In this document: positions 1 to 64,000 of the stretch, piece by piece
Layout: each line of letters starts with the position of its first letter
Position numbering within the stretch: position 1 is the first letter of the stretch
DNA from: Allosphingosinicella sp.
GTDB taxonomy: Bacteria; Pseudomonadota; Alphaproteobacteria; Sphingomonadales; Sphingomonadaceae
Assembly: GCA_035543935.1 (NCBI GenBank)
Contig: DATKIV010000013.1
Coordinates: 24,412-88,411, forward strand
Direction: 5' to 3'
DNA: 64,000 nucleotides
Program-made: the position numbers and the translations under genes
The notes under the pieces: generated by a model
What the model was told of the DNA's origin: nothing
The model's database searches: none
What the model saw: the letters and a program-made list of their open reading frames with translations, nothing else

Positions 1-243
1 TGCGAAGCGCACCGATTGAAGAGCATCCATGGAATAGACGCCGACCGCCACCATCGCGACCTGGAGCGCGGCGGCGAAGGCGAGGAGGCTCGGCAGCCGC
101 GCCACCTCGGGATCGACGTCGCCGCCCAATTGCCACAGCCGCAAGGACCAGCCCGCCTCGGCCGCGCCGGCCAGCAAGGCGAAGTCGAGCAGGCCGAGCA
201 GCAGCACGGCATAGGGGACGTAATGCTTGAAGAGGCGGATCAT
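1..243 (-). CDS. TIGR03013-like PEP-CTERM/XrtA system sugar transferase, 5' part (runs off window)
   Basis: Manual translation from ATG at 243: MIRLFKHYVPYAVLLLGLLDFALLAGAAEAGWSLRLWQLGG...; matches the N-terminus I recall for sphingomonad exopolysaccharide/PEP-CTERM sugar transferases; not in the ORF track because it is truncated. Confidence 0.75.
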   Translation of the reverse strand, partial: MIRLFKHYVPYAVLLLGLLDFALLAGAAEAGWSLRLWQLGGDVDPEVARLPSLLAFAAALQVAMVAVGVYSMDALQSVRFA

Positions 244-635
244 GCCCGCCCCCTCGGCGTCACGCGCCCCAGTGTAAACCCTTCCGACATGGGGCGCAGT
301 GTCGGATAAATTGACAAAGAAAGAGTGAAAGCGCCGCTTCGAGCGGCTTGTTGCGCCTGTTGCGAAAAGAGGAGGCGGACGGGATACTCCGCGCATTTCC
401 ACGCCCTAATGGGGGTTTTCCACGCCGTTCGTTGCGCCTCGCGGGGCAGGCCGGCGGACCGAACCAAGTTGACTCATAGCGGGCGGCCAGCTTTAAGCCT
501 TTGCGAAAGCAAGAAAGTGCAAATGAGGAAGCTGACTGGCACGACGGGGCCGGCTTCCTGAAAATCGCCAGCAACAAGGCGGGCCTGCTTTGTGACGATG
601 TCATCGCGCGGCCGCCCGCATGGGGAGCAAGCGAC

Positions 636-3600
636 GTGGTGCAATTCTATCAGCGCAAGGGCGGCGCCTCTTCAGTCAGCAACGAAACGCTCGACAATTT
701 GGCGCTGCTGCCGGACGGCTTCGCCGTCTTCGATAGGGGCGGCGCGCCGCGCGCCGACCTGACCGGCACCCCAGCCGACGATATCATCCAGGGCACCAGC
801 GGCAACGATCTGATCCAGGGCCTGGGCGGCGACGACTGGCTCTTCGGCAATGACGGCGACGACCGGCTCGAGGGGGGCGACGATGACGACGCTCTCGACG
901 CCGGGGCCGGCAGCGACCTCCTTTACGGCGGCGCGGGCAACGACAATCTGGGCGACCTGAGCGACACGCCCGGCAACGAGCAATTCTACGGCGAGGACGG
1001 TCACGACACCCTGTTCATCGAATGGAATTCGGGCACGGCCGCGCAAATTGTCCTGCTCGACGGCGGCACCGGCAACGACTTCATCGATTTCTTCGCCCCC
1101 GGCCATCTGCTCGATCAGGTCACCCTGATCGGCGGGACCGGCAATGACATCATCTCCGGCTATGGCGGCCTCAACGTGACCATCGATGCCGGCGCCGGCG
1201 CCGACAGGGTCATATTGGTCATGGAATCGACCAACTTCACGGTGACGCTGGGCGCGGACGCGGATCGGCTGCGCATCGCCACCCTGGACTCGGGCACGGT
1301 CGCGGTGACGGACTTCGCGGCGGGCAATGGCGGCGACCAGCTCGAACTGCTCACCTTGCTCGACAACGTCCTCGACGATTGGGACGAGGCGACCAACCCG
1401 TTCGCGACCGGCCATATGCGGCTCGTGCAAAGCGGCGCCGACACGCTCGTGCAGATCGACCGCGACGCCGGGGGCGCCGCGCACGGCTTCGTCAATCTGG
1501 TCACCCTGCGCAACGTCACCGCCGGGGCCCTCACCGCCTTCAACCTGGGCGGCTTTCCGTCGGACGGCTCCGTGCCGCCGGGGCAGACGATCACCGGCAC
1601 CCAGTTCGCCGATTTTCTCAGCGGCAATTTCGGCAATGACGTCATCAGCGGCCTGGCCGGCGACGACCGCATCCGCGGCCGCGCGGGCAACGACCAGATC
1701 GACGGCGGCGACGATCACGACACGCTGGACGGCGACGAGGGCGACGACGTCATCCATGGCGGCGGCGGCTTCGACCTCCTCAGCGGAGACGCCGGCGACG
1801 ACCTGCTCTACGGCGACGCCGACGAGGACAGGCTCGACGACAGCGTTTCGGGCGACGACCAATTGTTCGGCGGGGCCGGCTTCGACGATCTCGCGGTCGA
1901 TCGCTTCGACACTAGCGGCCCCGGCGACACGATCCTGATGGACGCCGGCGCCGATGGCGCCATCATGCGTTTCGCCTCGCAGCGCTACGTCGATATCGTC
2001 GGCTTTCAGGGCAGCGACGTCCATGACCGGATCACCGTCTATGGCGGCGGCACCGTCACCGTCGACGCGGGCGCCGGCGACGATGAGATCAACATCGGCA
2101 ATCTCGGCGGTGCCGTGTCGCTCACGCTGGGCGCGGGCACCGACTCGGTCTATCTGACCAACATATTGAACGGCGGTCTGGTCACCATCCAGGACTTCGG
2201 CGGCGGCCCGGCCGGCGATCGCATCTATGTCCAAGGCCTGCTCAGCCCCTATCAGCTGGTCCAGCGCGGCGCCGATACCGTCCTCCAGGTCGACCTGGAC
2301 GACAGCGGTCCAGGCGGTTTCGTCGATTATGCGCTGATCAGGAACACCCTCGCGGCCGACTTCGTCCTCAGCTCCAGCCAATATCTGTGGACGCCCGGCG
2401 ACCAGGACGACGATCCGGCGATCGCGGTGGACGACATCATTCCGGCCTTCGAAGGCGCGGTCTACAGCGGCGGCTCGCTGCTGATCAACGATTTCGATGC
2501 GGACGGGCCGGGGGTCTCGATCGCGATGGTCAACGGCTCGGCCGCCAATCTCGGCCAGCTCATCACGCTCGCCTCCGGCGCGCAGCTGCGCGTCGAGGCC
2601 AATGGCGACTGGAGCTATCACGCGCTCGGCGCCACCTTCGTTCCGATTCCGGACTTCTTCTCGGGTGCCTCGAACCTCTATTATTACGACAGCTTCACCT
2701 ACACGCTGGCGGGCGGCGGCACCGCGACCGTCACCGTCCAGGTCCAGGGCGCCGACAGCGACGACATCCTGCGCGGCACCGCCGAAGGCGACGTCCTCTT
2801 CGCCGGCATCGGCAATGACATCCTCCTGGGCGGCGCCGGCAATGACGAGCTCAACGGCGGCACCGGCAACGACACGCTGTACGGCGAGGGCGGCGGCGAC
2901 ATCGCGCGGGGCGGCACCGGCAACGATGTCTATGTCGTCGAGTCGATGGCCGACGTGACCGAGGAGGCGTCCGGCGAGGGCAATGACTCGATTATCACCT
3001 CGATCAGCTACGTGCTCTCCTCCAATCAGGAGATCGAGACGCTGTCCACCCAGACCCATGCCGGCACGGACGACCTGTTCCTCACCGGCAACCAATATAA
3101 CAACACTTTGATCGGCAATGCCGGCGACAATATCATGAACGGCGTCGACGGCGCCGACACCATGCTCGGGCTCGCCGGCGACGACACTTATGCGATCGAC
3201 AATCCCGGCGATCTGGTGGTGGACGGCTTCGGCCAGGGCAACGATCTGGTCCTCACTTACCTCAGCCACACATTGTCGAACGGCAACGAGATCGAGACGC
3301 TCTCGACGGTGTTCCACCAGGGCACGACCGCGATCAACCTTGGCGGCAACGATTACAACAACACTCTGATCGGCAATTACGGCGCCAACTATCTCAACGG
3401 CAATGGCGGCGTCGACGTCATGATCGGGCTCAACGGCAACGACACCTATGTCGCCGACAATGTTGGCGACGTGGTGCAGGAGGTTGCCGGCGGCGGCGCC
3501 GACCTCCTTTACAGCTTCGTCAGCTACACGCTGGCGGCGGGGCAGGAGGTGGAGACCATATCGACCGCCGTCCAGGGCGGCACCACCGCCATCGACCTCA

Positions 3601-4001
3601 CCGGCAACGAGTTCGCCCAGACCATCGTCGGCAATGCGGGGGCCAACATGATCGACGGCAAAAGCGGCAGCGACGTGCTCTACGGCCTTGGCGGCGCCGA
3701 CACGTTCGTGTTCACCACAGCGCTCGGCGCGGGCAATGTCGATACTCTCGCCGACTTCGTGGCGGGGACCGACAAGATCGGACTCGACGATGCAATCTTC
3801 ACCGCGATCGGCGGCACGCTCAATGCCAGCGCCTTTGTGATCGGCACCGCCGCCGGCGATGCCGACGACCGCATCATTTACAACCAGGCCACCGGCCAGC
3901 TCTTCTACGACGCCGACGGCAATGGCGGCGGCGCCGCGATCCTGTTCGCCACGCTCAGCGGCGCGCCGGTCCTCGGCGCGAGTGACTTCCAGATGATCTG
4001 A
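636..4001 (+). CDS. RTX calcium-binding type I-secreted protein 1 (RTX repeats, two internal T1SS-target-like domains, one Ig/cadherin-like domain)
   Basis: Many GGxGxDxL nonapeptides; Ig-like segment DDDPAIAVDD...YDSFTYTL...TVTVQVQG; no Sec signal; start moved to GTG 636 (GGGGAG upstream, N-terminus VVQFYQRKG parallels protein 3); ORF track opens at 501. Confidence 0.85.
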   Translation: MVQFYQRKGGASSVSNETLDNLALLPDGFAVFDRGGAPRADLTGTPADDIIQGTSGNDLIQGLGGDDWLFGNDGDDRLEGGDDDDALDAGAGSDLLYGGAGNDNLGDLSDTPGNEQFYGEDGHDTLFIEWNSGTAAQIVLLDGGTGNDFIDFFAPGHLLDQVTLIGGTGNDIISGYGGLNVTIDAGAGADRVILVMESTNFTVTLGADADRLRIATLDSGTVAVTDFAAGNGGDQLELLTLLDNVLDDWDEATNPFATGHMRLVQSGADTLVQIDRDAGGAAHGFVNLVTLRNVTAGALTAFNLGGFPSDGSVPPGQTITGTQFADFLSGNFGNDVISGLAGDDRIRGRAGNDQIDGGDDHDTLDGDEGDDVIHGGGGFDLLSGDAGDDLLYGDADEDRLDDSVSGDDQLFGGAGFDDLAVDRFDTSGPGDTILMDAGADGAIMRFASQRYVDIVGFQGSDVHDRITVYGGGTVTVDAGAGDDEINIGNLGGAVSLTLGAGTDSVYLTNILNGGLVTIQDFGGGPAGDRIYVQGLLSPYQLVQRGADTVLQVDLDDSGPGGFVDYALIRNTLAADFVLSSSQYLWTPGDQDDDPAIAVDDIIPAFEGAVYSGGSLLINDFDADGPGVSIAMVNGSAANLGQLITLASGAQLRVEANGDWSYHALGATFVPIPDFFSGASNLYYYDSFTYTLAGGGTATVTVQVQGADSDDILRGTAEGDVLFAGIGNDILLGGAGNDELNGGTGNDTLYGEGGGDIARGGTGNDVYVVESMADVTEEASGEGNDSIITSISYVLSSNQEIETLSTQTHAGTDDLFLTGNQYNNTLIGNAGDNIMNGVDGADTMLGLAGDDTYAIDNPGDLVVDGFGQGNDLVLTYLSHTLSNGNEIETLSTVFHQGTTAINLGGNDYNNTLIGNYGANYLNGNGGVDVMIGLNGNDTYVADNVGDVVQEVAGGGADLLYSFVSYTLAAGQEVETISTAVQGGTTAIDLTGNEFAQTIVGNAGANMIDGKSGSDVLYGLGGADTFVFTTALGAGNVDTLADFVAGTDKIGLDDAIFTAIGGTLNASAFVIGTAAGDADDRIIYNQATGQLFYDADGNGGGAAILFATLSGAPVLGASDFQMI
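3006..4001 (+). repeat. Shared 996-nt RTX C-terminal cassette, copy 1
   Basis: From SYVLSSNQEIETL to the stop: 996 nt, same length as copies at 6230-7225 and 10381-11376, with high visible DNA similarity. Confidence 0.9.
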
Positions 4002-4207
4002 TCCGCCGCCCCAAATGTCCGCTGGCGGTGCAAGTTACGGAAATCCGGAAGCTTTACGGCTTGTGCGTGACGTCCCCCGCACTATTATGCTGGCCGAAAA
4101 AGCCGGGGGGCATCTGGCGGTTTTGAGGCGCTTGTCCGGACGATCTCGATCGTCGCGGCCTGCCTTTCACGATCATCCGGGCCGGCCGATGGCTGAAGGA
4201 GACTGGC

Positions 4208-7200
4208 GTGGCGACCTATACGGGCGACGAAGGCAACAACATCTTTGACGGTACCGGCGACGCCGACCAGGCATCGGGGCTCGGCGGCGATGATATCCTC
4301 AACGGCCTTGGCGGCGCCGATATCCTGCAGGGCGGCGAGGGCGACGACCAGCTCGACGGCGGCGACGGCGACGACTTCCTCTATGGCGGCAACCAATTCG
4401 CCGACAATTTCCTCAATGACGACAACATCCTGAACGGCGGCGCCGGCACCGACTTCATCTATGGCGGCAACGGCAACGACGTGATGAACGGCGGCGCCGA
4501 CAATGACGTCCTCCTCGACGGCAAAGGCGGCAACAACACGGCCGACGGCGGCGACGGCAACGACCAGATCGAGTTCAGCGGGACCATTTTCGGCACGCAG
4601 GATTATTATACCAACATCGTCTTCGGCGGCGCCGGCGACGACAATCTCATCTTCCACGAATCGAACGGCAGCATGTCGGGCGGGACCGGCAACGACCGCA
4701 TCCGCGCCGAGCGCGGCACCATCACGATCGACGGCGGCGCCGACAATGACGAGATCACGATGGGCCAGGCGATCTTCCAGACCGACGGCATCCAGACCGC
4801 GACGGGCGGCAGCGGCGCGGATCTGTTCCGGGTCAGCGACGCGTCGCGCTTCGGCGCGCGCGACCGCATCCTCGATTTCAACGCGGCCGAGGGCGACCGG
4901 CTGACGCTCAACGACGTGTCGAATGGCCGCACCGGCTTCTTCTGGGGTCTTTCGGGCGCCTCGGTGGCCTGGCGGGGCGCGCTCGATCCGGCCTTGTTCG
5001 TGCTCGGCGCCGCGCTGCCGCCGGGCGATTTCGGCACCGGCTTCGTCGGCATCTGGACCACCCAGACCGGCGGCAACACCTATGTCATCGCCGATTCCAA
5101 CGGCGATCTCGTCTTCGACGCCATCGACATGGTCGTCGAGCTGGCCGGCAGCGTCGCCATCGACGCCGCCAGCTTCTCCCAGGGCGAGGTCTTCGGCGGA
5201 ACGTACGGCACCGCCGCCGCGGACACGCTCAACGGCACGTCCGAAAACGACACCATCTACGGGCTTGGCGGCGACGATGTTATGAACGGCGGCAATGGCG
5301 GCTTTGATGCGCTCTACGGCGGCGACGGCAACGACACGATCGACCTCACCTTCTCGACGCGCGGGTCCGCGAAGGGCGGTGCCGGCAACGACATCATCAC
5401 CGGCAGCAATGGCGGGCAGGGCGACTTCATCGAAGGCGAAGCCGGCGACGACGTCATCGAGGGGCTGAAGGGCGCCGATCAGCTCTCCGGCGGCGACGGC
5501 AACGACATCATTCGCGGCGGCGACGATGGCGACTTCCTCGACGGCGGCCTCGGCAACGACATATTGGAGGGCGGCTCCGGCCAAAACTCACTCGACGGCT
5601 TCCATGGCGACGACATTTTGCGCGGCGGCGAGGGCGAGGACCATCTGTTCGGCAATGTCGGCAACGACACCGTCGATTATTCGCTCATCCTGACCGGTGC
5701 CGTCACGGTGCGGCTGACGCTGGGTCAGCAGAATACCGGCGCGGGCGGCTTCGACAATATCGGGGCCGTCGAGAACGTCACCGGCACCACCGGCTTCGGC
5801 GATACGCTGGAAGGCGACGGCGGTGCCAATATCCTCAAGGGGCTGGGCGGCAGCGACACGCTGACCGGGCTCGGCGGCAGCGACCTGCTCGACGGCGGCC
5901 TGGGCGCGGACATGATGACGGGCGGCGCCGACAACGACATCTATGTCGTCGACGATCTCGGCGACCAATTGTTCGAGGACGTAAGCGGCGGCATCGACGA
6001 GGTCCGCACCTCGCTGGCCTCCTACGCGCTTGCCGCCAGCTTCGAGAATCTGACCGGCGATCAATCGTCGCAGACGCTGACCGGCAATGCGGGCGGCAAC
6101 ACGCTGATCGGCGGCGGCGGCGCGGACACCCTGTCCGGCGGTCAGGGCAATGACATCTATATCGTCAGTGGGTCGGACCTGGTTCTCGAGCTTGCGGGCG
6201 AGGGGGCTGACCTCGTCTATACGTCGGTGAGCTATGTGCTCCCTTCCAACCAGGAGATCGAGACGCTGTCGACGCAGAGTCATGCCGGAACCGACGACCT
6301 GTTCCTCACCGGCAACCAGTATAACAATAGGCTGATCGGCAATGCCGGCGACAATCTGCTCAACGGCGTTGACGGCGCCGACGTGATGTACGGCCTCGCC
6401 GGCGACGACATTTATGCGATCGACAATCTCGGCGACCTCGTCATCGACCTCGAGAACCAGGGCAACGACCTCGTCCTCACCTATCTCAGCCATACGCTGA
6501 CCAACGGCAACCAGATCGAGACTTTGTCGACGGTGTTCCACCAGGGCACGGACGCGATCAACCTCGGCGGCAACGATTACAACAACACTCTGATCGGCAA
6601 TTACGGCGCCAATTACCTCAACGGCAATGGCGGCGCCGATGTCATGATCGGGCTCAACGGCAACGACACCTATGTCGCCGACAATGCCGGGGACGCGGTG
6701 CAGGAAGCGGCGGGCGGCGGCAGCGACCTTCTCTACAGCTTCGTCAGCTATGCGCTGGCGGCGGGCCAGGAGGTCGAAGCGATCTCGACCGCGGTCCAGG
6801 GCGGCACCGCCGCGATCAACCTCACCGGCAATGAGTTCGCCCAGACCATCGTCGGCAATGCGGGGGCGAACCTCCTCGACGGCAAAGGCGGCAGCGACGT
6901 GCTGTACGGCCTTGGCGGCGCCGACACGTTCGCGTTCACCACCGCCTTGGGCGCCGGCAATGTCGACACGCTCGCCGACTTCGTGGCAGGGGCCGACAAG
7001 ATCGGACTCGACGACGCCATCTTCACCGCGATCGGCGCCAGCCTCAATGCCAGCGCCTTCGTGATCGGCACCGCCGCCGGCGATGCGGACGACCGCATCG
7101 TCTACAACAGCGCGACCGGCGCCCTCTTCTACGACGCCGACGGCAATGGCGCCGGCGCGGCGGTCCAGTTCGCGACCCTGAACCCCGGCCTGGCGCTGGC

Positions 7201-7225
7201 CGCGAGCGACTTCACGATGATCTGA
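4208..7225 (+). CDS. RTX calcium-binding type I-secreted protein 2
   Basis: GTG start after GAAGGAGA; abundant GGxGxD repeats; C-terminal DFxAGxDKIGLD...LFYDADG tail. Confidence 0.88.
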   Translation: MATYTGDEGNNIFDGTGDADQASGLGGDDILNGLGGADILQGGEGDDQLDGGDGDDFLYGGNQFADNFLNDDNILNGGAGTDFIYGGNGNDVMNGGADNDVLLDGKGGNNTADGGDGNDQIEFSGTIFGTQDYYTNIVFGGAGDDNLIFHESNGSMSGGTGNDRIRAERGTITIDGGADNDEITMGQAIFQTDGIQTATGGSGADLFRVSDASRFGARDRILDFNAAEGDRLTLNDVSNGRTGFFWGLSGASVAWRGALDPALFVLGAALPPGDFGTGFVGIWTTQTGGNTYVIADSNGDLVFDAIDMVVELAGSVAIDAASFSQGEVFGGTYGTAAADTLNGTSENDTIYGLGGDDVMNGGNGGFDALYGGDGNDTIDLTFSTRGSAKGGAGNDIITGSNGGQGDFIEGEAGDDVIEGLKGADQLSGGDGNDIIRGGDDGDFLDGGLGNDILEGGSGQNSLDGFHGDDILRGGEGEDHLFGNVGNDTVDYSLILTGAVTVRLTLGQQNTGAGGFDNIGAVENVTGTTGFGDTLEGDGGANILKGLGGSDTLTGLGGSDLLDGGLGADMMTGGADNDIYVVDDLGDQLFEDVSGGIDEVRTSLASYALAASFENLTGDQSSQTLTGNAGGNTLIGGGGADTLSGGQGNDIYIVSGSDLVLELAGEGADLVYTSVSYVLPSNQEIETLSTQSHAGTDDLFLTGNQYNNRLIGNAGDNLLNGVDGADVMYGLAGDDIYAIDNLGDLVIDLENQGNDLVLTYLSHTLTNGNQIETLSTVFHQGTDAINLGGNDYNNTLIGNYGANYLNGNGGADVMIGLNGNDTYVADNAGDAVQEAAGGGSDLLYSFVSYALAAGQEVEAISTAVQGGTAAINLTGNEFAQTIVGNAGANLLDGKGGSDVLYGLGGADTFAFTTALGAGNVDTLADFVAGADKIGLDDAIFTAIGASLNASAFVIGTAAGDADDRIVYNSATGALFYDADGNGAGAAVQFATLNPGLALAASDFTMI
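6230..7225 (+). repeat. Shared 996-nt RTX C-terminal cassette, copy 2
   Basis: SYVLPSNQEIETL to stop, 996 nt. Confidence 0.9.
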
Positions 7226-7434
7226 AAAAGAGGGATGGGCCCTGTCCCCCCGGCTGAAAAAGCAAGTTGACGGGTCGGGGCGGGGAAGATTAAGTCTTTG
7301 CATAACAACAAAAAGGCGAGGCTCCCGCTTGTTCGGCCAACGGGTCGGGACCCACATCCTGAACATTGCGAGTAATGAACCCGGGCCGGGGCGTGGTAAT
7401 CGCGCCGTGCCGGTCCGTATGCGGGGGAAATGAC

Positions 7435-10400
7435 ATGGTGCAGCTCTACAAGCGCAAGGGCGACGACATTCTCGTCAACACGGCGACGATCGGCAATCAG
7501 TCCGGCTCCAATATCGCCTTGCTGCCCGGGGGCGGCTTCGTCATCGTATGGACCGACGCCAGCCTGGTCGGCGGCGATACGAGCGGCCTTGCCGTCAAGG
7601 GCCAGCGCTTCGACGCCGACGGCCATAAGGTCGGCGGCGAATTCCTGGTCAACAGCACGGTGACCGGCAGCCAGACCAACCCCATCGTCGCCGCCTTGGC
7701 CTCGGGCCGCTTCGTCGTCACCTGGTCCGACGGCAGCGTCACCGGCGGCGACACCAGCAGCATTGCCGTCCGCGGCCAGATCTTCGAGGCGAACGGAACC
7801 CCGGTTGGGGCCGAGTTCCTGATCAACACCCAGACCGCCAACGCCCAGACCGGGCCGGGGATCGTCGAGCTTGCCGGGGGCGGCTTCGTGGTCAGCTGGA
7901 CGGATTCGAGCCTGATCGGCGGCGATGCCAGCGGCTCCGGCATCAAGGCGCAGATTTTCGACGCGGCCGGCGCCAAGGTCGGCGGCGAGATCCTGGTCAA
8001 TACGGAGACGTCGGGCAGCCAGACCACCTCCAGCCTCATCGCCCTGGCCTCGGGCGGCTTCGCTGCGGCCTGGACCGGCGCGATCACCGCCAGCGGCGGC
8101 GGCGTTTTCGGGTCGGTCAGGGTTCAGCTGTTCGACGCGGCCGGCGCCAAGCTGGGCACGGAGCAGATCGTCAACGCCAACAATGAAGGCAATTTCAACA
8201 GCACCATGATCAGCGCGCTGGGCTCCGGCTTCATCGTCACCTGGGCGCAGCAGGATTCGGTCTTCGGCGTCGGCATTCCGGTCACCTTCGACGTCCACGC
8301 GCAATTGTTCGACGCCGCCGGCGCCAAGGTCGGCGGCGAATTCGTCGTCAACACCACCACCCAGGGCAGCCAGTCGGGCGCCGATGTCGACGCGCTGCCG
8401 GGCGGCGGCTTCCTCGTCACCTGGCAGGGCCCCGGCACCGGCACGTCGCTCTTCAACATTTTCGGCCAGGTCTTCGACAATGCCGGCGCCAAGGTCGGCG
8501 CCGAGTTCGTCGTCACCAGCGTCACCAGCGGCAACCAGCTCGGGCCCCGGGTGGACGTCCTGCCCTCCGGCGACATCGTCATCGTCTGGACCGACAATAA
8601 CACCACCGGCCCCGATCAGTCCGGCAGCGCGATCAAGATGCAGATCCTGACCCTGACGACCGACGCGCCGACCGACATCGGGCTCTCCAGCACGTCGATC
8701 AGCGAGACGGCGCGCGAGGACGTGCCGCTGGTCAAGCTGAGCGCCACCGGCGCGCTCAATTCGACCTTCACCTATGTGATCGTCTCCGATTCCACCGGCG
8801 GCGCCTTCGCGATCGAAGGCGACAGCCTCGTCGTCGCCGACAATTCGCTGCTCGATTTCGAAGGCGATGCCCAGGTCGAGGTCCGGATCCGCGTCACCGA
8901 CCTCAACGGCAACAGCTATGAGGAGACCATCCAGCTCGACATCGCCGACACGCCCGAAGGCGGCTATGCCGCTCCGGCCGGCGAAATCCTGCTCAACACG
9001 ACGACCGCGGGCGATCAGGTGGAGCCGATCGTGACGGCGCTTTCCTCGGGCGGCTTCCTCGCCACCTGGAAGACGGTGCCGACCAGCGGCCTGCTCCTCA
9101 CCACGGGGCAGATCTTCGACGCCGCCGGCGTCAAGGTCGGCGGCGAGCTGTCGCTGAGCGACACCTATTCAGTGGCGGGGCTGCCCGGCGGCGGCTTCAT
9201 CACCGCCGGCGAGGGGACGGACGCCGATGGCGGCGGCGTCTTCGTGCAATTCCACGATGCCGCCGGCGCTCCGGTGGGTGTCCCGATCCCGGTCAACACG
9301 CAGACCGCCGGCAACCAATATGAGCCGTCGATCACGATGCTGGCCTCGGGCGGCTTCGTCGTCACCTGGACGCATTTCACGATCAGCACCTTCACCTCCG
9401 TCGTGCAGGCCCAGATCTTCGACGCCGCCGGCGTCAAGGTCGGCGCCGAGCTCCAGGTTCCGTCCATTACCTCGGGCGGCGGGGCCGAAGTGGTCGCGCT
9501 TGCGGACGGCGGCTTCGTGGTCAGCTGGACCGACGGCTCCGTCCAGGCCCAGATCTACACCGCGCTGGGCGGGCGCTACGGGCCCCAGATCACCGTCGCC
9601 GAATTTCCCAATGTCGAGCCGCACATCACCGCGCTCGCCGACGGCGGCTTCGTCGTCACTTATGCGCGCAACATTTCCAGCGGCGGCTTCACCGGCATCG
9701 ATCGGCTCACCGCGCAGATTTTCGATGCCGAGGGCAATCGGGTCGGCGATCCCATCTTGATCTCGGTCGACGGGCCCGCACAGGTCGCTTCGACCTCGGT
9801 CGCGGCGCTGCCCTGGGGCGGCTTCGTCGTCTCCTGGGCGGATTTCGGCGACGCGCCCGGCAATCCGGATTCCGACGTCGGTATCCGGGCGCAGGTGTTC
9901 GACGCGACCGGCGCTACGGTCGGCGGGCAGCAGGTCGTCAATATCGAGGGGGCCTTCTATCAGATCCAGTCCTCGGTGACCGTGCTCGAGTCGGGCGATT
10001 TCGTGATCGCCTGGTACGATTCGAGCCAGGTCGGCGGCGATGCCAGCGGCTCCGGCATCAAGGCGCGGATCTTCTCGGTCGAGGAAGTCTCCGGCCCCAC
10101 CGAAGGCCCCGATTTCCTCAACGGCACGTCCGGCAGCGACGTCATCGATGCCCTGGGCGGCAATGACGTCGTCAACGGGCTGGGGGGCAACGACATCCTC
10201 CTGGGCGGCTCCGGCGACGACGAGCTCAACGGCGGCGAAGGCAATGATACGCTGTACGGCGAGGGCGGCGCCGACATCGCGCGCGGCGGCGCGGGCGACG
10301 ACGTCTATATCGTCGATTCGATGGCCGACGTGACCGAGGAGGCGGCCGGGGCGGGCAATGACACGATCGTCACCACGCTCAGCTACATCCTCTCGTCCAA

Positions 10401-11376
10401 CCAGGAGATCGAGACGCTCACCACCCAGGCGCATGCGGGCACCGACGACGTCTTCCTGACCGGCAACCAATATAACAACACTTTGATCGGCAATGCCGGC
10501 GACAATATCATGAACGGCGTCGACGGCGCCGACGTGATGTACGGCCTCGACGGCGACGACACTTATGCGATCGACAATGTCGGCGACCTGGTGGTGGACG
10601 GCTTCGGCCAGGGTAACGATCTGGTCCTCACCTATCTCAGCCACACGCTTTCGAACGGCAACCAGATCGAGACGCTGTCGACGGTGTTCCACCAGGGCAC
10701 GACCGCGATCAACCTGGGCGGCAACGACTATGACAACACTTTGATCGGCAATTACGGCGCCAATTATCTCAACGGCAATGGCGGCATCGACGTCATGATC
10801 GGGCTCTACGGCGACGACACCTATGTCGCGGACAATGCCGGGGATGTGGTGCAGGAGGTTGCCGGCGGCGGCGCCGACCTTCTCTACAGCTTCGTCAGCT
10901 ACACGCTGGCGGCCGGGCAGGAGGTCGAGATCATCTCCACCGCGGTCCAGGGCGGCAGCACCGCGATCAACCTCACCGGCAACGAGTTCGCCCAGACCAT
11001 CGTCGGCAATGCCGGCGCCAACCTGATCGACGGCAAAGGCGGCAACGACGTGCTCTACGGCCTTGGCGGCACCGACACGTTCGCGTTCACCACCACGCTC
11101 GGCGCCGGCAATGTCGATACGCTCGCGGACTTCGTGGCGGGCACCGACAAGATCGGTCTCGACGACGCTATCTTCACCGCGATCGGCGCCACGCTCAATG
11201 CCAGTGCCTTCGTGATCGGCACGGCGGCTGGCGACGCCGACGACCGCATCGTCTACAACAGCACGACCGGCGCTCTCTTTTACGATGCCGACGGCTCGGG
11301 TGCCGGCGCGGCGGTCCAGTTCGCGACCCTGAGCCCGGGCTTGGTGCTGACCGCCGGCGACTTCACGATGATCTAG
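7435..11376 (+). CDS. RTX type I-secreted protein 3: two 7-repeat beta-propeller-like regions, a cadherin domain, RTX tail
   Basis: ATG 7435 after GGGGGAA; 14 repeats of VNT..G.Q..P.V..L..GGFVV.W...QIFDA.G.KVG.E; cadherin-like PTDIGLS...LDFE...VRVTD; shared C-terminal cassette. Confidence 0.85.
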   Translation: MVQLYKRKGDDILVNTATIGNQSGSNIALLPGGGFVIVWTDASLVGGDTSGLAVKGQRFDADGHKVGGEFLVNSTVTGSQTNPIVAALASGRFVVTWSDGSVTGGDTSSIAVRGQIFEANGTPVGAEFLINTQTANAQTGPGIVELAGGGFVVSWTDSSLIGGDASGSGIKAQIFDAAGAKVGGEILVNTETSGSQTTSSLIALASGGFAAAWTGAITASGGGVFGSVRVQLFDAAGAKLGTEQIVNANNEGNFNSTMISALGSGFIVTWAQQDSVFGVGIPVTFDVHAQLFDAAGAKVGGEFVVNTTTQGSQSGADVDALPGGGFLVTWQGPGTGTSLFNIFGQVFDNAGAKVGAEFVVTSVTSGNQLGPRVDVLPSGDIVIVWTDNNTTGPDQSGSAIKMQILTLTTDAPTDIGLSSTSISETAREDVPLVKLSATGALNSTFTYVIVSDSTGGAFAIEGDSLVVADNSLLDFEGDAQVEVRIRVTDLNGNSYEETIQLDIADTPEGGYAAPAGEILLNTTTAGDQVEPIVTALSSGGFLATWKTVPTSGLLLTTGQIFDAAGVKVGGELSLSDTYSVAGLPGGGFITAGEGTDADGGGVFVQFHDAAGAPVGVPIPVNTQTAGNQYEPSITMLASGGFVVTWTHFTISTFTSVVQAQIFDAAGVKVGAELQVPSITSGGGAEVVALADGGFVVSWTDGSVQAQIYTALGGRYGPQITVAEFPNVEPHITALADGGFVVTYARNISSGGFTGIDRLTAQIFDAEGNRVGDPILISVDGPAQVASTSVAALPWGGFVVSWADFGDAPGNPDSDVGIRAQVFDATGATVGGQQVVNIEGAFYQIQSSVTVLESGDFVIAWYDSSQVGGDASGSGIKARIFSVEEVSGPTEGPDFLNGTSGSDVIDALGGNDVVNGLGGNDILLGGSGDDELNGGEGNDTLYGEGGADIARGGAGDDVYIVDSMADVTEEAAGAGNDTIVTTLSYILSSNQEIETLTTQAHAGTDDVFLTGNQYNNTLIGNAGDNIMNGVDGADVMYGLDGDDTYAIDNVGDLVVDGFGQGNDLVLTYLSHTLSNGNQIETLSTVFHQGTTAINLGGNDYDNTLIGNYGANYLNGNGGIDVMIGLYGDDTYVADNAGDVVQEVAGGGADLLYSFVSYTLAAGQEVEIISTAVQGGSTAINLTGNEFAQTIVGNAGANLIDGKGGNDVLYGLGGTDTFAFTTTLGAGNVDTLADFVAGTDKIGLDDAIFTAIGATLNASAFVIGTAAGDADDRIVYNSTTGALFYDADGSGAGAAVQFATLSPGLVLTAGDFTMI
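10381..11376 (+). repeat. Shared 996-nt RTX C-terminal cassette, copy 3
   Basis: SYILSSNQEIETL to stop, 996 nt. Confidence 0.9.
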
Positions 11377-11431
11377 GAACGCGGCATAAGGCGGCCATGA
11401 CCGACCGCCGCCGCCGCGGGGCCGACGGCCT

Positions 11432-12718
11432 GTGAGCGCCGGCCTCGACCCGATCGAAACCGCGTCCCGGGACGCGCTCGAACATCTGCAGCTCGAGCGG
11501 CTGCGCTGGTCGCTCGGTCATGCCTATCGCGGCAACGGCCGCTATCGGGCCAAGTTCGATGCCGCCTCAGTCCATCCGGACGACCTGAAATCCCTGGCCG
11601 ATCTCGCCAGATTTCCGTTCACGATCAAGGCCGATCTGCGCGACGCTTATCCGTTCGATTTCTTCGCGGTGCCGCGCGAGCGGCTGGCGCGCATCCATGC
11701 CTCGTCGGGCACGACCGGCAAGCCGACCGTGGTCGGCTATACCAAGGCCGACATCGCGACCTGGGCGGGCCTCGTCGCCCGCTCGATCCACGCCGCCGGC
11801 GGCCGGCCAGGCATGACCGTCCATATCGGCTACGGCTATGGCCTCTTCACCGGCGGGCTCGGCGCGCATTACGGCGCGGAGGCTCTGGGCTGCACGGTGA
11901 TCCCGATGTCGGGCGGGCAGACCGAGAAGCAGGTCCAGCTGATCGCCGATTTCCGCCCCGACATCATCATGGTCACGCCGAGCTACGCACTCGCCATCCT
12001 CGACGAGTTCCGCCGCCAGGGGCGCGACGCGCGCGCCTCCTCGCTCCGCATCGGCATTTTCGGCGCCGAGCCCTGGACGGAAGGGATGCGGGCCGAGATC
12101 GAGCAGGCCTTCGCGATCGACGCGGTCGACATTTACGGCCTCTCCGAAGTGATCGGCCCGGGCGTCGCCCAGGAATGCGTCGAGACCAAGGACGGGCCGA
12201 CGATCTGGGAGGACCATTTCTATCCGGAGATCGTCGATCCCGAGACCGGGGCGGTGCTTCCGGACGGCGAGGAGGGCGAGCTCGTCTTCACCTCGCTGAC
12301 CAAGGAGGCGATGCCGATCGTCCGCTACCGCACCCGCGACCTCACCCGCCTGCTGCCCGGCACCGCGCGGACGATGCGGCGCATGGCCAGGATCACCGGC
12401 CGCTGCGACGACATGATGATCGTGCGCGGCGTCAACCTCTTCCCGAGCCAGATCGAGGAGCAGATCCTCGCCTGCCCGGCGCTGGCGCCGCATTTCCGGA
12501 TCGAGCTCAGCCGGCCCGAGCGGCTCGACCTGGTCCGGATCGTCGTCGAGGCGCGGCCCGGCGGCAGCCCGCAGGACGGCGCGCGCGACGGCCGGGCGCT
12601 GGCGGAGCGGATCAAGACGCTGATCGGCATCAGCGTGACGGTCGACGTCCGCCCCGAAGGCGAGGTCGCCCGCTCGACGGGCAAGGCGCAGCGCGTGATC
12701 GATCTCAGGATGAGGTGA
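11432..12718 (+). CDS. paaK: Phenylacetate-CoA ligase
   Basis: RIHASSGTTGKPTVVGYT, DIYGLSEVIGPGVA, RYRTRDLT, GVNLFPSQIEE motifs. Confidence 0.95.
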   Translation: MSAGLDPIETASRDALEHLQLERLRWSLGHAYRGNGRYRAKFDAASVHPDDLKSLADLARFPFTIKADLRDAYPFDFFAVPRERLARIHASSGTTGKPTVVGYTKADIATWAGLVARSIHAAGGRPGMTVHIGYGYGLFTGGLGAHYGAEALGCTVIPMSGGQTEKQVQLIADFRPDIIMVTPSYALAILDEFRRQGRDARASSLRIGIFGAEPWTEGMRAEIEQAFAIDAVDIYGLSEVIGPGVAQECVETKDGPTIWEDHFYPEIVDPETGAVLPDGEEGELVFTSLTKEAMPIVRYRTRDLTRLLPGTARTMRRMARITGRCDDMMIVRGVNLFPSQIEEQILACPALAPHFRIELSRPERLDLVRIVVEARPGGSPQDGARDGRALAERIKTLIGISVTVDVRPEGEVARSTGKAQRVIDLRMR

Positions 12719-12728
12719 GCCGAAACAC

Positions 12729-12810
12729 CGTCATTCCAGCGAAAGCTGGAATCCCGCTTCTTCAAGGCGCCGGAAAAGGAAAAGAGATTCCAGCTTCCGC
12801 TGGAATGACG
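12729..12810. repeat. CGTC-tagged palindromic repeat doublet (family A)
   Basis: CGTCATTCCAGCGAAAGCTGGAATC ... GATTCCAGCTTCCGCTGGAATGACG between convergent genes. Confidence 0.9.
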
Positions 12811-12826
12811 ATTTAGGCCGAACCGC

Positions 12827-13627
12827 CTAGCCGAACAGGGCCTCGTGGCGGTCGCAGATTCGAGGCCAGAGCGCCGCGATCTCGGGGACGTCGAGGGCGA
12901 AGCGGGTGCGCAGCGTGTCGACCAAAGTCTCCGCATCCTCGATCAGGAAGTCCTCATAGCTTTCGCCGCGGCTCAGGCTGAGCACGCGTCCGCGCAGCGA
13001 GGCGTGGCTGTCGCCGCTGCGGCGCTGGGCGACGAGATTGAGGACGAAGGGGGAGTCGGGGTCGGTCTGCAGGCGCGCCTGCTGGCGGGCGAGCAGGGCC
13101 GGATCGGCGGGCGCGAAGCGGAAGTCGAAGCTGAACGGCCGGCCGCGGATCCACTCCTCGTAGCGCCAATAATCGTCCTCGATCCGGGCCAGGCTGAGTT
13201 CGTAGGGCGCGTGCCGGTGCGCGGCCGGCGCAAGCGCGATCGGTTCGGCGAGGCTGCCGCCGAAGCCGGCGTCGACCAGCCAGGGCCGGTCGAGGAGGAC
13301 GACGAGGGCGAGATGATTGCCGAGCACGTTATCGCCCGACACGACCCGCATGACGCCGCCGGCGACGCGCACGACCTCAAAGCCGATCGTCTCCAGCGCC
13401 CAGCCGAGCAGCCCGTTCTGCTCGTAGCACCAGCCGCCGCGGCGGCGCCCGACCAGCTTGGCGAAGATTGCGGGCAGATCGCCGGCGATCGGCCGGCCGA
13501 GCTGGACGTCGAGATTCTCGAACGGGATGGCGGCGACATGGGCGCGCATGATCGCGGCGAGGCTGTCGTAAGTGGGCGCGACCGGGCCGGCATGGCCGAT
13601 GCGTTCGAGATAGGCCGAAAGGTCCAT
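12827..13627 (-). CDS. nat: Arylamine N-acetyltransferase
   Basis: IPFENLD, RRGGWCYEQN (Cys), NHLAL (His), LVDAGFG (Asp) catalytic triad motifs. Confidence 0.92.
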   Translation of the reverse strand: MDLSAYLERIGHAGPVAPTYDSLAAIMRAHVAAIPFENLDVQLGRPIAGDLPAIFAKLVGRRRGGWCYEQNGLLGWALETIGFEVVRVAGGVMRVVSGDNVLGNHLALVVLLDRPWLVDAGFGGSLAEPIALAPAAHRHAPYELSLARIEDDYWRYEEWIRGRPFSFDFRFAPADPALLARQQARLQTDPDSPFVLNLVAQRRSGDSHASLRGRVLSLSRGESYEDFLIEDAETLVDTLRTRFALDVPEIAALWPRICDRHEALFG

Positions 13628-13795
13628 GAAGCCGGGATAGTATAAACGGCGACGCTTGCCACCCCGCCGCGCCGGGGCCGGGCCCTGCGGGGACTACCGT
13701 AATCAAGTGTCCCAAGGAGCAACAGGGTGAATACCGTAGTAACCGCAGTTTGTTAACCTTCACGCGGTAGATCGGCCTCTGAAAGGTGCCCGTCT

Positions 13796-14827
13796 ATGAG
13801 CGAAGTGAGGTTAATGCCCAGCTGCGGTTCCGCGAAGCGTCTGTCGCGCCTTCGCCTTCGCCATGTCCCCGCGGCGATGCTCGCGGCCGGGACGTTCTGC
13901 GCGGCCTCGCCCGCGCAGGCGGCGCGCACGCCCGCGGGCACGGTCATCAACAACAGCGCCACCGCCACCTATGATCTGCCCGGCGGCGGCCAGGACGTCG
14001 TCACCTCCAACGTCGTCAGCCTGACCGTCGACGAATTGCTCGACGTCAGCGTCGCCTCGGCCGACGGCGGCGACGTTTCGACAATGCCCGCCGCGGTCAA
14101 CCAGCTGCTGACCTTCCGAGTCACCAATGCCGGCAATGGCAGCGAGGCCTTCGTGCTGACCGCGCGCGACAATGCCGGCGGCGACGATTTCGACCCCGCC
14201 ACGACCTCGATCGTCCTCGATGGCAATGGCAATGGGGTCTACGATCCCGGCGTCGACATCGTCTACGTGCCCGGCTCGAACAATCCGGTGCTCGACCCGG
14301 ACGGCTCGATCGTCGTGTTCGCCCTCTCCTCGATTCCCGCCGGAGCGAGCAACGGCCAGCGCGGCCGCGTCGATCTCGTCGCGGTCGCCGCGACCGGCTC
14401 GGGCGCGCCGGGGACGAGCTTCGCCGGCCAGGGCCAGGGCGGCGGCGACGCCGTCGTCGGCGCGACCGGCGCCGATGCCGAGGATGACGGGTATTACGCC
14501 GTCCAGGCGGCCTCCGTCGCCTTCGTCAAGAGCGCCAGTGTCGCCGATCCGTTCGGCGGCGTCACCCGGGTGCCCGGCTCGATCATTACCTATCGCCTCG
14601 TCGCCACCGTCGGCGGCGCGGGCAGCCTCGCCAATTTGCGCATCGCCGACGCGATCCCGGCCGGCTCGACCTTCCGGCCCGGCTCGATCACGCTCGAAGG
14701 GGGCGCGCTCAGCGACGCCGCCGACGCCGATGCGGGAGAATTTACCGGGTCGGGCATCGCCGTCCGCCTCGGCACCGTCGCCGCGGGGGCCACCCGCATT
14801 GTCACGTTTCAAGTCGCGATCGACTGA
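13796..14827 (+). CDS. Secreted DUF11/Ig-like protein A (putative pilin)
   Basis: Signal peptide ending PAQA; N-terminal GTVINNSATATY; DGNGNGVYD loop; C-terminal DUF11-like domain FVKSAS...IADAIP...VTFQVAID; exact start uncertain (13796/13814). Confidence 0.75.
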   Translation: MSEVRLMPSCGSAKRLSRLRLRHVPAAMLAAGTFCAASPAQAARTPAGTVINNSATATYDLPGGGQDVVTSNVVSLTVDELLDVSVASADGGDVSTMPAAVNQLLTFRVTNAGNGSEAFVLTARDNAGGDDFDPATTSIVLDGNGNGVYDPGVDIVYVPGSNNPVLDPDGSIVVFALSSIPAGASNGQRGRVDLVAVAATGSGAPGTSFAGQGQGGGDAVVGATGADAEDDGYYAVQAASVAFVKSASVADPFGGVTRVPGSIITYRLVATVGGAGSLANLRIADAIPAGSTFRPGSITLEGGALSDAADADAGEFTGSGIAVRLGTVAAGATRIVTFQVAID

Positions 14828-14838
14828 AGGAGTCTGAA

Positions 14839-15300
14839 ATGAAACTCATCTTGATCCTGCTCGCTCTCCTGCTGCCCTCGGCAGCACTGGCGCAGAACCA
14901 GGTCGCCCTGAACAGCGAAGTGTTCGTCGAGCGCGCCACGCAGGACGCGAACGGCCAGCCGCGGGTCTCGCTCGAGGCGCCCGCCGTGGTCACGCCCGGC
15001 GACCAGCTCGTCTTCGTGCTCAGCTACCGCAACAATGGCGCGGCGCCGGCGAACGATTTCACCGTCACCAACCCCCTGCCGGATTCGGTTAGCTTCGCAG
15101 GAACAGAAAGTGCCGGAGCGGTTTATTCCGTCGACGGCGGCCGCAATTGGGGGGCGCTCGCCGCGCTCCAGGTCCGCAACGCCGACGGCAGCCGCCGCCC
15201 GGCCGCGCTCGCCGACGTCACCCACGTGCGCTGGCGGCTCGCTTCGGCGATCCCGGCCGGCGGCGGCGGGGAATTGAGATTCAGAGGCGTTGTAAAATAG
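14839..15300 (+). CDS. Secreted single-domain DUF11-like protein B
   Basis: MKLILILLALLLPSAALA signal, AAGGAG RBS; PGDQLVFVLSYRNNG...VTNPLP repeat-domain motif. Confidence 0.75.
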   Translation: MKLILILLALLLPSAALAQNQVALNSEVFVERATQDANGQPRVSLEAPAVVTPGDQLVFVLSYRNNGAAPANDFTVTNPLPDSVSFAGTESAGAVYSVDGGRNWGALAALQVRNADGSRRPAALADVTHVRWRLASAIPAGGGGELRFRGVVK

Positions 15301-15374
15301 ACCTCTAACCCGCGGAGCGGCGCCAGCGGGGGTGGAAACGGCGCCGTCAATCGACCAGAAAACGGACCAGAACC

Positions 15375-16433
15375 ATGAAAACCTATACGCGCTTGGGCGC
15401 GGCGGCGAGCATATTCGCTGTCGCGGCGGTGACGGCTTCGCCCGCCTCCGCAGCCGGCACCGCTGCCGGTTCCACTATCACCAACAACGTCTCCGTGGCC
15501 TATCAGGTCGGTGGCGTTTCGCAGACCGGCCTTTCGGCAAGCAACAGCTTCACGGTCGACCGCAAGGTCAATTTCACCGTGGCCGAGGACGGCAGTTCGA
15601 CGACGACGGTGTCGCCTGGCCAGCTGGCCGCGGTGACCAGCTTCATCGTCACCAACACCTCCAACGCCCCGCTCGATTTCGCCCTCGCGGCGACCAATCG
15701 CGTCGGCGGCACCGCGGAGCATGGCGGCACGGACGTTTTCGACGTGTCCAATTTGCGGCTCTACGCGGACACCAACAACAACGGCGCTTATGACAGCGGC
15801 ACTGACGTTTTGATCACCTATCTGGATCAAATCGCTGCCGATGCCAGTGCCAGGGTGTTCGTCCTCGCCGACGTGCCGCTCGGCCGTTCGACCAACGAAG
15901 TCGCTGGCGTCCGGCTGACCGGCACCGCGTCCGAAGCGACCGCCGCCGGCTCGCTCGGCGCGGTCGTCACCCAGACCGCCGGCGCCAATACCGCCGGTGT
16001 CGACACCGTCTTCGCCGACACCAATGTCGGCGGCAATACGGCGCGCGACGGCATCCACTTCGACGAGGATGATTATACCATCTTCGCCGCCGCGCTGACC
16101 GCGACCAAGACCAGCCGAGTGATCAGCGATCCGCTCAACGGCGCGACCAACCCCAAGCTCATCCCGGGCGCGGTCGTCGAATATTGCATCACCGTGGCCA
16201 ATGGCTCCGGCGGCGCCGCGGCCGCCAACGTCGCCATTTCCGATACGCTGCCGGCGACGACGACCTATGATGCCTCGTTCGGCGTCAAGGTCAACGGCAC
16301 GGTGACGAGCGGGACGTGCAATGCCGACGGCGCGATTGTCGGCGCGCACGCTTCCGGCGTGGTCAGTGGAACGATTCCGAGCATCGTGGCGGGCGACACC
16401 CGCACCGTGCTGTTCCGCGTGACGATCAACTAG
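15375..16433 (+). CDS. Secreted DUF11/Ig-like protein C (putative major pilin)
   Basis: Signal ending PASA; GSTITNNVSVAY; DTNNNGAYD loop; ATKTS...PGAVVEYCITVAN...ISDTLP...LFRVTIN. Confidence 0.8.
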   Translation: MKTYTRLGAAASIFAVAAVTASPASAAGTAAGSTITNNVSVAYQVGGVSQTGLSASNSFTVDRKVNFTVAEDGSSTTTVSPGQLAAVTSFIVTNTSNAPLDFALAATNRVGGTAEHGGTDVFDVSNLRLYADTNNNGAYDSGTDVLITYLDQIAADASARVFVLADVPLGRSTNEVAGVRLTGTASEATAAGSLGAVVTQTAGANTAGVDTVFADTNVGGNTARDGIHFDEDDYTIFAAALTATKTSRVISDPLNGATNPKLIPGAVVEYCITVANGSGGAAAANVAISDTLPATTTYDASFGVKVNGTVTSGTCNADGAIVGAHASGVVSGTIPSIVAGDTRTVLFRVTIN

Positions 16434-16482
16434 GCGTGGTTAAGGCGAGCGGGCGCGAGCCCGCCAACCTTTTCGGAAACGT

Positions 16483-19400
16483 ATGAAAACCCGAGCTCAT
16501 CTTCTCGGGGCGACCTTGCTCGCCTTCCTGGCGTCGCTGATCCTAGCGGCGCCAGCGGAGGCGGGCGCGCCCGCGACGCGCACCCTCACCAATGTCGCGA
16601 CCATTTCCTGGGATGCCGGCGGCCAGCATGTCGAGCTTCCCTCCAACCGCGTCGACATCGACGTGGTGCCGCCGCCGTCCACGACCGCAATCCTCGAGAC
16701 GCTGCGGCTGACCGACACCCTCTTTCCTCCCGCCGTGCTCGCCGGCACGTGCAGCGCCGCCACGAGCCAGGCGCAGCAGACGCCGCTGCAGGGGCCCGAA
16801 CCGCCGCCGCTTTCTTCATTGGCGATGATCGCGACCAGCGAGCTGGTCGCCGGCCGGCCGATCGTGCTGTCGCTCGACCGGCCTTCCGCCAATCGCGACA
16901 GCCAGGCCATCGAAACCATCATCGTCGTCGTCGAGACCGATCTCGGCGACCGCGAGCGGATCGCCCTCGTCGAAACCGGCGCCGACAGCGGCCGCTTCAT
17001 CGGCATCTTGCTGACGACGACCGGCCCGCCCGTCTCCGGTGACTGCCGCTTCTCGGTGCGCCCCGACCAGGCCTTGGTGCTCACGCTCAGCGACGCCGTC
17101 GGCGGCGCCGCGGTCGCGCGCAAAGAGGTCGCAATCCTTGTCGATCCCTTCGGCATCGCCTTCGACAGCCGCGACGGCGCGCCGGTTTCGGAGGTTCGCA
17201 TCACCCTGATCGACGCCGCCACCGGCCAGCCGGCCCTGGTCTTCGGCGACGACGGCATTTCCTCCTATCCGTCGACGATCGTCACCGGCCGGAGCGTCAC
17301 CGATGCGGGCGGGATGCGCTACGATTATCCGGCCGGCGACTATCGCTTCCCGCTGGTGCGGCCGGGCCGCTACCGGCTGATCGTCGAGCCGATCGCGCCT
17401 TATACGGCGCCGTCGGTCGCGACCGCCGCCGATCTTGCGCCCTTGCGACGACCGGATGGGCTGCCCTTCGTCGTCGTGGCGGGATCCTATGGCGGCGAGA
17501 TCCTGCTTGCGGGAACCGGAGCGGTACGAATAGATATTCCGCTCGACCGGCCGGTCACGCCGATCCTGCTCAGCAAGACCGCGTCGCGCGCCGAGGCCGA
17601 AGCGGGCGATCTCGTCCAATATCGGGTGATCGTGCGCAATCCGGACGCCAATGCGGCGACCGGCGCGCTCTCTATCACCGATCGAATCCCGCATCAGATG
17701 CGGTTGCGAACCGGATCGGTAAAAATCGACGGTGTGAACGTACCAGACCCCGCGAATGGCGGCGCCCGCGTGCTGACTTTCGCATTGCCCTCGCTCGCGC
17801 CTGCGGCGCAAGCCACCCTGACCTACGTGCTCGAGGTTCGCCCCGACGCGCGCCGCGGCGACGCGCTCAACCGCGCCCAGGCCGCCGGACCGCGCGGCAA
17901 TGTCAGCAATATCGCCGACGCCCTCGTCCGCATCCGGCGCGAGACGATCCTCGACCGGATGACGATCACCGGCCGTGTCGTCGACGGCGGCTGCGGCGTC
18001 GATCCCCGGACGCGTCCCGGCATCGGCGGCGTCCGCATCATGCTCGAGGACGGCAGCTACGCCGTCACCGACGCCAGCGGCCTCTACCATTTCGAAGGCG
18101 TGATGCCCGGCACCCATGTCGTCCAGCTCGACGACGCGACCCTGCCCGCCGACCGCGCCGCGGTCGATTGCTCGCGCAACGTCCGCTCCGGCGGCCGCGC
18201 TTTCTCGCGCTTCGTGTCGGGCCAGGGCGGGTCGCTGATGCGCGTCGATTTCCACGCCGCCGAATCCGTGCCGCGCGCCGCCGTCGCCCGCCGCACCGCG
18301 GAACGGCCCGCCGCGGCAACCGACCCCATCGCCGCCGGCGCCGAGCGCGACTGGTTCGCGGGCCAGGAGCCGGGCATCGCCTGGCTGTTCCCGGAGGTCG
18401 ACCACAATCCGCGCGCGCCGGTCGTCCGGGTCGCGATCAAGCATCTGCCCGGCCAGAGCGTGCGCCTGCTCAACGGCGGCCGCCCGGTCGATCCGATCGC
18501 CTTCGAAGGCGCCAGGGTCAACGAGGCCGGCACTGTCGCGGTCAGCCTCTGGCGCGGCATCCCGATCGAGGACCGCACGACCAGGCTCACCGCCGAAATC
18601 CGCGACGCCAACGGCACTGTGGTGACGATCCTGACCCGGCCCGTCACCTTCTCCAACGTCGCGGTCCGCGCCGAACTGGTGCGCTCGCGCTCGCTGCTCG
18701 TCGCCGACGGCGTCAGCCGGCCGGTGCTTGCCTTGCGCCTGACCGACAGCAACGGCCGCCCGGTCCATCACGGCCTGGCCGGCGATTTCGAAGTGCCCGC
18801 GCCTTATTATCCCGCGGTCGAGGCCGACGCCCAGCAGGCGCGCCAGCTCGCCGGGCTCGAGCGCGCGCGGCCGGTCTGGCACGTCGAGGGCGAGGACGGC
18901 GTGGCGTATGTCGAGCTCGAGCCGACCACCGCTTCGGGCACCGTCACCCTGCGCTTCAATTTCCGCGACGGCGAGCTCGTGCGCGAGCAGCGCGTCGAAG
19001 CCTGGCTCGATCCCGGCGAACGGCCGTGGACGATCGTCGGCCTCGCCGAGGGCACGATCGGCTTCAACCGGCTCGACCGCAACATGGAGGCGCTGGGCCA
19101 GGATCCGGGCCGCAACGAGGTGATCACCGACGGTCGTCTCGCCCTCTATGCGCGGGGCCGGATCAGCGGCCGCTGGCTGATGACGCTCGCTTATGACAGC
19201 GACAGAAGGGAATCGGAGACCCGCTTCGGCGGAGTCATCGATCCGACCGCTTATTACACCGTCTACGCCGACCGCTCGGAGCGCCGTTACGACGCCGCCT
19301 CGGTGCGCAGGCTCTATCTGAGGCTCGAGCGGCCGCAATTCTATGCCCTGTTCGGCGATTACGACACCGGCATCGACGAGCCCGAGCTCGCCCGCTACGT

Positions 19401-21576
19401 CCGCTCGATGAACGGCCTCAAGGCCGAATATCGCTCGGACCGCGTCTCGGCGACCGCCTTCGCCTCCGACACGCCGAACCGCCACCGCCGCGACGAAATC
19501 CAGGGCAACGGCCTGTCCGGCCCTTATGCTTTGGCCAGCCGCAACCTCCTCGCCAATTCCGAGCGGGTGACGATCGAGGTTCGCGACCGGCTCCATTCGG
19601 AGCGGATCCTCGAAAGCCGCCTGCTGATGCGCCATATCGATTATGACATCGACTATGCCGCGGGCACTTTGCGTTTCCGCGAGCCGATCCTGAGCCGCTC
19701 GTCGGCCCTCGATCCGCAGTTCATCGTCGCCGATTACGAGGTCGACGGAATCGCCTCGCGCGAGCTCAACGCCGGCGGCCGCGTCGCTTGGCGCAGCGCC
19801 GACCAAAGGCTGCAGGTGGCGGCGACCGCGATCCACGACAATGACGGCACCACCCGCACCAATCTGGGCGGCGTCGACGTCCGCTTCCGGCCGACGCCGA
19901 GGACCGAGATCCGCGCCGAAGTGGCGGTCAGCGACAGCCGCGCCACGGCGGCCGGCGGCGCCGCGCCGGCGCAGGGCGGCACCGCCACGGCCTGGCAGAT
20001 CGAGGTCGAGCATCACGACCGCCGCTTCGACCTGCTCGCTTACGCCCGCGAGCGCGAGGCCGGCTTCGGCGTCGGCCAGCTCAACGCCTCGGGCAACGGC
20101 ACGAGGAAGATCGGCATCGACGGCCGCGCGCGCCTCACTGACACCTTGTCGCTGACCGGCAGTGCCTGGACGGAAGATTATCTGGGCAGCGAGGCGCGGC
20201 GGATCGCCGGGCGCGCCTTGCTCGAATATCGCGGCCGCGATTTTTCGGCGCGCGCCGGCCTCACAATCGCCGACGACCGGCTCGCCGACGGCCGCACCGC
20301 CCGTTCGCAGATCCTCCAGCTCGGCGCGACAAGGCGCTTCTTCGGCAACCGGCTCGAGCTCGACGCGCAGACCGAGCTGCCGATCGGCGGCAGCGACGAC
20401 AGCATCGACTTTCCCGCCCGCCACCGCCTCTCGGCGCGCTTCGCGGTGAGCCGCAGCGTCGCCTTGATCGGATCCTACGAGATCGCCGACGGCGAGCATA
20501 TCGACGCGCGCACCGCCCGGATCGGCTTCGAGCTCGCGCCCTGGGCCGGCGCGCGCATCGCCTTGACCGGCAACATGCAGAATATCGCCGAATATGGCCC
20601 GCGCAGCTTCGCCGCCTTCGGCCTGTCGCAATCTTTGGTGCTGTCGGAGCGCTGGTCGGTCGATTTCACCCTGGACGGCAACCGCACGCTCGGCGGGATC
20701 GATCCGACCCGCGTGCTCGATCCGCTCCATCCGGTGGCGAGCGGCGGCTTCGTCGGCGACGGCGCCACGCTCACCGAGGATTTCACCGCGGTCACCGCGG
20801 GCGCGACCTATCGCGCCGGCCGCTGGAGCCTCACCGGCCGCGCCGAATATCGCGCCGGCGACCGCGAGGACCGCTACGGCGTCACCTTCGCCGCGCTTCG
20901 CCAAATCGGTGAAGGACGCGCGGTGGGGGGCGCGCTGAACTGGTTCACGGCCGAAGCCCCGGGGGGCGCCCGCACGCGCACCGCCAACGTGCAGCTGACC
21001 TGGGCCCACCGCCCGGCCAACAGCGCTTTCTCCTTCCTCGACAAGTTCGAGCTGCGCGAGGACATGGTGCGCGGCGCCGTCGCCGGCGTGCCCGGCCCGA
21101 TCGGCTCGCCCTTCACGATCACCGGCGACGCCCGCTCGCGACGCGTCGTCAATTCGCTGGCGGTCAATTACTCGCCTTATGGCGGCGGCCCCGGCGCCGG
21201 CTATTTCGGCCGCACCGAGCTTTCGTTCTTCTGGGGCAGCCGTTACGTCTCCGAGCGCGTGAGCGGGGACGACATCAAGGGCTGGAGCAACGTGGTGGGG
21301 GGCGATATCAGGTTCGATCTCAACGACATCGTCCAGATCGGCGCGGCCGGCAGCGTGCGCCAGGGCGTCGGCGGCCGCTCCTATTCCTTCTCGGGCGGGC
21401 CGAGCGTCGGCATCCGGCCGTTCGACAATGGCTGGCTCACCGTCGGCTGGAACATCGTCGGCTTCCACGACCGCGATTTCGAGCAGGATCGTTATACAAG
21501 GAGCGGCCCCTACGTGACCATGCGGATCAAATTCGACCAGTTCAGCCTGGCCGGGCTCGGCCTGGGGCGGCGATGA
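16483..21576 (+). CDS. Large outer-membrane protein D: Ig/SdrD-B-like domains, complete DUF11, predicted C-terminal beta-barrel
   Basis: Signal ending PAEA; LSKTAS...GDLVQYRVIVRN...ITDRIP...LNRAQA; ITGRVVD...TDASGLYHFEGVMPG; second half of alternating amphipathic strands ending YVTMRIKF. Confidence 0.8.
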   Translation: MKTRAHLLGATLLAFLASLILAAPAEAGAPATRTLTNVATISWDAGGQHVELPSNRVDIDVVPPPSTTAILETLRLTDTLFPPAVLAGTCSAATSQAQQTPLQGPEPPPLSSLAMIATSELVAGRPIVLSLDRPSANRDSQAIETIIVVVETDLGDRERIALVETGADSGRFIGILLTTTGPPVSGDCRFSVRPDQALVLTLSDAVGGAAVARKEVAILVDPFGIAFDSRDGAPVSEVRITLIDAATGQPALVFGDDGISSYPSTIVTGRSVTDAGGMRYDYPAGDYRFPLVRPGRYRLIVEPIAPYTAPSVATAADLAPLRRPDGLPFVVVAGSYGGEILLAGTGAVRIDIPLDRPVTPILLSKTASRAEAEAGDLVQYRVIVRNPDANAATGALSITDRIPHQMRLRTGSVKIDGVNVPDPANGGARVLTFALPSLAPAAQATLTYVLEVRPDARRGDALNRAQAAGPRGNVSNIADALVRIRRETILDRMTITGRVVDGGCGVDPRTRPGIGGVRIMLEDGSYAVTDASGLYHFEGVMPGTHVVQLDDATLPADRAAVDCSRNVRSGGRAFSRFVSGQGGSLMRVDFHAAESVPRAAVARRTAERPAAATDPIAAGAERDWFAGQEPGIAWLFPEVDHNPRAPVVRVAIKHLPGQSVRLLNGGRPVDPIAFEGARVNEAGTVAVSLWRGIPIEDRTTRLTAEIRDANGTVVTILTRPVTFSNVAVRAELVRSRSLLVADGVSRPVLALRLTDSNGRPVHHGLAGDFEVPAPYYPAVEADAQQARQLAGLERARPVWHVEGEDGVAYVELEPTTASGTVTLRFNFRDGELVREQRVEAWLDPGERPWTIVGLAEGTIGFNRLDRNMEALGQDPGRNEVITDGRLALYARGRISGRWLMTLAYDSDRRESETRFGGVIDPTAYYTVYADRSERRYDAASVRRLYLRLERPQFYALFGDYDTGIDEPELARYVRSMNGLKAEYRSDRVSATAFASDTPNRHRRDEIQGNGLSGPYALASRNLLANSERVTIEVRDRLHSERILESRLLMRHIDYDIDYAAGTLRFREPILSRSSALDPQFIVADYEVDGIASRELNAGGRVAWRSADQRLQVAATAIHDNDGTTRTNLGGVDVRFRPTPRTEIRAEVAVSDSRATAAGGAAPAQGGTATAWQIEVEHHDRRFDLLAYAREREAGFGVGQLNASGNGTRKIGIDGRARLTDTLSLTGSAWTEDYLGSEARRIAGRALLEYRGRDFSARAGLTIADDRLADGRTARSQILQLGATRRFFGNRLELDAQTELPIGGSDDSIDFPARHRLSARFAVSRSVALIGSYEIADGEHIDARTARIGFELAPWAGARIALTGNMQNIAEYGPRSFAAFGLSQSLVLSERWSVDFTLDGNRTLGGIDPTRVLDPLHPVASGGFVGDGATLTEDFTAVTAGATYRAGRWSLTGRAEYRAGDREDRYGVTFAALRQIGEGRAVGGALNWFTAEAPGGARTRTANVQLTWAHRPANSAFSFLDKFELREDMVRGAVAGVPGPIGSPFTITGDARSRRVVNSLAVNYSPYGGGPGAGYFGRTELSFFWGSRYVSERVSGDDIKGWSNVVGGDIRFDLNDIVQIGAAGSVRQGVGGRSYSFSGGPSVGIRPFDNGWLTVGWNIVGFHDRDFEQDRYTRSGPYVTMRIKFDQFSLAGLGLGRR

Positions 21577-22772
21577 TGCGCGCGCGGCTCTTCCTTCTTG
21601 TCGCGGCGCTGCTGCTGCCGCCGCTGCTGGCGGCGCCGGCCCGAGCGGCGTGCGACGCGAGCAACACCTATAACTTCGCCTTTTCGAGCGTAGCCGATAC
21701 GTCGCTAACCTATGGGACCACATACACTTATACAGCAACGAACCCACTTGGCGCGACGCGCGCGTTTACATTCCGTGCCGTCAACAATGGCCTGAGCTCG
21801 ATCCAGGTGAACAGCGACAATATGCCGCAGATCAGCGGCGACCTCACCAGCGGCACCGGTGGCAAGACGTTCCAGATCGGCGGCACCTTCCCCTCGCGCA
21901 CCGCGAGCATCACCTCGAACACGCGGACCATCCGGCTGACGATCGCGTTCGCGGTCCCGGTTCGCGACATCATCGTGAACGGCCACGATGCCGACTTCAC
22001 GAGCAACCAGTTCCGGGATTGGGTCCATCTGACCGGCTCGGACGGCACCTCGACCTTCGTGCCGGCGCTGTCGGCCCCGGCCGGGAACAATAACGGCGCC
22101 GGCGCGCGCACGGCGACGGGCTCCTCGGTCAATTTCGGGGCCGACAACGCTCCCTTCGTCCTCACCAGCAACGAGGCGGTCGGCGTCAGCACAAGCGCCG
22201 ATGTAAACGTGACCACCGGCGACGTCGTCATCAGCTTCCCGCAGCCGGTGACGTCGGTCACGATCAGCTACGGGAACTTTCCGCTACAGTCGGGCGAAAC
22301 GTCGACGGGCCAGCAGCGCTTCGGCATTTCCCAGGTGCGCTTCTGCCCGATGCCCTCGCTCGCGATCGCCAAGACCTCGGCCCCTTACGTCACCACGGCG
22401 GGATCGCCGGACAGGTTCAACGCGCCAGGCTCGGACGTCGCTTATTCGCTCACCGTCACCAACAGCGGCGGCAGCCCCGTCGATCTCAGCAGCCTGGTGC
22501 TGACCGACATGCTGCCAACGGGCGTCACCTTCTATAATGGCGACTATAATCCGGCCGTGCCGGGCATGGGGCCGTTCGAGCTCACCGCCGGGACCAGCGG
22601 CATCACCTTGCCCGCGGGCGGCCGCGCTTATTCCAACAATAACGGCTCGACCTACGTCTACGCGCCCGCGGCCGGCTACGACGCCAATGTCGATGCGGTG
22701 CGGCTGACGCCGACGGGAAGCATGGCCGCCAATTCGAGCTTCACCATCCGCTTTCGGGCGCGGATCAATTGA
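21573..22772 (+). CDS. Secreted protein E with unique N-terminal beta-rich domain and C-terminal DUF11-like domain (putative tip adhesin)
   Basis: ATGA overlap with D; signal ending PARA; Cys pair (ACD.../FCPMP) flanking the N-domain; IAKTS...PGSDVAYSLTVTN...LTDMLP...FRARIN. Confidence 0.75.
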   Translation: MMRARLFLLVAALLLPPLLAAPARAACDASNTYNFAFSSVADTSLTYGTTYTYTATNPLGATRAFTFRAVNNGLSSIQVNSDNMPQISGDLTSGTGGKTFQIGGTFPSRTASITSNTRTIRLTIAFAVPVRDIIVNGHDADFTSNQFRDWVHLTGSDGTSTFVPALSAPAGNNNGAGARTATGSSVNFGADNAPFVLTSNEAVGVSTSADVNVTTGDVVISFPQPVTSVTISYGNFPLQSGETSTGQQRFGISQVRFCPMPSLAIAKTSAPYVTTAGSPDRFNAPGSDVAYSLTVTNSGGSPVDLSSLVLTDMLPTGVTFYNGDYNPAVPGMGPFELTAGTSGITLPAGGRAYSNNNGSTYVYAPAAGYDANVDAVRLTPTGSMAANSSFTIRFRARIN

Positions 22773-22948
22773 CGCCGGCCTTGGCGTCGCAAAGTCGCGC
22801 ACGAAACCATCTAGCCAACAAAGATGTTTGTTTTCAAGAGCTTAACTGCGTTTTCGTAACGATACAGTAATACCCGCAGGTGTAGAGGATTTCACGAGGG
22901 ATTGGCGCGGCCGCGAAGGTCGGGCCAGGGGGCAAGAGGAGTAAGCCA

Positions 22949-23281
22949 ATGCACGTTTCGGCACAGGTCGAACTGAGCCGCGGGGACGACAGTCGCCGTG
23001 TCAAGCGGCGTCGCATCAACGCCATGGCGATCGTCCGCCAGCAGAAGCAGCCCAACGAGATGATCCACGTCGTGGACATTTCCTCGGTCGGGTGCGGGTT
23101 CCGGTCGCGCTGGCCCTTTTTCGCCGGCGCCCGGGTCTGGCTCGGGTTGCCGGGCCTCGAAACCTGGCCGGCCACGGTGGTCTGGTTCGAGGACGGCAAG
23201 GGCGGCATGCGGTTCGAACGGCCACTCCACCCGCTCGTCGCCGACCATCTCGCCGCGGCGCTGGGCCGCGAGGACCGCTAG
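22949..23281 (+). CDS. Single-domain PilZ protein
   Basis: RRVKR (RxxxR) and DISSVG (DxSxxG) c-di-GMP-binding motifs; GAGGAG RBS. Confidence 0.88.
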   Translation: MHVSAQVELSRGDDSRRVKRRRINAMAIVRQQKQPNEMIHVVDISSVGCGFRSRWPFFAGARVWLGLPGLETWPATVVWFEDGKGGMRFERPLHPLVADHLAAALGREDR

Positions 23282-23481
23282 CGCCGCACCGAAGCAGCTC
23301 CTCCCTGGAATTTGGTCCATATCGGTTGGAATTATTTGGCCGAAAAGGCCCGGATTTCCCCCAGCCGGCCAAGACGCGGCGAAAGATTGCGCGTCAATTT
23401 GGTGAATTGTTGCGCGAATCCGCTTCGTCTGGCACCTTCGCCGCGGGCGCGGACGCGGCGCGTGCCGCGCGGGGGACGGCG

Positions 23482-25050
23482 ATGGGCGACGGGCGACCGG
23501 ACGAGCTGCGCTACACGGCGTTCCTAAGCTACAGCCATAAGGACGCCGCGCCCGCCGGGCGGCTGCACCGGCGGCTCGAAACCTATCGCGTGCCGCGGCG
23601 GCTGGTCGGCACCGAAACCGCGCGCGGCCTCGTTCCCGCGCGGCTGGCGCCGATCTTCCGCGACCGCGAGGAGCTGCCCGCGGCCACCGACCTCAGCCAG
23701 ACCGTGCGCGAAGCGCTCGCCCGCTCCGGCTCGCTGATCGTCCTGTGCTCGCCGGCGGCGGCGGCCTCCTTGTGGGTCGCCGAGGAGATCGAAACCTTCC
23801 GCCGGCTCCACCCCAGGCGCCCGATCCTCGCCGCCATCCTGGAGGGCGATCCGCCCGACTGCTTCCCCGAGGTCCTGCGCGCTTTCGGCCAGGACGGCAC
23901 CTGGCACGAGCCGCTCGCCACCGACCTGCGCCGCCATCGCGACGGCCCCCGGCTCGGCCTGCTCAAGCTCGTCGCCGGCATCACCGGCATCGGCCTCGAC
24001 GCCTTGGTCCAGCGCGACGCGACGCGGCGGATCCGCCGCGTGATGGCGGTCACCGGCGCGGCGCTGCTGGCGCTGCTGGCGACGGCGGCCCTGGCGCTGG
24101 TCGCGATCAACGCCCGCGGCGAGGCGGAGCGGCAGCGGATCGCGGCGGAAGAGCAGATCGAATTCATGCTGACCGATTTGAGGCCGAGGCTGAGAAGCGT
24201 CGGCAGGCTCGACGTCATGACCGCCGTCAATCGGCAGGCGCTCTCTTATTATGACGGGCAGCAGCTGGAGGGCCTTCCGGCCGAGTCGCTGGAGCGGCGG
24301 GCGCGGGTGCTGCTCGCCATGGGCGAGGATGATTTGAACCGGGATCGATTCCCAGCCGCGCTCGCCGCCTTCCAGGCCGCGCATCGAGTCACGCAAGAGC
24401 AGCTCGCCCGGTCGCCGAACGATCCGGAGCGCATCTACGCCCACGCGCAAAGCCAATATTGGCTCGGCTTCGTCGACTATCGCCGGAACAATTTCCCGGC
24501 CGCGCGGCGGGCATGGCAAGGCTATAAGGCGCTGGCCGACCGCCTGCTCGCCCTCGACGCGCGCAATACGCGCTGGCTCAGGGAATCGGGCTATGCCGAA
24601 GGCAATCTCTGCACGATCGCCTTGGCGCCGCCGGCGGATCGCGTCGAAGCCGGCCGCGCCTGTCCCGCGGCGCTCGGGCGGATGGAGGAGGTGCGACGCC
24701 TCACCGGCGACGACCCGGCCGTGATCCTCGATCTCGCCAATCGCCACGGCTGGGTCGCCGACGCCTGGAATCTGGCCGGGAACTGGGATCGGGTCCTTCA
24801 CCATCGTCAGGTGCAGGAGCGGATGGCGCGCTGGCTGATCGCGCGCGATCCCGACAATATCGACTATCAGGATTTCTGGATGCGCACCCAGCTCGGCTTC
24901 GCGCGGCTCCTCGAAGGGCATGGCGAACGGGCACGGGCCCGGTCCTGGTATTCGGGAGCCGCGAGGACCGTCGCCATTCTTCGCGCGCGCGATCCCGAAA
25001 ATGCGAGCTGGCGCGGCTGGCAAAGACAAATCGCTCGGGCGATGGACTAG
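23482..25050 (+). CDS. TIR domain - transmembrane helix - TPR-like protein
   Basis: AFLSYSH, IFRDREEL, LIVLCSP, SLWVAEEI (TIR with putative catalytic Glu); hydrophobic helix VMAVTGAALLALLATAALALVAI; helical-repeat C-terminus; start trimmed from 23092 to ATG 23482. Confidence 0.85.
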   Translation: MGDGRPDELRYTAFLSYSHKDAAPAGRLHRRLETYRVPRRLVGTETARGLVPARLAPIFRDREELPAATDLSQTVREALARSGSLIVLCSPAAAASLWVAEEIETFRRLHPRRPILAAILEGDPPDCFPEVLRAFGQDGTWHEPLATDLRRHRDGPRLGLLKLVAGITGIGLDALVQRDATRRIRRVMAVTGAALLALLATAALALVAINARGEAERQRIAAEEQIEFMLTDLRPRLRSVGRLDVMTAVNRQALSYYDGQQLEGLPAESLERRARVLLAMGEDDLNRDRFPAALAAFQAAHRVTQEQLARSPNDPERIYAHAQSQYWLGFVDYRRNNFPAARRAWQGYKALADRLLALDARNTRWLRESGYAEGNLCTIALAPPADRVEAGRACPAALGRMEEVRRLTGDDPAVILDLANRHGWVADAWNLAGNWDRVLHHRQVQERMARWLIARDPDNIDYQDFWMRTQLGFARLLEGHGERARARSWYSGAARTVAILRARDPENASWRGWQRQIARAMD

Positions 25051-25065
25051 GCTCTCACTATATCG

Positions 25066-25115
25066 AGACCATGATTCACGTTTCAGGCCGATTCAGCCTG
25101 AAACGATCATGGTCT
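25066..25115. repeat. Palindromic intergenic element
   Basis: AGACCATGAT-tca-CGTTTCAGGC-cgattca-GCCTGAAACG-ATCATGGTCT hairpin. Confidence 0.75.
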
Positions 25116-25291
25116 AGGAGGCCGGCGACGGGCGTCACGGCCATGCGCGCCGCCTCCTCCTTGGCATTGCCGCGGCCGGCCCCGGCGTGACCGGCGTCAC
25201 GCGTGCCGCGCCGGCACGATGCCACAGACGTCGTCGCGGCGACCCCTGATGCGCAGTTCCGGGGCGGCCGTCGCGAAGCGATGAGGAGACG

Positions 25292-26953
25292 ATGATGCCG
25301 CTCAGGATCGATCCCCACCTGAGGTATCCGGTGCATCGCCGGAACGGTCCGGATCCGAGGCTGGGTTTTGAGCCTGATCGCGTCTATGTTGGCAATGAAA
25401 TGACGTCCGTTCCACTGTCGACGATCATCGCCCTCGCGCGGGCCGGGGCGCTCGATCATGCCTGGAGCCAGTTCAGCGCCGCCGGCTACGGTCGCGACGA
25501 GGACGATCCGGCGGCGCTGACGGTCAAGGGGCGGCTGCTCAAGGACCATGCGCTGCGCGCCTCGGGCGACGCGCGGCGGCGTTTCTATCTGCAGTCGGCC
25601 GACGCCTACCAGCGCTCGGCGGCGCTGCAGCCGGCGACCTATCCGCTGATCAACGCCGCGACCCTGTCGCTGCTCTCGGGCGACCGCGCTCGCGCGCAGG
25701 AGATCGCGCGCGAAGTGCTCGAGCGGATCGCGTGCGAGCCGGACGAGCCCGAAACGCCTTATTACCGCGCCGCCACCGAGGCCGAGGCGCTGCTCCTGCT
25801 CGGCCAGGCCGGCGAGGCGAAGACTGCGCTGGAGGCGGCGGTGGCGGCGGCGCCAAGAGCCTGGGAAGACCACGCCTCGACGCTTCGGCAATTCCTGATC
25901 GTCCAGGACGCGCTCGGCGGCAGGACGGAGTGGCTGGACATGCTGCGTCCGCCGCGCTCGCTCCATTATGCCGGCGCCGCGGCGCTCGCCGTGGAGGCGG
26001 ATCGCGCGGCGCTGGAGGAGGCCGTCGCGTCTTTGCTCGACGCGGAGCGGATCGGCTTCGGCTTTGGCGGGCTGGCGGCGGGCGCCGAGCTCGTGGTCGC
26101 CGAGGCCCTGCTCGCTCGCGGCGCCGAGCTCCACGTCATTCTGCCCGCCGATCCGGCCGGCTTCGCCGCGCGCTTCGTCGATCCTCACGGCGCCGCCTGG
26201 CGTGCGCGCTTCGACGCCGCGCTGGAGGCCGCCGAGACCGTCGAGCTGGTCCGGCCGCTCCAGGCGCCGCCCGACCCGCGCCAAGCCGTTCTGGCCGGCG
26301 AGGTGGCGCGCGGCGCCGCGATGCTCAACGCCGAGCGGCTGATGAGCGAGGCCGTGTTGTTGCGGGTCGGCGTCGATCCGGGTGCTCCAACGGGGCTGCG
26401 CACCCACCTCATCCTGCCCCCGGCCGGCCTCGGCCCTCCACAAGAGGAGAGCGAGCTGGCGGACGAATCGCGCGTGGCTTTGTTCGCCCTGCTCGCGGTC
26501 AGCGTCGGCAGCGGCGCCGACGCCGCGTTCGAGGACCGGCTCGAGGACGTCCAGGAAGCGCTCGCCCGGAGCGGAGGCGTCCGCATCGCGCCCCATCTCG
26601 GCGGCGATTCGATCATCATCGGCTATGACGGGCCGCTCGAGGCGGCGGCGGCGGCGCGCGCCATCCACGCCGCGTTGCGCGCGCGCATGCCGCTGCGCGT
26701 CGCCGGCCATTATGGCCTGATCCCCTGCGTCCGCGATCCGTTCATCGGCGCGCTCAGGCCGACCGAAAGCGGCACCGAGATCGTCCGCGCCATCGCCCGC
26801 GCCATCCCGCCAGACACGCTTTGCGTCTCGCACGATTTCGCCGCCGCGCTCGCCGCCCGCGCCGCGGCGCCGAGCGGGGCGAACTGGATCGGCGAGCTCC
26901 AGGCGTTCGACGGCGGCTCGGCGATCGGCCTCTACGCGCTGCGGCCGGATTAA
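25292..26953 (+). CDS. TPR-sensor (TPR-S/DUF4071-like) + SLOG-like + degenerate class III cyclase-like protein
   Basis: GRLLKD, YPLINAATL, YYRAATEAEALLLLG (TPR-S-like); GFGGLAAGAELVVAEALL...LHVILP...WRARF (SLOG-like); GGDS, LRVAGHYG, IPPDTLCVSHDFAA (cyclase-like); GAGGAG RBS at 25292, alternative ATG 25400. Confidence 0.65.
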   Translation: MMPLRIDPHLRYPVHRRNGPDPRLGFEPDRVYVGNEMTSVPLSTIIALARAGALDHAWSQFSAAGYGRDEDDPAALTVKGRLLKDHALRASGDARRRFYLQSADAYQRSAALQPATYPLINAATLSLLSGDRARAQEIAREVLERIACEPDEPETPYYRAATEAEALLLLGQAGEAKTALEAAVAAAPRAWEDHASTLRQFLIVQDALGGRTEWLDMLRPPRSLHYAGAAALAVEADRAALEEAVASLLDAERIGFGFGGLAAGAELVVAEALLARGAELHVILPADPAGFAARFVDPHGAAWRARFDAALEAAETVELVRPLQAPPDPRQAVLAGEVARGAAMLNAERLMSEAVLLRVGVDPGAPTGLRTHLILPPAGLGPPQEESELADESRVALFALLAVSVGSGADAAFEDRLEDVQEALARSGGVRIAPHLGGDSIIIGYDGPLEAAAAARAIHAALRARMPLRVAGHYGLIPCVRDPFIGALRPTESGTEIVRAIARAIPPDTLCVSHDFAAALAARAAAPSGANWIGELQAFDGGSAIGLYALRPD

Positions 26954-26969
26954 TACGGACCCTCGGGCC

Positions 26970-27668
26970 TTACTGAATCAATTCCTCGAGCCGGTGCGGG
27001 GCGATGACGACCAGCGCGTCGCCGCCGCGCCGGATGATGCCGCGCCGCTCGAGCGCGTTGACCGCGCGCGAGGCGGTTTCTCGCGTCGTCGACACGCGCA
27101 AGGCGAGGTCGGACAATATCGGGGCGGGACGGATCGCCAGGTCCGGGGCCTGCCGGGCCTGACGCAGCAATTCGGCATGGACGCGGCCGACCGCGGAGAG
27201 CGCGACATGCTCGTACATCCGCGACGCCGTCTGCTGAAGCCGGTCGACCATGACCTTGAGCAGAGCCAGGCCGATGCAGCCATGCTGCTCGGCGAGCAAG
27301 GCAAGCACGCCGCCGTCGAGCAGGAAGGCCGAGACCTGCTCGACCGCGACCACGTCGGCGTCATGCTCGGCCGAATAAGGCGGGCTCACCGGCCCGAAGA
27401 AATCGCCCGGCCGATATTCGTGGAGCAGCACGATCTGGCCGTCGAGCGAATAGACGATCGCATGGGCGCGGCCTTCGATGACGATGTAGAGCGTCGACAC
27501 CAGGTCCCCGCGCCGGACGATCGTGGCGCGGACTTCATATTGGCGAAGCCTGCCGCGCAGCAAGATGTTGCCGGCAAGATCGGCGGAACAGTCGAAGACG
27601 CCGCAGAGCAGTTCGCAAACCGAATCGCGCGAATATTTGCCGTGAGAGTTGCGGTCTCCTTCGGTCAT
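26970..27668 (-). CDS. Crp/Fnr-family regulator with atypical cNMP pocket
   Basis: LYIVIEGRA, GDFFG, C-terminal HTH LALRVSTTRETASRAVNALERRGII; start trimmed to ATG 27668. Confidence 0.85.
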   Translation of the reverse strand: MTEGDRNSHGKYSRDSVCELLCGVFDCSADLAGNILLRGRLRQYEVRATIVRRGDLVSTLYIVIEGRAHAIVYSLDGQIVLLHEYRPGDFFGPVSPPYSAEHDADVVAVEQVSAFLLDGGVLALLAEQHGCIGLALLKVMVDRLQQTASRMYEHVALSAVGRVHAELLRQARQAPDLAIRPAPILSDLALRVSTTRETASRAVNALERRGIIRRGGDALVVIAPHRLEELIQ

Positions 27669-27733
27669 TACTGTATGATATACGAGATTCGCCGAAGCAC
27701 GGAGTGCGATCTCGCACATGCCGGGCCGGCCCA

Positions 27734-27758
27734 GGAACCGCCGGCCTCGCGGGCGGTT
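27734..27758 (+). promoter_or_regulatory. Candidate EcfG (general stress ECF sigma) promoter
   Basis: GGAAC-N17-GTT ending 27 nt upstream of ATG 27786, heading a small-gene cluster. Confidence 0.5.
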
Positions 27759-27785
27759 CTCCTCCGCACCCGATGGGAGGATGGG

Positions 27786-27965
27786 ATGCAGAGCGAGCGA
27801 AACGAGAAGGGCGATCGCGGCAAGAAAGCGACGTTCGACCGCAGCACCGGCGCTGTTTCCGGCAGCGGCGCCGGCACCGGCAACAATCCCGGCAGCGACG
27901 AAGGCTATGACAGCGACCTCGGCGAGGACGCGCTTGCGCCGGTCGCGCCGGACGAAGGCCGCTGA
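27786..27965 (+). CDS. Small acidic/Gly-rich hypothetical protein (59 aa)
   Basis: GGGAGG RBS; MQSERNEKGDRGKKATFDRSTGAVSGSGAG...GYDSD; stop lies 1 nt before the next ATG. Confidence 0.65.
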   Translation: MQSERNEKGDRGKKATFDRSTGAVSGSGAGTGNNPGSDEGYDSDLGEDALAPVAPDEGR

Positions 27966-27966
27966 C

Positions 27967-28230
27967 ATGGCCCGATTCTATCTTCACGTGATCAACGGCG
28001 CCGGCCGTGCCGCGGACGAGGAGGGCGCCGAGCTCCCCGACGCCCAGGCGGCTGAAAAGCGCGCGGTCGAGGGGATCAGGTCGATCCTCGCCGACGAGGC
28101 CAAGGCCGGCCGGCTCAACCTCGACGGCCGCATCGAGATTGCCGACGAACATGGCGCGATCGTGCGCATCGTCCCCTTCGAGGACGCCCTGGAAATCCGC
28201 CGCGCCGCCGGGCGCAGGGGCGGCACATGA
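27967..28230 (+). CDS. DUF6894-like small protein
   Basis: MARFYLHV...DEEGAELPD...A...IRSILA...IEIADE.G pattern. Confidence 0.75.
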   Translation: MARFYLHVINGAGRAADEEGAELPDAQAAEKRAVEGIRSILADEAKAGRLNLDGRIEIADEHGAIVRIVPFEDALEIRRAAGRRGGT

Positions 28231-28946
28231 TCGCGGCGCTGCTGCTCAAGCTGCGTGCACGCGACGAGGTCAGCGCGGCGGAGGAGGAGGCGTTGCGCGT
28301 GGCGGTGGCGACGCAGCGCGACCTTCCCGCCGACCGCACCTTCATCCGCGAAGGCGAGGAGCTCGACACCTCCACCTTGCTCGTCGAGGGCCTGGTGTGC
28401 CGCTACAAGGATCTGCGCGACGGCAGCCGCCAGATCACCGCGCTGCACGTGGCCGGCGATTTCGTCGACCTGCACAGCTTCACGCTGAAGCGTCTCGACC
28501 ACAATATCATGACGCTGACGCCGTGCCGGGTCGCTCTGTTCCCGCACGCGCGCCTGAAGGAGATCACCGAGACGCTGCCGCATCTGACCCGGATGCTCTG
28601 GTTCTCGACCAATCTCGACGCGGCGATCCAGCGCGAATGGGAATTGTCGCTCGGCCGGCGCACGGCGCTCGCCAAGACCGCGCATCTGTTCTGCGAGCTC
28701 AGGGTGCGGCTGGGCCTGATCGGGCTGGCGCAGGAGGCCGATTATGCTTTGCCGCTCACCCAGGCCGAGCTTGGCGAATGCCTCGGCCTCACCGCGGTCC
28801 ACGTCAACCGGACCCTGCGCGAATTGCGCGAACGCGGCTTGATGGAGTTTCGCGGGCACGAGGTCCGGATCCTCGACCTGGCCGGGCTCGAGCGGGTGGC
28901 GGAATTCAAGGACAATTACCTCTACCTCGAGAACCGGCCGCGTTGA
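28227..28946 (+). CDS. Crp/Fnr-family transcriptional regulator
   Basis: GDFVDLH, LGRRTALAKTAHLFCEL, LTQAELGECLGLTAVHVNRTLRELR; ATGA overlap. Confidence 0.92.
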   Translation: MIAALLLKLRARDEVSAAEEEALRVAVATQRDLPADRTFIREGEELDTSTLLVEGLVCRYKDLRDGSRQITALHVAGDFVDLHSFTLKRLDHNIMTLTPCRVALFPHARLKEITETLPHLTRMLWFSTNLDAAIQREWELSLGRRTALAKTAHLFCELRVRLGLIGLAQEADYALPLTQAELGECLGLTAVHVNRTLRELRERGLMEFRGHEVRILDLAGLERVAEFKDNYLYLENRPR

Positions 28947-29047
28947 GCCGGCCAGGATTGATCCAGTTTAGCCAGTTGAATCAGGAACAAAGCGCGCCGC
29001 CTCGCGCTTAATATCCCAAGTCTAAACCAAGGCGGAAACCCCCATCG

Positions 29048-29941
29048 ATGGCGACCCTACCCGATCCTGGCGGCGCGGACTTCGCGTCCCAATTCCTGTG
29101 CGACGACTTCCAGCGCGGACTCGCGCACTGGAACCGGCAGCGGCTTGCGCCGGGCCTGCCCGACGAGGATTGGCGGCTGATCCTCGACGGCGACGCCAAG
29201 ATGCTGCGGCTCGAAGGCGCCTTCCTCGAGGAGCTGCGCGCCGAGGTCGCCGACGAGGCCGCGGCGGCGCCGCGCGATCGCGCCGGCTTCCTCGCCTGGT
29301 TCGAGAGGCTGAAGGACACCGGGCCGGGGCAGGGCGATCCGCTCTTCCCATGGCTCGCGGAGCAAGCGAGCCTCGATGAGATGCGCTGGTTCCTGACCCA
29401 GGAGGCGGCCGGCGAGGCCGGCTTCGACGATCTCGTCGCTTATGCCCAGGTCAAGCTGCCCGCCCGCGCCAAGCTCGAGCTGGCGCGCAATTATTGGGAC
29501 GAGATGGGCCGCGGCAACATCAAGGGCATGCACGGGCCGATGCTCGACGTCCTGGTCGAGGCGCTGGCGCTCAAGCCGGACATCGACACCACGGTCTGGG
29601 AGAGCCTGGCGCTCGCCAATGCGATGACGGCGATGGCGACGACGCGCCGCTACGCCTTCCATGCGATCGGCGCTTTGGGGGCGATCGAGCTGACCGCGCC
29701 CGGCCGCGCGGCGGCGACCGCTTCGGGGCTGAGGCGGCTCGGCCTGAGCGGCAAGGAGCGCCATTATTTCGATCTCCACGCCGTGCTCGACGTCAAACAT
29801 AGCGAGGCCTGGAACGAAGAGGCGATCGGGCCTTTGGTGGCCGAGGATCCGCGCCGCGCTCCGGCGCTGGCGGAAGGGGCTCTGATCCGCCTCAAATGCG
29901 GCGCGCGTTGCTTCGAGCGCTACCGGCGCATGCTCTGGTGA
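29048..29941 (+). CDS. Iron-containing redox enzyme (heme-oxygenase-like diiron oxidase family)
   Basis: NYWDEMG...H, GALGAIE, HAVLDVKH ligand pattern. Confidence 0.85.
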   Translation: MATLPDPGGADFASQFLCDDFQRGLAHWNRQRLAPGLPDEDWRLILDGDAKMLRLEGAFLEELRAEVADEAAAAPRDRAGFLAWFERLKDTGPGQGDPLFPWLAEQASLDEMRWFLTQEAAGEAGFDDLVAYAQVKLPARAKLELARNYWDEMGRGNIKGMHGPMLDVLVEALALKPDIDTTVWESLALANAMTAMATTRRYAFHAIGALGAIELTAPGRAAATASGLRRLGLSGKERHYFDLHAVLDVKHSEAWNEEAIGPLVAEDPRRAPALAEGALIRLKCGARCFERYRRMLW

Positions 29942-30852
29942 CCGAGGCCGACGGCGCGCTCGCCGATCTGCTCCGTCGGCTGAAGGCGCTCGATTACGAT
30001 TTCGTCACGGTGACGCCGGCGACCCATGCCAGGATCGTCGCCCGGCCGGACAAGCAGCGGGCCCGCACCCTGCGCGACATTTTCGGCTGGAGCCTGCCCT
30101 TCGCGAGCGAGGCCCTGCCGGACGACCTCCTCGACTTGCTGGAGCAAGCCGGCGCGATCGAAGCGGCCGAAGATGGCCACAGGAGCCGCGTCCGCGTCTC
30201 GCGCGTCGGCGCGCATCTCTTCCTCCACTCCGCTTATCCGACCGACAGCAAGGACGCGGTCTTCCTCGGCCCCGACACCTATCGCTTCGTGCGCTTTGTC
30301 GCTGCGGAGCTCTCGGGCCGGGGCCCGGTGTCGCGGCTGGTCGACATGGGCGCGGGCAGCGGCGCGGGCGCGATATGCGCCGCCGCTTTGCTGCCGGGCG
30401 CGCGGCTGACCCTGGTCGATTCCAATCCGGAGGCGCTCCGCCTGGCCCGGATCAACGCCGCCGTGGCCGGCCTGGAGGTCGAGACGATCCACGGCGCGGC
30501 GGTCGACGCGGTGACGGGCGCGTTCGATCTCCTCATCGCCAACCCGCCTTACATCGTCGATCGGGACGGCCCGATCTATCGCGACGGCGGCGGCATGAAC
30601 GGGGCCGCGCTCGCGCTCGAATGGGCGCTTGCAGGCGCGCGCCGGGGCGACGTCCTCCTTTATACCGGCGCGGCCATCGTCGATGGCGGGGACGCGCTTC
30701 GGGTCGCGCTCGAGGCCGCCATGCCGGCGCTGGGCCGGCGCCTGCGCTACGAGGAGCTCGATCCCGACGTCTTCGGCGAGGAGCTCGGCACCCCGGCCTA
30801 TCGGGGCATCGAGCGGATCGCCGCGGTCGGCGCCGTCATCGCGTCGGTCTAG
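29938..30852 (+). CDS. Class I SAM-dependent methyltransferase (HemK/PrmC-like NPPY motif)
   Basis: VDMGAGSGAG SAM motif, IANPPY; GTG 29938 overlaps upstream TGA. Confidence 0.85.
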   Translation: MTEADGALADLLRRLKALDYDFVTVTPATHARIVARPDKQRARTLRDIFGWSLPFASEALPDDLLDLLEQAGAIEAAEDGHRSRVRVSRVGAHLFLHSAYPTDSKDAVFLGPDTYRFVRFVAAELSGRGPVSRLVDMGAGSGAGAICAAALLPGARLTLVDSNPEALRLARINAAVAGLEVETIHGAAVDAVTGAFDLLIANPPYIVDRDGPIYRDGGGMNGAALALEWALAGARRGDVLLYTGAAIVDGGDALRVALEAAMPALGRRLRYEELDPDVFGEELGTPAYRGIERIAAVGAVIASV

Positions 30853-30894
30853 AAGGCCCTTGCCGACCGCCGCGTCATGCGGGAAGGGGCGGAC

Positions 30895-32922
30895 ATGATC
30901 GACAAATATGGCCTCAAGGTCGCCGCGCCGCTCGTCCGCTTCCTCGAGGAGGAGGCGCTGCCGGGCACGGACATCGACTCCGAGGCCTTCTGGCGCGGCG
31001 CCGCCGCCATCTTCGAGAGGCTCGCGCCCGAGAATTGCGCCTTGCTGGCGGTCCGCGACGATCTGCAGGCCCGGATCGACGCGCGGCCGGAGGCGAGCGG
31101 CGACGAGAATTTCCTGCGCGGAATCGGCTATCTGGTCGACGAGCCGGCGCCCTTCGCGATCGGCCCGGACCATGTCGACGACGAAGTGGCGCGCACCGCC
31201 GGGCCGCAGCTGGTCGTGCCGGTGCTCAACGCGCGCTTCCTCTTGAACGCCGCCAACGCCCGCTGGGGCAGCCTCTACGACGCGCTCTACGGCACCGATG
31301 CTTTGCCGGGCACGCCGCAGGGTCCCGGCTACGATCCGGAGCGCGGCGCCCAGGTCATCGCCCGCGCCCGGGCGTTTCTTGACGAGACGCTGCCGGGCTG
31401 GACCGCGGCGCTCGACGGCGAGGGTCACCCCGCCTTGGTGGCGCGCGCACAGGGGCGCCTGCTCTTCCGCCACAATGGCCTCCATATCGAGCTGGTCATC
31501 GACCGCGCCCACCCGATCGGCCGCGACGACCCGCTCGGCCTCGCCGACGTCGTGCTGGAGGCCGCTCTCACCACCATCGTAGACCTCGAGGATTCGGTGG
31601 CGGCGGTGGATGCCGAGGACAAGGTCGCCGCTTATGTCAATTGGCTCGGGCTGATGCGCGGCGATCTCGAGGCGAGCTTCGACAAAGGCGGCCGCTCCGT
31701 CAGCCGTGCGCTGGCGCCGGACCGCGTCTACGACAGTGTCACGCTGCCCGGCCGCAGCCTGCTTTTCGTCCGCAATGTCGGCCATCTGATGACGACCCCG
31801 GCGGTAGTGCTGGCGGACGGGTCGGAGGCACCCGAGGGCATTCTCGACGCCATCGTCACCAGCCTGGTCGCGCTCCACGATTTGAAAGGCCTCGGCCGCT
31901 TCAGGAACAGCCGCGCCGGCTCGGTCTATATCGTCAAGCCCAAGATGCACGGCCCCGACGAGGCCGCCTTCACCGATCGGCTGTTCGCCGCGGTCGAGGA
32001 TCTGCTCGGCCTCGAGCGCAACACGGTCAAGGTCGGCCTGATGGACGAGGAGCGCCGCACCTCGGCGAACCTCGCCGCCTGCATCCACGCGGTGAAGGAC
32101 CGCATCGTCTTCATCAACACCGGCTTCCTCGACCGCACCGGCGACGAGATCCACACCTCGATGCGGGCCGGGCCGATGGTACCGAAGGGAGAGATGAAGG
32201 GAAGCCAGTGGATCAAGGCCTATGAGGCGCGCAACGTCGCCATCGGCCTCGCCTGCGGCTTTTCGGGCCGCGCGCAGATCGGCAAGGGCATGTGGGCGGC
32301 GCCCGATCTGATGGCCGACATGCTGGCGCAGAAGATCGCCCACCCGCAGGCCGGGGCGAGCACCGCCTGGGTGCCGAGCCCGACCGCCGCGGTGCTTCAC
32401 GCGCTCCATTATCACCAGGTCGACGTCTTCGCCCGGCAGGAGGCGCTGAAGGGCGCGCCCGTTCCTGGGCTCGACGCCTTGCTCACCGTGCCCCTAGCCG
32501 CCGGCCGCAACTGGACGCCGGAGGAGATCCGCGCCGAGCTCGACAACAATGCCCAGGGCATATTGGGCTATGTCGTGCGCTGGATCGATCAGGGCGTCGG
32601 CTGCTCCAAGGTGCCCGACATCCACGATGTCGGCCTGATGGAGGATCGCGCCACCCTGCGAATCTCCTCGCAGCATATCGCCAACTGGCTGATGCACGGC
32701 CTGTGCACGGCCGAAGAGGTGGACGAAGCGCTCCGCCGCATGGCCGCGTGCGTCGACGCCCAGAATGCGGGCGACCCGCTCTACCGCCCGATGGCGGGCC
32801 ACGAGGAAACCAGCCTCGCCTTCCAGGCCGCCCGCGCCCTCATCTTCGAAGGCGCCGCCCAGCCCAACGGCTATACCGAGCCCCTCCTCCACGCCTTCCG
32901 GAGGCGGGTGAAGGAAGGCTAG
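30895..32922 (+). CDS. glcB: Malate synthase G
   Basis: [64 protein letters not shown]. Confidence 0.97.
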
Positions 32923-33021
32923 GGGACAGTTACTATTTAGAAGGCCAGGGGACAGTTACTATTTTCCGTCCGAGGCCGATGAGAATTGCCGGGCGGTGCG
33001 CGGAAAATAGTAACTGTCCCC
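32921..33021. repeat. GGGGACAGTTAC inverted-repeat element, copy 1 (left arm duplicated)
   Basis: 21-bp perfect IR 32948-32968/33001-33021 plus an extra left arm at 32921-32938. Confidence 0.85.
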
Positions 33022-33074
33022 ATTCCCTCGTCCCCATTCCCTCGTCCCCATTCCCTCCCTGTCCCCATTCCCTC
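33016..33074 (+). repeat. Tandem 14-mer GTCCCCATTCCCTC x4
   Basis: Units at 33016, 33030, 33044, 33061. Confidence 0.9.
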
Positions 33075-33077
33075 CAA

Positions 33078-33218
33078 GGCCGCGATCGCGACATCGAATT
33101 GCGCACCGTCGGCGTCCATATCCGCCGGCTCAGGCAGACGCTCAATCTCGGCGGCCGACCCGAATTGATCCGCACCGTGCGCTCCGCCGGCTACGCGCTC
33201 GATGACGATCACGCTTGA
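33078..33218 (+). pseudogene. phoB: 3' remnant of a PhoB-type response regulator
   Basis: GRDRDIELRTVGVHIRRLRQTLN...LIRTVRSAGYALD matches the PhoB winged-helix C-terminus; no start or receiver domain; RTVDVH changed to RTVGVH. Confidence 0.8.
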
Positions 33219-33233
33219 TGCTATCGCCCGTTC

Positions 33234-33962
33234 ATGGCCTATGATCTGAGTCTCAGGGAGAAACGGCTGATCCAGGCGGCGGGGATCGTGATCATCCTTT
33301 TCCTGCTCTATCTGCTCTTCCTGCGCGGCGGCTCCGATCCGGTCGTTCCGGTCGCCCGGACCGAGCCCCAGATCGCGCCGGCGCCGGTGGCGCAACCCGT
33401 GCCGCCGCCGGTCGCCGCAATGCCGGCATCGCCGCCCCAGCCGGCGGCCGACATATCGGGGCTCAGGCTGCACGGCCTGCTCGCCAGCGGCGCGGTGATC
33501 GGCTTTCCGAGCGGGCGGCAGCGGCTCGTCCCGATCGGGCGCGAGGCCTTGCCGGGGCTGAGGCTGCAGCGGATCGAGCAGAACGAGGCCGTGTTCGACT
33601 CGGCCGGCGGCGAGCTGCGGCTCGGCTTCGACGGGCCCGTTCAGGGCGCTTCGGCCGCGGCGCCCGCTCTCCCTCGGGGGCAGAGCGCGCAAAGCGAGGA
33701 GGCGCTGCGCTACCGGCTCGGCCTGGCGCCGCGCCGCGCCGGCGGCCGGGTCACCGGCTTCACCGTGCGCGCCAATGTCGAGATGCCGGCGCTGGCCCGG
33801 GCCGGCATCCGCCCCGGCGACGTGATCACCGCAGTCAACGGCAGCGCCTTCGACGAGGAGCGGATGCAGGCGCTCGCCTGGCAGATCGCCAATTCGACCC
33901 GGATCGAGATCGACGTCGAGCGCGGCGGCCAGCGCCTCCGCCTCACCTTGCCGCGACGCTAA
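33234..33962 (+). CDS. GspC-like type II secretion component with PDZ domain
   Basis: N-terminal TM, Pro-rich linker, LRLHGLL..GAVI HR-like domain, RAGIRPGDVITAVNG PDZ. Confidence 0.7.
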   Translation: MAYDLSLREKRLIQAAGIVIILFLLYLLFLRGGSDPVVPVARTEPQIAPAPVAQPVPPPVAAMPASPPQPAADISGLRLHGLLASGAVIGFPSGRQRLVPIGREALPGLRLQRIEQNEAVFDSAGGELRLGFDGPVQGASAAAPALPRGQSAQSEEALRYRLGLAPRRAGGRVTGFTVRANVEMPALARAGIRPGDVITAVNGSAFDEERMQALAWQIANSTRIEIDVERGGQRLRLTLPRR

Positions 33963-33976
33963 GACCGCCGCGCCTT

Positions 33977-35458
33977 TCAATTCCAATAGCCCGCCGCTCC
34001 CGCCGCCCTTTCCAGCGCCTCGCCCGCGGCGGCCACGGCGTCGCCGGCTTCCGCCTCGCGGCGGATGCGCCCGGCGCTGCCGCTCATGCCCGGGGCGAGC
34101 TTGGCGGTCATCGCCGCCGCCGCTTCGGCGTCGCCGAGGTCGCCGAGCCGCTCCTGCAGATCCCTGAGCGCGGCGATGAAGCGGTCGCGGCGGGCGCGCT
34201 TCGGCTTCTTCGCGCTCAGCCCGGCGAGGAATTCGGCCGCGTAGCGCAATTTCTTGACGTCGAGCCGCAGCCGGTGGCGATCGTCGGCCCCGGCCCCCCC
34301 GAGCTTGGCGCCGAGCTTCGCGCCGTGCCGCCGCACCCGGCGCCACTGGCGTTCGAGCTGATGGGCGGCGAGGCCGGCAATGTCGCGCGAGGCGCGCTCG
34401 CGAAAGCGCCAGGCGCCGGCCTCGATCCAGAGCGCGAGCCGAAGCATCAGCGCGCGCACCCGTTCCGATCGCAGCGCCGCCTCGACCAGGTCATAAGCCT
34501 TGGCCCGCGCCCTGGCGAGCCGTCCATGAGCGGAATCTTCGGCGCGGAGGCCCGCGCCGGCGATGAGGACGTCGAGATTGCGGGCGTCGCCGAGCTGGCC
34601 CGACAGCCAGCTCAAGCCTTCGCGCACCTCCTGATAGTCCTTGCCGCGCACCGTGGTGCGGAACAAGGACAGCGCCGAGCGCAGCCGGCGCAGCGCGATC
34701 CGCGCCTGGTGGAGGGCGTCGGCGTCGCGGCGGACGAGCAGGACGATCTCGTTGAGGCGGTAATGGCGCAGGCAGGCCTGGGCGACCGCGCGGAAAGCCT
34801 CGCTTTCGCTGAGCGGCGCGGCGAGCGCGATCGGCTCGGCGCGGGCAGGCTCGCCCAGGCGCTTCTCGGCCAGCGCATAGCCGCGCTCGGCCTTGCTGAG
34901 CACGCCGAGCCTGAGCGGCACGGCGGCGCCGATCTCCTGCGCGAGCGCGAACAAGGCGCGCGGCTTGCCCGCCTTGAGCTCGAGCTCCAGCTCGCAGAGC
35001 GGCGCCCTGGCGCCGCCGCCGGCGACCTCGCCCTCGTCGAGCACGACCTCGATCTGGCTGCCCTTGTGGGTGACCAGCCAGGTGGTGCGCTGGAAGTGGG
35101 AGCGGATCTGGCGGACGAGCGCGCCGGTCCCGGCGGCGTCGAGCAGGCGCCCCAGCGGCGTCTTCGCCAGCATCCTGGCGTCGAGGCCGGGCCCGGCAAC
35201 CTCGCTCTCCCATTCGCGGCGAACGAACAGGCCGGCGGCGCCCGCTGGCTTGTGCTTCACCGTCTGGACATGGCGGCCGCCGGCGCGGCGCACGCGCAGC
35301 GAATAGCCGGCGTCGCGCACCTTTTTGTCCTTGCTGTCGAAATAAGCGGTTTCGACCTTGGCGATTCGGGCGGGCTCGCCGGCAAGGCTGGCGCAGGCGC
35401 GCAACGCCGCGACATCCTCGGTCGCGAGGTCGAATTTGAGCTCGACTTCGTGAGACAT
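33977..35458 (-). CDS. CYTH + CHAD domain protein (inorganic triphosphatase-like)
   Basis: EVELKF, YFDS, LRVRR, ELELELK; LHQARIALRRLRS and HRLRLDVKKLRYAAEF. Confidence 0.92.
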   Translation of the reverse strand: MSHEVELKFDLATEDVAALRACASLAGEPARIAKVETAYFDSKDKKVRDAGYSLRVRRAGGRHVQTVKHKPAGAAGLFVRREWESEVAGPGLDARMLAKTPLGRLLDAAGTGALVRQIRSHFQRTTWLVTHKGSQIEVVLDEGEVAGGGARAPLCELELELKAGKPRALFALAQEIGAAVPLRLGVLSKAERGYALAEKRLGEPARAEPIALAAPLSESEAFRAVAQACLRHYRLNEIVLLVRRDADALHQARIALRRLRSALSLFRTTVRGKDYQEVREGLSWLSGQLGDARNLDVLIAGAGLRAEDSAHGRLARARAKAYDLVEAALRSERVRALMLRLALWIEAGAWRFRERASRDIAGLAAHQLERQWRRVRRHGAKLGAKLGGAGADDRHRLRLDVKKLRYAAEFLAGLSAKKPKRARRDRFIAALRDLQERLGDLGDAEAAAAMTAKLAPGMSGSAGRIRREAEAGDAVAAAGEALERAAGAAGYWN

Positions 35459-35540
35459 GCTTTCTCCGCCGAGCGCGCGCCGCCCGCCTGGGTTGTGCAC
35501 GCCGATTGTTACAGTTTTTGTGCGGGTCGGTTTCGGTGGC

Positions 35541-36680
35541 TCAGGCGAGGATGGAACGGTCGATCTGGTCGATGCGGGTGACGCCGGTCAGCGCCATCGC
35601 GACGCGCATCTCGGCCTCGAATATCTCGAGCAGCCTCGTCACGCCGGCCCCGCCCTGGGCGGCCAGCGCATAGGCCCAGGCGCGGCCGAGCAGCACGCCG
35701 TCGGCGCCGAGCGCGAGCATCCTGACCACGTCGAGCCCGGAGCGGATGCCGCCGTCGGCGAGGATGGTCATGCCGCCGCCGACCGCCTCGGCGATGGCGG
35801 GCAAAGCGCGCGCGGTGGAGAGCACGCCGTCGAGCTGGCGCCCGCCATGGTTGGAAACAGTGATGCCGTCGGCCCCGGTCGCCGCGGCCTCGCGCGCATC
35901 GTCGGGGTCGAGAATGCCCTTGATCACGAACTTGCGGGGCCAGAGCGAGCGGATGAAGTCGATGTCCTTCCAGGTCAGGGTCGCGTCGAAATTGGCCGCC
36001 GACCAGGTCAGGAAATCGAGCATGCCGGCCTTGCGGTCGAGCAGATGCGCGACGTTGCCGAGCGCGTGCGGCCGCCCGTTCACGCCGACGTCCCAGAGCC
36101 AGCGCGGACGCCCAAGCGCCTGCATGAAGCGCCGCGTCCGGCCCCTCAGACCCGGCGCCGCGGTCAGCCCGGAATGGACGTCGCGATAGCGCGAGCCCGG
36201 CACGGGCAGGTCGACGGTGAAGAGGAGGACCGGGCAGTCGAGTTCGATCGCCCCGGCGATCATTTCGCGCGTGAAGCCGCGATCCCTGGTCACGTAGAGC
36301 TGGAACCAGATCGGCCGCTCGGCGCCGGCGCTGACTTCGCGCAGCGGGCAGCAGCCGACGGTCGAAAGCGTGAACTGGACCCCCGCCGCCTGCGCCGCGC
36401 GCGCCGCCTGGACCTCGCCGCGCCGCGCATACATGCCCGCCAGCCCGACCGGCCCGAGCGCCAGCGGCATGGCCAGCTTCTGCCCGAGCAGCTCCGCCGA
36501 AAGATCGAGCGCCGAAACGTCGCGCAGCACGCGCTGCCGCAGCGCCACCTCGGCCAGGTCAGAGACGTTCCGCCTGAGCGTCACCTCGCCATAGGAACCG
36601 CCGTCGATATATTCGAACAGAAAGCGCGGCAGGCGCCTGCGCGCGGCGGCGCGGAAATCGGCGGCGGAGGCGATGCGCAT
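35541..36680 (-). CDS. lldD: FMN-dependent L-lactate dehydrogenase
   Basis: [45 protein letters not shown]. Confidence 0.92.
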
Positions 36681-37009
36681 CAGCCGGCAAGCCCGAGGAA
36701 GACGAGCAGAGCGCGATCGACTCGTGTCATTTCATCTTCCGAGAGGGTGCCGATAACTCGGCCCGTCCGACCGCGCCGCGCCGTGACAATGACGTCGATC
36801 ATCAGGTCGGAGACAGATCGGAGCCCGTTTTCCGCGCTCGGATCGAATCGCAGCCGGGTTAGGGGAATGTCATTCAGATCGGTTGTGAAAAGCGCCACGA
36901 CAACCGTGGCCGATGCGTCGATCTGATCCGCCTGGATGACAAGCGCCGGGCGGGGCTTGCCGCCGAAGCCTCCGCCGGTGGCGACGGTGACGACGTTGCC
37001 GCGTTTCAA
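36680..37009 (-). CDS. PemK/MazF-family toxin
   Basis: TTG start; [21 protein letters not shown]...[10 protein letters not shown]. Confidence 0.9.
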
Positions 37010-37236
37010 TCCTCGTCGTCCGGCGGCCAATATTGGAGCGCCTCGGCGAAGGCCAGGTCGTCGGAATCCCTCATTGCCTCGGCAAGCAACAGTGACTGTC
37101 GGTGCGCCTCGGCCTTGAACTCCCGCGAGTGCACGTCGGGCACCCAGAATTGCTTGAGCCGAAGCCCCTGCGCGCGCAACGCCGCGCGGCGCTTGGCGAC
37201 GCGCTCGCGGCCGGGGACAGGTCCGGGCTTGTTCAT
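37006..37236 (-). CDS. MazE-like antitoxin (DUF3018-like)
   Basis: RERVAKRRAALRAQGLRLKQFWVPDV...EAHRQS; 4-nt overlap with toxin. Confidence 0.88.
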   Translation of the reverse strand: MNKPGPVPGRERVAKRRAALRAQGLRLKQFWVPDVHSREFKAEAHRQSLLLAEAMRDSDDLAFAEALQYWPPDDED

Positions 37237-37572
37237 CGTCGTCTCCGTTACATGTAACGTAAGCGATAGAGCGGAGACCCGCAAGCGCCCTGTCTCCTTC
37301 CGCCCCCTTTCAATGTAGGATTTCGTCCGGCACACTGGCGCGACTCGGGCTCCTGGCGGGCCGTGGGCGGCTCTTTCACGCTGTCGATCCCATGGCGGGA
37401 CGCATTCGCTCCCGCCGGCACCGGCGCGCCCCGGCCTGGCGTTTCGGGGGAGGGGTCCCCCCGCGAATCCATGTGACATTCGTGCCAGTCGTGCCAGTCG
37501 TGCCATTCGGCCGTTCGGCGAATCACCTGTTCCAGGCGTCCACTTTGTCCATTTTTTTTTGGGCCGCCGCGC

Positions 37573-38325
37573 CTAAAACCCCAGTCCGTCCCACAGCAAT
37601 TTCGCGCCCGCCGCCACCATCAGCACGTAGACGATCGTGTAGAAGCGCTCGACCGGGACCTTGCGGACCAGCCAGACGCCGGCGAGGCTGGCGAAGAGGG
37701 CGAAGGGGAGGAGGACGAGCGTCGCCAGCGCATTGTCGCGGGTGAACTGGCCAAGCGCGACATAGGCCGGGACCTTGATCCAGTTCAGAGCGGCGAAGAA
37801 GATGGCGGTGGTGCCGACGAAGACGTCGCGGGCGAGCCGGCGCGGCATCACCCACATCTGGTAGGGCGGGCCGCCGGCATGGGCGATCTGGCTGGTGAAG
37901 CCGGTGGCGATTCCGAACAGGCTGCCGACCCAGGCGGGCGAGCGGCTGGAGGCGGCGATCCGTCCGCCGCGCTCGGCCCAGAGGCGGTAGAGCCCGAACA
38001 GAACCGAGATCGCGCCGACCGCGACCAGGATGGCGGCCGACGAGACCGAGGCCGCGAACAGCCAGCCCAAGGCCACACCCAGAATCGCGCCCGGCAGCAT
38101 GATGACGAGGATCCGCCCGTCCCAGCTCTTGCGGAACGCGGTCACGCCGATGACGTCCTGGGCGATCAGGATCGGCAGCAGGATCGCCGCGGCCCGAACC
38201 GGATCCATGCCCAAGGCCATGAGCGGCACGCCAAGCGCGGCCAGGCCCGAAAAGCCGCCCTTGCCGAGGCCGATCAGGAGGACGGCGGGGATGGCGTAAA
38301 GGTAGAAGGCTGGGTCCTGCGGCAT
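37573..38325 (-). CDS. TauE/SafE-family membrane exporter
   Basis: GLGKGGFSG, AHAGGPP, multiple TM helices. Confidence 0.9.
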   Translation of the reverse strand: MPQDPAFYLYAIPAVLLIGLGKGGFSGLAALGVPLMALGMDPVRAAAILLPILIAQDVIGVTAFRKSWDGRILVIMLPGAILGVALGWLFAASVSSAAILVAVGAISVLFGLYRLWAERGGRIAASSRSPAWVGSLFGIATGFTSQIAHAGGPPYQMWVMPRRLARDVFVGTTAIFFAALNWIKVPAYVALGQFTRDNALATLVLLPFALFASLAGVWLVRKVPVERFYTIVYVLMVAAGAKLLWDGLGF

Positions 38326-38333
38326 CGCCCCCT

Positions 38334-38365
38334 CGTCATTCCAGCGAAAGCTGGAATCTCACTTC
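38334..38365. repeat. Truncated family A CGTC repeat (single arm)
   Basis: CGTCATTCCAGCGAAAGCTGGAATCTCACTTC identical to the left arm at 52058; partner arm absent. Confidence 0.8.
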
Positions 38366-38371
38366 GTGCGA

Positions 38372-38443
38372 GGGGACAGTTACTTTTTTCCGCGACGCGC
38401 GAAACGGTGGATCGGCCCGGGCCGGAAAAAAGTAACTGTCCCC
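38372..38443. repeat. GGGGACAGTTAC inverted-repeat element, copy 2
   Basis: 21-bp perfect IR 38372-38392/38423-38443. Confidence 0.85.
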
Positions 38444-38447
38444 ATTC

Positions 38448-39734
38448 CTAGTCGACCCGAGCGCGCTCCAGCCGCGGCGACAGGAAGTGGACGGCGGCGA
38501 GAGCGACGAAATAGGCGCTGCCGGCGACGATGAAGATCGGCGTGTAGCTGCCGATCCGCTGCAGGATCTGCCCGACGTAGAGCGAGAAGACCATGCCGCC
38601 GATCGCGCCGACCGTGCCGCCGATGCCGATCACGCTGCCGACCGCGCTCCTCGGGAAGAGGTCGGAAGGAAGCGTATAGAGGTTCGCCGAGAAGGCCTGG
38701 TGCGCGGCGGTGGCGATGCCGATCACCAGCACGGCGACCCAGAGATTGTCGTAGGATTGGGCGAAGAAGATCGGAGTCACCAGGAAGCAGCAGGCGAGCA
38801 TGGTCGTCTTGCGCGCGTAATTGACGCTCTTGCCCGCCTTGATCATCCGCGACGATGCCCAGCCGCCCGCCACCGAGCCGATGTCGGAGAGCAGGTAGAT
38901 GGCGACGAGCGGCGGCCCGAACGTCCTGAGGTCAAGGCCGTAGCGGTCGCCGAGGAAGCCCGGCAGCCAGAACAGATAGAACCACCAGATCGGGTCGATG
39001 AAGAACTTGCCGAGCGCATATGCCCAGGTCTCGCGGCGGACGGTGAGCCGGCGCCACGGCATCGGCGTCACCGGGTCGACCGGGTCCTGCTCGATATAAG
39101 CGAGCTCGGCGGCGGAGACGCGCTTATGCTCGCGCGGCCGGCGGTACATGGCGAGCCAGGCAATCAGCCAGACCGAAGTGGCGACACCGGTGATGACGAA
39201 GGCGGCGCGCCAGCCATAAGCCAGGACCAGCCAGGGCACGACCAGCGGCGTGACGATCGCGCCGATATTGGCGCCGGCGTTGAAGATGCCGACCGCGAAG
39301 GCGCGCTCCTTGGCCGGAAACCACTCGGTGACCGCCTTGATACCGGCGGGGAAATTGCCGGCCTCGCCGATGCCGAGGCCGAAGCGGACCATCGCGAACT
39401 GGGTGACGCTGTGGACGCCGCCATGGGCGATATGGGCGAGCGTCCAGATCACGAAGGCGATCGCATAGCCGAAGCGGGCGCCGATCAGGTCGACGAGCCG
39501 GCCGAAGCCGATATAGCCGATCGCATAAGCGGTCTGGAACCAGAAGACGACGTTGGCGAAATCGGCCTCGGTCCAGTGGAGGTCGCCCTTCAGCGTGTCC
39601 TTGAGCACGCCGAGCATCTGCCGGTCGATATAGTTGATGACGGTCGCCGCGAAGAGCAGGCCGACGATCACCCAGCGGTAGCGGCCGACCCGCGCGGCGG
39701 CACGCTCGATGGTTTCCCTGCCCGCGTCCGTCAT
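38448..39734 (-). CDS. exuT: MFS hexuronate transporter (ExuT-like)
   Basis: INYIDRQ, RFGLGIGEAGNFPAGIKAVTEWFPAKERA, DPIWWFYLFWLP; start probably ATG 39734. Confidence 0.85.
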   Translation of the reverse strand: MTDAGRETIERAAARVGRYRWVIVGLLFAATVINYIDRQMLGVLKDTLKGDLHWTEADFANVVFWFQTAYAIGYIGFGRLVDLIGARFGYAIAFVIWTLAHIAHGGVHSVTQFAMVRFGLGIGEAGNFPAGIKAVTEWFPAKERAFAVGIFNAGANIGAIVTPLVVPWLVLAYGWRAAFVITGVATSVWLIAWLAMYRRPREHKRVSAAELAYIEQDPVDPVTPMPWRRLTVRRETWAYALGKFFIDPIWWFYLFWLPGFLGDRYGLDLRTFGPPLVAIYLLSDIGSVAGGWASSRMIKAGKSVNYARKTTMLACCFLVTPIFFAQSYDNLWVAVLVIGIATAAHQAFSANLYTLPSDLFPRSAVGSVIGIGGTVGAIGGMVFSLYVGQILQRIGSYTPIFIVAGSAYFVALAAVHFLSPRLERARVD

Positions 39735-39782
39735 CCCCGGCCTCTCCCTTTCACGCTCATCCGGCGTTTCGGGATTTGTATG

Positions 39783-39796
39783 GGAAACCGGTGTCA
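39783..39796. promoter_or_regulatory. LacI-type operator 1 (upstream of exuT)
   Basis: GGAAACCGGTGTCA. Confidence 0.75.
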
Positions 39797-39846
39797 TATA
39801 CAATCCCGGACGGGCCGAGGGACGCTGGCGTTCGATCTCGCTCGGT

Positions 39847-39931
39847 CGTCATGCCGGACTTGATCCGGCATCCATTTTTTCCTGATCGCAACGAGCTGAA
39901 GAGGTGGACCCCGGATCAAGTCCGGGGTGAC
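39847..39931. repeat. CGTC-tagged palindromic doublet (family B)
   Basis: CGTCATGCCGGACTTGATCCGGCATCCA ... TGGACCCCGGATCAAGTCCGGGGTGAC. Confidence 0.88.
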
Positions 39932-39941
39932 AATGCAAACC

Positions 39942-40745
39942 CTATTCCGGCTCCGCGGCGACCAGGGTGCAGGCGAGGCTGAGCGAGTCGCTGAAGCGCG
40001 CCTCGACCGTCTGGCCGGGAAAGGCGCGGTGGACGCCGGTGACGGCGCCCGACGAGATCCACTGGCCGGGGACAAGCGCGATGCCGCGCCGCGCCATCAG
40101 CTCGAACAGGAAGCGCGCCGCGCCGATCGCGCCGTCCGGGAAGCCCGCCGCGCGGCCATTGCCGACCGTGCCGCCGTCGATCCGGGTCGAAACCTCCCAA
40201 TCCTCGAAGCCGCTCGTCCGCCAGTCGGCGATTTCGGGGCCGATGACGAGGCCGTTATTGTTGCCGAAATCGGAGATGACGGCGATCGGGCCGAGCTCGT
40301 TGATGGTGCCGAGAGGCGAGCTCGCGACCTCGATGCCGATATGGACCGCGCCGATCAGGTTCGCGGCTTCGCCGAGGCTGTAATCCTGCTTTTCCGCTGG
40401 CGGCGTGGCGCCGATCTTGAGGAGGAACTCGGCCTCGCCCGCGGCGAAGCCGGCGGCGAAGACGGGCATCTCCACCGCGGCGCCGTTGGCACCGGCGCGT
40501 GCCTCGTGGAAGATGGGGCCGGCCAGGCGGTCGGCACCGAAGCGGTCGATCAAAGGCGGCGGCACGCGGCCGACCTTCCAGCCGATCACCGGCCTGCCCC
40601 AGCGCGCGATCGCCTCGTCCTGGATCGCATAGGCCTCGTCGAGCGTCGCCGGGAAGTCGCCGGGATAGGTGTCGAGCCCGGCGGCGGCGCGGCGCGCGGC
40701 GAGGAATCGGCCGGCGATCCGGCTGCGGGCTTCGACGAGGGTCAC
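39942..40745 (-). CDS. Fumarylacetoacetate hydrolase superfamily protein (2-keto-4-pentenoate hydratase-like)
   Basis: AYAIQD, GWKVG, EAEF, IEVASS, DFGNNNG. Confidence 0.85.
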   Translation of the reverse strand: MTLVEARSRIAGRFLAARRAAAGLDTYPGDFPATLDEAYAIQDEAIARWGRPVIGWKVGRVPPPLIDRFGADRLAGPIFHEARAGANGAAVEMPVFAAGFAAGEAEFLLKIGATPPAEKQDYSLGEAANLIGAVHIGIEVASSPLGTINELGPIAVISDFGNNNGLVIGPEIADWRTSGFEDWEVSTRIDGGTVGNGRAAGFPDGAIGAARFLFELMARRGIALVPGQWISSGAVTGVHRAFPGQTVEARFSDSLSLACTLVAAEPE

Positions 40746-40779
40746 TTTCTCTCCCGGGCGATTTTCTTCGGGTGCTAAC

Positions 40780-40793
40780 GGAAACCGGTGTCA
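40780..40793. promoter_or_regulatory. LacI-type operator 2 (upstream of FAH-family gene)
   Basis: GGAAACCGGTGTCA. Confidence 0.75.
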
Positions 40794-40825
40794 TAAGCAA
40801 CCGGCACGAAGCGCAGCGGGCCGGT

Positions 40826-41446
40826 TCAGTTGCGGAGAAGGCCGGCGGCGGCGCGGGCGCGGGCGGTTATGGCGGCAGGGTCCACCGCCTCGCCGCGCGG
40901 CGCCAGCCAGCTCCCTCCGACGCAGGCCACCGCCGGCAGATCGAGCCAGGCTCGGGCATTGTCCTGGGTGATTCCTCCGGTCGGGCAGAATCGCACCTCG
41001 CCGAAGACGGCACTCAGCGCCTTGAGCACCGGCATCCCGCCGGCCGCTTCGGCGGGGAAGAATTTGAGTCGGGTGAAGCCGAGATCGAGCGCGCGCATGA
41101 TGTCGCCGGTGGTGCTCACTCCCGGCAGATAGGGCACGCCTTCCGCGGCGACCGCCCGGCCCAGAAGCTCGGTCAGGCCCGGGCTGACGATGAACTCCGC
41201 GCCGGCCTCCAGCGCGGCGCCGAGCTGCCGCGGGTCGAGCACGGTGCCGGCGCCGACGATCGCGCCCGGCACCTGCTTCATCGCGCGAATCGCGTCGAGC
41301 GCGGCGGGCGTGCGCAAGGTCACCTCGAGCACCGGCAGCCCGCCCTCGAGCAGGGCCTCGGCGATCGGCCGCGCATCCTCGACCCGGTCGATGACCAGGA
41401 CGGGGATGACGGGGGCGAGGCCCATGAGGCGGTCGATCTCGCTCAA
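40826..41446 (-). CDS. eda: KDPG/KHG aldolase
   Basis: LEVTLRT, GAGTVL, FIVSPG, LKFFPAE, FCPTGGI. Confidence 0.96.
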   Translation of the reverse strand: MSEIDRLMGLAPVIPVLVIDRVEDARPIAEALLEGGLPVLEVTLRTPAALDAIRAMKQVPGAIVGAGTVLDPRQLGAALEAGAEFIVSPGLTELLGRAVAAEGVPYLPGVSTTGDIMRALDLGFTRLKFFPAEAAGGMPVLKALSAVFGEVRFCPTGGITQDNARAWLDLPAVACVGGSWLAPRGEAVDPAAITARARAAAGLLRN

Positions 41447-42912
41447 AGCGTCACTCCGCGCTTCCAGATCGCGATGTCGCGCTCGCCGGCGCGCTCGGCG
41501 GCGGTCGGCGCGCCCGAGGCTATCGCGGCGATGCGCGCGGTCAGCGCGTCTTCCGCGGCCTCGAAGCCGTCGGCGAGCACGGTCCCTGCGTCGAAATCGA
41601 TCCAGCCGGGCTTGCGCGCGGCGAGCGCGCTGTTGGTCGCAATCTTCACCGTCGGCGCCGGGAAGCCCATCGGCGTGCCGCGACCGGTGGTGAACAGGAT
41701 CAGGGTCGCGCCCGCCGCCGCCAGAGCGGTCGCGGAGACCGCGTCGTTGCCCGGCGCCTCGAGGATGGAGAGCCCCTTGCGCCGCAGCCGCTCGCCATAG
41801 AGCAGGACGTCGGCGACCGGCGCGCGGCCGGCCTTCTGCACCGCGCCGAGCGATTTCTCCTCGAGCGTGGTGATGCCGCCCTCGATATTGCCGGGCGATG
41901 GGTTCTCCGAAACGGTCTGGCCGTTGGCGAGATAATAACGCTTGAAGCCGTTCACCACGCCGACCAGCGCGTCGAAGGTCGCGGCGTCGCGGGCGCGCGC
42001 GAGTAGCAGCCGTTCGGCGCCGAATATTTCAGGGATTTCGGTCAGGATCGCCGAGCCGCCGCTGCCGATCACGCGGTCGGCGATACGGCCGACGAGCGGG
42101 TTGGCGGTGAGGCCCGAAAAGCCGTCCGAGCCGCCGCATTTGAGGCCGACGACCAAATCGCCGAGCGGGAAGGACTGACGCGTGTAGAGCGCGGCGGTGG
42201 CGGCGAGCGCGTCGACATAAGCGAGGCCCGCCTCGATCTCGTCCGCCTCGCTCTGCGCCCGCAGCGTGCGGACGCGGCCGCGCAGCGCTTCCGGTATCTC
42301 CTCGATCAGCCGGTCGAGCTGGTTCGATTCGCAGCCGAGGCCGATCAGCAGCACGCCGCCGGCATTGGGATGGCAGGCCAGAGCGGCGAGCAGGGAGCGC
42401 GTCCCGTCCAGGTCCTCGCCGAGCTGCGAGCAGCCGTGCGGGTGCCCGAAAGCGAAGACGCCGTCGACCGTCTTGGCGTGGCGGGCATGGGCGATGGCGG
42501 CGATCCGCTCGGCGGTCCGGGCTACGCAGCCGACCGTCGGCAGGATCCAGATTTCGTTGCGCGTGCCGACCCGGCCGTCGGGCCGCCTGTAGCCGTGGAA
42601 GCGCGTCACCTTGTCCTCGGGCAGAGGCGGGGCGGGCGCGGGGGCGTAGGCATAGCCTTCGACGCCGGTCAGCAGGGTTTCCAGATTGTGGACGTGGACA
42701 TGGCCGCCCGCCGCGACGCGCTCCGTCAGCCGCCCGATCGGCCAGCCATATTTGCGCACCACCGCGCCCGCTTCCAGGTCGCGCAGCGCCTGCTTGTGCC
42801 CGGCCGGGACATTGTCCGTCGCCCGGAGCGCCACCGCGACGTCGTCGTCGGGGCTCAACCGCAGCAGAGCGGGCGCCTCGGGCGCGGCCGGGAGGGGACT
42901 GGCTTGTGACAT
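41443..42912 (-). CDS. uxaA: Altronate dehydratase (UxaA family, SAF domain)
   Basis: GHKQAL, HVHVHN, HPHGCSQLG, GLKCGGSDG, ENPSPGNIEGGITTLEEKSLG, FTTGRGTP. Confidence 0.92.
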   Translation of the reverse strand: MSQASPLPAAPEAPALLRLSPDDDVAVALRATDNVPAGHKQALRDLEAGAVVRKYGWPIGRLTERVAAGGHVHVHNLETLLTGVEGYAYAPAPAPPLPEDKVTRFHGYRRPDGRVGTRNEIWILPTVGCVARTAERIAAIAHARHAKTVDGVFAFGHPHGCSQLGEDLDGTRSLLAALACHPNAGGVLLIGLGCESNQLDRLIEEIPEALRGRVRTLRAQSEADEIEAGLAYVDALAATAALYTRQSFPLGDLVVGLKCGGSDGFSGLTANPLVGRIADRVIGSGGSAILTEIPEIFGAERLLLARARDAATFDALVGVVNGFKRYYLANGQTVSENPSPGNIEGGITTLEEKSLGAVQKAGRAPVADVLLYGERLRRKGLSILEAPGNDAVSATALAAAGATLILFTTGRGTPMGFPAPTVKIATNSALAARKPGWIDFDAGTVLADGFEAAEDALTARIAAIASGAPTAAERAGERDIAIWKRGVTL

Positions 42913-42914
42913 AT

Positions 42915-42928
42915 GGAAACCGGTGTCA
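42915..42928. promoter_or_regulatory. LacI-type operator 3 (between uxaA and regulator)
   Basis: GGAAACCGGTGTCA, 2 nt from the uxaA ATG. Confidence 0.75.
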
Positions 42929-42989
42929 CACTAAAGCCGCTCGCCTTTGCGGGCAAGGGCGCGCTAATCAGCGGCCGGGAGTGACGAGA

Positions 42990-44045
42990 TTGGCCAAACC
43001 GAAGGATAGCCGCGGCACCGGGGAGCGCGCGGCGCGATCGACGATCAACGACGTCGCCCGAATCGCCGGCGTCTCGAAGAAGACGGTGAGCCGGGTGATC
43101 AACCGCTCCCCCTTGCTCAACGAGGAGACGCGCGAGAAGGTCGAGAAGGTGATTCGCGAGCTCGGCTACGTCCCCAATCCGCAGGCGCGCGCGCTGGCGC
43201 TCAGGCGCAACTTCCTGATCGGCCTGATCCACGACAATCCCAACGCGCAGATGGTTTTGAACGTCCAGCAGGGCATATTGGAGGCGCTCGCCGGCACCGA
43301 GTTCGAGATGGTGGTGCGCCCGGTCGACCGCAACTCGCAGATGATGCTCGAGGACGTCCGCCACTTCCTCGAGCGCCAGCGCCTGTTCGGCGTCGTGCTG
43401 CTGCCGCCGATCAGCGAGAATGACGCGCTCGCGCGGCTGTGCGACGAGGTCGGCTGCCGCTACGTGCGGATGGGCTCGGCCGAGCTTGACGACGCCGACC
43501 ACATGGTCGCCTCCAACGACCGCGACGCGGTCCGCGAGGCGACCGACCATCTCATCGAGATGGGCCACAAGTTGATCGGCCTGATCGAGGGGCCGGACGG
43601 CTTCCGCTCGGCCCGCGAGCGCCGGCTCGGCTTCGAGGATTCGCTCGCCGCGGCCGGGCATACCTTGCCGCGCAGCCTGATCGCGCGCGGCAATTACACG
43701 TTCGAGACAGGCGTCACCGCCGCCGAGCGGCTGCTCGACCTGTCGCCGCGCCCGACCGCAATCTTCGCCAGCAATGACGAAATGGCCGCCGGCGTCGTCT
43801 TCGCCGCGCGCGAGCGGGGAATAAGCGTGCCCGAGGAATTGTCGGTGATCGGCTTCGACGACACCCCGATCGCCGCCCATATCTGGCCGCCCTTGACCAC
43901 CGTGCGCTGGCCGATCGTCTCGATGGCCCGCTCGGCCGCGCGCAAGCTGGTCGGCGACATGGTCGGCGGCTTGGCGGCGGGCGAGCAGCCCTCCGAACTG
44001 CCCTCGACCCTGGTCAAGCGCGCCAGCGTGGCGCCGCCGCCCTAG
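42990..44045 (+). CDS. LacI-family transcriptional regulator
   Basis: TINDVARIAGVSKKTVSRVIN HTH, YVPNPQARALA hinge, ASNDEMAAG, GFDD; probable TTG start 42990. Confidence 0.95.
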   Translation: MAKPKDSRGTGERAARSTINDVARIAGVSKKTVSRVINRSPLLNEETREKVEKVIRELGYVPNPQARALALRRNFLIGLIHDNPNAQMVLNVQQGILEALAGTEFEMVVRPVDRNSQMMLEDVRHFLERQRLFGVVLLPPISENDALARLCDEVGCRYVRMGSAELDDADHMVASNDRDAVREATDHLIEMGHKLIGLIEGPDGFRSARERRLGFEDSLAAAGHTLPRSLIARGNYTFETGVTAAERLLDLSPRPTAIFASNDEMAAGVVFAARERGISVPEELSVIGFDDTPIAAHIWPPLTTVRWPIVSMARSAARKLVGDMVGGLAAGEQPSELPSTLVKRASVAPPP

Positions 44046-44116
44046 GGACAGTTACTATTTTTCATTCTCGGCCTGCCTCGCTCTTCTGTCGGTGGTGAAA
44101 AATAGTAACTGTCCCC
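44045..44116. repeat. GGGGACAGTTAC inverted-repeat element, copy 3
   Basis: 20-bp IR 44045-44064/44096-44115. Confidence 0.85.
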
Positions 44117-44144
44117 ATTTCCGCGCGAATGTTGCCGTCGTCCC

Positions 44145-44158
44145 TGACACCGGTTACC
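44145..44158. promoter_or_regulatory. LacI-type operator 4 (upstream of kduI)
   Basis: TGACACCGGTTACC. Confidence 0.72.
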
Positions 44159-44185
44159 ATCGCGCTCAAGCTTCAGGAGAGTCGG

Positions 44186-45025
44186 ATGTTCGAGAGGATT
44201 TATTACGCCACCCATCCGGACATGATGGAATGCGTGTCGAACGAGGAATTGCGCGACCGCTATCTTATCTCCGGCCTGTTCCGCGACGGCGAGTGCGTGC
44301 TCAACTACACCCATGCCGACCGCTTCGTGATCGGCGGCGTCGCGGTCGCGGGCGATGCGGTGCGGCTGCCCGAGCAGAGCGAGCCGCCGGCCGCCGCCGG
44401 CCATCCCTTCCTCGAGCGGCGCGAGCTCGCCATCGTCAATGTCGGCGCGGTCGAGGGCCAGGTGACGGTCGACGGCGAGGTCTTCGCGCTCGGCAACAAG
44501 GATTGCCTCTACGTCACCATGGGCGCGAAGGACGTGGTCTTTTCAGGCGCGGGCGCGCATTTCTACCTCGCCTCCTGCCCGGCGCATAAGGCGTTCCAGA
44601 CGCGCAAGCTGGAGATCGCCCAGGCCAATGCGCTCGAGCGCGGCAGCCTCGAGGAATCGAACGAGCGGACCATCTTCCAGCTCGTCATCCCGGGCGTGTG
44701 CGACAGCGCCCAGCTCGTCATGGGCCTCACCGTGCTTCGCCCCGGCAGCGTCTGGAACACGATGCCGCCGCACATCCACGAGCGCCGCAGCGAGATCTAT
44801 TTCTATTTCGAGCTGCCGGAGCCGAATGACCGCGTCTTCCATTATATGGGCGAGGGCGAGGCGATGCGGCATATCGTGGTCGCGAATGAGGAAGCGGTGA
44901 TCTCGCCGCCCTGGTCGATCCACATGGGCTCGGGGACTCGGGCCTATGCCTTCATCTGGGCGATGGCGGGGGAGAATCAGGATTATACCGACATGAACGT
45001 GCTCGACATCTGCCAGCTTCAATGA
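44186..45025 (+). CDS. kduI: 5-dehydro-4-deoxy-D-glucuronate isomerase
   Basis: [51 protein letters not shown]; AGGAGA RBS. Confidence 0.96.
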
Positions 45026-45049
45026 GTTTGATCACCCGCTCCCCCCTTC

Positions 45050-45126
45050 CGTTCGTCCCGAGCGAAGTCGAGGGGCGCTGGCACGGACTCAGCACGGGCG
45101 CCCCTCGACTACGCTCGGGACGAACG
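45050..45126. repeat. Palindromic doublet (family C, CGTTCG...TCGA)
   Basis: CGTTCGTCCCGAGCGAAGTCGAGGGGCG ... CGCCCCTCGACTACGCTCGGGACGAACG. Confidence 0.85.
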
Positions 45127-45137
45127 AGGTGTGAGAG

Positions 45138-45893
45138 ATGAGTGCACTCTTCAATCTCAGCGGCAAGATCGCCTTCGTCACCGGCGCCAATACCGGCATC
45201 GGCCAGGCGATCGCTGTGGCGCTGGCGGACGCGGGAGCGGACGTGGCGCTCGTGGGGCGTTCGCGCGCCGACGAGACGTCGGACCAGATCCGCGCTCTCG
45301 GGCGCCGCGTCGCCCTGATCGACGCCGATCTGTCGTCGACCGCCCCCGTGCAGGGCGTGGTCGATCGGACGCTGGCCGAGCTCGGCGGCCTCGATATCCT
45401 CGTCAACAATGCCGGCATCATTCGCCGCGCCGACGCGGTCGAGTTCAGCGAGGCGGATTGGGACGCGGTGATCGACACCAATTTGAAGAGTCTGTTCTTC
45501 CTCTGCCAGGCCGCGGGCCGGCACATGATCGCCCAGGGCTCGGGCAAGATCGTCAACATCGCCTCGCTGCTGAGCTTCCAGGGCGGCATCCGCGTGCCGA
45601 GCTACGCGGCGGCGAAATCCGGCGTGGCCGGGCTGACCAAGGCGCTCGCCAACGAATGGGCGGGACGCGGCGTCAACGTCAACGCGATCGCGCCCGGCTA
45701 TATCGCGACCAACAACACCGCCGCGCTCCAGGCCGACGAGACCCGCAACCGCCAGATCCTGGAGCGCATCCCGGCCGGCCGCTGGGGCGATCCGAACGAC
45801 ATTGCGGGCGCGGCCGTCTTCCTCGCCTCGCCGGCGTCGGATTATGTGAACGGCCATGTCCTGGCGGTGGACGGGGGATGGCTGGGCCGCTGA
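45138..45893 (+). CDS. kduD: 2-dehydro-3-deoxy-D-gluconate 5-dehydrogenase
   Basis: TGANTGIG, NNAGIIRR, FQGGIRVPSYAAAK, NAIAPGY, RIPAGRWG. Confidence 0.96.
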   Translation: MSALFNLSGKIAFVTGANTGIGQAIAVALADAGADVALVGRSRADETSDQIRALGRRVALIDADLSSTAPVQGVVDRTLAELGGLDILVNNAGIIRRADAVEFSEADWDAVIDTNLKSLFFLCQAAGRHMIAQGSGKIVNIASLLSFQGGIRVPSYAAAKSGVAGLTKALANEWAGRGVNVNAIAPGYIATNNTAALQADETRNRQILERIPAGRWGDPNDIAGAAVFLASPASDYVNGHVLAVDGGWLGR

Positions 45894-47296
45894 TCGACCG
45901 GCGGACGGCGCTCGCCGGTCTCGCCGCCGCGCCGCTGCTGATGGCGCAGGCGGCGCCGCGGCGCATCGAGGCCGTCCTCGGAATTCGCTACGGCCGCGCC
46001 GAGCGCTTTCGCGCGCCCGTGCCGGCTGCCGGCGAGCCGCTCGGCGCCTATGGCCCCTCCGCGCCGCAGGCCGGCAGCCCCGGCAGCGAGGACTGCCTGT
46101 TCCTCAATCTGTGGACGCCGGCGCGGGACGGCCGTCGCCGCCCGGTCATGGTCTACGTCCATGGCGGCGCCTATTCGGCCGGCGGCGCCAATCATCCCTG
46201 GCTCGACGGGCGGCACCTCGCGGCGCAGGGCGACGCCGTCGTGGTGACGGTCGGCCACCGGCTCAACGCCTTCGGCTATCTCTATCTCGCCCGGCTCGAC
46301 CCGCGCTTTCCCGACAGCGGCAATTGCGGCCAGCTCGATCTCATCCTCGCCTTGCAATGGGTGCGCGACAATATCGCGGCGTTCGGCGGCGATCCCGGCA
46401 AGGTCATGGTCCTCGGCCAGTCGGGCGGCGGCGCCAAGATCGCCACCTTGATGGGCACGCCCGCCGCCCACGGCCTCTTCCACCGCGCCGCGACGATGAG
46501 CGGGCAGCAGGTCACCGTCTCCGGCCCGCTTCACGCGACCGAGCGGGCGCGGGCCTATATGCGCGCCGTGGGCGGCCGCACCGTGGACGGTCTGCTCGCC
46601 ATGCCGGTCGCGCGGCTCGTCGAGGGGCTGGCGGCGGACGATCCCATCCTCCCGGGGCGGCTCTATTTCGGGCCGGTGCTCGACATGAAATGGCTGACGC
46701 GCCATCCCTTCTGGCCCGACGCGAATCCGCTTTCGCGGGGCATCCCCCTCATGCTCGGCAATACGAGGGACGAGACCCGAGCCTTCTTCCCTCCCGGCCA
46801 CCGCCTGCTGGCGGGGCTTTCATGGGACAACCTTGCCGAGCGGCTCGGCCCGGAACTGCGCGTCGACGCCCACCCCGAATGGGTGGTCGCCGAATATCGC
46901 CGGCTCTTTTCGGCCTACACACCGGAGCAGGTCTTCATCGCCGCGACCACCGCGGGCCGGAGCTGGCGCGCGCAAGTGATCGAGGCGGAGGAGCGCGCGC
47001 GGGCCGGCGTTCCCGCTTATGTCTACCAGCTCGATCATCCGGAGCCGGCACCGCACGGCGCCGACATCCCGCTCGTCTTCGCCACCTGGTCCGACCCCGC
47101 CTCGCGTCCGGTCAGCGAGGCGATGATGGCGGCGTTCCTGCGCTTCGCCCGCACCGGCAATCCCGGCTGGGCGCCCTATACGCTGCCGGCGCGCCGCACG
47201 ATGATCTTCGGCCGGACGCCGCATCTGGCGAACGATCCGCGCCGCGCCGAGCGCGAGCTCTTCGCCCGCATCCCCTATATTCAGCCGGGGACCTAG
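45878..47296 (+). CDS. Type-B carboxylesterase, Tat-like signal
   Basis: IDRRTAL; EDCLFLNLW, HGGAY, GQSGGG nucleophile, HGADIP; true start ATG 45878 (ORF track extension is kduD in another frame). Confidence 0.9.
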   Translation: MAGPLIDRRTALAGLAAAPLLMAQAAPRRIEAVLGIRYGRAERFRAPVPAAGEPLGAYGPSAPQAGSPGSEDCLFLNLWTPARDGRRRPVMVYVHGGAYSAGGANHPWLDGRHLAAQGDAVVVTVGHRLNAFGYLYLARLDPRFPDSGNCGQLDLILALQWVRDNIAAFGGDPGKVMVLGQSGGGAKIATLMGTPAAHGLFHRAATMSGQQVTVSGPLHATERARAYMRAVGGRTVDGLLAMPVARLVEGLAADDPILPGRLYFGPVLDMKWLTRHPFWPDANPLSRGIPLMLGNTRDETRAFFPPGHRLLAGLSWDNLAERLGPELRVDAHPEWVVAEYRRLFSAYTPEQVFIAATTAGRSWRAQVIEAEERARAGVPAYVYQLDHPEPAPHGADIPLVFATWSDPASRPVSEAMMAAFLRFARTGNPGWAPYTLPARRTMIFGRTPHLANDPRRAERELFARIPYIQPGT

Positions 47297-47315
47297 AGTC
47301 GGATTCGATCAAGCT

Positions 47316-47418
47316 GTTCCCCGGCGAAGGCCGGGGTCCAGGCCGGCGCTCGCCGGTCTCGGGCGCGATAATTTGGCGAAAGCCTTCGGCTCCTGGACCC
47401 CGGCCTTCGCCGGGGAAC
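47316..47418. repeat. Palindromic element with 27-bp perfect inverted repeats
   Basis: GTTCCCCGGCGAAGGCCGGGGTCCAGG ... CCTGGACCCCGGCCTTCGCCGGGGAAC between convergent genes. Confidence 0.88.
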
Positions 47419-47442
47419 GCTCCTGGATGATCGGGTTCGACT

Positions 47443-48786
47443 CTATCGCGCCATCTCGCGGCCGCGCGGGGTTTCCGGCTGCTGGATGTAGTCGTCGCGC
47501 TGGCCGGGATAGCGGCCGGACCTTGGCTCCATCGTGGCGAGGTCCCACTCGGCCTCGACGAAGGGCGCGCGGACCGGCTCGACCTGCGGATAGCCGCCGA
47601 CCTGGCGCTCGTCGTCGATGATCTCGCCGCGGCCCTCGGCGACGTCGAAGATCACGCGGATGTCGTGCGGGTCGCGGTCCCAGGGGCGGGCGCCGGCATG
47701 GCGCAGCACATGTGTCTCGACCTGGTTCGCCGGCAGGACCGGCAGGCCGGCCGGCCAGACCACCGGGCGTGCCACCTCGATGATCCGCGCCGGGCTGGTC
47801 GTGTAGCGGCCGAGCATCGGCACCGGCCGGCCCTGGCGGTCGACGGCGATATTGTCGCGGCCGTGATATCTGAGGTCGCCGACGCCGCCGATGGTGAGGA
47901 AGGCGATGTCGGGCCGGGTCGAGAAGCCGCCGCGAAGCACGTTGCCGACCGCCGAAAGCTCGCCGGGCTGGTGCGGGTGATCGCCCCATTCGAGGTCCAT
48001 GAGGTTGTAATGGACCGCCTGCGCGCCGGGATCGAAGATGAGGTTGTTCACGAGCGCCGCGTGGACGCCGCCCTTCAGCAGCGGCGAGCGCTCGTAATTG
48101 TGGGCGTAGATATTGCGATAGATGAGGATGCCGGTCGCATTGTCGTGGATCAGCGAGCCCTTGCTGTGCTCGCCCTTGGGGTGCGAGCCGTGCGCCAGGC
48201 CCTCGGCGAGGAGATTGTAGGAGAAGGTGATGTCGTGGCTGGCGCCGCGCCGCCAGTCCGCGACCGTGGCGCCGGCGAAGCGCGGGCCCGAGGCGGAGAG
48301 ATTCTCATCGAGCGCCCAGGTCAGCGTGCAATGGTCGACGATGACGTTCCACGCGCCGACGGTCGAGATGGCGTCGGCCTCCCAGCCGCTGCGCGGGCCT
48401 CGGCCGGAGACGCCGGTGCGCACCCTGATGTGGCGGACGACGACGTCGTGAGTGCGGATGTCGATGCCGCCGCGGATCAGGGTGATGCCGGGCGAGGGCG
48501 CGGTCTGGCCGCCGATGGTGAGGAAGGGCTCGGTGATATCGAGCGTGGTCAGCCCCATGTCGATCACGCCGGCGACCTCGAACACGACGATTCGGGGGCC
48601 GCGCGTCTCGACCGCGGCGCGGAAGGAGCCTGGGCCGCCGGGGTTGAGATTGGTGACGCGGATGATCGTGCCGCCGCGCCCGCCAACCGTCTGCGCCGCC
48701 CAGCCCTCCGCGCCCGGGAAAGCCTGCGCGAAAGCGGGCGCCGGCAGCAGCGCGAGGAGCAGAATCCAGAGACGGAACAGGCGCAT
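47443..48786 (-). CDS. Pectate lyase-like (PL1-type beta-helix)
   Basis: Signal peptide; AFPGAEGW..GGRGG..VTNL...GSFRAA, GQTAP, IVDHC, HNYERSP. Confidence 0.85.
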   Translation of the reverse strand: MRLFRLWILLLALLPAPAFAQAFPGAEGWAAQTVGGRGGTIIRVTNLNPGGPGSFRAAVETRGPRIVVFEVAGVIDMGLTTLDITEPFLTIGGQTAPSPGITLIRGGIDIRTHDVVVRHIRVRTGVSGRGPRSGWEADAISTVGAWNVIVDHCTLTWALDENLSASGPRFAGATVADWRRGASHDITFSYNLLAEGLAHGSHPKGEHSKGSLIHDNATGILIYRNIYAHNYERSPLLKGGVHAALVNNLIFDPGAQAVHYNLMDLEWGDHPHQPGELSAVGNVLRGGFSTRPDIAFLTIGGVGDLRYHGRDNIAVDRQGRPVPMLGRYTTSPARIIEVARPVVWPAGLPVLPANQVETHVLRHAGARPWDRDPHDIRVIFDVAEGRGEIIDDERQVGGYPQVEPVRAPFVEAEWDLATMEPRSGRYPGQRDDYIQQPETPRGREMAR

Positions 48787-48843
48787 GTCGATCCTCCCGG
48801 CGACCGGTCTTGACAGGAGCCCGCAACCGGATCAAAACCCTTA

Positions 48844-48857
48844 TGACACCGGTTACT
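48844..48857. promoter_or_regulatory. LacI-type operator 5
   Basis: TGACACCGGTTACT upstream of the lyase gene. Confidence 0.7.
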
Positions 48858-48989
48858 TCATTGGGAAACCGGAAAAGGCGACTGCGGCAAACGCGGCGAC
48901 AGGGAGAGGAGAAAGGGGCGGCCGTTCGAGGCCCCTTCGCATCTTATCCAAGGACGCACGACTTGCGCAGGCTTTTTTTGGGCCGGTAT

Positions 48990-49003
48990 AGACACCGGTG
49001 TCA
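48990..49003. promoter_or_regulatory. LacI-type operator 6
   Basis: AGACACCGGTGTCA (12-bp perfect palindrome core) upstream of the TonB receptor. Confidence 0.7.
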
Positions 49004-49050
49004 CAAGGGGGGAGCGCGTCATAGGCGCGCCGTGTTGGAAGGATCGGGAC

Positions 49051-52029
49051 ATGACTTCGAAGCTCGACATCGCGCCGCGCGCTCGCATCCTGGCCGGCCT
49101 GCTCGGCGCCGCCTCGTGGCTCGCCTTCGCCGGCTCCGCACATGCCGCCCAGGCCGCACAGCCCCAGGCCGTGCCGCCGCCGGAAGAGGTCGAGGCCGTT
49201 CCGCCCGAGGGCGACGACAATGAGGTCGTCGTCACCGGCTTCCGCGCCTCGCTGACCGCCGCCTTGAGCGCCAAGCGGCAGGACAATGGGATTGTCGATG
49301 TCATCGTCGCCGAGGATATCGCCGACTTCCCCGACCAGAACCTCGCCGAATCGCTGCAGCGCATCCCCGGCGTGTCGATCGACCGCGACGCCGGCGAGGG
49401 CCGCCAGATCACGGTGCGCGGCCTCGGCTCCGACTTCACCCGGGTGCGCCTCAACTATCTCGAGGCGCTGGCGACGACCGGCGGCACCGACAGCTCGGGC
49501 GGCGCCAATCGCAGCCGCGCCTTCGATTTCAACGTCTTCGCCTCCGAGCTGTTCAGCCGGCTGACAGTTCGCAAGAGCGCGTCGGCGGAAGTGGACGAGG
49601 GCTCGCTCGGCGCCACCGTCGACCTGCTCACCGGCCGCCCGTTCGACTATAGCGGCTTCGTCATGTCGGCGAGCGGCCAGATGGGCTATAACGACCTCGC
49701 CCGCGGCTGGGACCCGCGCTTCGCTTTCCTCGTCTCCAACACCATGCTGGACGGCAAGCTCGGCATTCTCGCCTCGGTCGCCTACGGCCGGCGCGGCCTG
49801 CTCGAAGAGGGGTTCAGCTCGGTGCGCTGGGACGGCGGCAACAGCGTCGGCGGCTTCTGCTCGCCGGTCGGCCACGTGCCGCTCAACCCGACCGGCGGCG
49901 GCGCCAATTGCGGCGCCAATCCCAACATTCCGGGCTTCACGCCGGGCCCGCGCCTGCCCAACACGCCGGGCAACCAGGCCGAATATGACGAAGCCTCGCT
50001 GGCGACCAACGTCCATCCCCGCCTGCCGCGCTACGGCCGGCTGACCCACGAGCAGGAGCGGCTCGGCGTCACCGTCGCGCTCCAGGCGCGGCCCTGGGAA
50101 GGCGCTTTGTTCACCGCCGACGTGCTCCACGCCCGCCTGCAGGCGACAAGGCAGGAGGATTTCCTCGAGGCGATCTCGTTCAGCCGCACCGCCGCCCAGG
50201 GCGGCAAGCCGCAGACCAGCGTCGTCCAGGCCGAATATGACGCCAACGGCAACCTCCTCTACGGCGTCTTCAACGGCGTCGACATCCGCTCCGAATCGCG
50301 CTTCGACCAGCTCGACACCAAATTCTGGCAATATCAGCTCCAGTGGGACCAGCAGGTCACCGACCGGCTGCGCTTCTCCTGGCTCGCCGGCCGCTCCACC
50401 TCGTCGTTCCGCAATCCCTTCCAGACCACGACGACGCTCGATGCGCCCAACGTCAACGGCTATTCGATCGACTTCCGCAACAGCCGCGGCCAGCCGACCA
50501 TCATCTATCCCTTCGACGTCGCCAGCGCCGGCCCCGGCGGCTGGCAGATCATCGGCACGCCGCCGGGCGTCACGCCCGCCAACATCACGCCGTCGGAGAT
50601 CCGCATCCGGCCGCAGGGCGCGGACAACCGCTTCACCACCTTCCGCGGCGATATCGTCTGGGACGTCATCCCCGACCGGATCGCGCTCAAGGCGGGCGGC
50701 TTCTACCGCGAATATGATTTCAGCACGTTCGAGTTCCGGCGCGTCAACCAGACCGACTCGATCCTCGCTCTGCCTGCCGGCACGCCGCTGTCCGCGGTCA
50801 CCACCACGCTCACCGGCTTCAACAGCGGCGGCGGCGTGTCGAGCTGGCTGATCCCGGACCTCAACGCGATCGCCAATCTCTACAACATCTATTGCAACTG
50901 CCTCCAGTCCGGCAATGCCGGCGGGCCCGGCGACTTCACCTTGTCGAGCACCACCAACGGCAATGCCCGCGGCAACAACCGCCAGGTGCGGGAAGAGGAT
51001 GTCGGCGCCTACGCGCAGTTCGATTTCCGGACCGAACTGTTCGGCCGGCCGCTGCGCGGCAATATCGGCCTGCGCTACGTCCGGACCGACCTCAGGGCGG
51101 CGGGCTATCAGGCGCTCGGCGGCGGCACGCTGACCGTGGTCAACCGCTCCTATGACGATTGGCTGCCGTCGGCGAACCTCGCCCTCGACGTCACCAGCAA
51201 TTTCGTCGTCCGCCTCGCCGCCGCCCGGGTGATGGCGCGGCCGCAGCTCGGCAATCTGTCCCCCGGCGGCTCGATCAACACCACCGGCCAGCTCACCATC
51301 ACCACCGGCAATCCGCTGCTCGATCCGTTCCGCGCGACCACGGTGGATGCGAGCTTCGAATGGTATTTCGCGCCGGAATCGCTGATCGCGGTCGGCTTCT
51401 TCTACAAGGATATCGGCACCTTCATCCAGAGTCTGCGGACCGAAATCGCCTTCAACCAGACCGGCCTCCCGTTGAGCCTGCTGCCGGCCAATTTCACCGG
51501 CAACGAGCTGTTCCTGGTGACCGCGCCGGTCAACACCGAGGGCGGCCCGCTCAAGGGCTTCGAGATCACCTACCAGCAGCCGTTCCGCTTCCTGCCGGGG
51601 CCGCTGCGCAATCTTGGCGCGATCCTCAATTTCACCTATGTCGAATCGAAGATCGCCTACGTCACCTCGGCGACCAACACGACGCCGATCCGCGACGACC
51701 TCGTCAACCTGTCGCCCAGGAGCTGGAACGCGACGCTTTATTATGACGACGGCCGGTTCAGCATCCGCGGCTCGGTCTCCTACCGCAGCGACTATCTCCA
51801 GCGGGTGCCGGCGCAGAACGTCGCCAACGACGTCGAGGGCAAGAATTCGACGCTCAACGTCGATGCCTCGGCCTCCTTCCAGGTCAACGATTTCCTGACG
51901 CTGACCGCCGAGGCGATCAACCTCACCGACGAATATAACGACCAGTTCGTCGACCGCGACCGCAACAGCCCGTCGGTCGTCCACCATACGGGGCGCCAAT
52001 TCTACCTCGGTGCCCGCGTCCGTTTCTAG
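49051..52029 (+). CDS. TonB-dependent receptor (probable oligogalacturonide uptake)
   Basis: EVVVTGFR TonB box, DFPDQNLAESLQRIPGV plug, C-terminal GRQFYLGARVRF. Confidence 0.96.
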   Translation: MTSKLDIAPRARILAGLLGAASWLAFAGSAHAAQAAQPQAVPPPEEVEAVPPEGDDNEVVVTGFRASLTAALSAKRQDNGIVDVIVAEDIADFPDQNLAESLQRIPGVSIDRDAGEGRQITVRGLGSDFTRVRLNYLEALATTGGTDSSGGANRSRAFDFNVFASELFSRLTVRKSASAEVDEGSLGATVDLLTGRPFDYSGFVMSASGQMGYNDLARGWDPRFAFLVSNTMLDGKLGILASVAYGRRGLLEEGFSSVRWDGGNSVGGFCSPVGHVPLNPTGGGANCGANPNIPGFTPGPRLPNTPGNQAEYDEASLATNVHPRLPRYGRLTHEQERLGVTVALQARPWEGALFTADVLHARLQATRQEDFLEAISFSRTAAQGGKPQTSVVQAEYDANGNLLYGVFNGVDIRSESRFDQLDTKFWQYQLQWDQQVTDRLRFSWLAGRSTSSFRNPFQTTTTLDAPNVNGYSIDFRNSRGQPTIIYPFDVASAGPGGWQIIGTPPGVTPANITPSEIRIRPQGADNRFTTFRGDIVWDVIPDRIALKAGGFYREYDFSTFEFRRVNQTDSILALPAGTPLSAVTTTLTGFNSGGGVSSWLIPDLNAIANLYNIYCNCLQSGNAGGPGDFTLSSTTNGNARGNNRQVREEDVGAYAQFDFRTELFGRPLRGNIGLRYVRTDLRAAGYQALGGGTLTVVNRSYDDWLPSANLALDVTSNFVVRLAAARVMARPQLGNLSPGGSINTTGQLTITTGNPLLDPFRATTVDASFEWYFAPESLIAVGFFYKDIGTFIQSLRTEIAFNQTGLPLSLLPANFTGNELFLVTAPVNTEGGPLKGFEITYQQPFRFLPGPLRNLGAILNFTYVESKIAYVTSATNTTPIRDDLVNLSPRSWNATLYYDDGRFSIRGSVSYRSDYLQRVPAQNVANDVEGKNSTLNVDASASFQVNDFLTLTAEAINLTDEYNDQFVDRDRNSPSVVHHTGRQFYLGARVRF

Positions 52030-52057
52030 GCGAGAGGCAGTCCGATCGAAACTGAAT

Positions 52058-52137
52058 CGTCATTCCAGCGAAAGCTGGAATCTCACTTCTTCAACGTGCT
52101 GAAAGGAAAAGAGATTCCAGCTTTCGCTGGAATGACG
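52058..52137. repeat. CGTC-tagged palindromic doublet (family A) overlapping the start of the next gene
   Basis: CGTCATTCCAGCGAAAGCTGGAATC ... GATTCCAGCTTTCGCTGGAATGACG. Confidence 0.9.
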
Positions 52138-53454
52138 GGCGCATCATTTGCGACGCTGATCCTGCTTGCCGCCCCGGCGATGGCGCAGACGCTCGCTTTT
52201 CCCGGCGCGGAAGGGGCGGGGCGCTTCGCGGCGGGCGGGCGCGGCGGCGCGGTGCTCCGCGTCACCAATCTCGCCGACAGCGGTCCAGGCAGCCTGCGCG
52301 CGGCGGTCGCGGCGCGCGGGCCGCGCACGATAATCTTCGACGTCGCCGGCACGATCCGGCTCGCCTCCGATCTCGTCATCAGCGAGCCGCGAGTCACCAT
52401 CGCCGGCCAGAGCGCGCCGGGCGGCGGCATCGCGATCGCCGACCAGGCTTTGGTCGTCCGCGCCGACGACGTCATCATCCGCCACATCCGCGCCAGGCGC
52501 GGCGACCGCCTGCCCGGCGACGGCGATTCGATCTGGATCGAGCGCGGCCGGCGAATCATCCTCGACCATGTCTCGGCGAGCTGGTCGATCGACGAGACCT
52601 TGTCGGCCTCGGCGCGCTACGGCGACGGCAGCGGCTTTTACGACCTCAGCGTGCAATGGTCGATCATCGCCGAATCGCTTCGCCGCTCGCACCACGACAA
52701 GGGCGACCACGGTTTTGGCAGCCTGATCCGCGGCGGCCGCGGCGCGCGGATCAGCTTCCACCACAATTTGTGGGCCCACCATGTCGCGCGCATGCCGAGG
52801 CCCGGCAATTACGAGGGTCCGGAGCGCGACCCCGAGGGGCCTTTGATGGAGTTCCGCTCCAACCTCTTCTACAATTGGGGGCGCGGCTTTGCGGGCTATA
52901 ATGAGGATGAGGCGACGCTGATCCGCTATAATTTCATCGACAATGCCTATGTCGCCGGCCCGGACAGCGAAGGCGCGATCGCCTTCCGCGAGCGCAACGC
53001 TCTGGCCCGGGCCTGGTTCGCGGGCAACAGCATGAACGGCGTGATCCCCGCCGATCCCTGGTCGTTGGTCACCGGCGCTGTTCCGGAAGGCTACCGGCTG
53101 GCCGGGCCAGTCGCGGTGGCGCCGGTCGCCGCCGATCCGGCGCCTTCCGCCATGGCGCATGTGCTCGACCGCGCCGGCGCCTGGCCGCGCGACGCCGCCG
53201 ATGCGCGCGTGATCGACGGCGTCCGCTCCCGCTCGGGCCGCCATATCGACAGCCAGGAGGCGGTCGGCGGCTGGCCGGCGCTGGCGGCGGGCGCACCCGA
53301 GCCGGACCGCGACGGCGACGGCATGCCCGATGCCTGGGAACGCACGCACGGCTTCGATCCCGCCCGCCCCGACGGCGATGGCGACCGCGACGGCGACGGC
53401 ATGACCAATCTCGAAGACTGGCTCGCCGAGCGGGCGGCTTCGGTGTCGCGATGA
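52132..53454 (+). CDS. Pectate lyase-like (PL1-type) with C-terminal DxDxDG Ca-binding repeats
   Basis: AFPGAEGAG..GGRGG..VTNLADSGPGSLRAA, GQSAPG, ILDHVS, HNLWAH..RMP, DRDGDGMPDAWE; start ATG 52132 or GTG 52096, both inside the repeat. Confidence 0.85.
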   Translation: MTGASFATLILLAAPAMAQTLAFPGAEGAGRFAAGGRGGAVLRVTNLADSGPGSLRAAVAARGPRTIIFDVAGTIRLASDLVISEPRVTIAGQSAPGGGIAIADQALVVRADDVIIRHIRARRGDRLPGDGDSIWIERGRRIILDHVSASWSIDETLSASARYGDGSGFYDLSVQWSIIAESLRRSHHDKGDHGFGSLIRGGRGARISFHHNLWAHHVARMPRPGNYEGPERDPEGPLMEFRSNLFYNWGRGFAGYNEDEATLIRYNFIDNAYVAGPDSEGAIAFRERNALARAWFAGNSMNGVIPADPWSLVTGAVPEGYRLAGPVAVAPVAADPAPSAMAHVLDRAGAWPRDAADARVIDGVRSRSGRHIDSQEAVGGWPALAAGAPEPDRDGDGMPDAWERTHGFDPARPDGDGDRDGDGMTNLEDWLAERAASVSR

Positions 53455-54377
53455 GGGTCGGCCGGCGCGATTTGCTGCTCGGCACCCTCGCCGCGGGCCT
53501 CGCCGGACGCGCGGCCGCGCAAGCGCCGGTCCCGTCGGCGCCCGACGCCGAGATCGACCTGTGGCCGGATGGCGCGCCGGGCATGCCCGCGACAAGGCCG
53601 CCCGAGGCGGTGCGCGAGCGCAGCACCGATCCCGGCTATAACGACCGCATCCTGACCGACATCGCCCGCCCGCGCCTCGCAATCTTCCGGCCCGCGCGTC
53701 CCAATGGCGCGGCGGTGCTGATCATGCCCGGCGGCGGCTATAGCTGGGTGGTGATCGACAAGGAGGGCCACGAGATGGCCCGCTTGCTCGCAGCGCGCGG
53801 CATCACCGCCTTCGTCCTCTTCTACCGGCTGCCGCATCAGGGCTGGGCGGCCGGGCCGGACGTGCCGCTCGCCGACGCCCGGAGGGCGATGGCGCTGATC
53901 CGCGCCGCCCGGGGGGTCGATCCGCGCCGGGTCTGCGCGATGGGCTTCTCGGCCGGCGGCCATGTCTGCGCGAGCCTGCTCGCCCGCTTCGGCGATCCGG
54001 CGGTGCGGCCGGACGCCGCCGCGCTCATCTACCCGGTCGTCTCGATGAGCGCGCCTTACGCCCATGCCGGATCGCGCCGCAATCTGATCGGCGAGCGGGC
54101 CACGCCGGAGATGGAGCGCACTTATTCGCCGCATCTCCACATTCCCACCGATGCGCCGCCGACCTTCCTGCTCCATGCCGAGGACGACGCCTCGGTCCCG
54201 GTCGCCAACACCCTGCTGATGCGCGACGCCCTGCGCGCGCGCGGCATCCCGACCGAGACGCATCTTTTTCCCGATGGCGGCCACGGCTTCGGCCTGCGGC
54301 TGGCGCGCGGCAGATCGGTCGAGCATTGGCCCGATCTGTTCCTGGCCTGGGGCCGCACAAGGAGGCTTTGGCCATGA
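53451..54377 (+). CDS. Alpha/beta hydrolase (acetyl esterase-like), Tat-like signal
   Basis: GRRDLLLG; PGGGY, GFSAGGH, HAEDD, GGHGFG. Confidence 0.88.
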   Translation: MRVGRRDLLLGTLAAGLAGRAAAQAPVPSAPDAEIDLWPDGAPGMPATRPPEAVRERSTDPGYNDRILTDIARPRLAIFRPARPNGAAVLIMPGGGYSWVVIDKEGHEMARLLAARGITAFVLFYRLPHQGWAAGPDVPLADARRAMALIRAARGVDPRRVCAMGFSAGGHVCASLLARFGDPAVRPDAAALIYPVVSMSAPYAHAGSRRNLIGERATPEMERTYSPHLHIPTDAPPTFLLHAEDDASVPVANTLLMRDALRARGIPTETHLFPDGGHGFGLRLARGRSVEHWPDLFLAWGRTRRLWP

Positions 54378-54401
54378 TCCCGTCGCGACGTGGCTCAAGT
54401 C

Positions 54402-54600
54402 ATTCCCCCCCGGAACGGGGAGGGTGTTGGAGCTTTGGATTGCCCCCGGCAATCCAAGATCGTGTCCGGGGGACACGATCTCGCTCCAACACATGCGAAG
54501 CATGGTGGAGGGGTCGGGGAGCCTCGATGCTCGCTGGCGCTCGCGACCCCTCCACCACGCCGCTTCGCGACGCGGTCCCCCTCCCCGTTCCGGGGAGGAT
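54402..54600. repeat. Multi-hairpin palindromic element
   Basis: Stems 54410-24/54579-93, 54425-32/54484-91, 54435-44/54448-57, 54458-67/54471-80, 54503-16/54544-57. Confidence 0.75.
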
Positions 54601-54607
54601 CTTTTCT

Positions 54608-56152
54608 ATGATCCTGCGCCTGCTCGCCTTGCTGGCCCTGTTCGCGGCCTCGCCCGCCGCCGCCCAGAACCGCGCCGAGATCGAGCGGACGATGCGGCGC
54701 GCGACGACCTACATGGTCGAGCGCGTCGCCGATCATGGCGGCTATGTCTGGACCTATCTGCCCGATCTTTCGCGCCGCTGGGGCGAGATGGAGGCCGAGC
54801 CCGGCATGATCTGGGTGCAGGCGCCGGGCACGGCGACGATGGGGCACATCTTCCTCGACGCCTTCAATGCCACCGGCGATGCTTATTATTACGACGCGGC
54901 GGCGCGGGCGGCCGACGCGCTGATCGCCGGCCAGCACCGCAGCGGCGGCTGGAACTACTTCATCCACCAAGGCGGGCCGCAAGCGGCGCGGCGTTGGTAC
55001 GAGACGGTGGGCCGCAACGGCTGGCGGCTCGAGGAATTCCAGCATTACAGCGACAATGCCACGTTCGACGATGCCGGCACCGCCGAGACGATGCAGCTGC
55101 TGCTCCGCCTCTACATGGTCCGCCACGAAGCGCGCTTCCGCCCGCCGCTCGACCGCGCGATCCGCTTCGTGCTGGCGAGCCAGTACCGCAACGGCGGCTG
55201 GCCGCAGCGCTTCCCCTACGATCCGCATTATCCCGCCTATCAGCGCTACGTCACCTTCAACGACGACGTCGCCAAGGAGAATATCCGCTTCCTGATCATG
55301 GCCGGCCGCGCGCTCGACCGGCCCGAGCTGCTCGCTGCGGCGCGGCGGGGCATGCAGGCCTTCCTGATCACGCAGCAGCCGGCGCCCCAGGCGGGCTGGG
55401 GGTTGCAATACGACCTTCGCCTGCGCGTCGCCGGCGCCCGCACCTACGAGCCGCGCGCTTTGGTCACCCACACCAGCGCGACCAATGTCGAGCAGCTGAT
55501 GGACTATTACCGCCTCACCGGCGACCGCCGCTTCCTCGCGCGCATCCCCGAGGCGCTCGCCTGGCTCCAATCGGTGCGCCTCCCCGACAATATCGGCCCC
55601 CGTGACCGCCGCTTCCCCACCTTCGTCGAGCTCGGCACCAACCGCCCGCTCTACGTCCACCGGCGCGGCTCGAACGTCGTCAACGGCCGCTATTACGTGG
55701 ACCACGACCCGGCCCGCCCGATCGCCCATTATTCCCAATTCCGCGCCATCGACCTCGATAAGCTGCGCCGCGACCACGCGGCGCTCGCCGCCATGCCGGC
55801 GGAGGAGGCCGTGCGCGGGTCCGCGCTGCTGGGCCCGCAGCCCTTCCCGCGCTTTTTCATCGGCAGCCTGGCGGCGGGCTCGGATTTCAGCTCTGCGGCG
55901 CGGCTCGACCCGGCCCGCATCGTCCGCGCGCTGAACGAGGCAGGCTATTGGCCCGCCCCCCTGACCATGACCAGCCACCGCTACGCGGGCCCAGGCAACC
56001 GCCGCGTCGCCCCCGGCGACTACGGCATCACCCAGGTCGGCGACGCCACCGACACCTCCCCTTATCCCGACCCCGCGCCGGCCACCGGCATCTCGACCGC
56101 CACCTATATCGCCAACATGGCCCGGCTGATCCGGGCGCTGGAGGCCCGCTAA
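54608..56152 (+). CDS. Pectate lyase PelA-like (PL10)
   Basis: MILRLLALLALFAASPAAA signal; ATFDDAGT, NGGWPQRFP, TFNDDV, GWGLQY, ARTYEP; start trimmed to ATG 54608. Confidence 0.85.
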   Translation: MILRLLALLALFAASPAAAQNRAEIERTMRRATTYMVERVADHGGYVWTYLPDLSRRWGEMEAEPGMIWVQAPGTATMGHIFLDAFNATGDAYYYDAAARAADALIAGQHRSGGWNYFIHQGGPQAARRWYETVGRNGWRLEEFQHYSDNATFDDAGTAETMQLLLRLYMVRHEARFRPPLDRAIRFVLASQYRNGGWPQRFPYDPHYPAYQRYVTFNDDVAKENIRFLIMAGRALDRPELLAAARRGMQAFLITQQPAPQAGWGLQYDLRLRVAGARTYEPRALVTHTSATNVEQLMDYYRLTGDRRFLARIPEALAWLQSVRLPDNIGPRDRRFPTFVELGTNRPLYVHRRGSNVVNGRYYVDHDPARPIAHYSQFRAIDLDKLRRDHAALAAMPAEEAVRGSALLGPQPFPRFFIGSLAAGSDFSSAARLDPARIVRALNEAGYWPAPLTMTSHRYAGPGNRRVAPGDYGITQVGDATDTSPYPDPAPATGISTATYIANMARLIRALEAR

Positions 56153-56159
56153 GCTCGGT

Positions 56160-56241
56160 CGTCATGCCGGACTTGATCCGGCATCCATCTTCTTTCTCTC
56201 CGCCGGAAGAAGGTGGACCCCGGATCAAGTCCGGGGTGACG
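56160..56241. repeat. CGTC-tagged palindromic doublet (family B)
   Basis: Arms match the 39847 copy; both preceded by CTCGGT. Confidence 0.88.
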
Positions 56242-56355
56242 AAGAGTGGGATTGCGAAGCCATCACGAAACCCCTTGCGCGCGCCTCATATGTGCGACAC
56301 TTTCGCTGCAGCGCAACAAAGGCACGGCGACGGAGATTCGTGATTCAGTCGGAGG

Positions 56356-60803
<4,448 letters not shown>

Positions 60804-60807
<4 letters not shown>

Positions 60808-62159
60808 CCAATCCGGCGGGCTTCCTGGAGATCGAGCGGCGAGACCGTCCTTACCGGCCGGTGACCGAGCGGGTGAAGGACTGGATAGAGATCGCCGTGC
60901 CGCTCGCGCCCGATGCGGTCGCGCGCCAGGCCGAGCGCTGCATGGATTGCGGCGTGCCCTTCTGCCACACCGGCTGCCCGGTCGACAATCTGATCCCCGA
61001 CTGGAACGACCTCGTCTCGCAAGGCCAGTGGCGCGCCGCGCTGGAGCGGCTGCACGCGACCAACAATTTCCCCGAATTCACCGGCCGAATCTGCCCGGCG
61101 CCCTGCGAGGCGGCCTGCACGCTCGCGCTCGACGACGCGGCCGTGACGATCAAGACGATCGAATGCGAGATCGTCGACCGCGGCTGGCGCGAGGGCTGGA
61201 TCGTGCCGCAAATGGCGCCGCGCGGCACCGGCAAGAGGATCGCGATCGTCGGCTCGGGCCCGGCAGGGCTCGCCTGCGCCCAGCAGCTCGCCCGGTTGGG
61301 CCACGCGCCGTCCGTGTTCGAGAAGGCCGACCGGATCGGCGGGCTGCTGCGCTACGGCATTCCCGACTTCAAGATGGACCGGATGCTGATCGACCGGCGG
61401 ATCCACCAGATGGAGCGTGAGGGCGTCATCTTCCGGACCGAGATGGAGATCGGAGTCAACGTGACGGTCGAGCGGCTGATGGACGATTATCACGTCCTCG
61501 TCCTCGCCGCCGGGGCCGAGCAGCCGCGCGATCTCGATGTGCCGGGCCGCGCGCTCGGCGGCATCCATTTCGCGATGGATTACCTGACCCAGGCCAACCG
61601 GCGTGTGGCGGGGCTGGCCGAGCAGGGGGAGCCAATCCTGGCGACCGGCAAGCGCGTGGTGGTGATCGGCGGCGGCGACACCGGCTCCGATTGCATCGGC
61701 ACCGCCCATCGCCAGGGTGCGGCGTCGGTTGCCCAGCTCGAGATCATGCCCGAGCCGCCGCTGCATGAAGACAAGGGCCTGAGCTGGCCGCACTGGCCGA
61801 TGAAGCTGCGTACGTCCTCCTCGCAGGAGGAGGGGGCGGACCGCGCTTTCTCGATCGTCACCTCGCATTTCGATGGCGCGGACGGGCGGGTGGCGCGGCT
61901 GGCCGGCAGCCAGGGCGACGCCCCCTTCGCGCTCGACGCCGATCTGGTGCTGCTCGCCATGGGCTTCACCGGCTCGCCGCCCGACGGCATTCTCGCTTAT
62001 GCCGGGGTCGAGACCGCCCCGCGCGGCTACGAGACCTCGCGCCCGGGCATCTTCGCCTGCGGCGACATGCGCCGCGGCCAATCGCTCGTCGTCTGGGCGA
62101 TCCGCGAGGGCCGCGAATGCGCGACGGCGGTGAATGGGTGGCTGGCGGCGCAGGGCTGA
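60804..62159 (+). CDS. gltD: Glutamate synthase small subunit
   Basis: [55 protein letters not shown]; ATGA overlap with gltB. Confidence 0.97.
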
Positions 62160-62161
62160 GC

Positions 62162-62251
62162 CGTCACGCATTCCAGCGAAAGCTGGAATCCCACTTCCCC
62201 TTTTGAAGCGGCCGAAAAGGCAAAGAGATTCCAGCTTTCGCTGGAATGACG
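62162..62251. repeat. CGTC-tagged palindromic doublet (family A)
   Basis: CATTCCAGCGAAAGCTGGAATC ... GATTCCAGCTTTCGCTGGAATGACG between convergent genes; left tag has a small insertion. Confidence 0.88.
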
Positions 62252-62259
62252 TTCATCTC

Positions 62260-63984
62260 CTAGTTCGGGCAGGAGTTTTCCGGCCCCGCGATCAGATCGA
62301 GGCAGTGGCCGTCGATGCTGGCGGGGGCGATGGGGAGGCCGATCAGGGCGGCGAGAGTCGGCAGGATGTCCACCGTCTCCACCGACAAGGGTTGCTCGAA
62401 GGCAGCCATGCCGCGCCGCCAGAACAGGATCGGCACCCGCCGGTCATAATCCCAGGGGCTGCCATGGGTGGCGACATAGCCGCGGCTGGTATCGGCGATC
62501 GGGGTGACGCGCGGCTTCAACATGACGTAGAAATCGCCCGAACGCAGCGGATCGAACGAGGCGCGGGCGCGCTGGACCAGGGTCCAGCTGTCGGGCGGAC
62601 CCAAAGGGACCGGGGTCGCCGCGAGATCGGCCCGGGTAAAGACGGCGGCGACCTGGGCGTGGCCGCGATAGGCGCGCACCGCCTCGGCGAGGACGCGGGC
62701 GCGGACCCGGGCGGGCAGGGCCCGGTCGATCCAGATGTCGCCGAAAGGGCCGTCGCCGAGCAGGACCGGGCCGCTCAGGCCGAGCCGGCGCCCCAGCGCC
62801 TCGCCCATCCGCGTCGCGCCGAGCGCCGGATCGACGCGCACGCCGCCGCCGGCCTGCTCGCGCGACCGCTCGGGCAGATCGAGGCCGCCATGATCGGCGG
62901 TGAGCATCACCACATAGTCGATCCGCTCGCGGTCCAGTTCCTGGAAGAAATCGCCGAGCGCCCGGTCGAGCGCGAGCAGCTGGATGCACATCTCGCTGCC
63001 CTGGGTGCCGTAGCTGTGGCCGACATAATCGGTGGCGGAGACGCCGATGGCGAGGAGGTCGGTCGCATCGCCCTCGCCGAGCCGCATCTCGTCGCGCATC
63101 ACCTCGGCAAGGGCGAGGATGTGGCCGTCGAATTCGGGCGAGGCGCGAAAGGCGGTGCGATCGCCGGCGTCGCGGGCGAAGCGGCCGGCTCCGACCGGAG
63201 ACGCGCGCCCGCCGCCGACGGGAATGGCGCGGGAGCGCGCCTCGCAGATTTCGGGGAGCGCCATCGGATCGCGGGCGCGGGCGAGCGCCTCGACGATGCG
63301 GGCATTGGCCGCGGTCACCGGACGCGGCTCGGCGATGCCGGCATGGCTGACGAAGGCGCGGCCGCCCCACCACCAGCGCTGATTCGGATTGTGGCCGCCC
63401 ATCATCACCGCCGCGCGGTCCTTGCCGGCGACCGCGACGACGCGGCTGCGCGGATCGGCGCGGCGCATCAGATCGCCCAAGGTCGGCACGCGCAGGTGAA
63501 CGGGCGAGACCGTGTAATTTTCGGACGTGCTGCCGGGGACGCGCTCGTCCTCGGAGCAATAGATATATTTGTCGGCGCGGGCGACGCTCTGGTCGAACCA
63601 ATTGTTGGCGATGATTCCGGTCCGCCCCGGATGGGAGCCGGTGAGGATGGTCGAATGGCCGGGGCAGGTTTCGGTCGCGGCATGCGCCTGGTAGCCGGAG
63701 GGGAAGACCATGCCCTGCTGCGACAGGCGCCTCAGGCCGCCGGTGAAATATTGCCGGTATTCGGCGAACAGGTCGGCGGAGAATTGATCGACCGAGATGG
63801 CGACGATCAGGCGCGGCGCCGGCAGCGGCTGCGCGACGGCGGGCGCGGCAATAAGCGCAAGCAGGCAGGCAGATATTCCAAAACCCGTTCGGGCTGAGCC
63901 TGTCGAAGCCCTGATTTTTCCCTCGCGCCGAAGAGAAGGAAAGGGCTTCGACAAGCTCAGCCCGAACGGATTAGGACAGGACAT
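62260..63984 (-). CDS. Alkaline phosphatase family protein (PafA/PhoK-like, Thr nucleophile)
   Basis: ISVDQFS, TETCPGHSTI, KDRAAVMMGG, SATDYVGHSYG, LTADHG, THGSPWDYD; start uncertain (63984/63990/63993). Confidence 0.92.
   Translation of the reverse strand: MSCPNPFGLSLSKPFPSLRREGKIRASTGSARTGFGISACLLALIAAPAVAQPLPAPRLIVAISVDQFSADLFAEYRQYFTGGLRRLSQQGMVFPSGYQAHAATETCPGHSTILTGSHPGRTGIIANNWFDQSVARADKYIYCSEDERVPGSTSENYTVSPVHLRVPTLGDLMRRADPRSRVVAVAGKDRAAVMMGGHNPNQRWWWGGRAFVSHAGIAEPRPVTAANARIVEALARARDPMALPEICEARSRAIPVGGGRASPVGAGRFARDAGDRTAFRASPEFDGHILALAEVMRDEMRLGEGDATDLLAIGVSATDYVGHSYGTQGSEMCIQLLALDRALGDFFQELDRERIDYVVMLTADHGGLDLPERSREQAGGGVRVDPALGATRMGEALGRRLGLSGPVLLGDGPFGDIWIDRALPARVRARVLAEAVRAYRGHAQVAAVFTRADLAATPVPLGPPDSWTLVQRARASFDPLRSGDFYVMLKPRVTPIADTSRGYVATHGSPWDYDRRVPILFWRRGMAAFEQPLSVETVDILPTLAALIGLPIAPASIDGHCLDLIAGPENSCPN
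63885..63969. repeat. Palindromic doublet (family C) inside the phosphatase 5' end
   Basis: CCGTTCGGGCTGAGCCTGTCGAAGCCC ... GGGCTTCGACAAGCTCAGCCCGAACGG. Confidence 0.88.
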
Positions 63985-64000
63985 CCACATCACTCGCGAT

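Follow-up and report, generated by a model that had tools for sequence, protein, structure and literature searches.

A CLIPPER domain divided between the proteins of a sphingomonad operon: candidate subunits of a self-ligating pilus in diderm bacteria

Introduction

CLIPPER domains (DUF11, PF01345) are found in fibrillar adhesins, where a crystal structure (9IFR) contains an isopeptide bond between Lys715 and Asn806, with Asp748 as the third residue of the triad (Costa et al. 2025, PMC12617251). Chemistry of a similar kind can also join one subunit to the next. BsaA of Clostridium perfringens, a member of the TasA family, assembles by 'donor-strand exchange and lock', in which an Asn on the donor segment meets a Lys and a catalytic acid and an intermolecular isopeptide bond forms without an enzyme (PMC11580942). 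The threads of Sulfolobus acidocaldarius likewise combine donor-strand complementation with intermolecular isopeptide bonds between subunits (PMC9715654).

Here we describe an operon of an Allosphingosinicella genome, contained in a 64,000-nt stretch of contig DATKIV010000013.1 (hereafter the window). By their sequences, its five adjacent genes look like one adhesin stalk that has been cut inside a self-crosslinking domain, so that the pieces probably plug together, perhaps covalently. An earlier note on this DNA had proposed a covalently cross-linked donor-strand pilus and wanted the literature checked for it. Precedents for the principle exist, in BsaA and the archaeal threads cited above; in the literature we found no description of this split-CLIPPER system or of a pilus of this kind.

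Gene organization

The genes are termed A to E, and their features are listed here in window coordinates.

Gene A, 13796-14827, + strand: ORF of 343 aa; signal peptide, donor hairpin, middle Ig-like domain, truncated CLIPPER acceptor
A donor hairpin, 13937-14032, + strand: residues 48-79, GTVINNSATATY...SNVVSLTVDE; Asn N53; direct reading
A acceptor domain, 14507-14824, + strand: K245, D285; C-terminal end VAID; Pfam DUF11 positions 14-83 of 114
Gene B, 14839-15300, + strand: ORF of 153 aa; signal peptide and bare truncated CLIPPER domain
Gene C, 15375-16433, + strand: ORF of 352 aa; layout as in gene A
C donor hairpin, 15468-15560, + strand: residues 32-62, GSTITNNVSVAY...SASNSFTVD; Asn N37
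C acceptor domain, 16086-16430, + strand: K245, D290, Cys271/Cys315 pair; end VTIN; Pfam positions 9-84 of 114
Gene D, 16483-21576, + strand: ORF of 1697 aa; signal peptide, donor hairpin, pilin-like stalk, C-terminal region of ~850 aa
D donor hairpin, 16576-16665, + strand: residues 32-61, TRTLTNVATISW...PSNRVDIDV; Asn N37; VPPP linker next
D internal complete CLIPPER domain, 17554-17937, + strand: K365, D400, N463; Pfam positions 4-98, 36.8 bits
D C-terminal 850 aa, 19024-21573, + strand: presumed outer-membrane beta-barrel; end ...YVTMRIKFDQFSLAGLGLGRR
Gene E, 21573-22772, + strand: ORF of 399 aa; signal peptide, orphan N-terminal domain of ~230 aa, truncated CLIPPER acceptor
E acceptor domain, 22347-22769, + strand: K267, D312; C-terminal end ARIN

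Two pairs of genes are coupled. The stop of A is followed after 11 nt by the start of B, with AGGAG between them, and the stop of D is overlapped by the start of E (ATGA). Gene C is flanked by spacers of 74 and 49 nt. This pattern, with D and E overlapping, A and B near-contiguous and C alone, fits the stoichiometry proposed below. A role of the operon in defence was also checked and discarded, there being no PADLOC matches.

Truncated domains and N-terminal hairpins

All five proteins score above the 24-bit cut-off of TIGR01451, at 26.9-36 bits (A at 36 bits). With the Pfam DUF11 profile (114 positions, cut-off 24.6 bits), B (28.6 bits, aligned to positions 11-71), C and D are above cut-off and A (15.2 bits) and E (20.1 bits) below it. 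The internal domain of D spans profile positions 4-97/98, whereas A spans only 14-83 and C only 9-84, leaving them ~14 positions short of a complete copy. The protein C-termini are VAID (A), VTIN (C), ARIN (E) and VVK. Only in the internal copy of D do Lys, Asp and Asn fall within one contiguous domain; A, C and E end before the Asn strand. The same end column was observed in 98/104 members of the C family, and all orthologues of A, B and E end at the equivalent truncated point.

Instead, the Asn is found at the other end of the proteins. The mature N-termini of A, C and D carry a hairpin of the form h-x-N-x-A ... S-N-x-V, its Asn being N37 in both C and D and N53 in A, the second N of VINNSA, which is the one in register with C and D. 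The domain and its triad are therefore split over several polypeptides, the two final strands and their Asn being encoded at the beginning of other genes. The earlier note had read the locus in the same way, and its observations stand: A, C and E each finish in a DUF11-type domain with a Lys and an Asp, every position given for these residues proving to be in frame and on the right codon; they stop short of the Asn hairpin; and that hairpin opens mature A, C and D.

Profile scores were examined for signs that the hairpin belongs to the acceptors. Acceptors to which a real hairpin was appended scored 4-7 bits higher with Pfam DUF11, and their coverage reached position 97-98 (for A, +5.1 bits and position 98; for E, +5-6 bits), while a single shuffled-hairpin control (n = 1) gained 0 bits. 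When acceptor plus hairpin was compared with 30 shuffles, using an HMM of 131 complete D domains, the gain was ~2 sd (z ~2). The natural fusion junction described below showed no gain in Pfam DUF11 score, indicating that the profile tail carries little signal, and a permuted acceptor-plus-hairpin construct found only chance matches in a sequence search of the PDB. These scores weakly suggest that the hairpin may supply the missing strands.

Conservation within the C family, of which there are 2321 representatives at 50% identity, was followed in an alignment of 104 sequences with 35-57% identity. The donor Asn and acceptor Lys, which under the earlier proposal should be conserved among homologues, were kept in 100/104 (N37) and 94/104 (K245). 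The catalytic D290 was kept in 99/104, D62 in 104/104, and the acceptor cysteines Cys271 and Cys315 in 90/104 and 85/104. The gene A product matches the C-family profile at 7e-50. Its orthologues (n = 10) have the acceptor K in 10/10, the D in 10/10 and the donor N in 9/10, and their hairpin motif is conserved. We regard C as the candidate major shaft subunit and A as a candidate minor or adaptor subunit.

Acceptor-only proteins E and B

E has no hairpin, and its N-terminal domain of ~230 aa is an orphan, which makes it a candidate adhesin. We found ten E-type proteins in which Lys and Asp are kept, the hairpin is absent and the truncated end is the same, with N-domains unrelated to one another. 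Among those aligned, K and D were present in 9/9, and the N-domains ranged from 0 to ~850 aa. At the lower extreme, the E-type protein of locus L035 consists of a signal peptide and the truncated domain alone. This is a bare acceptor, for which completion within its own chain is impossible.

B is reduced further, having neither the catalytic Asp (VTNPLP in its place), nor a Lys in register, nor a hairpin. In its orthologues from the fetched genome loci the Asp was absent in 11/11 (N in 9); one further B-type protein, at locus L044, has the Asp and no Lys. Searches of Pfam and NCBIfam with B returned the DUF11 type only, with no PapD family, and it contains no donor segment. B is by sequence a candidate non-covalent acceptor, perhaps a chaperone or a cap for donor hairpins.

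Protein D: an orphan donor with a presumed membrane region

D presents the reverse case, a hairpin with no truncated domain of its own to complete. Its internal DUF11 domain is complete, as previously noted, with K365, D400 and N463 invariant in 131/131 homologues. The N-terminal hairpin shows no variation at N37, A39 or N55 in 95/95 homologues. The N-terminal Asn of D is invariant although the internal CLIPPER domain already has an Asn.

An AF2 model of D residues 1-520 placed the hairpin strands (33-45 and 48-61) at pLDDT 79-90, between flanking blocks at 52 and 69; the hairpin is not clearly free in this model. By Foldseek the model resembles 9IFR, with TM(target) 0.76, rmsd 3.4 Å and 21% identity. 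The stalk, composed of CnaB-like domains and the one complete CLIPPER domain, resembles Gram-positive pilins at E 1e-9 to 1e-7.

The C-terminal 850 aa of D belong to no Pfam family and have no relative by sequence in the PDB. Compared with the usher FimD by hhalign, the D barrel profile gave a probability of 0.6%, and PF03797, the 12-strand autotransporter barrel, had no match in D or in the C-terminal regions of 12 orthologues, with E allowed up to 1. There were stray single-member matches to the PagL, DUF481 and DUF2490 families. Dyad-repeat strand segments are present in the region, which we presume, from its sequence, to form an outer-membrane barrel. Giant single barrels of 38-40 strands have been predicted (Solan et al. 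2021, PMC8346858). The D barrel was found in 49 of 401 Pseudomonadota genomes (~12%), including all 17 of the 17 with C-like subunits. D is a candidate anchor and terminator, and possibly an exit pore.

Gene order, fusions and genome context

A gene-neighbourhood survey of homologues, proposed in the earlier note, recovered the order A-B-C-D(-E) in 11 further loci, which belong to three classes of Pseudomonadota. Sphingomonadales of soil and water commonly carry the system, and annotated homologues occur in cultured genera, among them Allosphingosinicella and Parasphingorhabdus. Three proteins (P0129, P0391 and P0392), which are 70% identical to one another, are fusions of two C modules. In them a linker of 7 residues joins the first truncated domain to the second hairpin, and K, D and N stand in canonical order. 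One two-module fusion lies within a homologous operon on a 306-kb contig.

Neither sortase (PF04203) nor usher (PF00577) had a match in the genome, which is 99.95% complete; the sortase controls and the E. coli usher control were detected. The lack of a sortase had been part of the original proposal. No LPXTG sorting signal was seen at the protein C-termini, and none of the five proteins matched a TasA or camelysin family in Pfam or NCBIfam.

A proposed fibre

We consider it fairly probable, judging from the sequences, that the five proteins build a head-to-tail fibre by completing split CLIPPER domains in trans. Lys-Asn bonds would probably lock its junctions. E would form the tip, C and A the shaft and D the anchor, with B as a dead acceptor. 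The roles assigned beforehand, of an acceptor-only tip E, donor-plus-acceptor subunits A and C and a donor-only base D, gain comparative support from the ten E-type proteins, the invariant Asn of D, the absence of a sortase and the fusions.

Sec exports all five proteins. We infer that docking is between chains, the hairpin of each subunit completing the truncated domain of the preceding one. The product would be a beads-on-a-string chain that starts with E, a tip that only accepts and has a variable adhesin-like head, continues through repeats of C, with A as a minor subunit or adaptor, and ends with D. When the N-terminal hairpin of D plugs the last free acceptor, growth would end and the fibre would be tied to the outer-membrane barrel of D. 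At each junction Lys and Asp would come from the acceptor and Asn from the donor, the same set that forms the intramolecular bond in a complete CLIPPER domain, and so a Lys-Asn isopeptide bond, formed spontaneously and needing no sortase, would probably lock the junction. Lacking the catalytic Asp, B would probably serve as a chaperone or cap, a bare acceptor that binds donor hairpins reversibly. The fibre, whose subunits would be folded and carry disulfides, may pass through the D barrel.

Completion within or between chains

The hairpin could instead act within its own chain. We consider it unlikely that in A and C the hairpin folds onto the C-terminal domain of the same protein, with the middle domain inserted and the Lys-Asn bond intramolecular, which would make A and C closed two-domain monomers that do not polymerise through this interface; at most, the D hairpin would then pair with the E acceptor, displaying E on D. 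Fold-back of this kind, which the earlier note had set against its own proposal, is compatible with the AF2 monomer of C (pLDDT 94.8, pTM 0.83), where hairpin strands 34-41 and 53-60 are at pLDDT ~95, with no dip between the hairpin and the middle domain. Such confident packing of its own hairpin keeps same-chain completion a live rival. The conservation data are compatible with it too, donor Asn and acceptor Lys both being highly conserved in one chain, and Gram-positive pilins such as RrgB have non-contiguous isopeptide domains with inserted domains. The model is nonetheless ambiguous, because subunits that use donor strands usually self-complement in monomer models; the structure of a self-complemented FimA monomer is 5NKT, as cited in PMC11821415. 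A Foldseek search with the C model found generic tandem Ig proteins only. Coupling of the hairpin to the C-terminal and to the middle domain was compared by mean-field DCA on 256 C-family sequences, but the top pairs were gap artefacts.

What inclines us to completion between chains is the remainder of the operon. Same-chain completion in A and C would leave E-type and B-type domains permanently incomplete, even though K and D are retained in ten E-types, of which one is a bare acceptor, and it would leave D with an invariant extra hairpin. Even the rival would thus have to invoke pairing between chains. A further argument against it comes from the natural fusions, which place the hairpin canonically, after the preceding domain.

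Covalent or non-covalent junctions

A fibre completed by strands between chains could also form with no covalent lock, Lys, Asp and Asn being buried structural residues of ancestral origin. Parts of the family point that way. One C-like clade has Arg in place of Lys and keeps the donor Asn, three such genes standing in tandem at locus L050; the Asn may therefore be structural, and some fibres would not be covalent. Ser occupies the Asn position in two A orthologues (loci L039 and L048), and L048 combines this A donor without Asn with one C-type acceptor that has Arg. Oligomers of BsaA, moreover, are SDS-stable without the bond (PMC11580942). For the operon described here we nevertheless regard a wholly non-covalent fibre as quite unlikely. 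All three residues are kept together in 90/104 C-family members; B alone would be expected not to bond, and its orthologues from the fetched genome loci have lost the Asp in 11/11; and the same three residues are bonded in the crystal structure of the complete domain (PMC12617251). Co-loss of Lys and Asn was considered as evidence of pairing between chains and set aside as unsafe, for the Arg-type trio of L050 all keep Asn.

It is highly improbable that there is no fibre at all and that D is a self-contained autotransporter-like adhesin, with A, B, C and E as accessory or secreted proteins and the shared hairpin as a targeting signal for the D barrel: D does resemble type V secretion proteins in having a passenger at the N-terminus and a membrane region at the C-terminus, and every hairpin-bearing protein is exported, but a targeting signal needs no invariant Asn in exact DUF11 register and would not account for truncated domains at the opposite end of the same proteins, E, the most cargo-like protein, has no hairpin, and D matches no autotransporter barrel family.

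Discussion

The domain divided between chains in these proteins is conserved, as are its triad and the operon around it, which contains an orphan donor and orphan acceptors. We favour the head-to-tail fibre as their explanation. A wider claim, which we put forward more tentatively, is that the operon may represent an unrecognised class of diderm pilus. Such a pilus would polymerise through split CLIPPER domains and self-ligate by Lys-Asn bonds without a sortase, usher or strand-donating chaperone, and it would run from a variable adhesin to a giant barrel that serves as terminator, anchor and probably exit pore. Under this wider reading the split CLIPPER domain would be nature's equivalent of the engineered SpyTag/SpyCatcher pair.

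If true, this would add one more assembly pathway to the short list of Gram-negative pili. Autocatalytic isopeptide chemistry, which to our knowledge has so far been tied to single chains, or to sortase where links between chains are concerned, would be joining subunits in diderm bacteria. Nature would have evolved a family of orthogonal peptide-protein ligation pairs, with several donor/acceptor specificities per operon, that could serve protein engineering directly. A role would also be found for a large uncharacterised outer-membrane family, present in ~12% of the 401 Pseudomonadota genomes sampled.

Of known systems, the CLIPPER adhesins share the domain family and the Lys-Asp-Asn triad, the internal copy in D being canonical, and their tandem-repeat stalk resembles the proposed chain of subunits. 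In the adhesins as described, however, the domain is contiguous and the bond intramolecular, whereas here both domain and triad are distributed over separate polypeptides. Sortase pili (BcpA, RrgB, SpaA) are similar in fold to the D stalk and likewise have CnaA/CnaB-type domains with Lys-Asn bonds. Their subunits too are covalently linked, but by sortase and LPXTG, neither of which is found here, in a diderm host; the link would come instead from the chemistry of the domain itself.

BsaA is like the proposed fibre in having an N-terminal, Asn-bearing donor that inserts into the next subunit. It differs in its unrelated fold and family, its monoderm host and its single-strand donor, and it lacks an outer-membrane component as well as subunits for tip and anchor. 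The archaeal threads, again surface fibres with strand complementation and isopeptide links, are built from one subunit type with another fold and other bond partners, and have no split recognisable domain family and no barrel anchor.

The overall plan comes closest to that of the chaperone-usher pili (FimA-H with FimC and FimD; type 1 and P pili). There, as proposed here, each incomplete Ig-like fold receives its missing part from the N-terminus of the following subunit; the tip adhesin has two domains, like E, and accepts but never donates; and the tip comes first and the base last. In their operons, too, the subunit genes are accompanied by those of a small helper and a large outer-membrane protein. 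The parts themselves are different. Chaperone-usher pili use an usher and a PapD-like chaperone, neither of which is recognizable by sequence in the operon, and their donor is one strand rather than a two-strand hairpin. Their helper donates a strand, whereas B would accept one. Here the membrane protein, D, itself bears a donor hairpin and a stalk, and the junction between subunits could be covalent.

Operon layout

By ORF reading, the window carries five genes at 13796–22772 (+), all in one orientation, and each of the five products opens with a Sec-type signal peptide that ends in A-x-A.

Genes and junctions of the operon
Gene A, + strand, 343 aa, ORF
Gene B, + strand, 153 aa, ORF
Gene C, + strand, 352 aa, ORF
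Gene D, + strand, 1697 aa, ORF
Gene E, + strand, 399 aa, ORF
A–B junction, 14825–14841, 11-nt gap with AGGAG inside
D–E junction, 21573–21576, overlap of ATGA

Several orthologous loci have a 4-nt overlap of A and B. Gene C is flanked by spacers of 74 and 49 nt. Because the A–B and D–E pairs are close or overlapping and C has spacers of its own, the layout points to A:B and D:E ratios fixed at 1:1, with the output of C separate and perhaps higher. The 49-nt spacer 3′ of C holds a GC-rich stem-loop (GCGGGC-GCGA-GCCCGC, then CAACCUUUU; 16449–16464), which was not significant against shuffles (z −1.2). Partial terminators occur downstream of major pilin genes, and this stem-loop could be one, raising the C:D ratio. 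Genes flanking the operon are unrelated to it, some on the opposite strand; upstream, at 7366–11376, lies an unrelated 1336-aa repeat protein with an RTX-like Gly/Asp-rich C-terminal region. Close homologues were found in Allosphingosinicella and in further Sphingomonadales; in databases every homologue is named ‘hypothetical’ or ‘DUF11 domain-containing’.

A CLIPPER domain divided between polypeptides

All five proteins passed the cut-off for the DUF11 repeat model TIGR01451. The earlier note had held that A, C and E stop before the Asn-bearing hairpin of a DUF11 domain, that A, C and D have this hairpin instead at the start of the mature chain, and that the internal copy in D is complete. 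Each of these points was upheld, and every coordinate it gave fell in frame on the residue named. The chains end ...VAID (A), ...VTIN (C) and ...ARIN (E), immediately past the strand that precedes the hairpin in a complete domain. Alignment to Pfam DUF11 (now CLIPPER, 114 positions) spans 14–83 for A and 9–84 for C, short of the 4–98 for the internal copy of D with its triad K365, D400 and N463. In A, 98 residues separate the acceptor Lys from the C-terminus, the same as the distance from K365 to N463 in D. Mature A, C and D each carry the hairpin motif h-x-N-x-A ... S-N-x-V-x-x-x-V at the N-terminus, with the donor Asn at N53, N37 and N37, respectively. The CLIPPER domain and its triad are thus divided between polypeptides.

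Clustered at 50% identity, the large C family comprises 2321 representatives, of which 385 reach E ≤ 1e-30. Alignment of C to 103 representatives (35–57% identity) showed N37 kept in 100 of 104 sequences, K245 in 94 and D290 in 99, with all three together in 90; 98 share the end column of C. The triad of D did not vary in 131 homologues; nor did N37, A39 and N55 of its N-terminal hairpin in 95, despite D having a complete triad of its own.

The mature C chain opens (residues 26–32, window 15450–15470) with the stretch A-x-G-T-x-A-G, with A26 in 103/104, G28 in 94/104 and T29 in 102/104. This is conservation far beyond what signal-peptidase cleavage needs, and the stretch matches the loop that would link acceptor to hairpin in a contiguous domain; it may be a recognition element.

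The operon in other genomes

The C-family profile matched 17 of 401 Pseudomonadota genomes sampled; in the family to which the window belongs, 7 of the 16 sampled had a match. We compared 11 loci, drawn from that family, another family of the same class, and other classes. The order A-B-C-D held in nine, and an A-type or B-type gene was absent from two; an E-type gene lay 3′ of D or 5′ of A in eight of the loci compared. Every A, C and D orthologue present begins with the hairpin, and every A, B, C and E orthologue present shares the truncated end point.

E-type proteins range from 217 to 979 aa, with N-terminal parts unrelated to one another and no hairpin in any. Lys and Asp are kept in 9/9 aligned copies, and a tenth, found in metagenome locus L044, ends alike at the C-terminus. 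At locus L035 (about 10747–11250, genome G347) the E-type gene encodes nothing beyond a signal peptide and a truncated CLIPPER domain that has Lys and Asp. The product would be a minimal cap, catalytically competent but lacking an adhesin head, and no segment of its own chain could complete its domain. The catalytic Asp is absent from 11/11 B orthologues of genome loci (Asn in nine) and Lys is mostly absent too; a further B-type protein, from L044, has Asp and lacks Lys. D is an orphan donor, and the orphan acceptors fall into two classes, E catalytically competent and B dead. B, the only component for which no bond is expected, has lost the catalytic residue.

For the N-terminal domain of the window's E (about 230 aa, 21648–22352), bracketed by Cys27 and Cys258, neither a Pfam family nor a meaningful sequence relative in the PDB was found; this domain is a candidate orphan adhesin head.

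Natural fusions

The 696-aa protein P0129 is a fusion, a single chain with a pair of C-type modules. The leading module ends ...FSVTVN and the second hairpin, SIANTGSVAY..., follows 7 residues on, with no signal peptide between; P0391 and P0392, 70% identical to it, have the identical junction layout. Of these two, one lies at 10001–12103 of L044, within a homologous operon (contig of 306 kb) that encodes a 596-aa E-type protein, A, B, the fusion, another C-type protein and a 1999-aa D, the last with an OmpA (peptidoglycan-binding) domain that the window's D does not have. Across the junction the triad residues Lys, Asp and Asn keep the canonical order and spacing. At 7 residues, the linker is as long as the loop of the complete domain in D (EVRPDARRGDALNRAQA) and as the stretch in C from signal-peptide cleavage to hairpin. 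Given this length and triad order, the junction reads as acceptor (n) joined to hairpin (n+1) in one ordinary CLIPPER domain, the arrangement that completion between chains predicts.

Adding the real hairpin to the A, C and E acceptors raised the Pfam DUF11 score by 4–7 bits and moved the end of coverage from about 84 to 97–98, which is where the complete domain of D also ends; for one shuffled hairpin the gain was 0 bits. This profile evidence that the hairpin is the missing piece is supportive but weak, because with our own HMM of D's domain the gain was only about 2 sd over 30 shuffles, and the Pfam score did not rise at the natural fusion junction. What carries the argument is the motif, together with the invariance of the Asn and the comparative pattern.

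Completion within or between chains

The main rival is that A and C complete their domains within the chain. It draws on the C monomer model (104-sequence alignment; pLDDT 94.8, pTM 0.83), where the hairpin (strands 34–41 and 53–60) has pLDDT about 95 and so is firmly packed, presumably onto its own C-terminal domain. Even so, E, B, the bare L035 acceptor and the extra invariant hairpin of D would need pairing between chains as well. In the model of D 1–520 (pLDDT 89) the hairpin reaches 79–90, against 93–98 for the other domains, and sits between blocks at 52 and 69 (VPPP linker), a pattern compatible with a hairpin locally formed and loosely held. On balance we consider a fibre completed between chains somewhat more likely than not.

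The second rival is a fibre with no covalent bonds. A C-like clade with Arg for Lys (P0123, P0150, P0154, P0165, P0178, P0186, P0221 and P0244; loci L047, L048 and L050) retains the Asn, and its genes stand up to three in tandem (L050). At L048 the Asn is missing from the A-type donor. Such cases may reflect fibres of a non-covalent kind, or subunits whose bonding is mixed; the donor Asn may also have a structural role and some versions may form no bond. Given the tandem genes of L050, we dropped retention of Asn without a same-chain Lys as a sign of bonding between chains. The earlier note's interpretation is partly supported. The full reading, a new class of covalent pilus, we hold tentatively, at a little under even chances.

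Presumed barrel and assembly machinery

Neither sortase nor usher was found in the genome (99.95% complete), where search controls for both were detected; the absence of sortase had been part of the earlier proposal. The last 850 residues of D had no Pfam family, no PDB sequence match and no resemblance to FimD (hhalign 0.6%); single orthologues gave stray matches to the PagL, DUF481 and DUF2490 families. The region has dyad-repeat strands and a conserved ...R-x-K-F-D-Q end, and we take it for an outer-membrane barrel whose family is uncharacterised. It (window 19024–21573) is present in 49/401 sampled Pseudomonadota genomes, including all 17 with C-like subunits, and its matches include shorter proteins (1100–1450 aa) covering only the first 400 or so positions. 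The family extends beyond the split-CLIPPER operon. Solan et al. 2021 (PMC8346858) have predicted single barrels with strand counts of 38 and 40.

Proposed assembly and known systems

In the assembly we propose, the E acceptor would be filled by the hairpin of whichever shaft subunit comes first, every further subunit would insert its own hairpin into the acceptor left free at the proximal end, and the D hairpin would occupy the last acceptor, stopping growth and anchoring the fibre. Junctions would be locked covalently, with Lys and Asp from the acceptor and Asn from the donor. The D–E overlap suggests one tip per anchor, and the free-standing C gene points to C as the major one among the subunits. 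Pairs of Cys are conserved (C271/C315 in C, C27/C258 in E, two pairs in D), which suggests folding in the periplasm; in that case export would call for a wide pore, for which the D barrel is the sole candidate within the operon. B would bind donor hairpins reversibly.

The split CLIPPER domain, the operon and the barrel were undescribed in the full-text literature searched, whose scope left most subscription journals outside. Within it the system is without precedent, and the principle has precedents. BsaA uses ‘donor-strand exchange and lock’ (PMC11580942), and archaeal threads combine donor strands with intermolecular isopeptides (PMC9715654); also on record are tafi (PMC11821415) and a DUF11 filament protein with 49 domains (10.1101/2025.08.19.671072). 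Foldseek with the C model returned generic tandem Ig proteins only. The D stalk model resembles the Gram-positive sortase pilins BcpA, RrgB, SpaA, SpaD and EbpB (E 1e-9 to 1e-7), and its CLIPPER domain aligns with 9IFR (TM 0.76, rmsd 3.4 Å). The CLIPPER domain paper describes intramolecular bonds only, with a triad of Lys715, Asp748 and Asn806 in 9IFR (PMC12617251), the same set that acceptor and donor would supply here. The role suggested for B would mirror that of a PapD-type chaperone, and the proposed order of assembly would share the tip-first polarity of chaperone-usher pili.

What the first reader, a model, noticed from the sequence alone, without database searches (positions are those of the whole stretch)
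16483..21576. 1697-aa barrel protein as combined secretion pore and pilus anchor
Seen: signal peptide, donor-like N-terminal hairpin, several Ig/SdrD-B-like modules, an invasin-like VADGVSRPV segment, then roughly 800 aa of amphipathic beta-strands ending in an aromatic strand (YVTMRIKF). It shows no PapC/FimD usher motifs that I can recognise. Inference: a new usher-like class whose own N-terminal stalk is covalently joined to the fibre.
Basis: partly seen in the sequence, partly recalled or inferred. Interest (0 to 1): 0.65.

Follow-up and report, generated by a model that had tools for sequence, protein, structure and literature searches.

The report
Giant barrel base of split-domain pilus
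This 1697-residue protein is a pilin-like stalk fused to a very large, unclassified outer-membrane barrel; it most likely roots, and probably also lets through, a surface fibre whose subunits snap together by completing each other's half-finished domains, a pilus system I could not find described in print.

Summary
The ORF is real (16483-21576, +, 1697 aa) and the described anatomy holds.

- **Parts.** It has a signal peptide, a confident N-terminal beta-hairpin, and a stack of Gram-positive-pilin-like Ig domains with one complete CLIPPER/DUF11 domain. Two more Ig domains follow, then about 850 residues forming roughly 37-41 amphipathic strands with a conserved ~70-residue insert.
- **Barrel family.** It has no Pfam or NCBIfam model and no relation to ushers (hhalign 2%; no usher in the Foldseek top 50). 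It is large: 2965 clusters at 50% identity.
- **Neighbours.** It almost always sits beside small secreted DUF11 proteins. Their last domain has the Lys and Asp but lacks the two final strands. Those strands, with an invariant Asn, sit at the N-terminus of the next subunit and of D.
- **Topology.** Most relatives outside Sphingomonadales carry a peptidoglycan-binding OmpA domain between stalk and barrel. In distant relatives the protein is split into a giant adhesin (CshA-type tip, C-terminal OmpA) plus a separate barrel gene. The stalk must therefore thread the barrel.

I read D as basal pilin, anchor and conduit in one chain. Covalent joining and pilin export are inferred, not shown.

The parts
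13796..14827 (+). Gene A, 343-aa secreted pilin. It has an N-terminal donor hairpin (Asn53) and a C-terminal CLIPPER/DUF11 domain that stops before its last two strands.
   Evidence: Across 65 orthologues Lys245 is kept in 65, Asp285 in 65 and hairpin Asn53 in 64.
14839..15300 (+). Gene B, 153-aa secreted single truncated CLIPPER-like domain. It has Ser and Asn where the isopeptide Lys and catalytic Asp would be. It is a candidate reversible cap for donor hairpins.
   Evidence: Ser26 is kept in 47 of 63 orthologues and Asn78 in 61 of 63. B-like genes are also found in distant loci.
15375..16433 (+). Gene C, 352-aa secreted pilin. It has a donor hairpin (Asn37) and a truncated C-terminal CLIPPER acceptor.
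   Evidence: Across 71 orthologues Lys245 is kept in 70, Asp290 in 70 and Asn37 in 67.
16483..16563 (+). D residues 1-27: Sec signal peptide, with cleavage after AEA.
   Evidence: Read from the translation.
16576..16668 (+). D residues 32-62: donor beta-hairpin (TRTLTNVATISW...PSNRVDIDVV). Asn37 (16591-16593) is the predicted isopeptide partner.
   Evidence: AF2 strands D33-45 and D48-61, pLDDT about 89. N37, A39 and N55 are invariant and S54 is nearly invariant (>=90%) in 58 sequences. Appending the hairpin to the A or C acceptor extends the DUF11 HMM match from position 83/84 to 97 and adds about 6 bits, against about 1 bit for a shuffled hairpin.
16825..17553 (+). D residues 115-357: two pilin-like beta-sandwich domains (N1, and N2 which looks transthyretin/CnaB-like).
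   Evidence: AF2 pLDDT 83-97. Foldseek matches BcpA, EbpB, SpaD, SpaA and RrgB.
17566..17952 (+). D residues 362-490: a complete CLIPPER/DUF11 domain with its own Lys365, Asp400 and Asn463. It offers no free acceptor.
   Evidence: Pfam DUF11 31.1 bits against a 24.6 cut-off, and TIGR01451. HMM coverage 4-98. Asp400 and Asn463 are invariant.
17959..18267 (+). D residues 493-595: SdrD_B/CarboxypepD_reg-like domain with invariant Cys504 and Cys563. It is the best conserved domain of the N-terminal half.
   Evidence: Mean identity to distant homologues is 0.51, against 0.28-0.34 for the hairpin, N1 and CLIPPER domains.
18268..18378 (+). D residues 596-632: Ala/Pro-rich linker. Most homologues outside Sphingomonadales carry an OmpA peptidoglycan-binding domain at this position.
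   Evidence: Pfam OmpA in P0139, P0170, P0261 and P0155 (E down to 7.6e-31), in most of the 120 hits, and in the profile search against PDB.
18379..19014 (+). D residues 633-844: two Ig domains. The second is Big/invasin-like and contains VADGVSRPV. They are probably a periplasmic strut below the barrel.
   Evidence: AF2 pLDDT 80-94. Invasin_D3 hit is sub-threshold. Big_1 gives a weak hit at the same place in a split relative. Placement in the periplasm is inferred.
19024..19302 (+). D residues 848-940: a highly conserved segment (PWTIVGLAEGTIGF ... GRWLMTLAYDSD) that AF2 cannot place. It is a candidate gate, seam or partner-binding element.
   Evidence: Invariant V, G, G and nearly invariant W, A, G. 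pLDDT 30-48.
19312..19503 (+). D residues 944-1007: the first confidently modelled barrel strands (5 strands).
   Evidence: This and the insert are the most conserved part, mean identity 0.56.
19504..19713 (+). D residues 1008-1077: a conserved small beta insert (GNGLSGPYAL...VTIEVRD...IDYDIDYAAGTLRF). It is a candidate plug.
   Evidence: It supplied one of the three patterns that retrieved 590 relatives. The plug role is inferred.
19714..21534 (+). D residues 1078-1684: 32 long amphipathic strands (mean 12.3 residues), ending in YVTMRIKF.
   Evidence: Alternation z = 3.5, with one face A/V/L/G/I/F and the other R/G/T/S/E/D. Foldseek matches only generic large barrels: SlpA, MtrB, LptD, TBDTs, SprA.
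21535..21576 (+). D residues 1685-1697: a conserved tail (DQ...) and the stop codon. The stop overlaps the start codon of E (ATGA).
   Evidence: K, F, Q nearly invariant; D invariant.
21573..22772 (+). Gene E, 399-aa secreted protein. It has no donor hairpin but does have a truncated C-terminal CLIPPER acceptor (Lys, Asp). It is the candidate tip subunit.
   Evidence: It is variable or replaced in relatives, for example by an 813-aa SpaA_4 protein in Microbulbifer.

Best explanation
D is the base of a split-domain surface fibre. It acts as last subunit, anchor and outer-membrane conduit in one polypeptide.

**Proposed mechanism**
1. After Sec export, the C-terminal ~850 residues fold into a very large barrel of about 37-41 strands in the outer membrane.
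2. The two Ig domains before the barrel hang in the periplasm. In most relatives an OmpA domain there grips the peptidoglycan.
3. The small subunits E (tip, acceptor only) and A/C (donor plus acceptor) join head to tail. Each N-terminal hairpin supplies the two strands missing from the previous subunit's last CLIPPER domain.
4. This brings the hairpin Asn next to the acceptor's Lys and Asp, so the joint probably locks itself with a spontaneous isopeptide bond.
5. D's own hairpin (Asn37) makes the final joint. D has no free acceptor, so this ends growth.
6. D's pilin-like stalk then lies in and above the barrel lumen, tying the fibre to the outer membrane.
7. The chain is the topological equivalent of one long adhesin threaded tip-first through the barrel. 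The subunits therefore most likely leave through the same barrel as folded domains.

**Shown:** the anatomy, the conservation, the gene neighbourhood, and the fusion and fission variants.
**Inferred:** the direction of threading, the covalent bond, and export of the small subunits through D.
For: **Hairpin and acceptor**
- D's hairpin is confidently folded and its Asn37 is invariant.
- Appending the hairpin to the truncated acceptor of A or C extends the DUF11 HMM match to position 97 and adds about 6 bits. A shuffled hairpin adds about 1 bit.
- Lys and Asp in the acceptors and Asn in the donors are kept in 64-70 of 65-71 orthologues. These match the Lys / Asp / penultimate-strand Asn triad of the solved CLIPPER domain (PMC12617251).
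- D's only CLIPPER domain is complete. E lacks a hairpin.
- The N-half of D folds like sortase pilins, including the basal pilin EbpB.

**Gene context**
- The A-B-C-D order is kept in every Sphingomonadales locus with a full upstream flank, about 57 loci, and in Marinomonas, Microbulbifer and other gammaproteobacterial lineages.
- No other outer-membrane gene lies in the block.
- The genome has no usher, no PapD_N and no sortase.

**Topology**
- Most D homologues outside Sphingomonadales carry an OmpA domain between stalk and barrel.
- In G123 a 2042-aa adhesin (N-terminal CshA_NR2 adhesive domain, CLIPPER/CnaB stalk, C-terminal OmpA) lies directly before a gene for signal peptide plus barrel.
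- The same stalk-protein-plus-barrel pairing occurs in G135, G055, G187 and G140.

**Pore size and conservation**
- About 37-41 strands with a polar inner face is far more than an anchor needs. Standard barrel geometry would give a lumen of several nanometres (inference).
- The barrel-proximal parts (SdrD_B-like, Ig1, Ig2, first strands and insert) have identity 0.44-0.56. The hairpin and distal stalk have 0.28-0.34.
Against: - There is no experimental datum for any member of this family.
- No multimer model could be run, so the hairpin-acceptor fit is a sequence-profile argument of modest size (about 6 bits).
- Model coordinates could not be read. Barrel closure, strand number, lumen width and the position of the insert are therefore unverified.
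- Residues 848-940 are modelled poorly (pLDDT 30-48).
- This particular D lacks the OmpA domain, so its topology is argued from relatives.
- Nothing explains what stops D's hairpin from capping the tip at once, nor what drives export.
- Growth from the base outward on the cell surface (D first, E last) fits the same polarity. In that case the subunits would need another way out.
Confidence: 0.55

Rival explanations
1. Anchor only. D exports just its own N-terminal stalk through its barrel, in the manner of an autotransporter, and serves as a surface nucleator and anchor. The small subunits reach the surface by another route, for example a type II system or vesicles. They then add outward onto D's exposed hairpin, with E capping the far end.
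For: The head-to-tail polarity of donors and acceptors fits growth from D outward as well as growth at the base. In uncut relatives the barrel serves a single partner adhesin, so its conserved job is to hold one stalk. A stalk resting in the lumen could block further traffic.
Against: No other export component is conserved with the block in alpha- or gammaproteobacteria. A barrel of about 37-41 strands is far larger than the 12-16 strands that suffice for unfolded passengers (type V knowledge). Releasing subunits freely into the medium would be wasteful.
Confidence: 0.2
2. Periplasmic platform. The whole N-terminal region of D, hairpin included, stays in the periplasm like an usher's periplasmic domains. 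The hairpin would hold or terminate the fibre's base there while only A/C/E pass the barrel.
For: The OmpA domain of relatives places at least the adjoining parts in the periplasm. Barrel termini are normally periplasmic (general outer-membrane protein knowledge). Ushers hold the last subunit on the periplasmic side.
Against: The N-region varies from about 640 to 1950 residues by gain and loss of stalk repeats. That is typical of exposed stalks and too long for the periplasm. In split relatives the homologous stalk protein carries an adhesive CshA_NR2 tip at its N-terminus and OmpA at its C-terminus, so it must cross the membrane. The distal stalk evolves faster than the barrel-proximal part.
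Confidence: 0.15
3. No fibre at all. D is a self-contained adhesin or large porin that tethers the outer membrane to the wall. The neighbouring DUF11 proteins are independent envelope proteins that fold on their own.
For: All evidence for joining is computational. Foldseek's best match, SlpA, is a wall-tethering giant barrel. Truncated-looking domains can be alignment artefacts.
Against: The truncation, the matching N-terminal hairpins and the split Lys/Asp versus Asn triad are conserved in 60-70 orthologues each and in distant lineages. The gene order is strictly conserved. The D stop overlaps the E start.
Confidence: 0.07

Closest known systems
Chaperone-usher pili (FimD/PapC usher, FimC/PapD chaperone, FimI/PapH terminator)
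   Same: [quoted passage not shown] The order is tip first, shaft, then a last subunit that cannot accept another and anchors the fibre. An outer-membrane barrel with a small beta insert near its start and Ig domains on the periplasmic side is encoded in the same operon.
   Different: There is no sequence, profile or fold relation to ushers. The barrel has about 37-41 strands, not 24. There is no PapD-like chaperone. The donor is a two-strand hairpin completing a CnaA-like CLIPPER domain that carries an isopeptide triad. Terminator, anchor and pore are one polypeptide.
Sortase-assembled Gram-positive pili (BcpA, SpaA/SpaD, RrgB; basal pilin EbpB)
   Same: The N-half of D and the small subunits are stacks of CnaA/CnaB-type Ig domains (Foldseek E 4.5e-15). 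Subunits are predicted to be covalently linked. A dedicated basal subunit ties the fibre to the cell envelope.
   Different: There is no sortase in the genome and no LPXTG motif. The link is predicted to form by itself inside a domain split between two chains. The anchor is an outer-membrane barrel, with non-covalent OmpA binding to the wall in relatives.
Exchange-and-lock polymers: C. perfringens BsaA (PMC11580942) and archaeal threads (PMC9715654)
   Same: An N-terminal segment of one subunit inserts into the sheet of the next. For BsaA, isopeptide bonding of the joint is modelled and supported by mutants (abstract). Threads join by donor-strand complementation.
   Different: These have different folds (TasA-like, type-I-pilin-like), occur in monoderm or archaeal envelopes, and have no outer-membrane barrel and no basal subunit fused to a pore.
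Type V secretion (classical autotransporters; intimin/invasin inverse autotransporters)
   Same: Exported stalk and membrane barrel are in one chain, with the stalk passing through the barrel lumen. A Big/invasin-like Ig domain lies next to the barrel.
   Different: Type V barrels have 12-16 strands and recognised Pfam families; none is detected here. Here periplasmic domains sit between stalk and barrel, and separate subunits extend the stalk.
Giant single-chain barrels: Deinococcus SlpA (30 strands, wall-tethered), MtrB sheath around MtrA, T9SS SprA (36 strands)
   Same: These are the best Foldseek matches. SlpA couples a wall-binding domain to a giant barrel, and MtrB encloses another protein that spans the membrane.
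   Different: TM-scores are only 0.17-0.31 with no sequence relation. None of these is joined to a pilin stalk.

Membership tests
Fimbrial usher (Pfam PF00577; FimD/PapC) | Match to the Usher profile | tested here: not met
   No Pfam hit on residues 840-1697 even at E <= 10. hhalign of the barrel family against six ushers gives probability 2.2%.
Fimbrial usher (Pfam PF00577; FimD/PapC) | 24-strand barrel with a plug domain inserted early in the barrel, plus periplasmic N- and C-terminal domains | tested here: inconclusive
   AF2 and DSSP give 5-9 strands, a ~70-residue beta insert, then 32 strands. There are two Ig domains before the barrel and none after it. Coordinates were not readable. No usher appears among the top 50 Foldseek hits.
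Fimbrial usher (Pfam PF00577; FimD/PapC) | Works with a PapD-like periplasmic chaperone encoded alongside | tested here: not met
   No PF00345 match anywhere in the genome. The operon holds only DUF11-type proteins.
Sortase-dependent pilins (basal pilin type) | Stack of CnaA/CnaB Ig domains | tested here: met
   Foldseek of D 28-620 matches BcpA at 4.5e-15, EbpB at 8e-13 and SpaD at 9e-13.
Sortase-dependent pilins (basal pilin type) | C-terminal LPXTG sorting signal and a sortase | tested here: not met
   D ends in a barrel. No PF04203 match in the genome.
CLIPPER / DUF11 (PF01345) isopeptide domain | Profile match above the gathering score | tested here: met
   D 363-468 scores 31.1 bits against a 24.6 cut-off. 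TIGR01451 scores 32.9 against 24.
CLIPPER / DUF11 (PF01345) isopeptide domain | Lys (first strand), catalytic Asp, and Asn (penultimate strand), as in the solved domain (PMC12617251) | tested here: met
   In D's internal domain these are K365, D400 and N463. In A, C and E the Lys and Asp are present while the Asn lies in the donor hairpins of A, C and D. Bond formation itself cannot be tested with these tools.
Type V autotransporters (Va, Ve) | 12-strand (Va) or intimin-type barrel with a recognised Pfam family | tested here: not met
   No such Pfam hit. About 37-41 predicted strands.
OmpA-like peptidoglycan-binding proteins (PF00691) | OmpA_C-like domain | tested here: not met
   It is absent from this D, where residues 596-632 form a linker. 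It is present at that position in most homologues outside Sphingomonadales.
TonB-dependent transporters | N-terminal plug domain (PF07715) and 22-strand receptor barrel (PF00593) | tested here: not met
   No Pfam hit. Foldseek similarity is generic, with TM 0.14-0.28.

The most novel reading that the evidence does not exclude
D defines a new outer-membrane secretion and assembly machine, with three properties:
- a barrel of about 40 strands passes folded pilins that ligate themselves;
- it ends the fibre by ligating its own N-terminus to it;
- in most lineages it pins the whole fibre to the peptidoglycan through an OmpA domain.

In effect this would be a natural SpyTag/SpyCatcher-type pilus with a built-in usher, terminator and wall anchor. 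It would also be a pilus pathway unrelated to chaperone-usher, type IV, type V, curli or sortase systems.
Probability: 0.4. Interest if true: 0.9.

Novelty: categorically new. Interest (0 to 1): 0.8.

Why it matters
If the reading holds, Gram-negative bacteria own a widespread kind of pilus that nobody has characterised. The barrel family has 2965 clusters at 50% identity and occurs in about one in ten sampled Pseudomonadota genomes. By source labels it also occurs in Nitrospirota and Bacteroidota.

The pilus would be covalently linked without any enzyme. It would be exported and rooted by a new family of giant outer-membrane barrels that no domain database yet models.

- **Export of folded proteins.** It would give a new answer to how folded protein polymers cross the outer membrane.
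- **Link to Gram-positive pili.** It would show an evolutionary tie between Gram-positive-type pilins and diderm envelopes.
- **Origin of pili.** The uncut, fused and split variants would provide a natural series showing how a single long adhesin can be cut into polymerising pieces.
- **Protein engineering.** The split CLIPPER pairs could serve as new self-ligating protein tags.
- **Structural target.** The barrel would be a candidate for the largest single-chain barrel known.

Tried and rejected
- **Family searches.** Pfam and NCBIfam scans of the barrel found nothing, even at E <= 10.
- **PDB by sequence.** A sequence search found nothing. A family profile against PDB found only the OmpA domain of relatives.
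- **Foldseek on the barrel model.** It returned only generic large barrels with TM <= 0.31. No usher, FapF or CsgG appeared among the top 50. I therefore rejected usher, TBDT, LptD and type V membership.
- **Profile-profile test against ushers.** This was negative, at 2.2%.
- **Literature.** Five full-text searches found the CLIPPER domain paper, BsaA and archaeal threads, but no description of this operon or barrel. The DUF11 hits in the haloarchaeal tafi paper were DUF1102 and not relevant.
- **Uninformative contexts.** The Nitrospirota contig and the short contig of P0275 gave no usable neighbourhood.
- **Tool limits.** Model coordinates are not exposed, so I could not measure pore width, confirm barrel closure or place the insert. 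Only two structure jobs and single chains were allowed, so no hairpin-acceptor complex could be predicted.
- **Self-complementation.** I considered and rejected the idea that D's hairpin completes a domain within D. D's only CLIPPER domain is complete.
Full report
**1. The observation**

The window is G+C-rich (about 68%). By its closest protein hits it comes from an Allosphingosinicella-like sphingomonad. The ORF at 16483-21576 (+) encodes 1697 residues.

It is the fourth of five tightly packed same-strand genes, all with signal peptides:

| Gene | Coordinates | Length |
|---|---|---|
| A | 13796-14827 | 343 aa |
| B | 14839-15300 | 153 aa |
| C | 15375-16433 | 352 aa |
| D | 16483-21576 | 1697 aa |
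| E | 21573-22772 | 399 aa |

The gaps between them are 11, 74 and 49 nt. The D stop overlaps the E start.

Pfam finds a DUF11 domain in D at 363-468 above its cut-off. CarboxypepD_reg, SdrD_B (about 505-551) and Invasin_D3 (735-764) fall below their cut-offs. Nothing is found for the last ~850 residues, even at E <= 10. NCBIfam gives only TIGR01451. A PDB sequence search gives nothing.

**2. Structure predictions**

*Residues 620-1697.* I used an 82-sequence alignment at 37-96% identity. The model has pLDDT 77 and pTM 0.73. In order, it shows:
- two Ig domains (633-723 and 729-844);
- a poorly modelled but highly conserved stretch (848-940);
- five confident strands (944-1007);
- a small beta insert (1008-1077);
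- 32 long strands, mean 12.3 residues, ending at YVTMRIKF (1677-1684);
- a conserved 13-residue tail.

Within the 32 strands hydrophobicity alternates beyond in-strand shuffles (z = 3.5). One face is A/V/L/G/I/F and the other is R/G/T/S/E/D. This fits a lipid-facing outside and a water-filled inside.

The total is about 37-41 strands. I could not read the coordinates, so closure and width are unverified. Standard barrel geometry for 32-40 strands would give a lumen of several nanometres, which is wide enough for a folded Ig domain. That estimate is my inference.

Foldseek against the PDB returns only generic large barrels: SlpA, MtrB, LptD, TonB-dependent transporters and SprA. TM-scores are 0.31 at most, and no usher appears in the top 50.

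*Residues 28-620.* The model has pLDDT 86.7. It starts with a long hairpin (33-45 and 48-61, pLDDT about 89) and continues as a stack of beta-sandwiches. Foldseek matches this stack to Gram-positive sortase pilins:
- BcpA, E 4.5e-15;
- basal pilin EbpB, E 8e-13;
- SpaD, SpaA and RrgB.

**3. The barrel is a large, unnamed family tied to DUF11 partners**

An exhaustive search with residues 840-1697 finds 2965 clusters at 50% identity, of which 1121 have E <= 1e-30. The barrel is almost always at the C-terminus, behind an N-region of very variable length. Twenty-nine of 301 sampled Pseudomonadota genomes have a match. Source labels include Microbulbifer, Novilysobacter, Moraxellaceae, Steroidobacteraceae, Burkholderiales, Nitrospirota and Pedobacter.

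The gene order A-B-C-D is kept widely:
- in every one of the ~57 Sphingomonadales loci with a full upstream flank, where the B-like gene went undetected in two;
- in a Marinomonas locus;
- in Microbulbifer;
- in further lineages, one genome having two copies.

In a more distant gammaproteobacterial family the pilins are too diverged for phmmer. They still show the same N-terminal hairpins and the same cut-short ends by eye. The refuting condition that homologues mostly lack DUF11 neighbours is clearly not met.

**4. The split domain, and D's place in it**

DUF11 has been renamed CLIPPER. It is a CnaA-like fold with an isopeptide bond between a Lys in the first strand and an Asn in the penultimate strand, helped by an Asp (PMC12617251).

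- A, C and E end right after the strand that precedes the Asn strand (...VTFQVAID*, ...VLFRVTIN*, ...IRFRARIN*). They keep the Lys and the Asp.
- A, C and D begin, after signal-peptide cleavage, with a hairpin carrying the Asn motif (VINNSATATY, ITNNVSVAY, LTNVATISW).

Conservation across orthologues:

| Subunit | Lys | Asp | Donor Asn |
|---|---|---|---|
| A | 65/65 | 65/65 | 64/65 |
| C | 70/71 | 70/71 | 67/71 |

D's Asn37 is invariant in 58 sequences.

As a test, I appended D's hairpin to the acceptors and re-scanned against Pfam:

| Construct | DUF11 score | HMM end position |
|---|---|---|
| A acceptor alone | 18.6 bits | 83 |
| A acceptor + D hairpin | 25.2 bits | 97 |
| A acceptor + shuffled hairpin | 19.7 bits | 85 |
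| C acceptor alone | 30.8 bits | 84 |
| C acceptor + D hairpin | 36.9 bits | 97 |

D's own intact domain ends at HMM position 98, so the hairpin supplies the missing part.

D's internal CLIPPER domain is complete (K365, D400, N463), so D can donate but cannot accept. E can accept but cannot donate. B is a lone cut-short domain with Ser and Asn in place of the Lys and Asp.

This gives a polarity of E, then (A/C)n, then D, running N-to-C from tip to base. The chain resembles one long adhesin cut inside its domains. The covalent bond is inferred from the triad, not shown.

**5. Topology: evidence from fused and split relatives**

Most D homologues outside Sphingomonadales carry a Pfam OmpA peptidoglycan-binding domain (E down to 7.6e-31). 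It sits between the SdrD_B-like domain and the two Ig domains. In this D a 37-residue linker (596-632) takes its place. The adjoining parts must therefore be periplasmic.

In more distant genomes the protein is two genes:
- **G123.** A 2042-residue adhesin lies directly before a gene for signal peptide plus barrel. The adhesin has an N-terminal CshA_NR2 adhesive domain (E 1.8e-35), a GEVED domain, CLIPPER/CnaB-type stalk domains and a C-terminal OmpA domain.
- **Other cases.** The same stalk-protein-then-barrel pairing occurs in G135 (where the barrel gene also shows a weak Big_1 hit), G055, G187 and the sphingomonad G140.

An adhesin with its adhesive tip at one end and a wall-binding domain at the other has to cross the outer membrane. 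The adjacent barrel is the only candidate conduit. By homology, D's stalk threads its own barrel, with Ig1 and Ig2 below it.

Two further observations fit this picture:
- The OmpA-to-barrel spacing is roughly constant at about 270-310 residues in three of the four homologues scanned, the fourth having two OmpA stretches. The N-region ahead of OmpA varies about two-fold in those four, and the whole N-region ahead of the barrel varies about three-fold across the family.
- The barrel-proximal parts are better conserved (0.44-0.56 identity) than the hairpin and distal stalk (0.28-0.34).

**6. Mechanism and its rivals**

*Best reading (0.55).* D is basal pilin, anchor and conduit in one chain.
- Subunits join at the base in the periplasm and are extruded tip-first as folded domains through the wide barrel.
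- D's hairpin makes the last, probably covalent, joint.
- The stalk follows into the lumen until the periplasmic domains stop it.

*Rivals.*
- Anchor and nucleator only, with subunits exported elsewhere and added outward (0.2).
- A wholly periplasmic N-region acting like an usher's periplasmic domains (0.15). The CshA-tipped split relatives and the repeat-number variation argue against this.
- No fibre at all (0.07). The conserved split triad and strict synteny argue against this.

*Unexplained.*
- The role of the conserved but unmodelled 848-940 stretch.
- What stops D from capping the tip at once. B may mask donor hairpins.
- The energy source for export.

**7. Comparison with known systems**

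In role, the closest system is the chaperone-usher pathway: donor-strand completion, tip-to-base order, a terminator that anchors, and a barrel with an early insert and periplasmic Ig domains. Membership fails on several counts:
- no Usher profile match;
- hhalign probability 2.2%;
- no usher among the top Foldseek hits;
- no PapD-like chaperone in the genome;
- about 40 strands rather than 24.

In fold, the stalk and subunits are Gram-positive-type pilins, but there is no sortase and no LPXTG motif. The self-locking joint has printed analogues in BsaA (PMC11580942) and, for donor-strand joining, in archaeal threads (PMC9715654). It also has engineered analogues in split CnaB tags (my own knowledge). 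None of these involves an outer-membrane barrel.

Five literature searches found no description of this operon or barrel.

Earlier notes of this scan on other genomes reach the same general reading. They are AI notes and not independent evidence. One later check recorded there lists periplasm versus surface as unexplained. The OmpA and CshA-tip split relatives described in section 5 bear on exactly that point.

**8. Verdict**

The anchor joined to the fibre is well argued. 'Usher-like' holds for role only. Export of the small subunits and the covalent bond remain inferences.
- The system lies outside every characterised pilus or secretion family that I could test.

Noticed in passing
window 14839-15300: B is a conserved lone CLIPPER-like domain. 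It is cut short like the pilin acceptors but has Ser and Asn in place of the isopeptide Lys and catalytic Asp (S26 in 47 of 63 orthologues, N78 in 61 of 63). It could bind donor hairpins reversibly and delay polymerisation or D's terminating joint.
   Followed up: partly
window 19024-19302 (D residues 848-940): This is one of the most conserved stretches of the whole family (PWTIVGLAEGTIGF, GRWLMTLAYDSD), yet AF2 gives pLDDT 30-48. It may be a gate, a seam or a partner-binding strand.
   Followed up: no
window 17959-18267 (D residues 493-595): The SdrD_B-like domain has invariant Cys504 and Cys563 and conserved His residues. It is the best conserved domain of the N-half and is retained at the C-end of the stalk protein in at least one split relative (G135). 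It may sit in or under the barrel as a stopper.
   Followed up: partly
L121 (G123:C1:1807246-1816700) and L122 (G135): Uncut relatives. L121 encodes a 2042-aa adhesin with a CshA_NR2 tip, a GEVED domain, a CLIPPER stalk and a C-terminal OmpA domain. L122 encodes a 2958-aa SdrD_B/DUF11 adhesin. In both, a separate barrel gene follows immediately.
   Followed up: partly
L087 and L088 (genome G188): One genome of the same family as the window's carries two complete copies of the A-B-C-D operon. Only one copy has a recognisable E.
   Followed up: no
window 501-11376: Three tandem RTX-type calcium-binding repeat genes (501-4001, 4208-7225, 7366-11376) share near-identical C-terminal parts. No type I transporter was seen nearby.
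   Followed up: no
It appears unrelated to the fibre genes.
   Followed up: no
window 11432-13627: By eye, a phenylacetate-CoA-ligase-like gene (11432-12718, +) and an arylamine N-acetyltransferase-like gene (12827-13627, -) lie upstream. This marks the left boundary of the operon.
   Followed up: no
Pfam/NCBIfam coverage: A barrel family with 2965 clusters at 50% identity has no model in Pfam-A or NCBIfam. Its members are annotated only as 'DUF11 domain-containing' or 'OmpA family' protein.
   Followed up: yes
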